Shown one piece after another: positions 1-32,000 of a stretch of 32,000 nucleotides of DNA (position 1 is the stretch's first letter; the number at the start of each line of letters is the position of its first letter). Location: positions 3,900,001-3,932,000 of the forward strand of contig NC_010546.1 of assembly GCF_000017845.1 (NCBI RefSeq). The letters are read 5' to 3'. The notes under the pieces were generated by a model, which saw only the letters and a program-made list of their open reading frames with translations, ran no database searches and was not told where the DNA came from. Position numbers and translations under genes: made by a program. Origin of the DNA: Crocosphaera subtropica ATCC 51142. GTDB taxonomy: Bacteria > Cyanobacteriota > Cyanobacteriia > Cyanobacteriales > Microcystaceae.

Positions 1-3000
1 TTTCAAATTTCACCACGGGAAGCTGAACAAATTGATCCTCAACAAAGATTATTCTTAGAAGTGGCCTGGGAAGCTTTAGAAAATGCAGGACTCATTCCTA
101 GTCAACTGTCTGGTACTCAGACTGGCGTGTTTGTGGGAATTAATAACAGCGACTATAATCGCATGAGTTGGCAAGATTTCGATTCGCTCAATGCTTATAG
201 TGGAACAGGAACAGATGTGTGCATTGTTGCCAATCGTTTATCCTATTTTCTCAATCTCAAAGGACCCAGCCTAGCGATTAACACCGCTTGCTCTTCTTCT
301 TTGGTAGCTATTCATTATGCTTGCCAAAGTTTACGGCTTCATGAATCAAATCTCTGTCTTGCTGGAGGGGTGAGCTTAATTCTGTCTCCAGAAGTAACGA
401 TCGCCTTTTCCCAAGGCCGAATGATGGCTGCGGATGGTCGTTGTAAAACCTTTGATGCGTCCGCTGATGGCTATGTTAGAGGAGAAGGATGTGGTGTCAT
501 TGTTCTTAAACGCTTATCCGATGCTCTAAAAGATGGGGATCAGATTCAAGGGATTATTCGGGGATCGGCAGTTAATCAAGATGGCTTAACCAATGGACTT
601 ACTGCCCCCAACGGCCCATCTCAACAGGCCGTCATGGGTCAAGCCCTCAAAAATGCTAACCTACAACCCCACGAAATTAGTTATGTCGAAGCCCACGGAA
701 CCGGAACCCCGTTAGGAGATCCCCAAGAATTTAGATCAATTACCACGGTCTTGAAACAGGGAAGACAACCAGAACAAACCTGTTGGGTGGGTTCGGTAAA
801 AACCAATATTGGCCATCTAGAGTCAGCTTCAGGTATCGCTGGTGTCATTAAAACCGTTCTCTGTCTTCAACATCAAACTATCGTTCCTCATCTTAATCTC
901 AACCAACTGAATCCTTATATCTCCCTAAAAAATATTCCGTTCACCATTCCCCAAGAATGCACTCCCTGGACAATTACAACGGAAAAACGCTGGGCTGGCG
1001 TTAGTTCCTTTGGCTTTGGGGGAACCAATGGCCATATCATTTTAGAAGAACCCCCTTCCTCTGAGTTAACAGCAACCTCTCAAGAGCAAAAACCTCACTC
1101 TTTAGACCATCCTTATCATTTATTAACCCTTTCAGCCCAAAGCAAAGAAGCTTTACAAGCTTTGGTTAAACGGTATCAAGATTTTCTCAACACACATCAG
1201 GCCGTTGCCCTCCAAGATGTATGTTTCACAGCTAATACGAAGCGATCGCAGTTTGAACATCGACTAGCTATGGTAGTCGGTTCTTCTAAAGAATTACAGC
1301 AACAATTAGCCACTTTAATCAACCACCCAGAAGAATCGGCCATTCGAGCCATAGCCCGTCCCCGTAAGTCCCCTAAAATGGCTTTTATGTTTACAGGGCA
1401 AGGTTCACAATTTGTGGGCATGGGACAGCAATTGTATCAAACTTCTTCTTTCTATCGTCAAATTATTGATGAGTGCGATCGCTTATTACAACCTTACTTA
1501 GAAAGGTCTTTAATAGATATTTTGTATGAGCAAACAGAAAATAGTCTTTTAGATCAAACAATCTACACCCAACCTGCTTTATTTTCTCTCGAATACGCTT
1601 TAGCTAAACTATGGCAATCTTGGGGTGTAAATCCTGTTGCGATGATGGGACACAGTGTAGGAGAATATGTGGCTGCTTGTTTAGCAGGGGTATTTAGTCT
1701 CGAAGATGGACTCAAACTCATTGCCTACCGAGGTCGTTTAATGCAAGCTTTGCCTGAAAATGGGGCAATGGTAGCTGTTTTTATTTCTGAAAAACAAGCC
1801 CAAGCTTTGATTGAATCCTATGGAGACAAGGTTGCTCTTGCAGCCATTAATGGCCCCAATAGTGTGGTAATTTCAGGAGAAAGGGATAGCATTCAAACCT
1901 TAATCACCACATTCGACAGCCAAGGCATTCAATTTAAAGAGTTGCAAGTGTCCCATGCTTTTCATTCTCCCCTCATGAAACCCATGTTGGCAGAATTTGA
2001 GCAAGTCGCCCAACAAATTACCTATAATCTCCCTAAAATCCCAATTATTTCTAATTTAACGGGAGAAATAGCCACCGATGCCATAGCGAGTTCTGACTAT
2101 TGGAGTCGTCACATTTTACAACCCGTCAAATTCTCGGCAGGGATGCAAACCTTGGCAGCACAAGGATATGATGGATTCATAGAAGTTGGACCTAAGCCCA
2201 TTTTATTAGGCATGGGTCGTCGTTGTTTACCAGAGAATCAAGGATTGTGGCTACCGAGTCTAAGACCTGGTTATTCTGATTGGCAAACCCTACTCGAAAG
2301 TTTAGGAAATTTGTATGTTAAGGGAACTGTTATTAATTGGGACAACTTTTATCAAGATGTTTCGGTTCACATGATTGCGGTTCCCACCTATCCTTTCCAA
2401 CGTCAACGTTATTGGTTTCAATTATCGGGTAAACGAACTTATGTTCAATCATCAGTTCCCTCACAATTACAGGCAGCAAACCCTTCTCACATTGAACAAA
2501 ATAAACTTATAGATACCTTAAAACAAACCCCTAATAAGTCTGAGCAGGAAGCTCTCTTAACCGCTTACGTTGAAAAAAAAGTGTTAAAGGTTCTCAAACT
2601 TCCTTCGTCGGAACAGATCAACCCTGAAAAGTCTCTCAGTGTCTTAGGGTTTGATTCGTTGATGTTGATGGAACTGAAAAATTTGATGGAAAAAGAGTTA
2701 AATATAACCTTGTCAACGAAAAAACTTTTGAACACAATCACTCCTGAGAAATTAACAAAAGAACTGATAGGACAATTATTAACGAAAGAAACAGAAGACA
2801 GTATTTCGAGAAAGGAGGATTTACCTCGTAATTGGTTAGAATTTTATCAACCTCAACCTCAAGCTAATTATCGTTTATTTTGTTTACATCATTTAGGAGG
2901 AAATGCCTCATTATTTCAAAAATGGTCAAGTGAGCTAGAGCCTAAAGTTGAGGTTGTTCCTCTACAAATACTCAGAAAATCTCAGAATATAAATCAAACC

Positions 3001-3567
3001 AATGAAAATCAATTTCATCTGCTAATTGAAGCAATGGAAAAGGTTTTAGCTCCATATTTAGATAAACCTTTTGCTATTTATGGTCATAGTATGGGAGCAA
3101 TTATGGCATTTGAATTAGCTCAAAAACTTTCTCAAACACAAGGAAAATTATTGCAACATTTATTTGTCAGTAGTTCTTTTTCTCCCCAGAAGATCAATAG
3201 AGTTTTAAAAGAAAATCAATTATCTTTAGAAGAGATTCTAAATGTATCTGAGATTCCTGAAGAAATACGGCAGGATTCCTCTATGATGGAAGAAATTACT
3301 TCAATTTTTCAAGTCGATTTACAATTGCTCAAAAGCTATGTATATACTAAAAATTCCCCCCTAAATTGTCCAATTTCTACTTTTGGTGGCAAAGGAGATC
3401 CCCTGATCAAGCAAGAGGATTTATTGCCCTGGGCAGATCATACCCATATTGGATTTAGATTTATGATGTTTCCAGGAAATCATATGTTTTTAATGGGAAA
3501 AAGTCATAAACTCTTATTACAAACTATCTTAAAAGAAATAGAAGTTTCTGCCTTGATATCTGCTTAA
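1..3567 (+). CDS. Type I polyketide synthase, terminal module KS-AT-ACP-TE (5'-partial)
   Basis: Frame 1 is open from nt 1 (FQISPREAEQIDPQQRLFLE, a KS N-terminal motif), so the ORF-track start at 61 is internal. KS motifs are TACSSS, EAHGTGT and NIGHLESASG. AT motifs are GHSVGE plus HAFHS (malonyl-type). ACP has LGFDSLM and the C-terminal thioesterase has GHSMGA. No KR/DH/ER domain lies between AT and ACP. Confidence 0.9.
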   Translation, partial: FQISPREAEQIDPQQRLFLEVAWEALENAGLIPSQLSGTQTGVFVGINNSDYNRMSWQDFDSLNAYSGTGTDVCIVANRLSYFLNLKGPSLAINTACSSSLVAIHYACQSLRLHESNLCLAGGVSLILSPEVTIAFSQGRMMAADGRCKTFDASADGYVRGEGCGVIVLKRLSDALKDGDQIQGIIRGSAVNQDGLTNGLTAPNGPSQQAVMGQALKNANLQPHEISYVEAHGTGTPLGDPQEFRSITTVLKQGRQPEQTCWVGSVKTNIGHLESASGIAGVIKTVLCLQHQTIVPHLNLNQLNPYISLKNIPFTIPQECTPWTITTEKRWAGVSSFGFGGTNGHIILEEPPSSELTATSQEQKPHSLDHPYHLLTLSAQSKEALQALVKRYQDFLNTHQAVALQDVCFTANTKRSQFEHRLAMVVGSSKELQQQLATLINHPEESAIRAIARPRKSPKMAFMFTGQGSQFVGMGQQLYQTSSFYRQIIDECDRLLQPYLERSLIDILYEQTENSLLDQTIYTQPALFSLEYALAKLWQSWGVNPVAMMGHSVGEYVAACLAGVFSLEDGLKLIAYRGRLMQALPENGAMVAVFISEKQAQALIESYGDKVALAAINGPNSVVISGERDSIQTLITTFDSQGIQFKELQVSHAFHSPLMKPMLAEFEQVAQQITYNLPKIPIISNLTGEIATDAIASSDYWSRHILQPVKFSAGMQTLAAQGYDGFIEVGPKPILLGMGRRCLPENQGLWLPSLRPGYSDWQTLLESLGNLYVKGTVINWDNFYQDVSVHMIAVPTYPFQRQRYWFQLSGKRTYVQSSVPSQLQAANPSHIEQNKLIDTLKQTPNKSEQEALLTAYVEKKVLKVLKLPSSEQINPEKSLSVLGFDSLMLMELKNLMEKELNITLSTKKLLNTITPEKLTKELIGQLLTKETEDSISRKEDLPRNWLEFYQPQPQANYRLFCLHHLGGNASLFQKWSSELEPKVEVVPLQILRKSQNINQTNENQFHLLIEAMEKVLAPYLDKPFAIYGHSMGAIMAFELAQKLSQTQGKLLQHLFVSSSFSPQKINRVLKENQLSLEEILNVSEIPEEIRQDSSMMEEITSIFQVDLQLLKSYVYTKNSPLNCPISTFGGKGDPLIKQEDLLPWADHTHIGFRFMMFPGNHMFLMGKSHKLLLQTILKEIEVSALISA

Positions 3568-3680
3568 TGAATGAAAGAGTAATACCTCTTAAATTAAACC
3601 CTAATAATAATAGGAAACTTTCACGAGTCTAAATGGGACTAACTTACAAACAAAAGATTTTATTTTGAGGAATTTTTCTA

Positions 3681-4508
3681 ATGACTTCTACTGGTTCTTA
3701 CGACATTCAAAAACATAATATTACCCCTGAAGCCGAACTACAACGGTTACAAACCCAAGCAACGGTTATTTGGAAAAAAGAAGCCAGAACCTTACAGTGG
3801 TTCGGGATTAAAGATGGGATGTCTGTGGTAGAACTGGGGAGTGGTCCGGGGTTCACCACAGAACAACTATGTTCATTATTGCCCAACAGCGAAATCACCA
3901 GTGTCGAATTAGATCCCTTTATGGTGCAACAAGCACAAAATTATTTAAAAGATAAAGGAGGCGATCGCGTTAATTTTGTTGAAGGGTCTATTACAGATAC
4001 GGGATTACCCGATAATAGCTTTGATTTTGCTTTTGCTCGTCTTATTTTTCAACATATTCCTGAACCTGTGGCCGCAGCCCAAGAAATAAGACGAATTCTC
4101 AAACCAGGAGGAAAGCTGGTCATTGTAGATACCGATGCTGATATCTTTGGACTGTTTGATCCACCAACCCCTAGCTTTACTAAGGCTATTGATAAGTTTA
4201 GTCAAGCTTCACAAGCTTTAGGGGGTAACTTCCGAATTGGTCGCTATCTCTGGCGTATTCTGCAAGAAGCAGGCTTTGAACATTTAGATTTGGAGGCTGT
4301 GGTTGCTCATAGTGATGAGTTAGGGATAGAACCCTTTGCTATTCACCCTTTAAATGTCGATTTATTTGTACGTTTAGTGAAAATGGGTTTAATGACAGAA
4401 GAAGAATTAGCCAGTCTACGTCAATCTAAAGAAGACTTTTTAGCATCTCCTCATCCTTTTGTTCTTGTAATCTGGTTAATGGCTTGTGGTGCTAAACCAG
4501 TTAATTAA
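3681..4508 (+). CDS. Class I SAM-dependent methyltransferase
   Basis: 275-aa ORF with SAM-binding motif I VVELGSGPGF and post-I acidic residue (SVELD). Motif LKPGGKLVIVD is present. Sits 113 nt downstream of the PKS, same strand. Confidence 0.85.
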   Translation: MTSTGSYDIQKHNITPEAELQRLQTQATVIWKKEARTLQWFGIKDGMSVVELGSGPGFTTEQLCSLLPNSEITSVELDPFMVQQAQNYLKDKGGDRVNFVEGSITDTGLPDNSFDFAFARLIFQHIPEPVAAAQEIRRILKPGGKLVIVDTDADIFGLFDPPTPSFTKAIDKFSQASQALGGNFRIGRYLWRILQEAGFEHLDLEAVVAHSDELGIEPFAIHPLNVDLFVRLVKMGLMTEEELASLRQSKEDFLASPHPFVLVIWLMACGAKPVN

Positions 4509-4623
4509 ATCATTTTTTAGTTTAATAGGCAGAAGATTTAGAGGAAAAAGATATCATTCCTCTCTTCTGTTTTCTTAAGACAAACTCTCTTTCAACTCCT
4601 TTAATAACAGAGATTTTAAACCG

Positions 4624-6015
4624 ATGAAAATTAATCATAACGAAACTGAAAATAATCTTAATACCCGTCAGAAACATCTTATTCTGGGGGCTGGTTTTGT
4701 GGGTTTAGGAATGGCGCAAGCTCTTAAACAGGCGGGTATTCCTTACGATCAAGTGGATGCTAGTGATGATATTGGTGGTAATTGGTATCATGGCGTTTAC
4801 GAAACGGCACATATCATTTCATCCCGCAAGATTACCCAATTTACTCATTTTCCCATGCCGGATCATTACCCAGATTTTCCTAGTGCAAAAAATATACTCG
4901 ATTATTTGAACACCTTTGCTGATCATTTTAACTTACGCCCTCAAATTGAATTAAATCGCAAAGTTACTTATATTCGACCCATAGAAAATAATTTCTGGGA
5001 AGTTACTTTCGCCAATGGAGAACAACGAATTTACAAAGGAGTGTTACTCTGTAATGGCCATCACTGGTGTAAACGCTTTCCTGAATTTGAAGGAACCTTT
5101 AACGGCCCAATTATCCACTCTAAGGATTATAAACGACCAGAGGAATTAAAAGGAAAGCGAGTATTAGTCATCGGTTCAGGGAACTCTGGCTGTGATTTAG
5201 CTGCTGAGTCTGCTAGAGTGGGGGCTAAATGTGTCATGAGTATGCGTCAGTCTCCTTGGTTTATTCCTAAATCATTTGCAGGGGCTCCAGTGGTTGACTT
5301 TATTAAATGGTGGATGCCTGAATGGTTGCAGAGGTTAATGGTCTATGGGATTATCCGTTTAACCTTTGGTACCCATGAAAGTTATGGGTTGCCTAAGCCT
5401 AACTATCGGATTTTTGACCGACATCCGACATTAAACAATGAAGTTCCTTACTATATTAAACACGGTCGCATCACTCCGAAGCCGGCAGTTCGTCGTCTTG
5501 ACGGTTGGGAAGTGGAGTTTCAGGATGGTAGTCGTGATGAATTTGATCTGATTGTTTGTGCGACAGGATTTCATTTAGCTTATCCCTTTCTTCCCTCAGA
5601 ACTACAGCGAGTTGATGGGTCAGTAGTGAAATGCTATGGTCAGGTATTTCTTGAAGATTATAAAGGACTTTATTACATCGGTTGGGGACAAATTCGTGGT
5701 GGCGTTGGTTCTTTGGTTTCTGCATTTGCTCCTGTGTTTGTTCGTTATCTTCAATTACAAGAGACCATTAATGTTCCCATTGGTTTAGTTCTCAAAGAAT
5801 TAGGACAAAAATTACCAAAAACTCATTTATTCGATCCCCATAAAATGTTTATTGAGTTGAAACTAAATGAGGTATTTTTTGATGTAGTTACTAAGAAAGC
5901 TCATCGGGTTGATGCTCAATATACCCAAGTTAATAATCCTCCCCTCCCTCCTTTATCATCTATTAACAAACCTGAGTTAACCAAGGAAATGACTCTAACA
6001 TCTAGTCTCCAGTAA
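4624..6015 (+). CDS. Flavin-containing (class B) monooxygenase
   Basis: FAD GxGxxG (GAGFVGLG) and NADPH GxGxxG (GSGNSGCD) are present. The FMO-identifying FxGxxxHxxxY motif is FNGPIIHSKDY. Co-directional with the PKS and methyltransferase. Confidence 0.85.
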   Translation: MKINHNETENNLNTRQKHLILGAGFVGLGMAQALKQAGIPYDQVDASDDIGGNWYHGVYETAHIISSRKITQFTHFPMPDHYPDFPSAKNILDYLNTFADHFNLRPQIELNRKVTYIRPIENNFWEVTFANGEQRIYKGVLLCNGHHWCKRFPEFEGTFNGPIIHSKDYKRPEELKGKRVLVIGSGNSGCDLAAESARVGAKCVMSMRQSPWFIPKSFAGAPVVDFIKWWMPEWLQRLMVYGIIRLTFGTHESYGLPKPNYRIFDRHPTLNNEVPYYIKHGRITPKPAVRRLDGWEVEFQDGSRDEFDLIVCATGFHLAYPFLPSELQRVDGSVVKCYGQVFLEDYKGLYYIGWGQIRGGVGSLVSAFAPVFVRYLQLQETINVPIGLVLKELGQKLPKTHLFDPHKMFIELKLNEVFFDVVTKKAHRVDAQYTQVNNPPLPPLSSINKPELTKEMTLTSSLQ

Positions 6016-6120
6016 TTAATGATTTGTTATCATCTAAAGTTTGAGTTTGCTGAAATTTAACATTTGTTTTTGCCACCCAGTTGACGGGCTAACAAGCATT
6101 AAGCCAATGTGTCTTCATGA

Positions 6121-7446
6121 TTAAAGAAGAACCGCAGCTTGTTCTGCCAGGGAAGAACGTTCCCCTTTAACCAGAGTAACATGGCCAGCAAGGACATCAT
6201 TTTTAAAGCGTTCTACGACATAAGTGAGTCCATTACTGGCCCCATCGATATAAGGGTTATCAATTTGTTCGATATCTCCCGTTAAGACAATTTTCGTCCC
6301 AACTCCAGCACGGGTTAAAATCGTTTTCACTTCATGGGGAGTCAAGTTTTGAGCTTCATCCACAATCAAAAATTGTTTCGGAATGGTACGTCCTCGAATG
6401 TAAGTTAAAGGTTCAATTTGTAAGAGTCCCCTTTCTAACAATTCTTCGTGACCCCGTCGCCAATGAGCCGGTTTATTAGAGGGGTTTTGTGTCCCTAAAA
6501 TGAGATCGAAGTTATCATAAATGGGTTGCATCCAAGGAGTCAATTTTTCGGTGATTTCCCCTGGTAAATAACCTAAATCACGTCCCATAGGAATAACAGG
6601 ACGAGAAATTAAAAGACGATGATAACGCTTTTCATCAGCCACTTGATGAATTCCGGCGGCAATAGCGAGAAGTGTTTTACCGGTTCCGGCTTTCCCAATT
6701 AAGGTTACTAGAGGGATCGACTCTTCTAACAACAAATCTAAGGCAAATTGCTGTTCTCGATTACGAGGACGAATACGAGCAATCCCTGACGAGGGTACAG
6801 TAAACAGAGGTAACAGTTGTTTTCCACTCTGAGCCACCCGACCTAAGGCCGTATGATGAGGATTAACTGCGTCAATGAGGGTGACTAACTGATTGGGGAG
6901 TAACTCTGTTGGTAAGACTATCTGCTTTTCTGAGAAAAATTGCTCAATGGTAGAAGATTCTACAACCAGTTCGCTGTACCCTGTATAAAGTTCATCGGCT
7001 TGAATTTTGTCGGTTTCATAGTCCTGAGCTAAGAGTCCTAGGGCATCGGCTTTAATGCGGAGATTGGTATCTTTGCTGACTAAAACCACGGGACATTGAC
7101 AGTGTTCTTTCAGTTCTAATGCCACAGCTAAAATAGCATTATCCCCTGAGTCGCCTTCTAATTCTGGGGGGAGTTGTTGGAGGGTTTGGGCAGAGCATAA
7201 TGCTACCCGTAAACTACCACCATGTTCTAGGGTTATGCCTTCGGTTAACCTTCCTTGTAAGCGGAGTTGATCGAGAGTCCGAGAGGTTTGTCTCGCATTG
7301 CGTCCTGTGACTTCGGGCTGTTTTTTAAAGCGATCGAGTTCTTCAATAATGGTGATAGGCAGTACCACTTCATTATCCTCAAACTGAAATAAAGCGGTAG
7401 GATCATGAAGTAAAACGTTAGTATCGAGAACATAGGTCTTTTTCAT
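6121..7446 (-). CDS. PhoH-like ATPase with N-terminal PIN domain
   Basis: 441-aa ORF. The N-terminus VLDTNVLLHD is PIN-like. Walker A is GKAGTGKT, followed by LIVDEAQN (Walker B), as in PhoH-family NTPases. Confidence 0.85.
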   Translation of the reverse strand: MKKTYVLDTNVLLHDPTALFQFEDNEVVLPITIIEELDRFKKQPEVTGRNARQTSRTLDQLRLQGRLTEGITLEHGGSLRVALCSAQTLQQLPPELEGDSGDNAILAVALELKEHCQCPVVLVSKDTNLRIKADALGLLAQDYETDKIQADELYTGYSELVVESSTIEQFFSEKQIVLPTELLPNQLVTLIDAVNPHHTALGRVAQSGKQLLPLFTVPSSGIARIRPRNREQQFALDLLLEESIPLVTLIGKAGTGKTLLAIAAGIHQVADEKRYHRLLISRPVIPMGRDLGYLPGEITEKLTPWMQPIYDNFDLILGTQNPSNKPAHWRRGHEELLERGLLQIEPLTYIRGRTIPKQFLIVDEAQNLTPHEVKTILTRAGVGTKIVLTGDIEQIDNPYIDGASNGLTYVVERFKNDVLAGHVTLVKGERSSLAEQAAVLL

Positions 7447-7508
7447 TTTTATTGGGGATAGATAATAAACTATCCAACTTGATTGAATCCATTTGTGACC
7501 CCAATTTT

Positions 7509-8228
7509 TTATTCATTGATTAACCATTGTTGTTGTGCCTTTTCAATAATTTCTATGGCTTCAATGACTGTATCAACACAGTGGGGAATGGTGAGATCCC
7601 TAGGGTCAGCTAGTGGTGTTTTTCCTTGAATCATATATTGAGTTGCCCAGGTGACTAAATCCCGCCACATAGGCCCAACCATAATCAAAGGGATGGGGTC
7701 GAGATGACGTACTTGTAATAATTGCCAGACCATCAAGGCTTCTAAGGTTGTCCCAATACCCCCTGGCATGATAATAAAAGCATTAGAAATTAAGACAAAT
7801 TGATGCAGTCGAGAAAAAAAGGTGCGATGACTAAATACTTCTTCGACAAAGGGGTTGGTTTCTTGTTCAACTTCTAGGTCAATACGGATGCCAATGGAAC
7901 GAGTTTGATCTTGGGGATCGGCGGCCACACTACCTTCATTCGCTGCTGTCATTAAGCCAGGTCCGCCTCCTGTGACAATATCACATTGCATTTGGGTTAG
8001 TTGAGTGGCTAACCATTTCACATCTTGATAAATGGCAGAATCTGACTGAATTCTCGCACTGCCAAAAATGGTGACACGGAACCGCTCTCGTTTAGGAGGA
8101 CGCAAACTGGTTAAAGCATTGATGACCTCCCACAACTCTAAAACCGCTTGTTTAACTACTTTTAGGGTTCCTTCTGGGTCGTTAAAACTAACGAGATGAG
8201 GGGATAGAGGATTGGTTTTCCGATTCAT
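7509..8228 (-). CDS. LOG family protein (TIGR00730 / lysine-decarboxylase-like; cytokinin riboside 5'-monophosphate phosphoribohydrolase family)
   Basis: Carries the GGGPGLM and PGGIGTTLE signature motifs of the LOG family. 239 aa. Confidence 0.8.
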   Translation of the reverse strand: MNRKTNPLSPHLVSFNDPEGTLKVVKQAVLELWEVINALTSLRPPKRERFRVTIFGSARIQSDSAIYQDVKWLATQLTQMQCDIVTGGGPGLMTAANEGSVAADPQDQTRSIGIRIDLEVEQETNPFVEEVFSHRTFFSRLHQFVLISNAFIIMPGGIGTTLEALMVWQLLQVRHLDPIPLIMVGPMWRDLVTWATQYMIQGKTPLADPRDLTIPHCVDTVIEAIEIIEKAQQQWLINE

Positions 8229-8351
8229 GAGAATACCCCAGTTACATAAGGAATATTCCAGGAGAGATGCTGCTGTGAATAATTTTTTCAGTTAATCTCA
8301 ATTTATTCCCTACTTTTTCTTATATTTTAGCTCAAAGGGTTAGGTGATGAC

Positions 8352-9986
8352 TTAAACTTTTTCTCTTAAAGCTTTAGTTAGTCGTTTTAAAGCTAAAGAA
8401 CTATCTTGAGGATCTAAATGAACATCTAATATGCAAAAACCCTCTGTATAGGTTTGACTTTTTTCTAACCCTAATTCTAATTCATCTTCTGTTCTAATAT
8501 CAAAGCCTTTACCCGCATTAAAAATAGTAGGAAGCTGACTATAATTCCACAATAAAATGTCATTAAATTTTCCGTCTTGCATGGGTCGTTCAGTTCCATA
8601 GCCTAAATTATTAAGAACAATAATAATCGGATTTAAACCATAACGAACAATAGTAGATAATTCCATGCCTGTCATTTGAAAAGCCCCATCCCCAACCAGA
8701 ACAAGAGGGCGCAGGGTAGAGTTAGCCATTTGTGCGCCAATACTAGCAGGCACAGCAAATCCTAAAGAGGCATAATAAGCAGGGGAAAGAAAACGACTTT
8801 TTTGGTGGACAACTAAATCTGCTCCAGCAAACAAGGCATCACCTACATCTGCAATGACAATCATATCATTACTAATAAAAAGATTGAGGCGTTCAAATAG
8901 TCTTTGAACAGTTATTTTCTCTCCAGGTTTTACTGAGAAGTTTGTGGGAAGTAGGAAACGAGAAGGTAAGTCAACTTGGCGATGCTTGAGGTCAGCGTTT
9001 AATAACCCATTGAGGAAATCAACTAAAGAGATATCTTCATAATTATGAAAATGAATTGAGGTTTTTTCACTGTTAACATCAATGAATGATTGAGGATTTA
9101 ACTTAGCTGTAAATATTCCTAAGTTGACATCAGACAAAAAAGTTCCCAAGGCAATAACACAATCACTTTCTTCTACATATTTTCGGGTAAATTCTTTTCC
9201 CATTGCCCCTTCATAAATTCCTAAATTGTTAGGGTGCATTTCGTTGATGACTGATTTTCCTAGTAAAGTTTCGGCTACAGGAAGATTAGTTTTTTCAACT
9301 AATTTAAGTAGGGACTCTTGTAACTTAAAACGATGAATTTCTACACCAGCTAAAATGACAGGATGTTGAGCTTGATTAATCAGGTTAACGGCTTCTTCTA
9401 ACGCTTCTTGTAGTGCATCAGGATTAGATGAAGAGTTATTACTAGAAGGTTGATTATCAGCACCCAGAGTAACATTAACCATATCTCTGGGGATTTCAAT
9501 ATAAACCGGTCTTTTGTAGCGTAAAGCTGCGGTTAAAACCCGTTCAATTTCGGAATAAGCCGTATCAGGATTATCCAAAACCGTAGAGGCTACGGTTATT
9601 TCTTGAAAGACTTTATATTGAGTATCAAATTCTTTGACTTTATGGTGTAGTAAAGGATTTTTAGTTCGTTCATTAACGCCAGGAGAACCGCTAATGACCA
9701 CCACAGGGGACTTTTCAGCAAAGCATTGGGCTGTAGTATTAGCAATCTTTAAGCCCCCCACACAATAGGTAACACAGACAACTCCTAATCCCCTCAAACG
9801 AGCATAAGCATCCGCAGCAAACCCGGCACCTTGTTCATCACAAGTATTAATAAATTCCAGTTCACTCTTTTCTAAAAGTTTATTAAAACCTAAAACAAAA
9901 TCTCCTGGGACTCCAAAGACATGATTAACCCCTAATTGTAATAGTCTTTCGATTAAATAGTTGCCGATAGATTTATTATTTTCCAT
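8352..9986 (-). CDS. Thiamine-diphosphate-dependent alpha-keto acid decarboxylase (indolepyruvate/phenylpyruvate/pyruvate decarboxylase family)
   Basis: 544 aa. The N-terminus GVNHVFGVPGD is a TPP-enzyme pyrimidine-binding domain. The C-terminal TPP motif is GDGAFQMTGMELSTIVRYGLNPIIIVLNN (GDG-X-NN). Substrate cannot be assigned from sequence alone. Confidence 0.8.
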   Translation of the reverse strand: MENNKSIGNYLIERLLQLGVNHVFGVPGDFVLGFNKLLEKSELEFINTCDEQGAGFAADAYARLRGLGVVCVTYCVGGLKIANTTAQCFAEKSPVVVISGSPGVNERTKNPLLHHKVKEFDTQYKVFQEITVASTVLDNPDTAYSEIERVLTAALRYKRPVYIEIPRDMVNVTLGADNQPSSNNSSSNPDALQEALEEAVNLINQAQHPVILAGVEIHRFKLQESLLKLVEKTNLPVAETLLGKSVINEMHPNNLGIYEGAMGKEFTRKYVEESDCVIALGTFLSDVNLGIFTAKLNPQSFIDVNSEKTSIHFHNYEDISLVDFLNGLLNADLKHRQVDLPSRFLLPTNFSVKPGEKITVQRLFERLNLFISNDMIVIADVGDALFAGADLVVHQKSRFLSPAYYASLGFAVPASIGAQMANSTLRPLVLVGDGAFQMTGMELSTIVRYGLNPIIIVLNNLGYGTERPMQDGKFNDILLWNYSQLPTIFNAGKGFDIRTEDELELGLEKSQTYTEGFCILDVHLDPQDSSLALKRLTKALREKV

Positions 9987-10234
9987 ATTTTTGTGCCTTA
10001 AATTTAAAACAAATGTTTGAAAGTATTATTAAGTTATTTCTTTTCTAAAAACCCTTGAAAAAATGATTGTTATGACTGATAGTTGTATCCTGGCTTCTTT
10101 ATCTCTATTTTAACTTGAACTAGAGGTTTTCCGATGAATATAATGAGATTAGTCACCATCAAAGAGGCAATCAATCATAGCACGCTACCGAAAAAGACGC
10201 AGTTCAGCACAAAACCATTTTACTCAGGAGGATT

Positions 10235-10858
10235 TTAATCTCTAGAATAGAGGTAGAGGTCTGAAACCTTAATCCAACCTCGTCTAATCGACTCTTGCCC
10301 AAATTCAGCATCAACCCAGCCATTTTGTAACTGGAATATTTTGACCACATCCCCTTGAATCAGGTACGAATTTCTACGAGTGCTTAAATCAGGGGCTTGA
10401 TAAAAGTAGGCTTTCTTATCTGATACCATAGCAATGGAAGTCCAGTTTCCTGGGCTACTTAATCGGAATTCAGTTCCCTCATCTGAGGCAAAATGTCTAA
10501 CATTCGGACAACCTCCATGTTCTTCATTGAGCTTTATCCTCAGCATCTGATTTTCAAAAGTTAAGCTCCCCTCAATCACTCTATCTTCACCAGGATGCCA
10601 AGATTTTATTGTATACGAATCCTGAATGGCTTTCCCAGAAAAGTAAAAACGACAGCTAAAACGAGGGATACCTAGCTCCTCATCCCAACCACTCGTACTT
10701 TTAAAATATCCGGTTACAGCATTTTGAGCATTATCAACACCAATAATCATCTCAGAACCATAATAACCAGAAGCTCCTTCATTCATTGGTTTGGCATTAA
10801 CTTCAATGGAAAAAACTGAGATCCCTAAGCAACAATAAAAAAACAAATTTTTGAACAT
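10235..10858 (-). CDS. Secreted hypothetical protein with C-terminal SH3-like segment
   Basis: N-terminal signal-like peptide MFKNLFFYCCLGISVFSIEVNA. The C-terminus (GDVVKIF..NGWVDAEF..GWIKVSDLY) resembles bacterial SH3 domains. No other recognisable motif. Confidence 0.5.
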   Translation of the reverse strand: MFKNLFFYCCLGISVFSIEVNAKPMNEGASGYYGSEMIIGVDNAQNAVTGYFKSTSGWDEELGIPRFSCRFYFSGKAIQDSYTIKSWHPGEDRVIEGSLTFENQMLRIKLNEEHGGCPNVRHFASDEGTEFRLSSPGNWTSIAMVSDKKAYFYQAPDLSTRRNSYLIQGDVVKIFQLQNGWVDAEFGQESIRRGWIKVSDLYLYSRD

Positions 10859-11199
10859 TTTAGCTTTTATCTACCCCATCTATTTCATAGATATCTCAAA
10901 TTTCTCTGTCTTTAAGGCGAGAGACTTTTTTGCAGAAGTACCTTACTTTTGTTTATTTTACTATTTTGTTGCTAGAGGAAGGTTTGTATGAAGAAATGGT
11001 TGATAATTTATATTACAAGATTAAAAGCGATCACCACCAATAAAGAAAGTCAATTAACTAAAATCTTAATCAGAAGGTCTAAATCTCCTTAAATACCTTG
11101 ATTTTGCGTTACAGTAAAAACAGAAAGCTAGTTGTCAGCTAAAGTCTCGACAACTAGCTTGAAAAAGAGTATCAATTTTTGATTCATTATCCCTCACTT

Positions 11200-13284
11200 A
11201 TGAGCAACACAACTGTAACCAATAACCCTTTACTCATCGGACAAGGATTACCTCCCTTTGATAAAATCACTCATGATCATGTCATTCCGGCAATGACAGA
11301 ATTATTGCAAGAATTAGAAGCTAAATTAAGCGATTTAGAAGCCAAGGTTCAACCCACATGGGAAGGTTTAGTCGAACCTCTAACAGAAATAGAAGAAAAA
11401 TTTAGTTGGAGTTGGGGCATTGTGGGTCATTTAATGGGGGTTAAAAATAGTCCTGAACTTCGTAACGCTTACGAAACAGTACAACCCCAAGTTATCCACT
11501 TCGTTAACAAATTAAGTCAAAGTAAGCCCATTTATGAAGCATTTAAAAGCTTACAAGAAAGTAAGCTATGGAATACTTTAGAAAATGCTCAAAAACGGAT
11601 TGTTGAAACAGCTATAAGAGAAGCAGAATTATCAGGGGTTGCTTTAACAGGAGAAACTCGTGAACAATTCAATCAAATTCAACTGGAATTGGCAGAACTT
11701 TCCACTAAATTTTCTAACCATGTTTTAGATGCAACTAAAGCCTTTAAATTGAAATTAACCACAGAAAAAGAAGTGGAAGGTTTACCCCCTACTTTACTCA
11801 GTTTAGCAGCACAAACGGCACGGGCAGAAGGAGAAGAAAATGCCACCCCAGAAGCCGGACCTTGGGTGATTACATTAGATTATCCCAGTTATATTCCGTT
11901 CATGAAATATAGCACCCAAAGAGACTTAAGGAAGAAGGTTTATAAGGCGTTTATTTCCCGTGCATCCAGTGGAGAATTAGATAATAATCCCTTGATTAAA
12001 CGCATTTTAGAACTGCGGAAACAACAAGCAGAAATTCTCGGTTACAATACCTATGCAGAAGTTAGTTTAGCTCGGAAAATGGCCCCTAGTGTTGAAGCGG
12101 TGGAGGCCTTATTAGAAGAGTTAAGAAAAGTCAGTTATGATGCTGCGGTTAAAGACCTAGAAACCCTAAAAGACTTTGCTAAAAGTGATGACTTAAAACA
12201 GTGGGATGTAAGTTATTGGGCAGAAAAACAACGGGAAACTTTATTCAATTTTACCGCCGAAGAATTACGGCCTTATTTTCCTTTACCGCAAGTATTAGAC
12301 GGGTTATTTACCTTAGCAAAAAGAATCTTTGGGGTAACCATAACTTCCGCCGATGGACAAGCACCGGTTTGGCACGAAGATGTTCGTTATTTTCAGGTTA
12401 ATAATGAAGCAGGAGAAGCGATCGCACACTTCTATTTAGACCCCTATAGTCGCCCCGCAGAGAAGCGTGGAGGGGCCTGGATGAACGATTGTATTGGACG
12501 GGCAAAAATCAAGCTAGAAGAGCAATTTATGACCCGTTTACCTGTCGCTTATTTAATCTGTAATCAAACCCCTCCCGTGGATGAAAAACCCAGTTTAATG
12601 ACCTTTGATGAAGTCACTACTTTATTTCATGAATTTGGCCACGGGTTACAACATATGTTGACAAAAGTTGACTATCCTGGGGCAGCCGGAATTAACAATG
12701 TAGAGTGGGATGCGGTGGAATTACCCAGTCAATTTATGGAAAACTGGTGTTACGATCAAACCACTTTATTTAACATGGCCAAACATTATGAAACGGGAGA
12801 AACCTTACCCGAACATTACTATGATAAATTAGTTTCTGCCCGTAATTATATGAGTGGTTCAGGGATGTTAAGACAGTTACATTTTAGTTTCCTTGACTTA
12901 GAATTACACCATCGTTATCAACCTGATAGTAAAGAAACTCCTGCGGATGTTCGTAACCGCATTGCAGAAAAAACAACGGTCATGAAACCGTTACCAGAAG
13001 ACTCATTTTTATGTTCTTTTGGTCATATTTTCGCTGGCGGTTATGCAGCCGGTTACTATAGTTATAAATGGGCAGAAGTGTTAAGCGCGGATGCGTTTTC
13101 TGCCTTTGAAGAAGCCGGTTTAAATGATGAAAAAGCGGTTTCAGAAACAGGAAAACGGTTCAGGGATACAGTGTTAGCATTAGGGGGAAGTTTAGATCCG
13201 ATGGAAGTGTTTAAAGCATTCCGTGGACGAGAACCACAAACGGAACCTTTATTAAGACATAGTGGTTTATTACAAACTGCATAA
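11200..13284 (+). CDS. prlC: Oligopeptidase A (M3 family zinc metallopeptidase)
   Basis: HEFGH zinc motif and typical M3 C-terminal GGYAAGYYSYKWAEVLSADAF block. The ORF-track start at 11179 is TTG. The ATG at 11200 (MSNTTV) is the more likely start. Confidence 0.9.
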   Translation: MSNTTVTNNPLLIGQGLPPFDKITHDHVIPAMTELLQELEAKLSDLEAKVQPTWEGLVEPLTEIEEKFSWSWGIVGHLMGVKNSPELRNAYETVQPQVIHFVNKLSQSKPIYEAFKSLQESKLWNTLENAQKRIVETAIREAELSGVALTGETREQFNQIQLELAELSTKFSNHVLDATKAFKLKLTTEKEVEGLPPTLLSLAAQTARAEGEENATPEAGPWVITLDYPSYIPFMKYSTQRDLRKKVYKAFISRASSGELDNNPLIKRILELRKQQAEILGYNTYAEVSLARKMAPSVEAVEALLEELRKVSYDAAVKDLETLKDFAKSDDLKQWDVSYWAEKQRETLFNFTAEELRPYFPLPQVLDGLFTLAKRIFGVTITSADGQAPVWHEDVRYFQVNNEAGEAIAHFYLDPYSRPAEKRGGAWMNDCIGRAKIKLEEQFMTRLPVAYLICNQTPPVDEKPSLMTFDEVTTLFHEFGHGLQHMLTKVDYPGAAGINNVEWDAVELPSQFMENWCYDQTTLFNMAKHYETGETLPEHYYDKLVSARNYMSGSGMLRQLHFSFLDLELHHRYQPDSKETPADVRNRIAEKTTVMKPLPEDSFLCSFGHIFAGGYAAGYYSYKWAEVLSADAFSAFEEAGLNDEKAVSETGKRFRDTVLALGGSLDPMEVFKAFRGREPQTEPLLRHSGLLQTA

Positions 13285-13294
13285 TCTATAATTT

Positions 13295-13330
13295 AAGTGC
13301 GTTATTATTTTAGTAACGCACTTATTTTTT
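13295..13330 (+). terminator. Rho-independent terminator of prlC
   Basis: 10-bp perfect stem AAGTGCGTTA (13295-13304) / TAACGCACTT (13314-13323), followed by ATTTTTT. Begins 11 nt after the prlC stop. Confidence 0.65.
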
Positions 13331-13344
13331 ATTGATGAGGTTAA

Positions 13345-13641
13345 AAAAAGATTAATCCTAAAAGAAGTGACCATTCTGAGGAAAGACGAAAAGAAGGAAG
13401 AAGGGTTAGTCCTGCTTTTAATGATGCAGTTAATGCAAGAAAAAGTGATGTTTTTATTCAGGAGGATGAAAGGTATGTTGTCAGAGGAAAGAGAGGTAGA
13501 GAACACATTTTTGAAAAAGATGGAGAGTTAGTAACAACAATTAATCGTTCTTCTCAAGCACATTTAATTAAAATTCGTCGAAATGAAAGACGACCTATTA
13601 CTGATAATGAATTTATTGCATTTAAGGAGTTATTTCAATGA
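13345..13641 (+). pseudogene. Start-less open frame (98 codons); possible orphan C-terminal fragment of a polymorphic toxin
   Basis: The frame is open from just after the prlC terminator to TGA at 13639-13641. It contains no ATG/GTG/TTG, so it is absent from the ORF track. Translation: ...RRVSPAFNDAVNARKSDVFIQEDERYVVRGKRGREHIFEKDGELVTTINRSSQAHLIKIRRNERRPITDNEFIAFKELFQ. The stop overlaps the next ATG as ATGA. The toxin assignment is inference only. Confidence 0.3.
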
Positions 13642-13991
13642 CATTAGATATTGATAGAAATATTGAACAACAAGAAGAAATGGAGTTAGAAGATCAACTT
13701 TCTTGTCTAACAGCAGATTTAATAGAGTATAAAAAAAATAAGGATTTTATCAAAAATCTTTTTAATATTGAGTCAGGAAAATGGACAGATATTAATATTT
13801 TATGTCAAGGGATGAGTCATTTACAAAAACAACTAGAATTAATTAAAAATTGTTGTAATGAACAACTAAAAGTTACATGGTTAGATTATCCTGTAAGTAC
13901 AATGGGAGAAGGTTATTGTTTAATTATTTTTTATCTAGAATGTTTACATTGGGATAATGTTGCTCTTTATAATAAAAAAGATTTCATATAA
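13638..13991 (+). CDS. Small acidic hypothetical protein (immunity-like partner of the upstream fragment)
   Basis: 117-aa ORF. Its ATG overlaps the upstream frame's TGA (ATGA at 13638-13641), preceded by AAGGAG. No recognisable domain. Confidence 0.45.
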   Translation: MTLDIDRNIEQQEEMELEDQLSCLTADLIEYKKNKDFIKNLFNIESGKWTDINILCQGMSHLQKQLELIKNCCNEQLKVTWLDYPVSTMGEGYCLIIFYLECLHWDNVALYNKKDFI

Positions 13992-14053
13992 ATCATCCTG
14001 TTGCTAATAAGCACAATACAAAATCATTAAAGTTAATAGTATCTATTATATTT

Positions 14054-14694
14054 ATGTCTTTAGAACAAAATTTTGCTACAGATGAACCCATTACTAAGTT
14101 AGAACAAGATATCTTAGGAAGAGGTCAATTTTCAAAAAATCTTGCTCAAGCTATTTGTCGCTATAAGGGAGATGATAGTTTAGTTATTGGTTTATATGGT
14201 TCCTGGGGAAATGGTAAAACTTCTATTATTAATATGGTTAAAGAAGTTTTAAACCCAGACGAAAATGAAGATAAGAAAGATAAACCTTTAGTTATTGAAT
14301 TTAAACCTTGGTATTTCTCAGGACAAGATCAACTTTTAGAACAGTTTTTTAAACATTTATCATCGGAACTAACTAGCAATATTGAAAAATTTGGACAAAA
14401 AGCAAAAGGTTCTATCGAAAAAATAGGTAAAAATTTATCACGCTTAAGTTCAGCTTTAAAACCAGTTAAATATGTTTCTCCTTTTATTGGTGTTCCCAGT
14501 GAAATTATTGAAAGTTTGTCAGCGAAAGGAGAAGAGTTCGGAAAAGCTTTATCAGGAGAAAAAAATGATCAACAATTTGATCCTATCACTCAGAAAAAAG
14601 AATTAGATAAAGAGTTAAAAGACCTTGATCGTAAAATTTTAATTATTATTGATGATATTGATCGTTTGACTAAAGAAGAAATGCGACAAATGTT
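14054..14694 (+). pseudogene. KAP family P-loop NTPase, N-terminal part, truncated by IS insertion
   Basis: Walker A GLYGSWGNGKTS and Walker B ILIIIDDIDRL in the KAP-type arrangement. The native reading frame ends where the IS terminal inverted repeat begins (14695). The ORF-track tail VSSSKMV is IS-derived. Confidence 0.75.
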
Positions 14695-16054
14695 CAGGGT
14701 AAGCTCATCTAAAATGGTATAAAATGTACTTGACTAAGAAAGTAAAGTCTAGGTGAGGCAAAAAGGGACTTAAAATAAAAAAACAAAGTACAATTAGGAC
14801 TTTCGTAATTATGGAATCAGAACATGGCCAAGGGGTTTGCAGACCAAAAACAATCTAGTAAGAAAAAAAAGGAAAAGGGAAATATAGCATCTATTGATGA
14901 AATCCAAAACAATTTATTAGGCTATGTCAAAGAAATAGAAGATCCTAGAGTACAAAGAAGCAAAAAACACCTCCTTAAAGATGTATTGGCGATCGCTATA
15001 TTGGCAGTCATTGCAGGGTCCCAAGGTTGGGAAGATATGGAGAACTATGGTATCGCAAAACAGGAGTGGTTATCAGAGTTTCTAGAACTCCCTCACGGAA
15101 TCCCGAGTGATGACACATTTAGAAGAGTTTTTGAGAGAATTGATCCAGAATCGCTGCAAAAATGCCTACAAAAATGGGTTCAATCTATAATGAATTCAAT
15201 TCAAGGAGAAATTATCCCCATCGATGGCAAAACATTAAGGGGTTCTTACGATCGCAACGCCGGACAGTGCGCTTTACATACGGTCACAGCGTGGGCATCC
15301 CAGCAGAGTCTGGTGTTAGGACAAGTCAAAGTTGAAAACTACTCCAATGAAATTACGGCCATTCCTGCCTTACTCGAACTATTAGACATTACAGGCTCGA
15401 TCATTACCATTGATGCAATGGGAACTCAAACCAGCATTATCCAACAAATTTGTCGGCAAAAAGCTGACTACATTGTTACTCTCAAAGCTAACCATCCTAC
15501 TTTATTTTCTCAAGTCAAGCAATGGTTTACTGATACCCAAAACAATGGCTGGGATGGCATTGAACATGATTACTACAAAAGTGTAACCAAGGGCCACCAC
15601 CGCACCGAGAAACGATACGTTTGGGCTATACCAGTAGCAGCTATGGGAGAGCTTTACCAGCAACAACAATGGCATGGACTGCAAACTATTGTCGTAGTCG
15701 AACGCATCCGTCACTTGTGGAACAAGACTACCCACGATATTCAGTTTTATCTGACCTCTTTACCTCCCAATGCCCAATTCCTTTGCCATGCGATCCGCAC
15801 CCATTGGAGCATTGAGAATAACCTTCATTGGACACTCGATGTCACTTTTTCTGAAGATCAATGCCGTATTCGGTCAGAATATAGTCCACAGAACTTTGCT
15901 CTTCTAAGACGATTGGCTCTTAATGTTCTCCATCAAGAAAAAACATTTAAACGTAGTCTTCGCCAGAAAATGAAGCAAGCTGCTATGAACAACAACTATA
16001 TGATGACTGTTCTCAATTCCTTCTGTCAAGCGGATTTTAGATGAGCTTACCCTG
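14695..16054 (+). mobile_element. ISAs1-family insertion sequence (1360 bp)
   Basis: Perfect 21-bp terminal inverted repeats: CAGGGTAAGCTCATCTAAAAT at 14695-14715 and its reverse complement at 16034-16054. They enclose a single transposase ORF. No direct target duplication is visible on the flanks. Confidence 0.85.
14824..16044 (+). CDS. ISAs1-family (H-repeat-associated) DDE transposase
   Basis: 406 aa. The N-terminal block I.DPRVQRSKKHLLKDVLAIAILAVIAGSQGWEDME is typical of the DDE_Tnp_1-associated domain. The C-terminal HWSIENNLHWTLDVTFSED block is typical of ISAs1 transposases. Confidence 0.85.
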   Translation: MAKGFADQKQSSKKKKEKGNIASIDEIQNNLLGYVKEIEDPRVQRSKKHLLKDVLAIAILAVIAGSQGWEDMENYGIAKQEWLSEFLELPHGIPSDDTFRRVFERIDPESLQKCLQKWVQSIMNSIQGEIIPIDGKTLRGSYDRNAGQCALHTVTAWASQQSLVLGQVKVENYSNEITAIPALLELLDITGSIITIDAMGTQTSIIQQICRQKADYIVTLKANHPTLFSQVKQWFTDTQNNGWDGIEHDYYKSVTKGHHRTEKRYVWAIPVAAMGELYQQQQWHGLQTIVVVERIRHLWNKTTHDIQFYLTSLPPNAQFLCHAIRTHWSIENNLHWTLDVTFSEDQCRIRSEYSPQNFALLRRLALNVLHQEKTFKRSLRQKMKQAAMNNNYMMTVLNSFCQADFR

Positions 16055-16620
16055 ATAAAAAAGTGGCTAAAAAATTAATGCCACAAGCCGAAATAGTGGC
16101 TGATAGATTCCATGTAATGAAGCAAGTTACCGATGAGTTAGATGCTCAAAGAAAAAAGTCAAAAAGAGAAGCAATTGCTTTAAAGGATTCTCCAGAAAAA
16201 AAACAATTACTTTCAGGATTAAATAAGAGTAAATATGCTTTACTTAAAAATGAAGAAGATTTAAGCGACCAACAAAAAGAGAAATTAGAAGAAATCTATA
16301 AAACTGTACCTATTCTTTCAAAGATGCACCTTCTAAAAGAGAAATTTAGAAAGGTTTTTGATGAAAATATTGATTGGATATCAGGACTGTTTGAACTAGC
16401 GGATTGGTGTGCAGAGGCTCATACAGTTTATCCTAAAAGCTTCGGAACCATTAGACGTTGGATGGGAGAAATCATTGCTTACTTTGACGAGAGAACAAAT
16501 AGCGGTGTTGTGGAGGGAATTAATAACAAATTAAAGCTGATTAAAAGAAGAGGTTATGGTTTTAGAAATTTTGATAATTTTAAACTTAGAAGTTTCCTAA
16601 CTTGGCATTTTAGTGGTTAA
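16055..16620 (+). pseudogene. ISL3-family transposase, C-terminal fragment only
   Basis: The frame is open right from the ISAs1 right end ([24 protein letters not shown]...). It ends in the ISL3-type tail [23 protein letters not shown]. About the N-terminal 55-60% of a normal ISL3 transposase is missing. Confidence 0.75.
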
Positions 16621-16862
16621 ATCTACACGCTAAGTTCGGTAGAACCAGATAATCAATCATTATTTAATCAACTACCCGAAAAATCTCAACTCGCAATCTT
16701 AACTTTTTTAGAACAATTTGCTAATAATAGTCAACAATAAAGGAAAATAGAGAAAATTGTCAACATCAAACCATCATAATCAACACAAAATGAGCCATCT
16801 GTGATCAAACTGTAAAAAATCGTTACAATAGAAGCAACCAGTTATAAAGAAATATTACAAAA

Positions 16863-17534
16863 ATGATTAGCACCGACCTCGAACAAATATCCTTACAACT
16901 AGAAAGCGAAAACTCCCGCGATCGCCTGTTAGCCTTAGCTTCCTTAAGACAAGTTTCTGCAGAAGATGCAGTCCCTTTAATTAAGAAAGTCTTAGACGAC
17001 GAAATATTACAAGTGCGATCAATGGCGGTGTTTGCCCTTGGAGTCAAACAAACTGACGAATGTTATCCCATTTTAGTTAAACTATTAGAAACTGATCCAG
17101 ACTACGGCATTCGGGCTGATGCTGCTGGTGCATTGGGTTATTTGCAAGATCCTCGCGCTTATGAACCCTTATCCAGAGCATTCTACGAAGACACACAATG
17201 GTTAGTCCGTTTTAGTGCTGCTGTGTCCCTAGGTAACTTAGGGGATGTTCGCGCCAAAGAACTGCTTTTACAAGCCTTAGAAAGTGAAGAAACGGTCATG
17301 CAACAAGCAGCGATCGCAGCTATTGGTGAGATCCGCGCTGTTGATGCCATTGACGAGATTTTGCGCTTTGCTAACTCAGAAGACTGGTTAGTACGTCAAC
17401 GTCTGGCACAGGCTTTAGGTAACTTTAACACAGAAAAGAGTATTTCTGCTCTCAACTTCTTAGCCAAAGATGGTCAACCCCAAGTCAGAGAAGCTGCTTT
17501 ATTTTCTCTTAACCTTCTTGAACCAGACAACTAA
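16863..17534 (+). CDS. HEAT-repeat protein (PBS-lyase HEAT-like repeats; NblB/CpcE-like)
   Basis: 223 aa of tandem about 30-aa repeats of the type D..VR..AA.ALG..GD..A...L, characteristic of phycobilisome-lyase HEAT-like repeats. Confidence 0.8.
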   Translation: MISTDLEQISLQLESENSRDRLLALASLRQVSAEDAVPLIKKVLDDEILQVRSMAVFALGVKQTDECYPILVKLLETDPDYGIRADAAGALGYLQDPRAYEPLSRAFYEDTQWLVRFSAAVSLGNLGDVRAKELLLQALESEETVMQQAAIAAIGEIRAVDAIDEILRFANSEDWLVRQRLAQALGNFNTEKSISALNFLAKDGQPQVREAALFSLNLLEPDN

Positions 17535-17684
17535 GAAACGGTGAGATGTCATGATACAATCAGGGTTATGGGTTTGCTTAAAAAATAGCCACAAATAGCC
17601 TTATTTAACCCTCTAAATCTTAAAAAATAAAAGGGATAAAAGTAACCCATTACCCTATTTTTATCAGATAACTCAACAGTGTTC

Positions 17685-18212
17685 ATGGACATACAAACCT
17701 TTCTAGAATCATGTATCGGTCAATGGTTTTCTCAGCGAAGTAGCTATCAGTTTGACACCGAAAAAGCAGAGAGTCATAAATCAGAATTAACTGTAGAATG
17801 GTTGAACACTGATCATTCTCTGCTGGTTTCCCTTTGTCAAGAACATCGTATCGATCCTAACCAAGCGATCGGAGGTCAACAAGTCAGTTGGAATAGTTCC
17901 GTTGACTATGGTCAAAAAAAGCAAACAGGAAGCGCAACAATGATTATAATTCCTGATAGCAATACCCCAAAAATTGGAAAAATTATACAAAGTTTTAAAT
18001 CTAATCCTTCATCCCAAGGAAAGTATAGTTTAGGAGAAGATGAAGCATTAAATCTTACCCTTGAAGTTGGGGACTTTTTAATGGAAGAAAGAATCTGGTT
18101 TGCCAGTCCTAATTTACGACTGCGTACCAGTTTAATGAAAGGAGAAAATGGCTACAGTCGCACTGCTTTTTATTCAGAAATTCGCCGACTTCCCCCCCAA
18201 GAAGTCGCATAA
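17685..18212 (+). CDS. CpcS/CpeS-family phycobiliprotein chromophore lyase-like protein
   Basis: The N-terminal FLESCIGQWFSQRSSYQF block matches the conserved G.W.SQR start of the CpcS/CpcU/CpeS (DUF1001) lipocalin-like lyases, and the size fits. The ATG at 17685 is preferred over the GTG at 17679. Confidence 0.6.
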   Translation: MDIQTFLESCIGQWFSQRSSYQFDTEKAESHKSELTVEWLNTDHSLLVSLCQEHRIDPNQAIGGQQVSWNSSVDYGQKKQTGSATMIIIPDSNTPKIGKIIQSFKSNPSSQGKYSLGEDEALNLTLEVGDFLMEERIWFASPNLRLRTSLMKGENGYSRTAFYSEIRRLPPQEVA

Positions 18213-18242
18213 ACTATGTAATTAAACCATCTAGTATGGAAA

Positions 18243-18821
18243 CTAACGGTATTTCCTTCTTAGTTTCTGCCCTTTTTCTATGAGTTGTTCCATTTCTTTT
18301 TGATCTGCTAATAATTCATCAAGCTGTTGCTGTAAATCCTCTATTTGTTGTTGAACTTCCGATTGCTTTTGCTTAATTTTATTAAGAATTTCAGTATCAC
18401 TTGGTTCCACAACATGATTTTCCAGCCTTTCATCTCCAGCTAAAAAATAGTAAGATGGACGACGGCCACTACCTGGCAAACATTCGAGAAATCCTAGATC
18501 AGTTAATTGACTTAATCTTTCTCTAACAGCAGAATCTCCTGGTTTAATACTACCTTCTCTTTCTTCTATTTCCTCTAAAACATCTTTTATTGTAATCTGA
18601 CTTCGTTGTTCAATAAGGTTTTCAACAATTTCCCAAATAAAGATGCCAACAGGATCTAAACTGGAGTCAAGAGTAGATTCAGCTGGATTCTCTTCATGTT
18701 GTGTATTGTCATCTAACTGTAAATTTTCATCAGACACTAGCAAAGACAAATCCGTGGAAGCTACAGCTTGCGATTTGTTGCCCAATCGATCATCATTTAT
18801 ATACATAGTCGGAAGCCTCAA
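18243..18821 (-). CDS. Hypothetical protein, acidic, winged-helix-like middle and C-terminal coiled coil
   Basis: 192-aa ORF. The C-terminus QSEVQQQIEDLQQQLDELLADQKEMEQLIEK is a heptad-like coiled coil. No enzymatic motif. Confidence 0.45.
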   Translation of the reverse strand: MRLPTMYINDDRLGNKSQAVASTDLSLLVSDENLQLDDNTQHEENPAESTLDSSLDPVGIFIWEIVENLIEQRSQITIKDVLEEIEEREGSIKPGDSAVRERLSQLTDLGFLECLPGSGRRPSYYFLAGDERLENHVVEPSDTEILNKIKQKQSEVQQQIEDLQQQLDELLADQKEMEQLIEKGQKLRRKYR

Positions 18822-19061
18822 ATGTTTGAGGTCAGGATCTATAAATAGAGCGCAACTTAATGCGCCCTATATGTTAACGTATCGGCAAGTTAGAGCTTTA
18901 CACATAATCTAGTGTTGTCAGCGCAGGTTATGTATATTGCTCATAACCTTGCCTTTTCAGCAGGCAAAACTTAGGGATATATCTCTAAGAGTTGTCATGC
19001 CTAAATATAGGATAGCTTACTTTTGTTGTCTCGGTAAACAGTTAGATAAAGGCAAGCCAAA

Positions 19062-19352
19062 ATGAAAATAAAAACACAAGGATTAAAACTTTCCACCTTA
19101 TCATCAATGTCTCCTCAAGAACGTGAAGATAAAATCAATTCCTTTATAGAACAAGTTATTAATCCTCAACCTGAACAAGTAGAAGAACAAAAAAAAGAAA
19201 TAGAAGAGGAAATTCGAGCCTATGAAAGACGCTATGAGATATCTTCTGCTAAACTAAAATCAGGCTTGGCTGATGGTAGCATTAAGGGTACTACTGATAT
19301 TTGCTCTTGGCTAATGCTTCTAAAAAAAAGAACTCTTCTAGAAAACATATAA
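19062..19352 (+). CDS. Small hypothetical protein (putative partner of downstream DUF6516-like gene)
   Basis: 96-aa charged, coiled-coil-rich ORF. Its stop TAA directly abuts the next ATG (taaATG at 19350-19355). Confidence 0.45.
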   Translation: MKIKTQGLKLSTLSSMSPQEREDKINSFIEQVINPQPEQVEEQKKEIEEEIRAYERRYEISSAKLKSGLADGSIKGTTDICSWLMLLKKRTLLENI

Positions 19353-19868
19353 ATGGGTAAGCATTCTCCCAATCATTTTCGTCAATACATAGAAATTCAT
19401 GAAACCATTATTGATCAATTCAAAGTCAAAGACTTTATTGGTGATGAAACCCTTGAATTTATTACTATGGGCTTTTCTTATAACCTCATTGGAGAAATTG
19501 CTTGTCGTGGGAATATAGTGATTAATGTAGATAAGCTGATTGATGTAATTAGCGGTTCGGGAGTTAATGCTTTACTTCAAACTCGTTGGTATGCTTATAA
19601 TGTTTTTGTTCGTAATCGCTTCAATTTATTTAGATATGATAATCAAGACGATTACTTTTTAAGTCTAGGACAAGAACATAAAGATGAACATCACAAACAT
19701 CTTTTTGATTGGGAAACGGGAGAAGAACTCCCAGATAGTCCTATTTGGGTTGGGGAAGATTCATGGCCAACGTTAGGAGAGGTGATTAAAGAAACAGAAC
19801 AATGGTATTGGTCTAATCGAGATCAACTAGAATATCCTGATAGTTATCCTAATTTAGACTTGAGATAA
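19353..19868 (+). CDS. DUF6516/TumE-like protein (putative toxin-antitoxin component)
   Basis: 171 aa. The core LFRYDNQDD...EHHKHLFD resembles the (F/I)RYDN...HHKH signature I recall for TumE-family (DUF6516) proteins. Tightly coupled to the upstream small ORF. Confidence 0.4.
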   Translation: MGKHSPNHFRQYIEIHETIIDQFKVKDFIGDETLEFITMGFSYNLIGEIACRGNIVINVDKLIDVISGSGVNALLQTRWYAYNVFVRNRFNLFRYDNQDDYFLSLGQEHKDEHHKHLFDWETGEELPDSPIWVGEDSWPTLGEVIKETEQWYWSNRDQLEYPDSYPNLDLR

Positions 19869-19967
19869 TGATCGTTTACTTGTTAAATTAACCACGAAAT
19901 CAAATAAAAATCACTTCAAAAATATAGTATTCTAATCTAAAGTAACTAAAAACAACCAAGGGAAAAT

Positions 19968-20903
19968 ATGCGTATTTTAATCATGGGTGGAACCCGTTTT
20001 ATTGGGGTTTATCTCACCAAAGAATTAGTCAAACAAGGCCATGAAGTGGTCTTATTTAATCGAGGAAATAAAGCCGCACCTATTGAAGGGATAACACAAA
20101 TTCACGGCGATCGCAAGGATGCTAACCAGTTAAAAGAAAAGTTAGCTTCTGAAAGTTTTGATGCTATTTTTGATAACAATGGCCGGGAATTAAGCGATAC
20201 TCAACCCCTAGTAGAAATATTTAATAATAAGGTTAAACATTTTGTTTATGTGAGTTCAGCAGGAGTCTATTTAAAGTCCGATCAAATGCCTCATATAGAA
20301 GGGGATGAAGTTGATCCGAATAGTCGTCATAAAGGAAAATTTGAAACCGAAAGTTACTTAGGAAAATCAGGTATTCCCTGGACTTCTATTCGTCCCACCT
20401 ATATCTATGGTCCCCAAAATTATAATGATTTAGAAGCTTGGTTTTTTGATAGAATTGTAAGAAATCGACCCATTCCTATTCCGGGTAATGGTTTAAATTT
20501 TACCCAATTTGGTCATATTCAAGACTTAGCAAAAGGGATGGCTGCCGTATTAGGAAATGAACAAGCGATCGGACAAATTTATAACATTTCAGGGGAACGT
20601 TATGTTACTTTTGATGGGTTAGCTAAAGCTTGCGCCGTTGCTGCTGGTAAATCGGCTGATGACATCAAAATTGTTCATTATGATCCTAAACAATTTGACT
20701 TCGGGAAAAAGAAAGTATTCCCATTAAGAATGCAACACTTTTTTGCTGATATTCATAAAGCATTGCAGGAATTAGATTGGAAACCCGAATATGATTTAAT
20801 TAACGGTTTAAAAGACTCATTTGAAAATGATTATTTAGCCTCTAAACGGGACCAAGCTGACATTGATTTTAGCTTAGATGAACAAATCTTATCAGAGTCT
20901 TAA
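19968..20903 (+). CDS. NAD-dependent epimerase/dehydratase family protein (CSP41-like)
   Basis: N-terminal Rossmann motif ILIMGGTRFIGVYL. 311 aa, with overall SDR-extended architecture like cyanobacterial CSP41 homologues. Confidence 0.8.
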   Translation: MRILIMGGTRFIGVYLTKELVKQGHEVVLFNRGNKAAPIEGITQIHGDRKDANQLKEKLASESFDAIFDNNGRELSDTQPLVEIFNNKVKHFVYVSSAGVYLKSDQMPHIEGDEVDPNSRHKGKFETESYLGKSGIPWTSIRPTYIYGPQNYNDLEAWFFDRIVRNRPIPIPGNGLNFTQFGHIQDLAKGMAAVLGNEQAIGQIYNISGERYVTFDGLAKACAVAAGKSADDIKIVHYDPKQFDFGKKKVFPLRMQHFFADIHKALQELDWKPEYDLINGLKDSFENDYLASKRDQADIDFSLDEQILSES

Positions 20904-21228
20904 CTATAGCCATTTTTCATTAGTCTAGACAGAAGAATAACAAAATTCATTCCAAAGATAAACCAAGCAATGAAAATCATCAACTTCATTAATTTTGGCA
21001 ATAAACCTTGGAAACCCTAAAGTAAGTTGAGAGATTGGGAAAATTCTCAGCCAGTTTAAAATGAAATTAAAGTATAGGTAAGGTTGCAAGATTAACTGTA
21101 TATTATTATCTAGCTGAGACTCTCAACTTTTTCTTCATTGTATCTTTCCTAGACTAATACAAAGAGGAATAAGTGTGATCGGTTGGTTGCGTTTTCGGTA
21201 AATACTGTGTTATAGTAAAAACTTGTTC

Positions 21229-21302
21229 GGACGTATAGCTCAGTTGGTTAGAGTACATCGTTGACATCGATGGGGTCACTGGTTCGAGTCCAGTTACGTC
21301 CA
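21229..21302 (+). tRNA. tRNA-Val (anticodon GAC)
   Basis: Cloverleaf read by eye. Acceptor stem GGACGTA (21229-21235) pairs with TACGTCC (21295-21301), with discriminator A at 21302. D-loop is AGCTCAGTTGGTTAGAG. Anticodon stem CATCG/CGATG has loop TTGACAT (anticodon GAC at 21263-21265). T-arm is GGTTCGAGTCC. CCA is not encoded. Confidence 0.95.
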
Positions 21303-21346
21303 TACTAGTCATAACAAGCATTGCAGCCTATTTTGTGACTTTATGT

Positions 21347-21394
21347 TGTACATTAACAGATTATTTGTCATCGGTAACATATTATGTGTCGTGT
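21347..21394. repeat. Transposon terminus: TGTACA end plus two tandem TnsB-type binding repeats
   Basis: The sequence starts TGTACATTAACAGATTATTTGTCATCGG TAACATATTATGTGTCGTGTG. Two 20-bp direct repeats (21354-21373 and 21375-21394) share 16/20 positions. As far as I recall, Tn7-like/V-K ends start with TGT(ACA) and carry arrays of such repeats. Confidence 0.65.
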
Positions 21395-21433
21395 GCTTAT
21401 TACTGAAGCTAATCCTAGATCATGGTAAAAAAT

Positions 21434-21610
21434 CTTTCAATCCATCTCATTAACCAAAATAGATTGTGACAGTACAATGACAGGGTTTTGATTCCAGATT
21501 CTTACTTTCAATCCATCTCATTAACCAAAATAGATTGTGACGATGGAAAATATACCTCAAACAAGCATTACCACTTTCAATCCATCTCATTAACCAAAAT
21601 AGATTGTGAC
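21434..21610 (-). CRISPR. CRISPR array, 3 repeats / 2 spacers, type V-K repeat
   Basis: Three identical 37-nt repeats at 21434-21470, 21505-21541 and 21574-21610. The minus-strand repeat is GTCACAATCTATTTTGGTTAATGAGATGGATTGAAAG, ending in the V-K-typical TTGAAAG. Spacers are 34 nt (21471-21504) and 32 nt (21542-21573). Confidence 0.9.
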
Positions 21611-21924
21611 GACAGAAGCCCAAAAACCTTATGTATTAGGTCTTTTGCTGACTATTTGCGCTGGATGAAACTCTAAAGTTCATTTCAGCTACAGTCTTTA
21701 AACAAAATAAAGACTGAGAAGTGCTACAACCTATATCTAACAACGGGTTCAAGCTTTGCGCTAGACAACTAGAGAAAAAGAGTTGCTTTTACACGCCTCA
21801 AACTAAGATTAAGCAAGGATTTCATCTTGGTCTAGAATGACTCAGTAAAGATTACAGCAACACACCTGCGCCCTTGCAGAATCAAACATTTTGAGAGCGA
21901 ACTCTAAAATGAGTTAATCTTATA

Positions 21925-21950
21925 GGACGTAACTGGACTCGCTTTCAATC
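21925..21950 (-). ncRNA. Delocalized homing crRNA: truncated repeat (GATTGAAAG) + 17-nt spacer matching tRNA-Val
   Basis: The minus strand reads GATTGAAAG|CGAGTCCAGTTACGTCC. The 17-nt spacer (21941-21925) is identical to tRNA-Val nt 21285-21301, which is directly preceded by GGTT (21281-21284). Confidence 0.85.
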
Positions 21951-22010
21951 TACTTAATATCTATAAACCTAACTATGCCTTTAACCATGCTTTATCCCGT
22001 CATCAGTAAG

Positions 22011-22295
22011 AAAAAATAAGTGGATTCCTCCTTGCTCGGAGGTGATTCAGTAGCCATCGCTGTGGTAAACCCACGCCACTTATTGCTGGGAGCGCACCTA
22101 CCCTATAAAATGAAATTATCAGCTAATCTCAAGCTACAGGTTAATCATCTCTACAACCTAAATTGTAGAAATCAGCTTCAGGGTGGACAGCTACTAGGGC
22201 CAGAAAGCACAACTATCTACCAATAGTTAACCTAACCCATTTCCGTAATCCAGAGGTTCAATTAAGAACATAATTTACGGTGCGCGACTTCATTT
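22011..22295 (-). ncRNA. Cas12k tracrRNA
   Basis: Lies between the cas12k stop and the crRNAs on the same strand. It contains anti-repeat segments ATTAACC (complement of 22139-22145) and AATCCA (complement of 22022-22027), which pair with repeat GGTTAAT and TGGATT. It ends in CTTATTTTTT. Blocks TAGGTGCGCTCCCAGCAATAAG and GGCTACTGAATCACC..CAAGG.GGAA match my recollection of the ShCAST tracrRNA scaffold. The 5' boundary is approximate. Confidence 0.75.
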
Positions 22296-22349
22296 ATACT
22301 CTTCAGTATAAAAATACCATATTAGATTGTCAAGGTTCAGATGAAAATT

Positions 22350-24188
22350 TTAAGCAGATAAACGCGACTGGTAAGCTTTGAAAGCTAATTCCGCAGCTTT
22401 TTGTAGCGTAGTTCCCTGTAGTGGTTGTTGGCTTTCTTCAACAACTATTCCTAATTTAGAAGCCTGTGCTTGAATGTTGTCAATTAATCTGCCGTAACTC
22501 TACTGGTGGACTTGTATACGATATTTCTTGGCATATTCTGCTTGTGCTTCAATACAATTGGGGATTTTAGCTTCAGCTTTAGTTTGGATTTCACTTTGAA
22601 TCGCTTCTCTTATATCCTTTAGTTTAGGAACAACAATACTTCCTGCTTGATATTCTTGAGCTATTGATATGATTGCTTTAGCCAATAAACGGTCAATATG
22701 TTGACCTAATTCAGAATCACCAAACTGGTTAAAAGCCTCTTTTTGCTGTGCCACATTTCTTTGATGAGACTGAAGCTGTTTTTGTCTCCGTTGACGGTTA
22801 AGTAAGGGATAATTTTTTCCAAGCAGTTGTTTAATGTTTCGGTAAGTTAACACTTTTCTGGTCATTCCATCAATAACGGCAATAGTAGCAGGTTTTTTGA
22901 GTTCCATCGAAACACCAACTAGAATATTAGATTTTCCTTGATATAAAGGTTGACTGGGGCGAGGAAAGGGATTTTCAAGTCTATCTAAGGTTGATTGTTT
23001 TCGCTTAATAAATGCTTGTTGATTTTTGGTTAAATCCCCCTTTTCGTTCATAGAAGTAAGAACTTTGGCAATTTCTTCTGCCTTTTCCTGTTTGACTTCT
23101 TCTGTCCTTTCTTGTGTCCATAAACGAGTATCTAGGGTACATTGTAGGGTTAAGCGATGAACATTCCAAGGTTGACTTTTTCCAGTCTCTTCTTGCCAGA
23201 GAATGCGTCCAGAACGTAGAGTAAATAAGGCACTAGAATGTTGATTTTTACTAGATTTTTTTATTTGTTGATCTTCGTAAAAACGTTGAAACCATTTAAG
23301 TTGTCGGTTGCCACAATAAATTTCAAATTTTAAGTCACTTATTCCATTAAACTGAACACAAAGACGACCTTTTTCATTTTTTGACCAAGTTAAATCTTCG
23401 TTAGTTTCGTAGTTGATAGGAAAAGGAATTGATGAGGATTTTGTTAGTAAATTATCTTGCCATGATCTCGCTTCTTCAATATTTTCAGGATCAGTACAAC
23501 AAGCAATCTTTAATGTTTCTAACCAATTCTCATTAGTTACATCTCGACCTTGAGGTAAACGACTATTAATTTGTTCTTGTAGTCGTTTAAGCATGATTTC
23601 TACTTTACGGCGACGTTTAGCAAATTTCTTAGTATCTTCTGGTTTTTGAGGAAGTTGACAGCGATTTTTAAGTAAGTATTTTAAGGCTGTTCGAGTTAGA
23701 ATATCTTGTTCATTTCTATAGTCTTGAAAGAGAGTATTAAATAAACGTTCTGTTCCTTCATAAGATTGAAGGATTTCAGTAGCTTTCTGGCGAATTGTTT
23801 CTAAATCTGTTTGACCGTCTTTGATTAATTGATGATCACTTTTTAAGACTTCTAACCAGCGTCTTTTTCGATCAAGTTTTCGCTGTAGTCGTTGTTGAAG
23901 TTTAAGCCAAGATTTGAAGATATATTTTACTAAATTAATGCCAGAAGTATAAAACCGTGCAGGTTGTCCTAAAAAACGGGGATCTTTCTTTAATTCATTA
24001 CCTAATTGTTCGATAACCTTTACTTTTAGTCTTCCTCACTGTTTCCACTTTTCAAAGTCGGGGTGTTGTGCCACTTTTTGCAGTAATTCGTTGATAAATG
24101 GCGTGTTTAAGTCTGTCATTAGTCGCCAAAGGGTGTGACGGATGGGTTCTTTAGCAACGAGACGACATTGAATGGTGATTTGACTCAT
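22350..24188 (-). pseudogene. cas12k: cas12k (612 codons) interrupted by two in-frame stop codons
   Basis: ATG at 24188 (MSQITIQCRLVAKEPIRHTLWRLMTDLNTPFINELLQKVAQHPDFEKWKQ) is followed by TGA at 24038-24036. The same frame continues without shift through the track ORF 23594-22500, which ends in TAG at 22502-22500 (...YRIQVHQ*). It then runs on in frame (SYGRLIDNIQAQASKLGIVVEE...SRLSA) to TAA at 22352-22350. Strongly collinear with the ShCas12k sequence as I recall it. The RuvC-I position reads GVSMELKKPATIAVID, with no GxDxG aspartate. Confidence 0.9.
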
Positions 24189-24208
24189 CTCATTTAAACA
24201 AAAGCGTC

Positions 24209-24230
24209 TAATACAAACATAATTGTATTA
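24209..24230. promoter_or_regulatory. Palindrome in cas12k/cvkR divergent intergenic region (candidate CvkR operator)
   Basis: TAATACAA-acataa-TTGTATTA: perfect 8-bp arms with a 6-nt spacer. It is centred in the 68-bp gap between the cas12k ATG (24188) and the MerR-gene ATG (24257). Confidence 0.4.
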
Positions 24231-24256
24231 TAGCAAGTCTTTGTAAAATAGAGGTC

Positions 24257-24685
24257 ATGGGAGAAATTTTTTTTACCTCTAAGGATGCTGCTAAAATTAC
24301 GGGGTGTACTCTGCGCCAGTTACAGTATTGGCGGGAAAAAGGGGTTATTGTCCCGATGGTGAGTGCAACGGGAACGGGGAGAAGCGTTTATTATTCTCGT
24401 TCTGAGTTGGTGGAGTTGGCAGTAATGGTAAATTTGCTGTCAGTGGGGTTAACTTTTGAGTCTGCTTCTGGAGTGTTGCAGCAGTTAAGGGAAATTGAGC
24501 CGAATTTTGCTGAGGAGAAAAGTCAACGGCGTTTAATGTTGGTTTTTGACACTTCTGAGGGAATGCTGAGGTTAAAGGATTTTGAGCGAGAGAGTGCGAT
24601 CGCTTTTCTAGATCAAGGTTTCCCTGTTATTCCTGTGTGGGTAGATGAAATTTATCAGAAATTAGATGCTCAGTTGCTAAATTAA
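24257..24685 (+). CDS. cvkR: MerR-type HTH transcriptional regulator (CvkR-like, Cas V-K repressor)
   Basis: 142 aa. The N-terminal FTSKDAAKITGCTLRQLQYWREKGVIVP is a MerR-family HTH. It is divergently transcribed from cas12k, the position reported for CvkR in V-K CASTs. Confidence 0.75.
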   Translation: MGEIFFTSKDAAKITGCTLRQLQYWREKGVIVPMVSATGTGRSVYYSRSELVELAVMVNLLSVGLTFESASGVLQQLREIEPNFAEEKSQRRLMLVFDTSEGMLRLKDFERESAIAFLDQGFPVIPVWVDEIYQKLDAQLLN

Positions 24686-24773
24686 ACCTAAAAGGATTAT
24701 GATAAACAATACATAAATACTAACTAAATTAAAGACAAGTTTTTTACATAAGGATAAAATTATCAATTTAACT

Positions 24774-25841
24774 ATGCAACTTATTCAAACTAGACCGAAA
24801 AAGTCAAGTAGGACGACAACAAAAGCATGGCTCAAAACTCTGACCTTAGCTTGTTCCTATGCTGGATTATCGGGGAAAAAGTCGCCTTGGGATTTAGCTG
24901 ACTTAACTTTACAAGTACAAACAAGATGGCAAAATGATTCTAGATATAATTTAAAAGAACTATCTAATGCTTGTAATATTTCTGAATCACGATTACGTTT
25001 GTTAGCAAGAACAGCAAAATTTTATCCTCCTCAAAAACGCTTTCAACAGCTTAGTATTACTCATCATATTGAGGCAATGCGAAAGGCTCCCGATAAGGCT
25101 TATTATTGGCTCAATCAAGCATTAGAAAAAAAATGGAGTGGTAGAGAGATACGTTTAGCTATTTCGGGAGATGGCGATCCTAAAAAATTTTCATGGTTAC
25201 GATGTGGAACATTTTGGTATTTTTCTCATTGCGATCCTAGATTTGGAATTAAATATCCTGGCCGTATTCCAGGGCAAATACCAGCTAATTTAATACACTA
25301 TTTTACTGAACCTAATGATTTAGTTGTAGATTTAATGGCAGGAGGTGGCTCAACTTTAGATGCGGCTAAGTTTTTGGATAGAAAGTGTTTAGGTTATGAC
25401 TTAGTTTCTGTTCGTCCTGATATTTTAATTAATGATGCTCTTGTCGGTATTCCAAAAGAAGCTTACAATGCAAAATTAATTTTTTTAGATCCTCCTTATG
25501 GTGCGATCGCTAAAAATTTATATAGCAAACATCCTCATTGTTTATCGCAAATGAATGAAAAGGAATTTGTTAAAGCTTTAGTTACTATTAGTGAATATTG
25601 TGGTCAAGCTTTGGTATCTGATGGATACTTAGCAATTTTATTACAAAATGTCTATGACTGGGAAAGCGATACAGTATTTAAAATCATCCAAAGTTTTTTT
25701 GATAATAATTGGAAGCTTGTTCGTAGAATTCAAGCTCCTATTTCTAATCAACAAATTTCATCTAGTGTTATGAAATGGGCTAGAGAAAATCGCAAAATGA
25801 TCAATACAGATCGTGATTTGTTAATTTTTCAAATGATTTAA
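24774..25841 (+). CDS. DNA methyltransferase (N6-adenine/N4-cytosine type) with N-terminal HTH/ParB-like extension
   Basis: SAM motif I is VVDLMAGGGSTLDAA and catalytic motif IV is IFLDPPYG. The N-terminal about 130 aa (LSITHHIEAMRKAP...WSGREIRLAI) resembles DNA-binding extensions of phage/plasmid methylases. No adjacent restriction endonuclease. Confidence 0.8.
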   Translation: MQLIQTRPKKSSRTTTKAWLKTLTLACSYAGLSGKKSPWDLADLTLQVQTRWQNDSRYNLKELSNACNISESRLRLLARTAKFYPPQKRFQQLSITHHIEAMRKAPDKAYYWLNQALEKKWSGREIRLAISGDGDPKKFSWLRCGTFWYFSHCDPRFGIKYPGRIPGQIPANLIHYFTEPNDLVVDLMAGGGSTLDAAKFLDRKCLGYDLVSVRPDILINDALVGIPKEAYNAKLIFLDPPYGAIAKNLYSKHPHCLSQMNEKEFVKALVTISEYCGQALVSDGYLAILLQNVYDWESDTVFKIIQSFFDNNWKLVRRIQAPISNQQISSSVMKWARENRKMINTDRDLLIFQMI

Positions 25842-25857
25842 GCAGGACAAGTATTTT

Positions 25858-27432
25858 ATGAATAACCAAAAATTTAATGGTGAATCACTGTATGTGTTAC
25901 CTGATTCTGAGAAAGGAGATAAAAGCCTTAAGATTTGTATCGATTTCGATGCAACTTCTGAACAACCAAAATTTAAACGCAACGATTATGTTTTAATTTC
26001 TCAATCAGAACAACATCAGTGGGTCGGACAGATTGCAGATGTAGAAAGAATTATTTGTCCAATGGGACAATATTCAGATAACACCATCGAGTATCTTAGA
26101 AGACAAGTTTTAGCTCCCGATACAGTTCGTCCGCTTCGGGTTGTTAGATTGTTTGAAGTTCGGATTATTGGTCAATATATTGATGATGAATTGGATGTAC
26201 CTCTAAACAACATTTTGCCAGGAGCTTTAGTCAGTAAATTAGATGAAAAAAGAATTCGTAATTTAATTAATATTCCTCAAATCAAAACTTATTCAGATAA
26301 GTCTCAAAATGTTGTTGGTATTATTCAAAATGCTGAAAACATACCATTAACAATAGATCGTTTAATCATTAGAGATCATATTGGTGTAGGGGGTGCATCA
26401 GGACGAGGAAAGTCAAATTTGAACGAGAATCTAGTGGCGATCGCACAACAAGAAGGATGCTGTATTATTCAGCATGATGCTAAACCTGATTTTAGATACA
26501 TTGAAAAAGCTAATACAGACTCTCATCCTGCTATTCAAGCAAACTGGGAAAAATTTAAAGATTATGGTCTAAAACCTAGAGGAGCAAAAGATGTATTTAG
26601 AATTGCGATCGCTAATCATTTGCCACCTGATGACGTTAAAGTGGACATGATATTAGGGTTTAATGCTTCTGACTTAAATCCTGAATTACTGGCTCAACTA
26701 TTATCTCCTGGTACAGATCAAGCTTCTATTAATGCTCAAGATAATCTAGTCAAAGCAATTTATGGATTAAGGAGAAGAGATTACACACTAAATGACATCG
26801 TGGCAGAAGTTCAAAGGCGAAGGGCTGACGATGAAACTGCTCAAAATAATTATCAAGCTGCTGATCTGATACATCCAATGACTGTTGACTCTATTTTAAG
26901 AAAAATCAATAGCAATCGTCAAAGATTAGATTGGTTAGATACGGTAGGGAACTCAGTGAATAGAGGAGACATTAATAAAAGTAAGCACTTGGCCAGTAAC
27001 AAAAATCCTCAAAAAGTACAAAGATTTACTCCAGAACACATTTTTAAATCAGGAAGGATTATTATGATTGATTATCATAACATTTCTAAAGACGATGAAA
27101 ACTCTTATGCCATTATTTTGGAATATTTGCTGCGACAAGCTCATGATTATGTTTTGAATTCCGATCTAAATATTGTCGAAATGATTGATGAAGCTCATCG
27201 AGTATTTAATAATACATCTCGTCGAGCAAGTGCCTTAGTAAAATCTTTTACAAAATTTGCCCGTGAAGGTCGTGTAAAAGGTCACTGGATGATTGTTAGC
27301 ACTCAGTTATTTAGTGATATCGATCCAGAGGTTAGAGAAAACTTAAATACCAGATTTGTGTTACAACAAAATACAAGAGACGCAGCCAAGATTGCTACAG
27401 AAAATATGGGAAGTGATTTTATTGATACAGTA
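25858..27432 (+). pseudogene. HerA/FtsK-like ATPase, 5' part (525 codons) interrupted by IS
   Basis: Walker A is GVGGASGRGKSN and Walker B is IVEMIDEAHRVF. The N-terminal barrel-like segment reads DYVLISQSEQHQWVGQIADVE. The reading frame leaves the gene at the IS boundary (27433). The track ORF end DISKNP* is IS-derived. Confidence 0.65.
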
Positions 27433-28629
27433 GACATCTCCAAGAATCCATAACCCAGTTACAGCAATGAAAACAGGCAGATTAAACTTGAAGTCAAAAT
27501 TAGCCTTCAGAACGAATTAATAAGGGGTTGAAGGAATTAACTCTAATTTGGACATAAAACTATGGCTCATTATAACGTCAATTACCTCTCCAGATTGGGA
27601 GGATTCTATTATTTTCAAAATCAAGGAACTAATTCTCAACCGAACTAATCCACAAACGGTTAACAAAACCGATTTATATCGACTCTTATGTAAGCGAAAT
27701 CTTTCTTGAACTACTTTAAATACTTTGACAACTCGAATTAAATGCTCAACAAAAATCCGATTAGATGATAAAGCTTTATTTTCTTTTATTTGAGCTTCAG
27801 TTAATTCTCTTTTCTTAGTTTTTTTATGCGGAGTGATAATTTGAGTCTCTCCAATGTAGGCTTTATCAGCACTAAAAGTTTGGTTTATCTTGAATTTATT
27901 TAAAGTTTGCCGACAGATGTTAATGTCACTTGTCGGCCCAGGTTTTCCAATTACTACATCAATAATATCTTCAGCTTTTGGCAAGACAACGAATTGACTT
28001 TTTAAAGTATGTCTTTTCTGCTTACCCTGTCTCTTGGTGCGCGTTCCCTAGGCGATTACGAATCGCCGGGGTCGCACCGCAATAATATTTTTTTTGTTCT
28101 TGATAATCTGAAGGTCTTTCAATAGCCTGTTCTGCGCTGTCTACAATCAATTCATAATCAGTTAACATTTCAAGAACTATTTCTTTTTCTTCTTGAAACT
28201 TTTTTATTTGTTCTAATAAACTTGGTGGTAACTCTCCTTCAAAAAGTGTTTGCCAATAAGTAAAAATATTATGAGCCGTTGACTCACTTACTTGAAAAAG
28301 TAGTCCTAAGAGTTGAAAACTTATATTATGTCTTAAATAAACTAACGTTAGAACAATTTGTTCTTCTTCTGCTAATAAAGATGGACTTCCCGCACCAGGT
28401 TGATTAATTCTAATTTTTGTTTTTTCGTTCTCTTCTTTTTTTTTCTGATGAAGAAGCTTCCCTAGAGCAATCAATTGTTCCAATTGATTGTCATCAATTC
28501 CTAATAATCTTTTGGTTTGTTTAGGATATTTTTTTAGATAGCTCCAAGTGTAAGTTTCCATTCTTTTTTGAACTAATTATTCATTTTATTATACTATATT
28601 TCTTGATTTTATTAAATTATGGAGATGTC
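27433..28629 (-). mobile_element. IS5-family (DDE_Tnp_4 / Harbinger-like) insertion sequence, 1197 bp, TA target duplication
   Basis: Terminal inverted repeat GACATCTCCA at 27433-27442 and its complement at 28620-28629. It is flanked by TA (27431-27432 and 28630-28631). Removing the IS plus one TA restores an in-frame HerA-like ORF. Confidence 0.8.
27517..28561 (-). pseudogene. IS5-family transposase split into two ORFs by a 50-nt insertion
   Basis: The N-terminal ORF (28561-28022) carries an HTH_Tnp_4-like segment (LTLVYLRHNISFQLLGLLFQVSESTAHNIF). The C-terminal part (frame open from about 28024: GKQKRHTLKSQFVVLPKAEDIIDVVIGKPGPTSDI...ADKAYIG...NRIFVEHLIRVVKVFK) is the DDE domain. The usually contiguous YxGKxKRHT motif is separated by GC-rich sequence at 28026-28075. 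Confidence 0.7.
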
Positions 28630-28631
28630 TA

Positions 28632-28865
28632 GTGATCAGTCTTGGAAAGGGAAAATGTCTAGTTAAAACCAATGAATCTCAAGCTGTACTTCAAGTAGCA
28701 ATTGCACCTAGTCCCTTTGAATTAATGAGGGATGATAATCGTAATAAAAAAGGAGTTTATCAAGCTCCTCAACATAGGACCCAAAATAAAAATAACTCTA
28801 AAACAAAAAAAGCTGATAGTGATTTGGAAGATAAGGAAGATAAGTATGATTATAGTGCTTTTTAA
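28632..28865 (+). pseudogene. HerA/FtsK-like ATPase, 3' part (77 codons)
   Basis: Continues the 25858 frame once the IS is removed (..DFIDTV|VISLGKGKCLVKTNESQAVLQVAIAPSPFEL...). Not an independent gene. Confidence 0.6.
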
Positions 28866-28908
28866 AGAAATTTCAATTTCAAAATATTTCAAAAATAGGA
28901 GTTAAAAC

Positions 28909-29988
28909 ATGGATTTTTCTGAAATGCTCAAAGATAGCAAACAAGTCACCTATGATGACTTTGTGATAGATAGTGGAGGTATTGCTGATGATATTATTGA
29001 AATGTTTACAAATCCTTTAGCCATAGAAGTGCAAGAAATCTATAAAAAAGACATTTTAGAATTAAAAAATATAAAAACTGATAAAGGAACAGTGTTTGGA
29101 CTTAGAAAACTGAATTTTGGCGATATATCCCAAGCACCTGAAGTTTTATCTGGTCAAGTTGCAGCAGTTGATGGAACTTTTGCTTTACCTCGTCAAGATT
29201 ACTCAACAGGATCAGCCGTTTGTGTCGCAGTTGGTAGTGCGACAATGACTAGAACACTACAGGATAGTTTACATTATTGGTCTAGTACCAAAGCACTGAA
29301 AAATACTCAAGATATTGATGATTTTTTAGACCTTAGACAAGAACATCTTTATAAGCCTAATAATAGTGCATTTATGCGTTACTTTGAAGCTGCTCATGCT
29401 TTAAAAATCGATGAAAAATTTATATTTTTTGATGGACTTTTATGTGATGAATGGTTAGCTAATACAAAAGAAGGGGCTGCATTATATCGAGAAATGCTAG
29501 AACATCCAAATAAAAAGTTTATAGGTGTAATTAAGAGTTGTAAAAAGAATTTAATGTTTTCACAGTATGCCCGTGCTTGTCCATCAGGTTCTATATTATT
29601 AATAGAAACTTTATATGAACATATAAACAGAAGAGAATCAGAAACTAGATTTTCTCTTCACTCTAATAAACAAGAAGTACGATCCTTTTGGAATGAGTTA
29701 TCTCCTCGCATTATTAGGGGAGTTTTTAAACCTTATAAACGAGCATTTGGTTTTGAAGTTTTAGAAGATCATTTAGATGACATGATCCGTCTTTTGGCTG
29801 CAGACGCACACATGAGTCAGGAAGGACATGAAATTCCTTATTTATTAAATTTAGTTGATGGTGAAATTAGGAGAATGTTTAAACGCCATAAACTCTTGAA
29901 TGATATTGCACTAAAAATGAATCAAACTTCTGACTCTATTTATCAAGAAGAATGGGACGAACACGCATTTCGTCCACAACAAGCATAA
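28909..29988 (+). CDS. Hypothetical protein, possibly NurA-like nuclease
   Basis: 359 aa, starting 43 nt after the HerA-like gene on the same strand. The segment GQVAAVDGTFALP resembles the N-terminal catalytic (a)iDGS motif of NurA domains. HerA-NurA gene pairing is well known. The assignment is tentative. Confidence 0.4.
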   Translation: MDFSEMLKDSKQVTYDDFVIDSGGIADDIIEMFTNPLAIEVQEIYKKDILELKNIKTDKGTVFGLRKLNFGDISQAPEVLSGQVAAVDGTFALPRQDYSTGSAVCVAVGSATMTRTLQDSLHYWSSTKALKNTQDIDDFLDLRQEHLYKPNNSAFMRYFEAAHALKIDEKFIFFDGLLCDEWLANTKEGAALYREMLEHPNKKFIGVIKSCKKNLMFSQYARACPSGSILLIETLYEHINRRESETRFSLHSNKQEVRSFWNELSPRIIRGVFKPYKRAFGFEVLEDHLDDMIRLLAADAHMSQEGHEIPYLLNLVDGEIRRMFKRHKLLNDIALKMNQTSDSIYQEEWDEHAFRPQQA

Positions 29989-30000
29989 AATAAAATTAAA

Positions 30001-30420
30001 TCATTTTAAATGCTTAATAGGTTGATGAGTTAGTTTTTTCAATTCCTCTGCTACTTCAACACGATGACAGCGATGATAATCCATTTCTGCACACAACAGT
30101 AAAATAGTTTTAGATTTTGCTTTTTGGGCAATATCTTGTAAAACTTGATCAGCTTTTTCAGGATCAGGAGAAACCCAATGACTTGTACCTGAAACATTTC
30201 CTAATGTAGTTTCTGATAAATATTCTATTCCTTGTTCATGACAAAATTTTTCAATTTGATCACCGTACCATTTACGACTCCAAGCACGAGGTTTTTCTCG
30301 AACATCAATCAGAAAATCAATTTTAAACTCTTTTATATAGTTTAACAAAGTATCATAATTAGAACGATTGCCATAACCAAACGTCAAGATAAAAGATTGA
30401 TGAATAGATGTATTGTTCAT
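30001..30420 (-). CDS. DUF488 family protein
   Basis: 139 aa. FGYGNRS..LL....I..LIDVREKPRAWSRK...L...C...GI.Y....LGN follows the DUF488 pattern as I recall it. It ends with CAEMDYHRCHR (Cys/His cluster). Confidence 0.65.
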   Translation of the reverse strand: MNNTSIHQSFILTFGYGNRSNYDTLLNYIKEFKIDFLIDVREKPRAWSRKWYGDQIEKFCHEQGIEYLSETTLGNVSGTSHWVSPDPEKADQVLQDIAQKAKSKTILLLCAEMDYHRCHRVEVAEELKKLTHQPIKHLK

Positions 30421-30424
30421 AATT

Positions 30425-31219
30425 TTAAAATAACTCCATTTGTTTTATTTTTACTAGAGGAGGATAAAATAAACCGATAATCATAAAAGAATTTTTATGA
30501 TTCTTAAGATTTCCAACAATAAAATATAAATCTTTGTTTTGTAAAAAATTATCTTCTAGTTTTTGTCTAACTTTTTCTAAAGCATCTTGTTCAGCTTCTA
30601 ATCCTGAGAATTTAGAGTGATTACGACACTTACGATAAAGTTCCATAATTTCCCAATCACTAATCGAATATTTATGAGGTATATTATCTTGGTCAGTAAA
30701 TTGATAAACAAATTGATAAGGTATTTTTTCCAAGTCTATATTAGGTTCAAATAAATCTAACTGATTTAAAATATTCTGTTTCTTTTGATCCCATTCTCTG
30801 GTTGTTTGTTTGAAAAAATATTTTTCAACTGATTTAGGTTTAATAATTCCTAATGATTTTCCCTCTTCTTGAATTTCTTTAATCGATCTAAATTGTAATG
30901 GTAAAACGAATGATTTTCGCTCCTCCCAATTGTTACGAGTATCTATTTTTCTAATAATTTGCAAAGAATCATCATCGATCCGAAAACTTTCTGCACGATA
31001 ATCTTTATCATTTTTTACAATTTTTGCACTAATAATTGCCCATCTCGGATAACGTTTATCAAAATCTAAATAACGATATCTAATCGGATAAATTCTAACC
31101 CACTGCAGGGGATGTTCTTCGTCATCTAGCAATATCCCTGCTGTACAAACTGTTTCTTTATATTTAGTGCTAATTGACGGATAAGTTTTAGTAGCAATTA
31201 AAATCTTTCTTGTTTCCAT
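30425..31219 (-). CDS. Hypothetical protein (264 aa), no recognisable domain
   Basis: Long ORF starting 21 nt downstream of the tniQ stop and ending 4 nt before the DUF488 gene, all on the same strand. Coding-like composition. Confidence 0.6.
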   Translation of the reverse strand: METRKILIATKTYPSISTKYKETVCTAGILLDDEEHPLQWVRIYPIRYRYLDFDKRYPRWAIISAKIVKNDKDYRAESFRIDDDSLQIIRKIDTRNNWEERKSFVLPLQFRSIKEIQEEGKSLGIIKPKSVEKYFFKQTTREWDQKKQNILNQLDLFEPNIDLEKIPYQFVYQFTDQDNIPHKYSISDWEIMELYRKCRNHSKFSGLEAEQDALEKVRQKLEDNFLQNKDLYFIVGNLKNHKNSFMIIGLFYPPLVKIKQMELF

Positions 31220-31240
31220 AAAGTTTACATAAATATTGGC

Positions 31241-31750
31241 TTAATATTTAATTATTTGTTGCTTTTCCATCATCTCCCCAAACGATAAAAAACACCGATG
31301 ACACCAACCCTCAACCCAAAGTGCAGGAAACTGAAACCTTGCCCCACAATTAGGGCATTCCGACAACAACGTTAACCCATGCTCTGAACAAAACTGAGTC
31401 GTCTTCAACTGCCATTCAATCTTATGACAAGCTTCTTCCTCATAACAAGCCCCACATAAGCGAATCGGTTGATGCTTCATTCCCACACCTTTTGGCGGAA
31501 ACATACTCCATAACCTTTCCACTTCTACCCGTACCACATCAGATAAAGCCGTTAACTCCTCCTCAGTGGGTGCAGGAATAAAACGAAACTTCTCCCATCT
31601 GGCGATCGCACCCCCTAACCCCGTTATTTTACCCATCATCGTCACTGTTAACTCATTTTCTCGCCGAAACCGTCCTAAAAAATGACTGATACTTTCCCCT
31701 GCTAACGGTTGCACCAAAAACCACCAAGGTTGAATCTCTCGACTTTCCAT
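31241..31750 (-). CDS. tniQ: TniQ (small V-K CAST type)
   Basis: 169 aa. GESISHFLGRFRRENELT, the AIARWEKFRF block and IRLCGACYEEEACHKIEWQ...CPNCGARFQFPALW..GWCHRC are collinear with ShCAST TniQ as I recall it. The ATG overlaps the tnsC stop (TAATG at 31752-31748). Confidence 0.9.
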   Translation of the reverse strand: MESREIQPWWFLVQPLAGESISHFLGRFRRENELTVTMMGKITGLGGAIARWEKFRFIPAPTEEELTALSDVVRVEVERLWSMFPPKGVGMKHQPIRLCGACYEEEACHKIEWQLKTTQFCSEHGLTLLSECPNCGARFQFPALWVEGWCHRCFLSFGEMMEKQQIIKY

Positions 31751-32000
31751 TATCGATACTCCTCTGTCACTTCCTTCAAAGTTTCTAAATCAATCTTCTG
31801 TAACCCCTTTTTTAACGCTCTAATAGCAGATTCCCGTAGAATCATATCTAATAAGCCAATATAACCCCCCGTTGCTTGTCCGAGAATCTTTAACATCCGT
31901 TTACTACTTAAATTAGACGCTACAGGCAACTTCAACACCTGACGTTCCCAAATATCCACCGTTTGACTAAACTCATCTCCTGCTAACTTACCAAAGCGAT
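31750..32000 (-). CDS. tnsC: TnsC (AAA+ regulator of V-K CAST), 3' end only
   Basis: The frame is open to the window edge (..FGKLAGDEFSQTVDIWERQVLKLPVASNLSSKRMLKILGQATGGYIGLLDMILRESAIRALKKGLQKIDLETLKEVTEEYR). This matches the C-terminus of ShCAST TnsC as I recall it. The ATG at 31959 in the ORF track is internal. Confidence 0.9.
   Translation of the reverse strand, partial: RFGKLAGDEFSQTVDIWERQVLKLPVASNLSSKRMLKILGQATGGYIGLLDMILRESAIRALKKGLQKIDLETLKEVTEEYR

Follow-up and report, generated by a model that had tools for sequence, protein, structure and literature searches.

A decaying type V-K CRISPR-associated transposon beside a tRNA-Val gene of Crocosphaera subtropica ATCC 51142

A Tn7-like element that carries a small CRISPR array adjoins a tRNA-Val gene in Crocosphaera subtropica ATCC 51142. 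This arrangement raises the question of whether the CRISPR module chose the insertion site and, if it did, whether the element can still use it. Positions 21347-32000 of the window (the whole 32,000-nt stretch of DNA that was analysed) hold the left 10.65 kb of a type V-K CAST that measures 13.2 kb. The region is very likely a type V-K CRISPR-associated Tn7-like transposon that was placed at tRNA-Val by a guide, is now decaying and has an inactive Cas12k of its own. Both the system and this individual copy are already known, because the ATCC 51142 element is catalogued in Supplementary Data 1 of Ziemann et al. 2023 (PMC9938897) with LE at 3921344, RE at 3934593 and the remark 'reduced cas12k'. 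Only small points are new: an operator-like motif of variant form and the placement of the homing guide upstream of the array, which is confined to the Crocosphaera clade.

Extent and gene content of the element

The attachment site, left end and genes in the window are:

21229-21302, plus strand: tRNA-Val(GAC), the attachment (homing) site (ARAGORN; Rfam RF00005, 68.7 bits)
21342-21346, no strand: TATGT, 5 bp abutting the left end, the would-be target-site duplication, with no partner at the far end
21347-21395, plus strand: left end (LE in ShCAST/Ziemann naming), a TGTACA terminus and two tandem TnsB-type repeats, TAACAGATTATTTGTC and TAACATATTATGTGTC
22350-24188, minus strand: cas12k pseudogene, 612 codons, colinear with intact 612-aa orthologues
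24257-24685, plus strand: cvkR, gene for a MerR-type repressor, divergent from cas12k (Pfam MerR_1, E 9.5e-17)
24774-25841, plus strand: N6/N4 DNA methyltransferase (Pfam N6_N4_Mtase, E 2.7e-12; PADLOC type II methyltransferase models)
25858-28865, plus strand: HerA-like ATPase gene, split by an insertion sequence (Pfam DUF87/HerA; PADLOC HerA, E 1.3e-11)
27433-28629, minus strand: IS5-family insertion sequence, 1197 bp (Pfam HTH_Tnp_4 and DDE_Tnp_4; NCBIfam IS5, weak)
28909-29988, plus strand: 359-aa protein, weakly NurA-like (Pfam NurA, E 0.009, under the curated cut-off)
30001-30420 and 30425-31219, minus strand: DUF488 protein and 264-aa protein, the PADLOC pair PDC-M19A/B
31241-31750, minus strand: tniQ, 169 aa (Pfam TniQ; residues 2-166 align with 3-167 of ShTniQ)
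31750-32000, minus strand: 3' part of tnsC, 278 aa in full, which continues on the overlapping contig L001

The tRNA-Val gene is intact and oriented toward the element, whose terminal TGTACA (21347-21352) begins exactly 44 nt past it. The tandem repeats that had been noticed here from the letters are 21-bp units with cores at 21354-21369 and 21375-21390, the sole two matches to the motif in the 32 kb. The rest of tnsC, tnsB and the second end lie on contig L001, which overlaps the window by 3351 nt at 100% identity. The sequence-only reading had expected tnsB and a second terminus beyond position 32000, and had made its case depend on them. Both lie just past that position: a tnsB gene of 563 aa and, at about virtual coordinate 34590, a right end (RE) with an inverted TGTACA, four matches to the TnsB-type repeat motif and one variant.

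The gene order from the tRNA onward is LE, array, tracrRNA, cas12k, cvkR, cargo, tniQ, tnsC, tnsB and RE, which is the published general V-K architecture (PMC9938897). As that reading had also claimed, cas1, cas2 and cas4 are missing among the ORFs of the element in the window; so is tnsA, which was also sought on L001. The alignment to ShCAST proteins that it had proposed gives E values of 1.8e-157 for Cas12k (central 364 aa, against ShCas12k from the PDB), 7e-65 for TniQ and 1.8e-117 for TnsC. TnsB aligns to ShTnsB with an E value of 2.2e-251, and the residues aligned to D205, D287 and E321 of ShTnsB are conserved. All features described earlier for a type V-K CAST adjoining tRNA-Val were thus found in place, and with parts that are close colinear homologues of those of ShCAST the element is, as had been proposed, an additional natural example and not a new class.

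The cargo begins with the methyltransferase gene, which is followed by the HerA-like gene in two pieces (25858-27432 and 28632-28865). When rejoined, these encode 525 and 78 aa (the junction was read). The insertion sequence between them has inverted ends (GACATCTCC...), a TA duplication and a transposase split over two ORFs, and its edges coincide with the break points of two independent assemblies. No PADLOC match was obtained for the 359-aa protein. PDC-M19A/B is a PADLOC candidate defence pair (E 6.7e-13 and 1.8e-74), and its DUF488 member is also recognised by Pfam.

Guide RNAs, target choice and regulation

The features that bear on targeting and its control are:

21281-21284 and 21285-21301, plus strand: PAM GGTT and 17-nt anchor protospacer CGAGTCCAGTTACGTCC, an exact inverted match to 21925-21941
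21434-21610, minus strand: CRISPR array, three identical 37-nt repeats (GTCACAATCTATTTTGGTTAATGAGATGGATTGAAAG) and two spacers
21925-21954, minus strand: anchor (homing/delocalized) crRNA unit, a truncated repeat AGTAGATTGAAAG (21942-21954) followed by a 17-nt spacer (21925-21941)
22010-22298, minus strand: tracrRNA of about 290 nt, ends approximate, with CUUUC, a 3' anti-repeat AAUCCAC and a terminal U-run
22305-22333, minus strand: promoter-like site for the tracrRNA, TTGACA-17-TATACT, a consensus match only (11 of 12 positions, the best in 21300-24400)
24217-24226, minus strand: operator-like 10-mer ACAATTATGT between cas12k and cvkR, unique in the window

The anchor unit carries the argument for target choice. 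Its spacer is directly preceded by ...AGATTGAAAG, the 3' end of the CRISPR repeat, and matches the T-arm and acceptor 3' end of tRNA-Val. The 17-nt sequence occurs only twice in the window, even when up to two mismatches are allowed, and none of 100 shuffles gave any occurrence. The PAM lies 62 nt from the TGTACA end, which fits the 60-66 bp at which ShCAST inserts in E. coli. The published range for native PAM-to-end distances is 46-82 nt (PMC9938897). The sequence-only reading missed this exact match, and its proposal that the CRISPR module picks the target is now much better supported than it was there, with the right PAM at the right distance.

The position of the anchor is less usual. Anchors with an NGTN PAM were recovered in 54 of 82 scanned loci, and 45 of these 54 have the anchor downstream of the array, whereas in ATCC 51142 it lies upstream, between the tracrRNA and the array. 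The unit has the matching place in C. chwakensis and Crocosphaera MO_202. In this clade only, the guide directly follows the tracrRNA, ahead of the array, and such an order may raise its expression above that of the array guides.

The tracrRNA lies downstream of cas12k on the same strand and can be aligned with the corresponding region of 15 other loci. Across a subset of 14 sequences, pairing is preserved despite changes on both sides at 19 of the 51 predicted pairs. Six of the seven anti-repeat positions pair with the repeat, and cognate anti-repeat/repeat pairs outdid permuted ones, with exceptions in only 4 of 1000 permutations. The energy of the tracrRNA-repeat duplex in a simple calculation is no better than that of shuffled controls, and the tracrRNA has no Rfam family. 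A tracrRNA had been proposed at this place, and the conservation, covariation and repeat complementarity bear it out. The mini array reported with it is also present; its identical repeats occupy 21434-21470, 21505-21541 and 21574-21610 and enclose spacers of 34 and 32 nt that have no match in plasmids or IMG/VR.

The product of cvkR is listed as CvkR ACB53130.1 in the same catalogue (Ziemann 2023 Supplementary Data 1, PMC9938897). The exact published CvkR motif AnnACATnATGTnnT is absent. The 10-mer ACAATTATGT differs from it by one extra base separating the half-sites and is found again upstream of tnsB (3209-3218 of L001, where it is unique) and at both corresponding promoters in a contig of the sister element from C. 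chwakensis CCY0110 (L006). This distribution makes ACAATTATGT a candidate variant CvkR operator.

Published work on ShCAST and AnCAST, together with the anatomy of the element, suggests a route to the site. A predicted nuclease-dead Cas12k would be loaded with the tracrRNA and the anchor crRNA, and this complex would bind the 17 nt at the 3' end of tRNA-Val beside the GGTT PAM. TniQ and a TnsC filament would then position TnsB, which would insert the element with the LE (the CRISPR side) nearest the tRNA, 62 bp past the PAM, and leave the tRNA undamaged. The three-repeat array would feed a second pathway, one directed at mobile DNA, and CvkR would repress cas12k and tnsB. That Cas12k is naturally nuclease-dead (RuvC) is suggested by its close central match to ShCas12k and its full-length membership of the family (NCBIfam NF038191, V_Cas12k, model positions 1-629 of 629, 905.8 bits against a cut-off of 150).

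Decay and history of the copy

A direct copy of TATGT had been predicted at the far end. It is not there: the far flank reads TCAGC in the orientation of the window (GCTGA on L001), so the 5-bp target-site duplication is absent and a single, simple insertion does not explain the far junction in its present form. The sister element in C. chwakensis CCY0110 also has no target-site duplication, and its far end abuts a truncated NACHT gene.

These junctions are among the observations that would fit an ancient, vertically inherited insertion, in which the element homed once, in an ancestral Crocosphaera, and later exchanged its cargo and was rearranged towards tnsB, so that a fixed remnant is seen instead of the outcome of recent homing in ATCC 51142. 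It would also explain why the sister elements of C. chwakensis and Crocosphaera MO_202 share this tRNA-Val site and anchor, and why the core modules are 88% identical around unrelated cargo. However, the insertion points are 1 nt apart (44 versus 45 nt after the tRNA), the intervening flank cannot be aligned by eye and the far flanks are unrelated; moreover, an anchor guide is expected to give repeated independent homing to one site. We regard a single ancestral event as possible but rather unlikely. A further reading, which we consider improbable, is that the far-end junctions of the ATCC 51142 and CCY0110 elements, both of which retain the tRNA-side junction, are natural scars that a CAST without TnsA left in its native host through intramolecular replicative transposition (adjacent deletion or inversion). 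In that case the ATCC 51142 copy would be a natural cas12k-null element with only an RNA-independent TnsB-TnsC-TniQ pathway remaining.

The decay of the ATCC 51142 copy itself is read straight from the sequence. A Cas12k effector had been claimed, and the gene does lie at that place, but it is not intact because it holds two in-frame stop codons, TGA at 24036-24038 (codon 51) and TAG at 22500-22502 (codon 563). A fully functional CAST, in which these stops are sequencing or strain artefacts or are read through, would be compatible with the absence of any frameshift in cas12k, with its dN/dS of 0.17 against the intact sister gene and with the intact tnsB, tnsC, tniQ, cvkR, tracrRNA, anchor and array. 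It is nevertheless very improbable. Both stops recur in an independent Logan contig (L005; 100% identity over 21628-27460, 5833 nt), the GenBank annotation has cas12k as two separate proteins, and the published catalogue flags the gene as reduced. Codon 563 is an invariant Trp in six homologues, conserved parts would be lost with either the C-terminal 49 residues or, should translation resume at Met199, the N-terminal 198, and no recoding signal is evident. Under the preferred reading of a decaying element, the dN/dS value indicates that the inactivation is recent.

The other signs of decay are fewer LE repeats, the cargo gene split by the insertion sequence and the missing target-site duplication. 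The LE has two repeats where relatives have three or four and is 40 nt shorter in an alignment with three relatives; it has lost two tandem TnsB-binding repeats relative to the closest relative. Together with a cargo unlike that of the sister, the cas12k stops, the short LE and the insertion sequence bear out the earlier claim that cargo and decay state are specific to this copy. A domesticated, non-mobile CRISPR-like locus of other origin with a tRNA nearby by chance might share the broken cas12k, shortened LE and absent duplication, but this is hardly credible with both inverted termini and their TnsB-type repeats present, a complete tnsB-tnsC-tniQ operon, an internal guide that matches the adjoining tRNA at the canonical distance and cargo that differs between sister elements, which demonstrates turnover as a mobile unit.

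Because cas12k and the other features named above have decayed while tnsB, tnsC, tniQ, cvkR and the RNA genes still look intact, RNA-guided transposition through the element's own Cas12k has very probably been lost. At most, the element could move by a Cas12k-independent TnsB-TnsC-TniQ pathway, such as the BCQ pathway described elsewhere (PMC10370016), or with Cas12k supplied in trans.

Type V-K CASTs matter because they serve as programmable tools for DNA insertion. The ATCC 51142 copy adds little to them, because its class, homing mechanism, boundaries and 'reduced cas12k', and the element itself, are already published. Its value is modest: it offers a natural example of decay by effector nonsense mutation, loss of end repeats and insertion into cargo with the transposase operon intact, and a pointer to the Crocosphaera-specific homing-guide arrangement and the candidate variant CvkR operator. 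Users of ATCC 51142 who introduce a type V-K system should see no competition from the Cas12k of the resident CAST, but resident TnsB, TnsC, TniQ and guide RNAs could still interfere.

Comparison with known systems

The element shares its protein set with ShCAST (Scytonema hofmanni, Tn7747) and AcCAST, and TnsB, TnsC and TniQ align colinearly from end to end. Like these systems it has no TnsA or adaptation genes, and it has TGTACA ends, a GTN-type PAM, 37-nt repeats ending in GAAAG and a homologous tracrRNA. It differs from them in its cas12k pseudogene, CvkR regulator, cargo and two LE TnsB-type repeats, and the tracrRNA of Crocosphaera and PCC 8801 has an extra stretch of about 50 nt.

The likeness to AnCAST (Anabaena sp. 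PCC 7120) and the Ziemann architecture extends to an identical order, a divergent cvkR, a truncated repeat with a 17-nt anchor spacer, a GTN PAM and a PAM-to-LE distance within 46-82 nt (PMC9938897). That scheme places the anchor between the array and the LE, whereas in ATCC 51142 it lies between the tracrRNA and the array, and ACAATTATGT replaces AnnACATnATGTnnT at the cas12k and tnsB promoters. The anchor unit also resembles the delocalized att-targeting crRNAs of Hsieh & Peters 2021 and Saito et al. 2021, which combine about 13 nt of the repeat 3' end with a 17-nt spacer that perfectly matches a tRNA gene beside a GTN PAM. Those units are reported as typically terminal in the array or 3' to it, in contrast to the 5' position in ATCC 51142 and two other Crocosphaera genomes.

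The CCY0110 element (contigs L006 and L009) shares the tRNA-Val(GAC) site, the identical 17-nt anchor and its place upstream of the array, and its DNA is 88% identical to that of ATCC 51142 across the transposition and CRISPR modules. It differs in having an intact cas12k (612 aa), four LE TnsB-type repeats and a TniQ of 133 aa, and its unrelated cargo is an MmeI-type restriction-modification enzyme where ATCC 51142 carries the methyltransferase, HerA and PDC-M19 set.

Parts and extent of the element

The sequence-only reading recognized a type V-K CAST beside tRNA-Val, and its description of the parts is accurate, with each part located in the window.

Features of the element and its tRNA neighbor
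21229-21302, + strand: tRNA-Val(GAC), on which ARAGORN and Rfam agree
21347-21352: TGTACA terminus of the CRISPR-side end (LE), 44 bases past tRNA-Val
21434-21470, 21505-21541 and 21574-21610: CRISPR array, three identical 37-nt direct repeats with spacers of 34 and 32 nt
24188 down to 22350, - strand: cas12k frame, 612 codons
24257-24685: MerR-type gene (cvkR), divergent from cas12k
24774-29988: cargo block with a DNA methyltransferase (N6/N4), a HerA-like ATPase and a weakly NurA-like protein
27433-28629: IS5-family insertion sequence, 1197 bp, with inverted ends and a TA duplication; its transposase spans two ORFs
30001-31219: cargo, a DUF488 protein and a 264-aa protein
31241-31750, - strand: tniQ
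31750-32000, - strand: tnsC, last 251 nt

No cas1, cas2, cas4 or tnsA is present in the element. Two 21-bp units (TAACAGATTATTTGTC... and TAACATATTATGTGTC...) follow the LE TGTACA in tandem, and a degenerate motif derived from them matches only these two units in the whole 32 kb. The array repeat reads GTCACAATCTATTTTGGTTAATGAGATGGATTGAAAG on the minus strand. Two plus-strand ORFs, 21488-21676 over the array and 22020-22226 over the tracrRNA, are regarded as artefacts.

An exact look-up of the TniQ protein retrieves the Logan contig L001, which is identical to window 28650-32000 (100%) and then runs past it. Both tnsB and a second terminus, predicted to lie beyond position 32000, are present on this contig, and neither of the two findings named beforehand as contrary to the reading was made. 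The tnsB product (563 aa; E = 2.2e-251 versus ShTnsB) keeps the residues aligned to D205, D287 and E321 of ShTnsB, presumably the DDE triad. About 300 nt upstream of tnsB is an inverted TGTACA terminus, where the repeat motif matches four times and once more as a variant; the element therefore spans 13,244 bp, from window 21347 to virtual coordinate ~34590. The alignment of Cas12k, TniQ and TnsC to ShCAST that had been proposed gives E = 1.8e-157 for the central 364 aa of Cas12k against ShCas12k PDB chains, E = 7e-65 for TniQ against ShTniQ and E = 1.8e-117 for the whole 278-aa TnsC against ShTnsC. The published V-K architecture runs from the tRNA through LE, array, tracrRNA, cas12k, divergent regulator, cargo, tniQ, tnsC and tnsB to the tnsB-side end (RE) (PMC9938897), and the same order of parts is found here. 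The idea that the tRNA is at the wrong end of the element was dropped, since the same work defines the CRISPR-side end as LE and has a tRNA beside LE as usual.

Within the cargo, the IS5-family insertion sequence cuts the HerA-like gene into 525 and 78 codons, and its edges are the break points of L001 and of a second Logan contig, L005. In PADLOC, the DUF488 and 264-aa pair hits PDC-M19A/B, a candidate defence system (E = 6.7e-13 and 1.8e-74). PADLOC also reports weak matches to MADS components (mad2, mad8) in the 24774-29988 block. An ISAs1-family transposase gene in the chromosomal flank (14824-16044; NCBIfam E = 3e-127) is unrelated to the insertion sequence inside the CAST. Further out, window 61-6015 holds part of a small locus for a secondary metabolite or lipid: first a polyketide synthase module (KS-AT-ACP-TE, 1168 aa), then a methyltransferase and a flavin monooxygenase.

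The homing guide and the insertion site

The decisive feature, which the sequence-only reading overlooked, is a match between a delocalized guide and the tRNA. A repeat finder reports a 17-nt perfect inverted match between the 3' end of tRNA-Val (21285-21301) and 21925-21941. This anchor sequence occurs only twice in the window, even when two mismatches are allowed, and never in shuffles. On the minus strand the anchor spacer is preceded by ...AGTAGATTGAAAG, which is ~13 nt from the 3' end of the CRISPR repeat. GGTT stands directly before the protospacer in tRNA-Val, and 62 nt separate LE from the PAM, counted from the first base past the PAM to the last base ahead of TGTACA. The unit at 21925-21954 is an exact fit to the published V-K truncated repeat-spacer unit (anchor spacer or delocalized crRNA), which has ~13 nt of repeat, a 17-nt spacer, a GTN PAM, a PAM-to-LE distance of 46-82 nt and a tRNA pointing to LE (bioRxiv 10.1101/2021.02.06.429022; PMC9938897).

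This homing crRNA unit sits between the tracrRNA and the array (21434-21610). In a scan of 82 loci (the window, locus L008 and 80 genome loci encoding Cas12k), an anchor is detected in 54, where it lies downstream of the array in 45, within it in one and upstream in three, with no array in the other five. The three upstream cases are the window and two other Crocosphaera genomes (L009, the C. chwakensis sister, and L010). Because the tracrRNA-anchor-leader-array order is confined to these Crocosphaera loci, it is a clade-specific variant. Neither array spacer matches a PLSDB plasmid, and the first 24 nt of each have no match in IMG/VR.

The DNA itself shows the parts, the damage described below, the exact match of guide to target, and the PAM with its spacing and orientation; how the parts would work together follows published studies of ShCAST and AnCAST. 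Cas12k with the tracrRNA and anchor crRNA would bind the 3' end of tRNA-Val, and TniQ and TnsC would recruit TnsB, which would then integrate the element ~62 bp downstream, LE first, presumably by a replicative pathway because there is no TnsA. The array guides may direct insertion into mobile DNA.

The far end does not have the 5-bp copy of TATGT that had been expected: in window orientation, the outer 5 bp are TATGT (21342-21346) at LE versus TCAGC (L001:2929-2933) at RE. The sister element of C. chwakensis CCY0110 (L006) has no 5-bp target-site duplication either (1654-1658 versus 12989-12993), and on the tnsB side it directly adjoins a NACHT gene truncated at its 5' end. Together these observations suggest rearrangement on the tnsB side, for which intramolecular replicative transposition is a candidate cause. 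Two other candidate explanations for the missing duplication are recombination among elements that had accumulated at one tRNA and an old insertion whose flank has since turned over. The far flank carries cupin/globin, methyltransferase and AraC genes. An empty tRNA-Val site was sought in metagenome contigs by exact-pattern scans with either flank, tRNA-side or far, and neither gave a match.

Guide RNA, regulation and decay

The sequence downstream of cas12k can be aligned in successive blocks with its counterpart at 15 other cas12k loci. RNAalifold predicts 51 pairs for a 14-sequence subset, 19 of which are kept through changes on both sides. By consensus match, the best promoter-like site of the region (TTGACA-17-TATACT, 22333-22305) is just past the cas12k stop, and the tracrRNA 3' end is at a U-run near 22010. 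Six of seven bases can pair between AAUCCAC, the 7 nt that directly follow the last tracrRNA hairpin, and AUGGAUU, the 7 nt that directly precede GAAAG in the repeat, with a U-A pair in this element where Nostoc has C-G. The duplex energy of the tracrRNA with the repeat or anchor is no better than with shuffled repeats, a measure that is uninformative for such short sequences, and a cross-locus complementarity test was used in its place. Across 57 loci, cognate tracrRNA/repeat complementarity exceeds that of permuted pairs (the observed value is reached in 4 of 1000 permutations). No Rfam family covers the tracrRNA; the tRNA is the sole match. The middle part of the tracrRNA (22100-22190, -) has an extra ~50 nt in the Crocosphaera and PCC 8801 elements relative to Nostocales tracrRNAs.

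CvkR would repress cas12k and tnsB. The published CvkR motif AnnACATnATGTnnT is absent. The 10-mer ACAATTATGT, which resembles the published ACATnATGT with one base more between the half-sites, occurs once in the window (24217-24226), 29-38 nt upstream of cas12k, and once in L001 (3209-3218), 25-34 nt upstream of tnsB. It is found at both corresponding places in the C. chwakensis sister (1904-1913 and 9963-9972), and in both elements it is confined to these two promoter regions. This 10-mer is a candidate variant operator.

The cas12k frame covers the complete NCBIfam Cas12k model (905.8 bits), and Pfam has no match for Cas12k. There is no frameshift, and two in-frame stops interrupt the gene: codon 51 is TGA (24036-24038) and codon 563 is TAG (22500-22502). 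Six full-length homologues vary at codon 51 (V, R, A, K or Q) and all have Trp at codon 563, which makes the change there TGG to TAG. L005 is identical to window 21628-27460 (100%), and the stops are therefore not an artefact of one assembly. Compared with the intact C. chwakensis sister, dN/dS is 0.17 for cas12k, 0.09 for tnsB, 0.05 for tnsC and 0.18 for cvkR; the cas12k value implies that inactivation is recent relative to the split of the two elements. LE (21347-21395) is also 40 nt shorter than in three relatives, with two TnsB-type repeats versus four in C. chwakensis, three in Crocosphaera MO_202 and three in PCC 8801, and the gap looks as if two repeat units had been lost. The broken cas12k should have cost this copy its RNA-guided routes. 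A Cas12k-independent TnsB-TnsC-TniQ pathway has been described for ShCAST (PMC10370016), and by analogy it might be left to this copy, provided that the shortened LE is usable.

Relatives and the published record

The closest full-length Cas12k proteins have 612 aa and are 78-85% identical. The C. chwakensis CCY0110 element occupies the same tRNA-Val with an identical anchor, and its transposition and CRISPR modules are 88% identical in DNA. Its cargo, an MmeI-type restriction-modification enzyme, is unrelated to that of the window's element (element coordinates 3322-9923, window ~24670-31270, compared with L006), which shows that cargo has been replaced between conserved end modules. The ends computed for this sister are exactly the published ones (11,330 bp), which validates the end definition used here.

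In Crocosphaera subtropica (Cyanothece) ATCC 51142, cce_3780 has the same sequence as the 364-aa central cas12k ORF (100% identity). That strain's element is listed by Ziemann et al. (PMC9938897, Supplementary Data 1), with Cas12k given as 'ACB53128.1 and ACB53129.1, 2 proteins' and flagged under exceptions as 'reduced cas12k'; the CvkR entry is ACB53130.1, LE is at 3921344 and RE at 3934593 (13,250 bp). Class, mechanism and this very copy were therefore already known: the identification as a V-K CAST stands, but the element is catalogued and ordinary for the field.

Follow-up and report, generated by a model that had tools for sequence, protein, structure and literature searches.

Why does a Cas12k transposon of Crocosphaera subtropica ATCC 51142 lie directly beside a tRNA-Val gene, and does the element itself carry the information that placed it there? 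The question is raised by the stretch of DNA analysed here (the window; 32,000 nucleotides of the chromosome), in which a short, repeat-like unit inside the transposon ends in a sequence that is also found in the neighbouring tRNA gene. An earlier note, made from the letters of the window, proposed that this unit is a self-encoded guide that explains the location of the element. On the sequence evidence assembled below, the 26–29 nt unit at 21953–21925 of the minus strand is very probably the homing guide of a type V-K CRISPR-associated transposon (CAST). The assignment is carried by direct observations, i.e., a perfect match, a PAM, the insertion distance, the orientation, the set of transposon components, and the conservation of both unit and target in relatives. 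The guide is an instance of a mechanism that has already been described, and the element itself has already been catalogued.

The element is a type V-K CAST comprising cas12k, a tracrRNA, a three-repeat CRISPR array, cvkR, tniQ, and tnsC (Table 1). The Cas12k sequence matches PDB structures of ShCas12k over its full length (805 bits, E 3e-241). The window closes within tnsC; a contig from Logan, L001, matches window positions 28650–32000 at 100% identity and runs on across tnsC and tnsB as far as another TGTACA end, so that the whole element, assembled from the window and L001, measures approximately 13.2 kb. In L001, TnsB shows the rve and Mu-transpos_C domains and TnsC the TniB and AAA_22 domains, and no tnsA was seen in the element. 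A TGTACA terminus is present at each end, and the right end carries five TnsB-binding sites. The array repeats end in TTGAAAG and the array reads toward the left end. The leader-like region that precedes it contains the AGCGCAAA motif twice, one copy lying approximately 45–57 nt before the first repeat, and it may be what Hsieh and Peters (2021) refer to as an I-D-like leader motif. The same element is listed in Supplementary Data 1 of Ziemann et al. (2023) as the CAST of ATCC 51142 at 3921344–3934593 (13,250 bp) with a "reduced cas12k"; the MerR protein of the window is ACB53130.1, given there as the CvkR of Crocosphaera subtropica ATCC 51142, and the Cas12k fragments are identical to ACB53128.1 and ACB53129.1 of that listing.

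The cargo between cvkR and tniQ includes an N6/N4 DNA methyltransferase gene adjoining that of a HerA-like ATPase (24774–27453, plus strand), and a gene pair (30001–31219, minus strand) that corresponds to PDC-M19, a candidate defence system in PADLOC: its DUF488 protein matches M19A, and its 264-aa protein matches M19B (E 2e-74). An IS transposase at 27517–28561 (minus strand) is broken, with HTH_Tnp_4 and DDE_Tnp_4 on separate open reading frames. The host DNA in the window is ordinary chromosome, with a KS-AT-ACP-TE polyketide synthase module at 61–3567 (plus strand) and an IS4-type transposase upstream of tRNA-Val at 14824–16044 (plus strand).

Table 1. Features of the attachment site, the guide unit, and the Cas12k transposon, in window coordinates.
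Feature	Position	Strand	Basis or remark
tRNA-Val(GAC), attachment-site gene pointing toward the transposon	21229–21302	+	ARAGORN; Rfam RF00005, 68.7 bits
PAM GGTT, GTN type, in the T-arm	21281–21284	+	Read directly
Protospacer, 17 nt: 3′ part of the T-loop, T-stem, 3′ strand of the acceptor	21285–21301	+	Exact spacer match
Transposon left end: TGTACA terminus and only two TnsB-binding-type repeats	21347–21396	+	Three to four sites in relatives
CRISPR array, three 37-nt repeats, spacers of 32 and 34 nt	21434–21610	-	Repeats at 21574–21610, 21505–21541, and 21434–21470
Leader-like region between homing unit and array, 314 nt	21611–21924	-	Highly conserved in four Crocosphaera elements
Probable homing (att or anchor) spacer, 17 nt	21925–21941	-	Same in L005, L006, L007, and L011
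Truncated repeat handle GTAGATTGAAAG, last 9 nt = 3′ end of the repeat	21942–21953	-	Read directly
Linker, tracrRNA T-tract to homing unit	21954–22010	-	Length conserved; promoter not detected
tracrRNA, ~288 nt	22011–22298	-	Anti-repeat AATCCAC at 22026–22020, T6 tract at 22016–22011
Promoter-like site of the tracrRNA: TTGACA, 17 nt, TATACT	22305–22333	-	11/12 sigma-70-type; conserved in relatives
cas12k pseudogene	22350–24188	-	Single frame with in-frame TGA at 24038–24036 and TAG at 22502–22500
cvkR, MerR-type CAST repressor, divergent from cas12k	24257–24685	+	Pfam MerR_1; identical to ACB53130.1
tniQ	31241–31750	-	Pfam TniQ; tnsB and tnsC upstream in L001
tnsC, 3′ part; element runs past the window	31750–32000	-	Right end ~2.6 kb further on

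The architecture of the unit agrees closely with what the earlier note had claimed. Read directly, the minus strand at 21950–21925 consists of GATTGAAAG followed by the 17-mer CGAGTCCAGTTACGTCC. The 37-nt repeat of the array, GTCACAATCTATTTTGGTTAATGAGATGGATTGAAAG, has the former at its 3′ end, and the handle agrees with this repeat at nine of nine terminal positions, at 10 of the last 12, and at 11 of the last 15, in keeping with the claim that the repeat is degenerate upstream of GATTGAAAG. The spacer is identical at all 17 positions to tRNA-Val 21285–21301, and the GGTT said to precede the protospacer directly is indeed read there. Allowing up to three mismatches, the 17-mer has exactly two matches in the window, at 21285–21301 (plus strand) and 21925–21941 (minus strand); in 100 dinucleotide-preserving shuffles it has none (chance expectation 0), and the spacer and tRNA-Val form the sole inverted repeat reported within 21200–22400. 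The tRNA-Val(GAC) gene is the one tRNA placed in the window by ARAGORN and Rfam. From the PAM to the element there are 62 bases (21285–21346), with TGTACA beginning at 21347; the claimed distance is thereby confirmed, and it coincides with the mean of 62 nt given for V1 systems in a paper later than Ziemann et al. (2023). The claimed spacing on the other side holds equally well, the unit being separated from the first array repeat by 314 nt (21611–21924) and the handle lying 58 nt downstream of the tracrRNA T-tract, against about 60 nt in the note. Some features count against the homing reading: the handle has a C·A mismatch with the tracrRNA anti-repeat that the array repeats do not have, the unit is upstream of the array where the literature places such units downstream, the promoter scan detected no sigma-70-like site directly before the unit, and the two ends share no 5-bp target-site duplication.

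A homing mechanism can be outlined for these parts on the model of the published ShCAST and AcCAST work. The unit would be transcribed in the direction of cas12k and the tracrRNA, either with the tracrRNA or after it, and its GATTGAAAG-type handle would pair with two stretches of the tracrRNA, an internal CUUUC and the anti-repeat AAUCCAC at the 3′ end. Cas12k with this dual RNA would recognise GGTT and the 17 nt of the T-arm and acceptor part of tRNA-Val, and insertion by TniQ, TnsC, and TnsB would follow, the left end of the element coming to lie approximately 62 bp downstream of the PAM. Since insertion would fall just past tRNA-Val, the tRNA would be kept intact. By analogy with these systems, we infer that the guide is expressed and active.

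Relatives of the element were collected by a Cas12k sequence scan of one genome per species, which yielded ten loci. Three of these are from Crocosphaera (L005, which is C. chwakensis CCY0110, L006, and L007), with 79–85% Cas12k identity, and in all three the homing unit is invariant and occupies the same place: it begins approximately 400 nt beyond cas12k and is followed by a conserved leader and the array. A more distant element in a Dactylococcopsis metagenome-assembled genome (L011; 60% Cas12k identity) has the same spacer, the same tRNA-Val target, and a distance of 62 nt. The unit is invariant in L005, L006, L007, and L011 while its neighbouring bases differ. A tRNA-Val with the PAM GGTT adjoins the unit-bearing element in L005, L006, and L011, the longer motif CTGGTT being found at the PAM in each; the distance from PAM to left end is 62–63 nt in L005 and L011, and the protospacer of L006 has one mismatch, A in the tRNA against G in the spacer. 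Beyond tRNA-Val, the host DNA of L005, L006, and L011 has no similarity to that of the window by tblastx, and the host flanks likewise do not resemble one another. These dissimilar flanks fit independent insertions and genome shuffling alike; because of them, it is the tRNA with which the unit is to be associated, rather than any neighbourhood that the elements have in common. Two further elements have units of this kind, directed at tRNA-Pro in L012 and at tRNA-Cys in L013. A metagenome scan with handle and spacer found a single contig; it is similar to L006, stops at the first repeat, and does not include the attachment site.

The fourth tRNA-Val-type unit, in L007, is accompanied by no tRNA within the fetched locus despite its identity. 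At L007 8990–12700, the left end is cut after GATGA, behind the penultimate TnsB site, and abuts a second Tn7-like element that shows a TGTACATTAAATAATTATTG end and tnsB-tnsC-tniQ. The arrangement has the appearance of two elements inserted in tandem at a single attachment site, and the abutting element probably explains the absence of the tRNA. Relatives bearing the same unit at other loci had been named in the earlier note as one of the cases that would speak against its claim; L005, L006, and L011 lie at tRNA-Val, and L007 is not counted against it.

Three other explanations of the match were weighed. That it is a chance inverted repeat without function is favoured by its short length only, and is opposed by the absence of any match in the shuffles, by the coincidence of handle, PAM, distance, and orientation, and finally by the conservation of the unit in four further elements among varying neighbour bases, which refutes it; its probability is close to nil. 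Partial duplications of tRNA 3′ ends are common at the borders of genomic islands, and the match might accordingly be an attL/attR-type duplication made by a site-specific integrase, with the repeat-like neighbour present by coincidence. The orientation contradicts this, the copy being inverted relative to the tRNA where a direct copy would be expected. Furthermore, the copy lies approximately 580 bp inside Tn7 ends of the TGTACA type and begins exactly after GATTGAAAG, no integrase was found among the element proteins scanned, and the sequence preceding the spacer bears no significant resemblance to a tRNA (p ~0.07–0.13). We therefore consider an integrase origin extremely improbable.

The remaining alternative accepts a real guide and gives it a role other than homing, such as marking of the occupied site by Cas12k-crRNA bound to the retained protospacer, which would contribute to target immunity or modulate tRNA-Val transcription. 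Cas12k is a binding-only effector, and protospacer and PAM are intact beside the resident element in every genome examined, both of which would suit such a role. Against it, the distance from PAM to left end and the orientation fit the insertion geometry exactly, published experiments that are cited in reviews show delocalized crRNAs directing homing, and nothing in the data requires a second role of the guide. A non-homing role is thus very unlikely, and homing remains the preferred reading of the unit.

How the guide would be produced can be considered from the tracrRNA, which lies directly downstream of cas12k on the same strand. Its fold is supported by compensatory changes at 27 of the 70 predicted pairs among 10 related sequences, and the anti-repeat changes in step with the repeat from one lineage to another (in the window, AATCCA with TGGATT; in L013, AACCCACC with GGTGGGTT; in L011, AATCA with TGATT). 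Rfam has no family matching the tracrRNA or the unit, even at E values up to 1. At the threshold of the scan, no sigma-70-like promoter was detected downstream of the tracrRNA promoter as far as the left end, leader included, and a terminator scan found no canonical minus-strand terminator after the tracrRNA, the T-tract of which is not directly behind a hairpin. When the 3′ end of the tracrRNA is folded with linker and unit, the consensus structure predicts pairing between linker and spacer with zero compensatory changes. The linker was also considered as a degenerate copy of tRNA-Val, which would have been a pointer to the origin of the guide; this was rejected, as the alignment to the 5′ part of the tRNA has a non-significant score of 20 (shuffle p ~0.13), which 6.5% of genomic background windows reach. 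The origin of homing guides is counted among the open questions in reviews.

The element of the Dactylococcopsis genome shows a closer union of the two RNAs. At L011 7950–8880 there are two tracrRNA copies, the second of which ends in GGGAATCCATC and is followed after 13 nt by GATGGATTGAAAG and the same tRNA-Val spacer, so that an 8-bp anti-repeat/repeat hairpin is formed in the manner of an sgRNA. The anti-repeat AATCA of the first copy fits the TGATT of the array repeats, and AATCCATC of the second copy fits the homing handle perfectly. In the literature searched, Saito et al. (2021) excluded, there is no description of natural tracrRNA-crRNA fusions or duplicated tracrRNAs in type V-K systems. 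As a separate observation, the handle pairs perfectly with the 3′ anti-repeat of the tracrRNA at L012 8516–8539, L013 8590–8613, and L011 8836–8872, and the array repeats of these three elements mismatch that anti-repeat; in the window the situation is reversed, the handle being mismatched.

Taken with the 58-nt linker that the Crocosphaera elements conserve, the L011 fusion suggests that guide and tracrRNA may be co-transcribed. One tentative and rather doubtful form of this idea is that the Crocosphaera guide is made by read-through of the weak T-tract, which would yield one tracrRNA-linker-crRNA molecule serving as a natural single guide or as a precursor. The leads toward it are the 58-nt spacing, the conserved linker length, the undetected promoter, and the T-tract without an adjacent hairpin. 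If it were true, the ratio of termination to read-through would balance homing against array-guided transposition.

The copy in ATCC 51142 is in decay. Its cas12k is a recent pseudogene with two single-base nonsense codons: at the in-frame TGA, relatives have CGA or GCA (CGA in CCY0110), and at the TAG they have TGG. Both codons are present in an independent assembly (L015) that is 100% identical over 5.8 kb, and a sequencing error is therefore unlikely. At the left end, two TnsB-type sites are present where L005, L006, L011, and L013 have three to four, and approximately 41 bp are missing relative to L005 in the alignment; it thus looks as if an internal deletion of about that length had occurred between the repeats, and the loss of sites probably impairs transposition. 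A 5-bp target-site duplication (TSD) is absent, the flanks being TATGT on the left (window 21342–21346) and TCAGC on the right (L001 2929–2933), which suggests rearrangement after insertion, decay, or a history of replicative transposition. A TSD is not required for classification as a type V-K CAST, and Hsieh and Peters (2021) list none for the CCY0110 element either. The broken IS transposase in the cargo is a further sign of decay of the element. Because cas12k is interrupted by two nonsense codons, this copy cannot use the guide alone, and the guide is probably unusable now unless Cas12k is supplied in trans. With the nonsense codons, the lost TnsB sites, and the missing TSD taken together, the guide explains a past insertion; the claim that the element carries the guide to its own location stands in that respect, and fails as a sign of present homing because cas12k is broken.

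As a discovery, the unit carries little weight, tRNA-homing guides of Cas12k transposons having been documented since 2021. It is nevertheless a clean worked example in which guide, PAM, and insertion distance are all readable from raw sequence. The residual value of the locus lies in the placement of the guide by the tracrRNA and in the fossil state of the copy; moreover, the tracrRNA-adjacent guide and the L011 fusion are relevant to the expression of homing guides and to their separation from array guides.

The closest known systems are the published type V-K homing guides. Hsieh and Peters (2021; bioRxiv 10.1101/2021.02.06.429022) described "truncated repeat-spacer units" with a 17-bp spacer and a handle of approximately 13 bp, which mostly target tRNA genes, usually with a perfect match and a GTN PAM. 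Ziemann et al. (2023; PMC9938897) referred to them as "anchor spacers" and gave a PAM-to-left-end distance of 46–82 nt, and reviews credit Saito et al. (2021, Cell) with the experimental demonstration of homing by "delocalized crRNAs". The window unit resembles these guides in its 17-nt spacer, its handle from the 3′ end of the repeat, its tRNA protospacer outside the left end, its GTN PAM, the distance of 62 nt, and its position apart from the array. It differs in placement: the published guides typically lie at the 3′ end of the array or past it, by the left end, whereas the window unit lies upstream of leader and array. Among the att-spacer rows of the Hsieh and Peters table that were examined, the unit is downstream in 18 of 19 and upstream in CCY0110 alone. 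Placement between the tracrRNA and the leader and array is thus rare, and it is kept across the Crocosphaera elements.

The element of CCY0110 is accordingly the nearest counterpart. It appears as row 210 of Table S1 of Hsieh and Peters (2021), with the handle TAAGTAGATTGAAAG, the same spacer, tRNA-Val as target, CTGGTT, and 0 mismatches; the ATCC 51142 element is not included in that table, likely because its cas12k fragments fall under the length cut-off of approximately 500 aa. The two elements share an identical handle, spacer, PAM CTGGTT, tRNA-Val target, and position of the unit between cas12k and arrays, and their Cas12k proteins are 85% identical. By contrast, CCY0110 has an intact Cas12k of 612 aa, four left-end TnsB sites, and a longer array, whereas in the window cas12k carries two nonsense codons, the left end two TnsB sites, and the array three repeats.

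Two further systems offer partial parallels. The natural single-guide tracr-L of Streptococcus pyogenes Cas9 (bioRxiv 10.1101/2020.05.21.102756), which represses the cas9 promoter, is likewise a form of tracrRNA with its own targeting segment; the likeness is relevant only to the speculative reading of the window tracrRNA and unit as a single RNA, and the function differs, being promoter repression in the one case and guidance of transposition in the other. The atypical homing crRNAs of type I-F3 CASTs (Petassi, Hsieh, and Peters, 2020, Cell) present the same division of labour, in which a dedicated guide with a diverged repeat serves a conserved chromosomal attachment site and the array serves other targets, although they operate with a Cascade/TniQ effector, full-length spacers, and other attachment sites, and without a tracrRNA.

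Follow-up and report, generated by a model that had tools for sequence, protein, structure and literature searches.

A methylase-linked HerA-NurA module in the cargo of a Crocosphaera CAST and its possible restriction-like role

Results

The analysed window is a 32,000-nucleotide stretch of the Crocosphaera subtropica ATCC 51142 genome. It contains a type V-K CAST whose cargo consists of a gene trio (region cce_3783-3788) and an adjoining PDC-M19 candidate defence pair, and nothing else. The left end region of the element is marked by a tRNA-Val gene (21229-21302, plus strand) together with a CRISPR mini-array of three repeats (21433-21617). The cas12k gene (22500..24188, minus strand; NCBIfam V_Cas12k, 3.3e-176, profile residues 223-585) has one in-frame stop at about codon 51, the upstream frame reading MSQITIQ...DFEKWKQ*GRLK. 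The left border of the cargo is a cvkR-like gene for the MerR regulator of the CAST (24257..24685, plus strand; Pfam MerR_1, 9.5e-17), divergent from cas12k as in other V-K CASTs (PMC9938897). The right border is formed by tniQ and the 3' end of tnsC (31241..32000, minus strand), where tniQ (cce_3791, named TniQ family protein; Pfam TniQ, 8.5e-9) occupies 31241-31750. The cargo of V-K elements lies between cas12k/cvkR and tniQ and frequently includes R-M systems (PMC9938897). The trio has this position, and thus its description as CAST cargo in an earlier note on this DNA is correct.

The remaining cargo, which travels with the trio, is the two-gene PDC-M19 pair (30001..31219, minus strand; PADLOC PDC-M19B, 1.8e-74, and PDC-M19A, 6.7e-13). 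It is formed by a DUF488 gene (30001-30420, minus strand; Pfam DUF488, 3.2e-15) and a partner gene encoding 264 aa (30425-31219, minus strand). The pair is likewise found downstream of the trio in Microcystis wesenbergii. Nucleotide homology to that genome is confined to positions 24765-31227 of the window, and the common block of five genes has a non-CAST context in Microcystis.

The ORFs of the trio are all on the plus strand (24774-25841, 25858-27453, 28632-28865 and 28909-29988; 355, 531, 77 and 359 aa, respectively). As noted earlier, the ATPase gene is separated from the methylase gene by 16 nt (25841 to 25858) and from the NurA-like gene by 43 nt (28865 to 28909). The Walker A and B, DPPY and VDGT motifs listed earlier can be read from the translations, as GASGRGKSN (Walker A), IDEAH (Walker B), FLDPPYG with DLMAGGGST, and AAVDGT.

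The first gene, cce_3783 (24774..25841, plus strand; 355 aa, exact match to ACB53131.1), encodes a DNA amino-methyltransferase (Pfam N6_N4_Mtase, 47.6 bits against a cut-off of 26.7, E = 2.7e-12; AF2 model with pLDDT 89.4). Its N-terminus forms a helical HTH-like, DNA-binding-like domain (approximately residues 13-131), in which residues 36-131 match an LmbU-like NCBIfam model at 1.8e-10, under the cut-off of that model. The proposed methylase with a DNA-binding extension is therefore indeed a PF01555 enzyme with such a domain. However, the epithet "orphan" has to be qualified, as the methylase is dedicated to HerA-NurA and is not free-standing. The catalytic domain is a circularly permuted PF01555: motif I (DLMAGGGST, about residue 186) precedes motif IV (DPPY, residues 239-242). 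The permutation is evident from a profile search against the beta-class methyltransferases of PDB, in which query residues 224-297 correspond to residues 31-101 of the 2zie chain, and residues 162-230 to residues 214-282. The nearest outgroups are phage ParB-methylase fusions.

The second gene encodes a HerA-family ATPase and is split by an insertion sequence. The 5' part (25858..27432, plus strand, codons 1-525) contains Walker A GASGRGKSN and Walker B IDEAH; its ORF runs six codons into the insertion and stops at 27453. The element is an IS5-family (IS427-like) insertion sequence of 1197 bp (27433..28629, minus strand). It is bounded by perfect 10-bp inverted repeats (GACATCTCCA / TGGAGATGTC) and flanked by a duplicated TA target (27431-27432 and 28630-28631). 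It carries orfA (28022-28561, minus strand; HTH_Tnp_4, 1.2e-18) and orfB (27517-27984, minus strand; DDE_Tnp_4, 5.8e-20). The 3' part of the ATPase gene (28632..28865, plus strand, 77 codons) encodes the family-invariant C-terminal segment LGKGKCLVK...APSPFELMRDDN. The inverted ends, the duplication and the transposase ORFs confirm the split suggested by the earlier note. Its reconstruction also holds: precise removal of 27433-28631 sets codon 525 (GTA) in frame with GTG at 28632 and yields 602 codons. An empty insertion site is present in an intact orthologue of 618 aa (L007, a Microcystis-type contig). The rebuilt protein has 83% identity to it, and the alignment is continuous over the junction (DFIDTVVISLGKGK versus DFIDS-VLSLGKGK), the sole difference being one additional codon. 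Since the family-invariant C-terminal segment is in the 3' part, the insertion removes conserved HerA sequence; the alignment has invariant residues A549, P550, S551, P552, L555, R557 and D559 downstream of the insertion. In the window copy the HerA motor is inactivated by the insertion sequence, and the methylase and NurA are intact.

The rebuilt 602-aa ATPase is a true HerA. It matches Pfam DUF87/HerA with 30.4 bits (cut-off 23.2; DUF87 E = 5.3e-7) and the PADLOC HerA model at 8.5e-12, and the family profile retrieves from PDB the HerA of S. solfataricus (4d2i, 2e-15) and that of T. kodakarensis (9x1l, 3.2e-11). In sequence, HerA of the trio family resembles the archaeal repair HerA more closely than it does the HerAs of defence systems, and it scores 20.9 bits with NCBIfam HerA_antiphage, whose cut-off is 800.

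The third gene, cce_3788 (28909..29988, plus strand; 359 aa), encodes a NurA-family nuclease (UniProt B1WNV7, labelled "NurA domain-containing protein"). It has 190 homologues (best E = 2.7e-225). The invariant residues in the alignment are D88 (VDGT), E160, D175 (FDG), D299, H307-E308-I-P310 and D317. The match to Pfam NurA is under the gathering cut-off (E = 0.009), and 32 of 55 family members match this model, the best at 9.2e-7. The AF2 model (pLDDT 86.5) has as its best Foldseek match the S. solfataricus NurA 2ygk (3.9e-7); the next matches are EndoV, P. furiosus NurA, the T. kodakarensis HerA-NurA complex and PIWI. The identity to solved NurA structures is about 9-12%. The fold, together with the invariant acidic and histidine columns, bears out the assignment that had been based on the VDGT motif.

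Combinations of HerA, NurA and a DNA methylase are found in cyanobacteria, in Poribacteria and other phyla, and in three viral contigs. A lack of such recurrence would, according to the earlier note, have refuted its interpretation; the recurrence in fact extends to at least five gene orders and at least four methylase lineages. The order HerA-MTase-NurA is found in Cyanobacteria, Poribacteria, Armatimonadota, Gemmatimonadota and Chloroflexota, and some of its methylases have DPSY in place of DPPY. In this type the divergence of the three proteins is correlated (Spearman 0.96 and 0.84, n = 14), and on this evidence the type is inherited as a unit. The order MTase-HerA-NurA is that of the window and Microcystis. 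In many cyanobacteria the order is MTase-NurA2-HerA2; here the methylase is 57-72% identical to that of the window, whereas NurA2 and HerA2 are unrelated to the window proteins at the BLAST level. The window trio is thus, by sequence comparison, a chimera of a methylase from one cyanobacterial system and a HerA-NurA pair from another.

In all three viral contigs the methylase directly adjoins HerA-NurA, and each methylase represents a lineage of its own (canonical beta PF01555, Dam D12, permuted). Replication and recombination genes surround the viral copies: DnaB, AAA_24 and DUF2800 PD-(D/E)XK nuclease genes are neighbours in L058 and L059, and the NurA-HerA-MTase locus of L060 adjoins DnaB. 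About 35 HerA-NurA loci were informative; in 17 of them, mostly from Poribacteria and Planctomycetota, no methylase lies within 8 kb, and the neighbours are housekeeping or ABC-transporter genes. Hence the pair is viable, not lethal, without a linked methylase. In distant relatives an unrelated protein of about 175 aa takes the place of the methylase, and a distant NurA-X-HerA variant adjoins CHAT/nSTAND conflict genes. On a Rhizobium plasmid the NurA-HerA pair is directly followed by a HATPase_c_3 protein, with no PF01555 methylase, and on a haloarchaeal plasmid it has no partner at all.

The module is horizontally mobile and recurrently linked. Its proteins are 64-71% identical between phyla, the flanking genes are unrelated from one locus to another, and the family is rare (148 clusters at E <= 0.001 among 1.84 billion representatives). 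In a scan made without background control, the matches of neighbours at other loci included patatin effectors and several PDC candidates as well as Hhe, IetA and type I MTase. Decayed copies are frequent. Three of them (the window, L028 and L013) have lost HerA and kept NurA intact, and the motor may thus be the costly component; the methylase is intact in the window and L028 and N-terminally truncated in L013.

Discussion

The methylase-linked HerA-NurA module is real and has no name as a defence system. The earlier note did not recognise it as a named system either; none of the PADLOC models covers the NurA-like protein, and the trio was not found as a named system in the searchable literature. 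We consider a restriction-like defence role the best explanation, with a probability of roughly 0.45. The CAST cargo shared with PDC-M19, the mobility, the turnover, the recurrent methylase linkage, the inheritance as a unit, the matches of neighbours at other loci, the CHAT/nSTAND genes beside the distant variant and the loss of HerA from decayed copies are points for it; the methylase-less loci, the viral replication-gene context, a donation role in Thermus, the archaeal-repair-like HerA, the low HerA_antiphage score, the lack of a PADLOC model for the NurA-like protein, the lack of a background control in the neighbour scan and the DPSY methylases are points against it.

Archaeal HerA-NurA complexes are an established translocase-nuclease assembly that threads and digests DNA. 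These end-resection complexes of S. solfataricus, P. furiosus and T. kodakarensis (4d2i, 2ygk, 3taz, 9x1l-p) have the same two families side by side and provide the best fold match for NurA and the best PDB sequence match for HerA. By homology to them, the likely mechanism of the trio would be that a hexameric motor passes dsDNA to a nuclease with an RNase H fold. However, the trio has no mre11/rad50 partners in the neighbourhoods examined, includes a dedicated methylase, is bacterial and horizontally mobile, and resides on a CAST and phages.

Like the trio, DISARM, BREX and MADS join a methylase to an ATP-driven DNA motor and to an effector of a non-classical kind, and the logic proposed for them, as for the trio, is epigenetic self-marking. 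The protein families are different; MADS consists of eight genes, and the trio has weak domain-level matches to it (mad2, 8.2e-4; mad8, 1.3e-10). Viability does not in every case depend on the methylase of BREX and DISARM, and the HerA-NurA loci lacking a methylase would be in line with this. Sir2-HerA and DUF4297-HerA anti-phage systems (PMC11472057, PMC11291478) likewise consist of a HerA hexamer and an adjacent effector, which in DUF4297-HerA is a nuclease activated within the complex. The trio differs from them in having NurA as the effector and a methylase, and its HerA matches defence models weakly, as the PADLOC and HerA_antiphage scores show. DndFGH and "HerA/FtsK capture systems" (PMC10853773; BREX, PMC12839542) are similar in concept: a HerA/FtsK translocase takes hold of invading DNA and passes it on to a nuclease, and modification-related domains are part of the system; the methylase-like domain of DndH is inactive. 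These systems use REase, PglZ or other nucleases in large multidomain architectures; NurA is not mentioned in the DndFGH and capture-systems paper (PMC10853773).

The only experimentally studied operon of this composition is the tdtA operon of ICEth1 from Thermus thermophilus, Tth111II/TthHB27I - NurA-like TTC1878 - TdtA TTC1879 - PF01555 methylase TTC1880 (PMC5365140, PMC7767461). It shares the domain families of the trio, namely a NurA-like nuclease (377 aa), a HerA/FtsK-family ATPase and a PF01555 methylase (about 410 aa), and also resides on a mobile element. The gene order is that of L060 and differs from that of the window. This operon has been assigned a role in DNA donation ("transjugation") rather than in defence; the process requires NurA and TdtA, and the methylase is nearly dispensable for it, with minor effects (PMC7767461). 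One possibility, which we consider unlikely, is that the trio similarly serves mobile elements as a module for DNA processing or transfer. The HerA-NurA pair would then pump or resect DNA of the element or the host for transfer, replication or recombination, and the methylase would shield the element from host restriction. This agrees with the DnaB, AAA_24 and DUF2800 neighbours of the viral copies, the phage affinities of the methylase and the transposon location in the window. However, most copies are bare three-gene chromosomal cassettes with no integrase, relaxase, replication or packaging genes nearby. Besides, the type IIG restriction-modification enzyme of ICEth1, the source of cuts in the ICEth1 model, is absent from the window trio, whose functions are not required for CAST transposition.

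It is similarly improbable that HerA-NurA works alone, for example by attacking the free ends of linear DNA that comes in or as a costly selfish nuclease, and that the methylase is an accessory or a hitch-hiker (for instance, an epigenetic regulator or an anti-restriction protein) with no self/non-self role. Such autonomy would account for the absence of the methylase from about half of the loci, its substitution in distant relatives, the two plasmid cases and the near-dispensability of the ICEth1 methylase. However, at least four unrelated or permuted methylase lineages are found directly beside HerA-NurA, including all three viral contigs. This repeated adjacent recruitment is hard to explain unless the methylase is functionally coupled to the pair. 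Moreover, the methylase diverges together with HerA and NurA, and the window trio obtained its methylase, as a unit, from another HerA-NurA system.

Housekeeping DNA repair, that is, end resection like that by Deinococcus or Thermus HepA with the methylase marking a strand or site, is very unlikely: the closest solved HerA structures are archaeal repair enzymes, the best fold for NurA is archaeal NurA, and the pair is common in Poribacteria, where its neighbours are ordinary genes, but the family as a whole is rare and patchy, combines high cross-phylum identity with variable flanks, is often decayed or hit by insertion sequences, is carried as transposon cargo and by phages, and has no mre11 or rad50 beside it in the neighbourhoods examined.

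HerA with other effectors is a proven anti-phage defence (PMC11291478, PMC11472057), and HerA and NurA are on a list of putative CRISPR auxiliary genes (PMC10910872). The trio cce_3783-3788 is a self-contained module of a dedicated methylase, a hexameric dsDNA translocase HerA and a nuclease NurA. The latter two, by homology, probably form a translocase-nuclease that threads and digests DNA. If the trio has a restriction-like defence role, the methylase would mark resident DNA using its own N-terminal DNA-binding domain or, alternatively, serve as the DNA-recognition subunit. Unmarked incoming DNA of phages, plasmids or competitors would be loaded and destroyed. Thus the role of the restriction enzyme may be taken here by a processive motor-nuclease instead of a classical endonuclease.

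Gene structure and the inserted element

The three genes are all on the forward strand and encode a candidate DNA methylase (24774-25841, 355 aa), a HerA-like ATPase broken into a 5' ORF (25858-27453, 531 aa) and a 3' ORF (28632-28865, 77 aa), and a NurA-like protein (28909-29988, 359 aa). They are separated by gaps of 16 and 43 nt, and every element described in the earlier note was found in its place. A scan for promoters and terminators was uninformative (40 promoter-like sites against 31.9 +/- 6.2 expected).

The ATPase gene is interrupted by an insertion sequence at 27433-28629. Its ends are perfect inverted repeats of 10 bp GACATCTCCA, TA is duplicated, and ORFs on the reverse strand carry the HTH_Tnp_4 and DDE_Tnp_4 domains. 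The DDE_Tnp_4 transposase with its HTH domain, the short terminal inverted repeats and the small TA-type duplication place the element in the IS5 family (IS427-like). The transposase gene (27517-28561, reverse strand) is in two parts, orfA (179 aa, HTH_Tnp_4) and orfB (155 aa, DDE_Tnp_4). The split may reflect a programmed frameshift, of the kind known from IS427-type members of the IS5 family, or it may be a defect; the window holds no second copy of the element.

Excision of positions 27433-28631 brings codon 525 in frame with position 28632 and restores the 602 codons that had been proposed. The rebuilt HerA is 83% identical to an intact 618-aa orthologue, and the alignment is unbroken over the junction. 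Another boundary, yielding 601 codons (D-T-V-I-S, gapless relative to the Microcystis-type locus L007), was set aside, as the junctions duplicate TA only. The 77 codons severed by the element hold the C-terminal segment APSPFELMRxDN, which is invariant in the family alignment, and thus the insertion should inactivate HerA; the methylase gene of this strain is intact.

Protein families

The product of cce_3783 is a predicted DNA methyltransferase of the PF01555 family. It scores 47.6 bits against Pfam N6_N4_Mtase (cut-off 26.7), and residues D186, G190, G192 and D239-P-P-Y242, forming motif I and the catalytic (D/S)PP(Y/F), are invariant in 54-60 sequences. The family profile matches beta-class N4C/N6A DNA methylases of the PDB as two pieces in swapped order, which shows a circular permutation with motif I ahead of DPPY. 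In the AF2 model (pLDDT 89.4) seven helices form an N-terminal domain, and the Rossmann domain is complete; the N-terminal domains of the methylases have no significant match in Pfam. When this model is compared by Foldseek, generic class I O-methyltransferases and Trm11 rank first, since its Rossmann elements follow the usual order. Thus Foldseek does not settle the target, and the assignment to DNA methylases rests on sequence profiles. A literature search found no published methylome of ATCC 51142. In three methylases from loci with the order HerA-MTase-NurA (L017, L025, L048), the catalytic DPPY is replaced by DPSY in the methylase alignment (A2); such proteins may have reduced or no activity and may persist as DNA-binding subunits.

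The ATPase is a member of the HerA family, predicted to form a hexamer. It matches DUF87/HerA (PF01935) with 30.4 bits (cut-off 23.2), and both the Walker A motif GGxSGxGKSN and the Walker B motif DEAHR are invariant in the family alignment. In the PDB the family profile matches HerA of S. solfataricus (4d2i, 2e-15) and T. kodakarensis (9x1l, 3.2e-11), and the archaeal structures score ahead of defence-type HerAs. A place among the curated defence HerAs was considered and rejected: the NCBIfam model HerA_antiphage gives 20.9 bits against a cut-off of 800, and the PADLOC HerA matches are partial.

The methylase and HerA profile searches thus bear out the identities proposed from the sequence, and the case for NurA runs through its relatives and its fold. 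With Pfam NurA (PF09376) the window protein itself scores 16.0 bits (E 0.009), below the gathering cut-off of 21. Among 55 family members, 32 match PF09376 at E <= 0.01 (best 9.2e-7), several with a precomputed match, and D88, E160, D175, D299, H307, E308 and D317 are invariant across all 55 sequences (alignment A1). The order of motifs is the same in the unrelated NurA2 clade of a second cyanobacterial three-gene system. Searching the PDB sequences with a profile of the NurA family returned only noise (globins, E > 0.2), so a comparison of folds was required. For the AF2 model (pLDDT 86.5) the best PDB match in Foldseek is S. solfataricus NurA (2ygk, E 3.9e-7, TM 0.47/0.52), followed by matches to EndoV, P. 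furiosus NurA, T. kodakarensis NurA in its HerA complex, TM1739 and PIWI domains. The RNase H-like NurA fold, on which the earlier note had made its reading depend, is thus present in the modelled 359-aa protein. Together, the matches of the relatives, the invariant residues and the fold support the NurA assignment despite the low Pfam score. PADLOC has no model for this protein.

Setting within the transposon

The trio is cargo of a type V-K CRISPR-associated transposon (CAST). The genes are chromosomal, and exact protein look-ups identify cce_3782 as MerR/cvkR-like, cce_3783 as the methylase, cce_3788 as a UniProt 'NurA domain-containing protein' and cce_3791 as TniQ. The gene order is tRNA-Val (21229-21302), a three-repeat CRISPR array (21433-21617), cas12k, the divergent cvkR, the cargo (24765-31227), tniQ and tnsC. 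This is the canonical layout of cyanobacterial V-K CASTs, with cargo between cas12k and tniQ (PMC9938897).

The whole cargo consists of the trio and a DUF488/264-aa gene pair (30001-31219, reverse strand) matching PDC-M19A/B, a two-gene candidate defence system of PADLOC (1.8e-74). In a Microcystis wesenbergii contig (L011) nucleotide homology covers exactly 24765-31227, at 81-84% identity; this sole homologous stretch begins shortly before the start of the methylase gene and runs through to the distal end of the PDC-M19B gene, and the pair follows the trio there as well (9177-10407 of that contig). The block is flanked in M. wesenbergii by housekeeping genes, with no CAST. Hence the five genes travelled as a single block. 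Two further loci, L007 and L009, keep just a 59-aa DUF488 remnant.

The cas12k gene (22500-24188, reverse strand) is readable at full length but for a single in-frame stop near codon 51 (...DFEKWKQ*GRLKVK...); it is either a pseudogene or affected by a sequencing error. Given this stop and the insertion in herA, the CAST appears to be decaying, with cas12k and herA both disrupted.

Several other cyanobacterial copies are decayed. L028 has lost herA and retains intact genes for the methylase and NurA; L013 lacks herA as well as the N-terminus of the methylase; L040 has an internal deletion creating a herA-nurA fusion; and only remnants persist at L045 and L049. Loss of the motor gene is thus recurrent in decayed copies and parallels the insertion in herA of the window.

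Distribution and gene arrangements

The NurA clade is small, with 148 clusters at E <= 0.001 among 1.84 billion representatives, from Cyanobacteria, Poribacteria, Armatimonadota, Gemmatimonadota, Planctomycetota and Chloroflexota. Of 35 informative genome loci, about 32 have a herA gene adjoining the one for the NurA-like protein, as do L001-L010, a further set of relatives' loci. The survey of neighbourhoods agrees with the co-conservation expected in the earlier note: methylase, HerA and NurA recur together in several gene orders.

About 17 genome loci, together with L001-L006, have the order HerA-MTase-NurA (type A), in which the three proteins diverge in step. Type A' (HerA-NurA) comprises 17 loci, mostly from Poribacteria and Planctomycetota; these 17 of about 35 HerA-NurA loci are counted as methylase-less, having none of the four methylase lineages within 8 kb. 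The order of the window, MTase-HerA-NurA (type B), is shared with Microcystis. The order MTase-NurA2-HerA2 (type C) is common in Nostocales, Microcystis, Leptolyngbya and others, and NurA-HerA-MTase (type D) was found in one viral contig.

The type C system (L050-L055, e.g. L052 7001-10916) is widespread in cyanobacteria and appears unnamed as well. It encodes an MTase of 356 aa, NurA2 of 371-376 aa and HerA2 of 555-560 aa, and shares the methylase lineage of the window. With type C methylases the window methylase shares 57-72% identity, with those of type A only ~21-30%. The window HerA and NurA, on the other hand, are 36-46% identical to their type A counterparts and have no BLAST similarity to those of type C. 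Thus the window trio is a natural chimera, with a type C-like methylase and type A-like HerA and NurA.

In three IMG/VR viral contigs (L058 4229-8785, L059 5197-10069, L060 7515-11505) a methylase directly adjoins HerA-NurA. The viral methylases are all of different lineages: canonical beta PF01555 with HTH_23 (L058), Dam D12 (L059) and permuted. Neighbouring genes encode DnaB, AAA_24, a DUF2800 PD-(D/E)XK protein and tail-lysin.

At least four methylase lineages have been recruited to a place beside HerA-NurA, which speaks for functional coupling, and methylase, HerA and NurA very probably form a genuine, co-inherited module. Identities of 64-71% across phyla, together with unrelated flanks between loci, point to its horizontal transfer. 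In a tblastn search of 72,556 plasmids NurA and the methylase had no match, and HerA had distant matches only; the distant NurA-HerA pairs of Rhizobium and Natribaculum plasmids are without a PF01555 methylase.

Some relatives have other partners. On the Rhizobium plasmid pRlX5 (L056 2689-8919), an operon next to a Rep3 initiator gene encodes an uncharacterised 387-aa protein, NurA, HerA and a HATPase_c_3 protein; here too NurA-HerA is combined with a different third partner. The distant relatives L061 (5332-8349) and L063 (2927-5213) have NurA, a protein of ~175 aa in place of the methylase, and HerA; the ~175-aa protein has no significant Pfam match. Next to the L061 set are genes of types characteristic of conflict systems (CHAT protease, nSTAND/HD-CE).

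In two Poribacteria loci (L027 4077-10582, L032 5220-11881) a methylase-less HerA-NurA pair lies inside an ABC-transporter operon, between the gene for a Bmp/PnrA-like substrate-binding protein and the ABC ATPase gene; HerA of L027 has 927 aa and two P-loop ATPase regions. In two Poribacteria trios (L005 4122-4829, L006 1185-2144) a gene for an AlkB-like 2OG-Fe(II) oxygenase is directly upstream of herA. Because AlkB enzymes repair DNA by taking off methyl lesions, this neighbour is possibly of interest.

Possible function

By homology to the solved archaeal complexes, the HerA hexamer would most likely feed double-stranded DNA into the NurA nuclease. The simplest reading of the methylase is that it marks resident DNA epigenetically as self and so spares it, and the whole would then be a restriction-like system. 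We put the probability that the trio is a methylation-linked defence system at about 0.45, slightly below even. Thus, of the earlier interpretation, the protein identities, the inactivation by the insertion and the co-conservation hold, and the methylation-linked defence role keeps the standing of a proposal.

The defence reading is supported by the recurrent linkage with a methylase, by the mobility of the module and by a CAST cargo made up of the trio and another defence candidate only. Defence-type neighbours at other loci agree with it, as seen in a neighbour scan made without a background control. Precedents point the same way: HerA and NurA were flagged as CRISPR-auxiliary candidates (PMC10910872), and pairs of HerA with an effector were shown to be anti-phage systems (PMC11472057, PMC11291478).

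Three observations weaken the defence reading. Firstly, 17 of the HerA-NurA loci have no methylase. Secondly, the viral copies lie amid replication and recombination genes. Thirdly, an operon of the Thermus element ICEth1, encoding a type IIG enzyme, a NurA-like protein, TdtA and a PF01555 methylase, is required for DNA donation (PMC5365140, PMC7767461), and its methylase is nearly dispensable for this process (PMC7767461). By domain composition only, the two operons are alike in combining a NurA-like protein, a HerA/FtsK ATPase and a PF01555 methylase on a mobile element. The type IIG restriction enzyme of ICEth1 is absent from the window trio. No Thermus relatives were found in the plasmid tblastn, among the profile-search matches listed or in the genome scan.

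Among known systems, the trio is best filed under two kinds, HerA-plus-effector modules and methylation-linked non-classical restriction. It is distinct from Sir2-HerA and DUF4297-HerA, in which the motor likewise has a partner: here the effector is NurA, and HerA_antiphage is far below its cut-off. Nor is it MADS (mad1-8), which gives weak matches to mad2 (8.2e-4) and mad8 (1.3e-10) only, and has eight genes against three. It is not a classical restriction-modification system of types I-III either, as the methylase is not obligatory and there is no recognised endonuclease subunit, the nuclease candidate being NurA with its HerA motor. Pfam, PADLOC and NCBIfam detect no PD-(D/E)XK, HNH or HsdR/Res domain in the trio, in agreement with the earlier note that it lacks a classical restriction endonuclease. 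That the trio is unnamed as a defence system is likewise upheld, since no PADLOC model fits it and the searchable literature on NurA or HerA with defence, methylase or capture systems has no description of it.

A broader proposal is tentative and, in our opinion, somewhat less likely than not as a whole. Methylase-coupled HerA-NurA would be an unnamed, recurrent form of epigenetic immunity, in which a processive hexameric translocase-nuclease restricts and the self-marking methylase is freely exchangeable (at least four lineages in at least five gene orders). Bacteria, including those with the module as CAST cargo, and phages would use it to destroy unmarked DNA, and the Thermus operon would possibly be a side effect or a derivative.

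The intact orthologues in three gene orders, the natural methylase-less versions and the natural chimeras form a comparative set usable for experiments. Intact operons are those of Microcystis (L007, L011), Microcoleus (L002) and the Nostocales type (L052). For CAST biology, this is a V-K CAST carrying two candidate defence modules as its entire cargo. If the module works as proposed, a restriction-like system would have arisen from the archaeal-type HerA-NurA resection machine, tying a classic DNA-repair complex to immunity. This would account for the recurrence of HerA and NurA near CRISPR loci and on mobile elements, and would give the Thermus ICEth1 operon a new reading.
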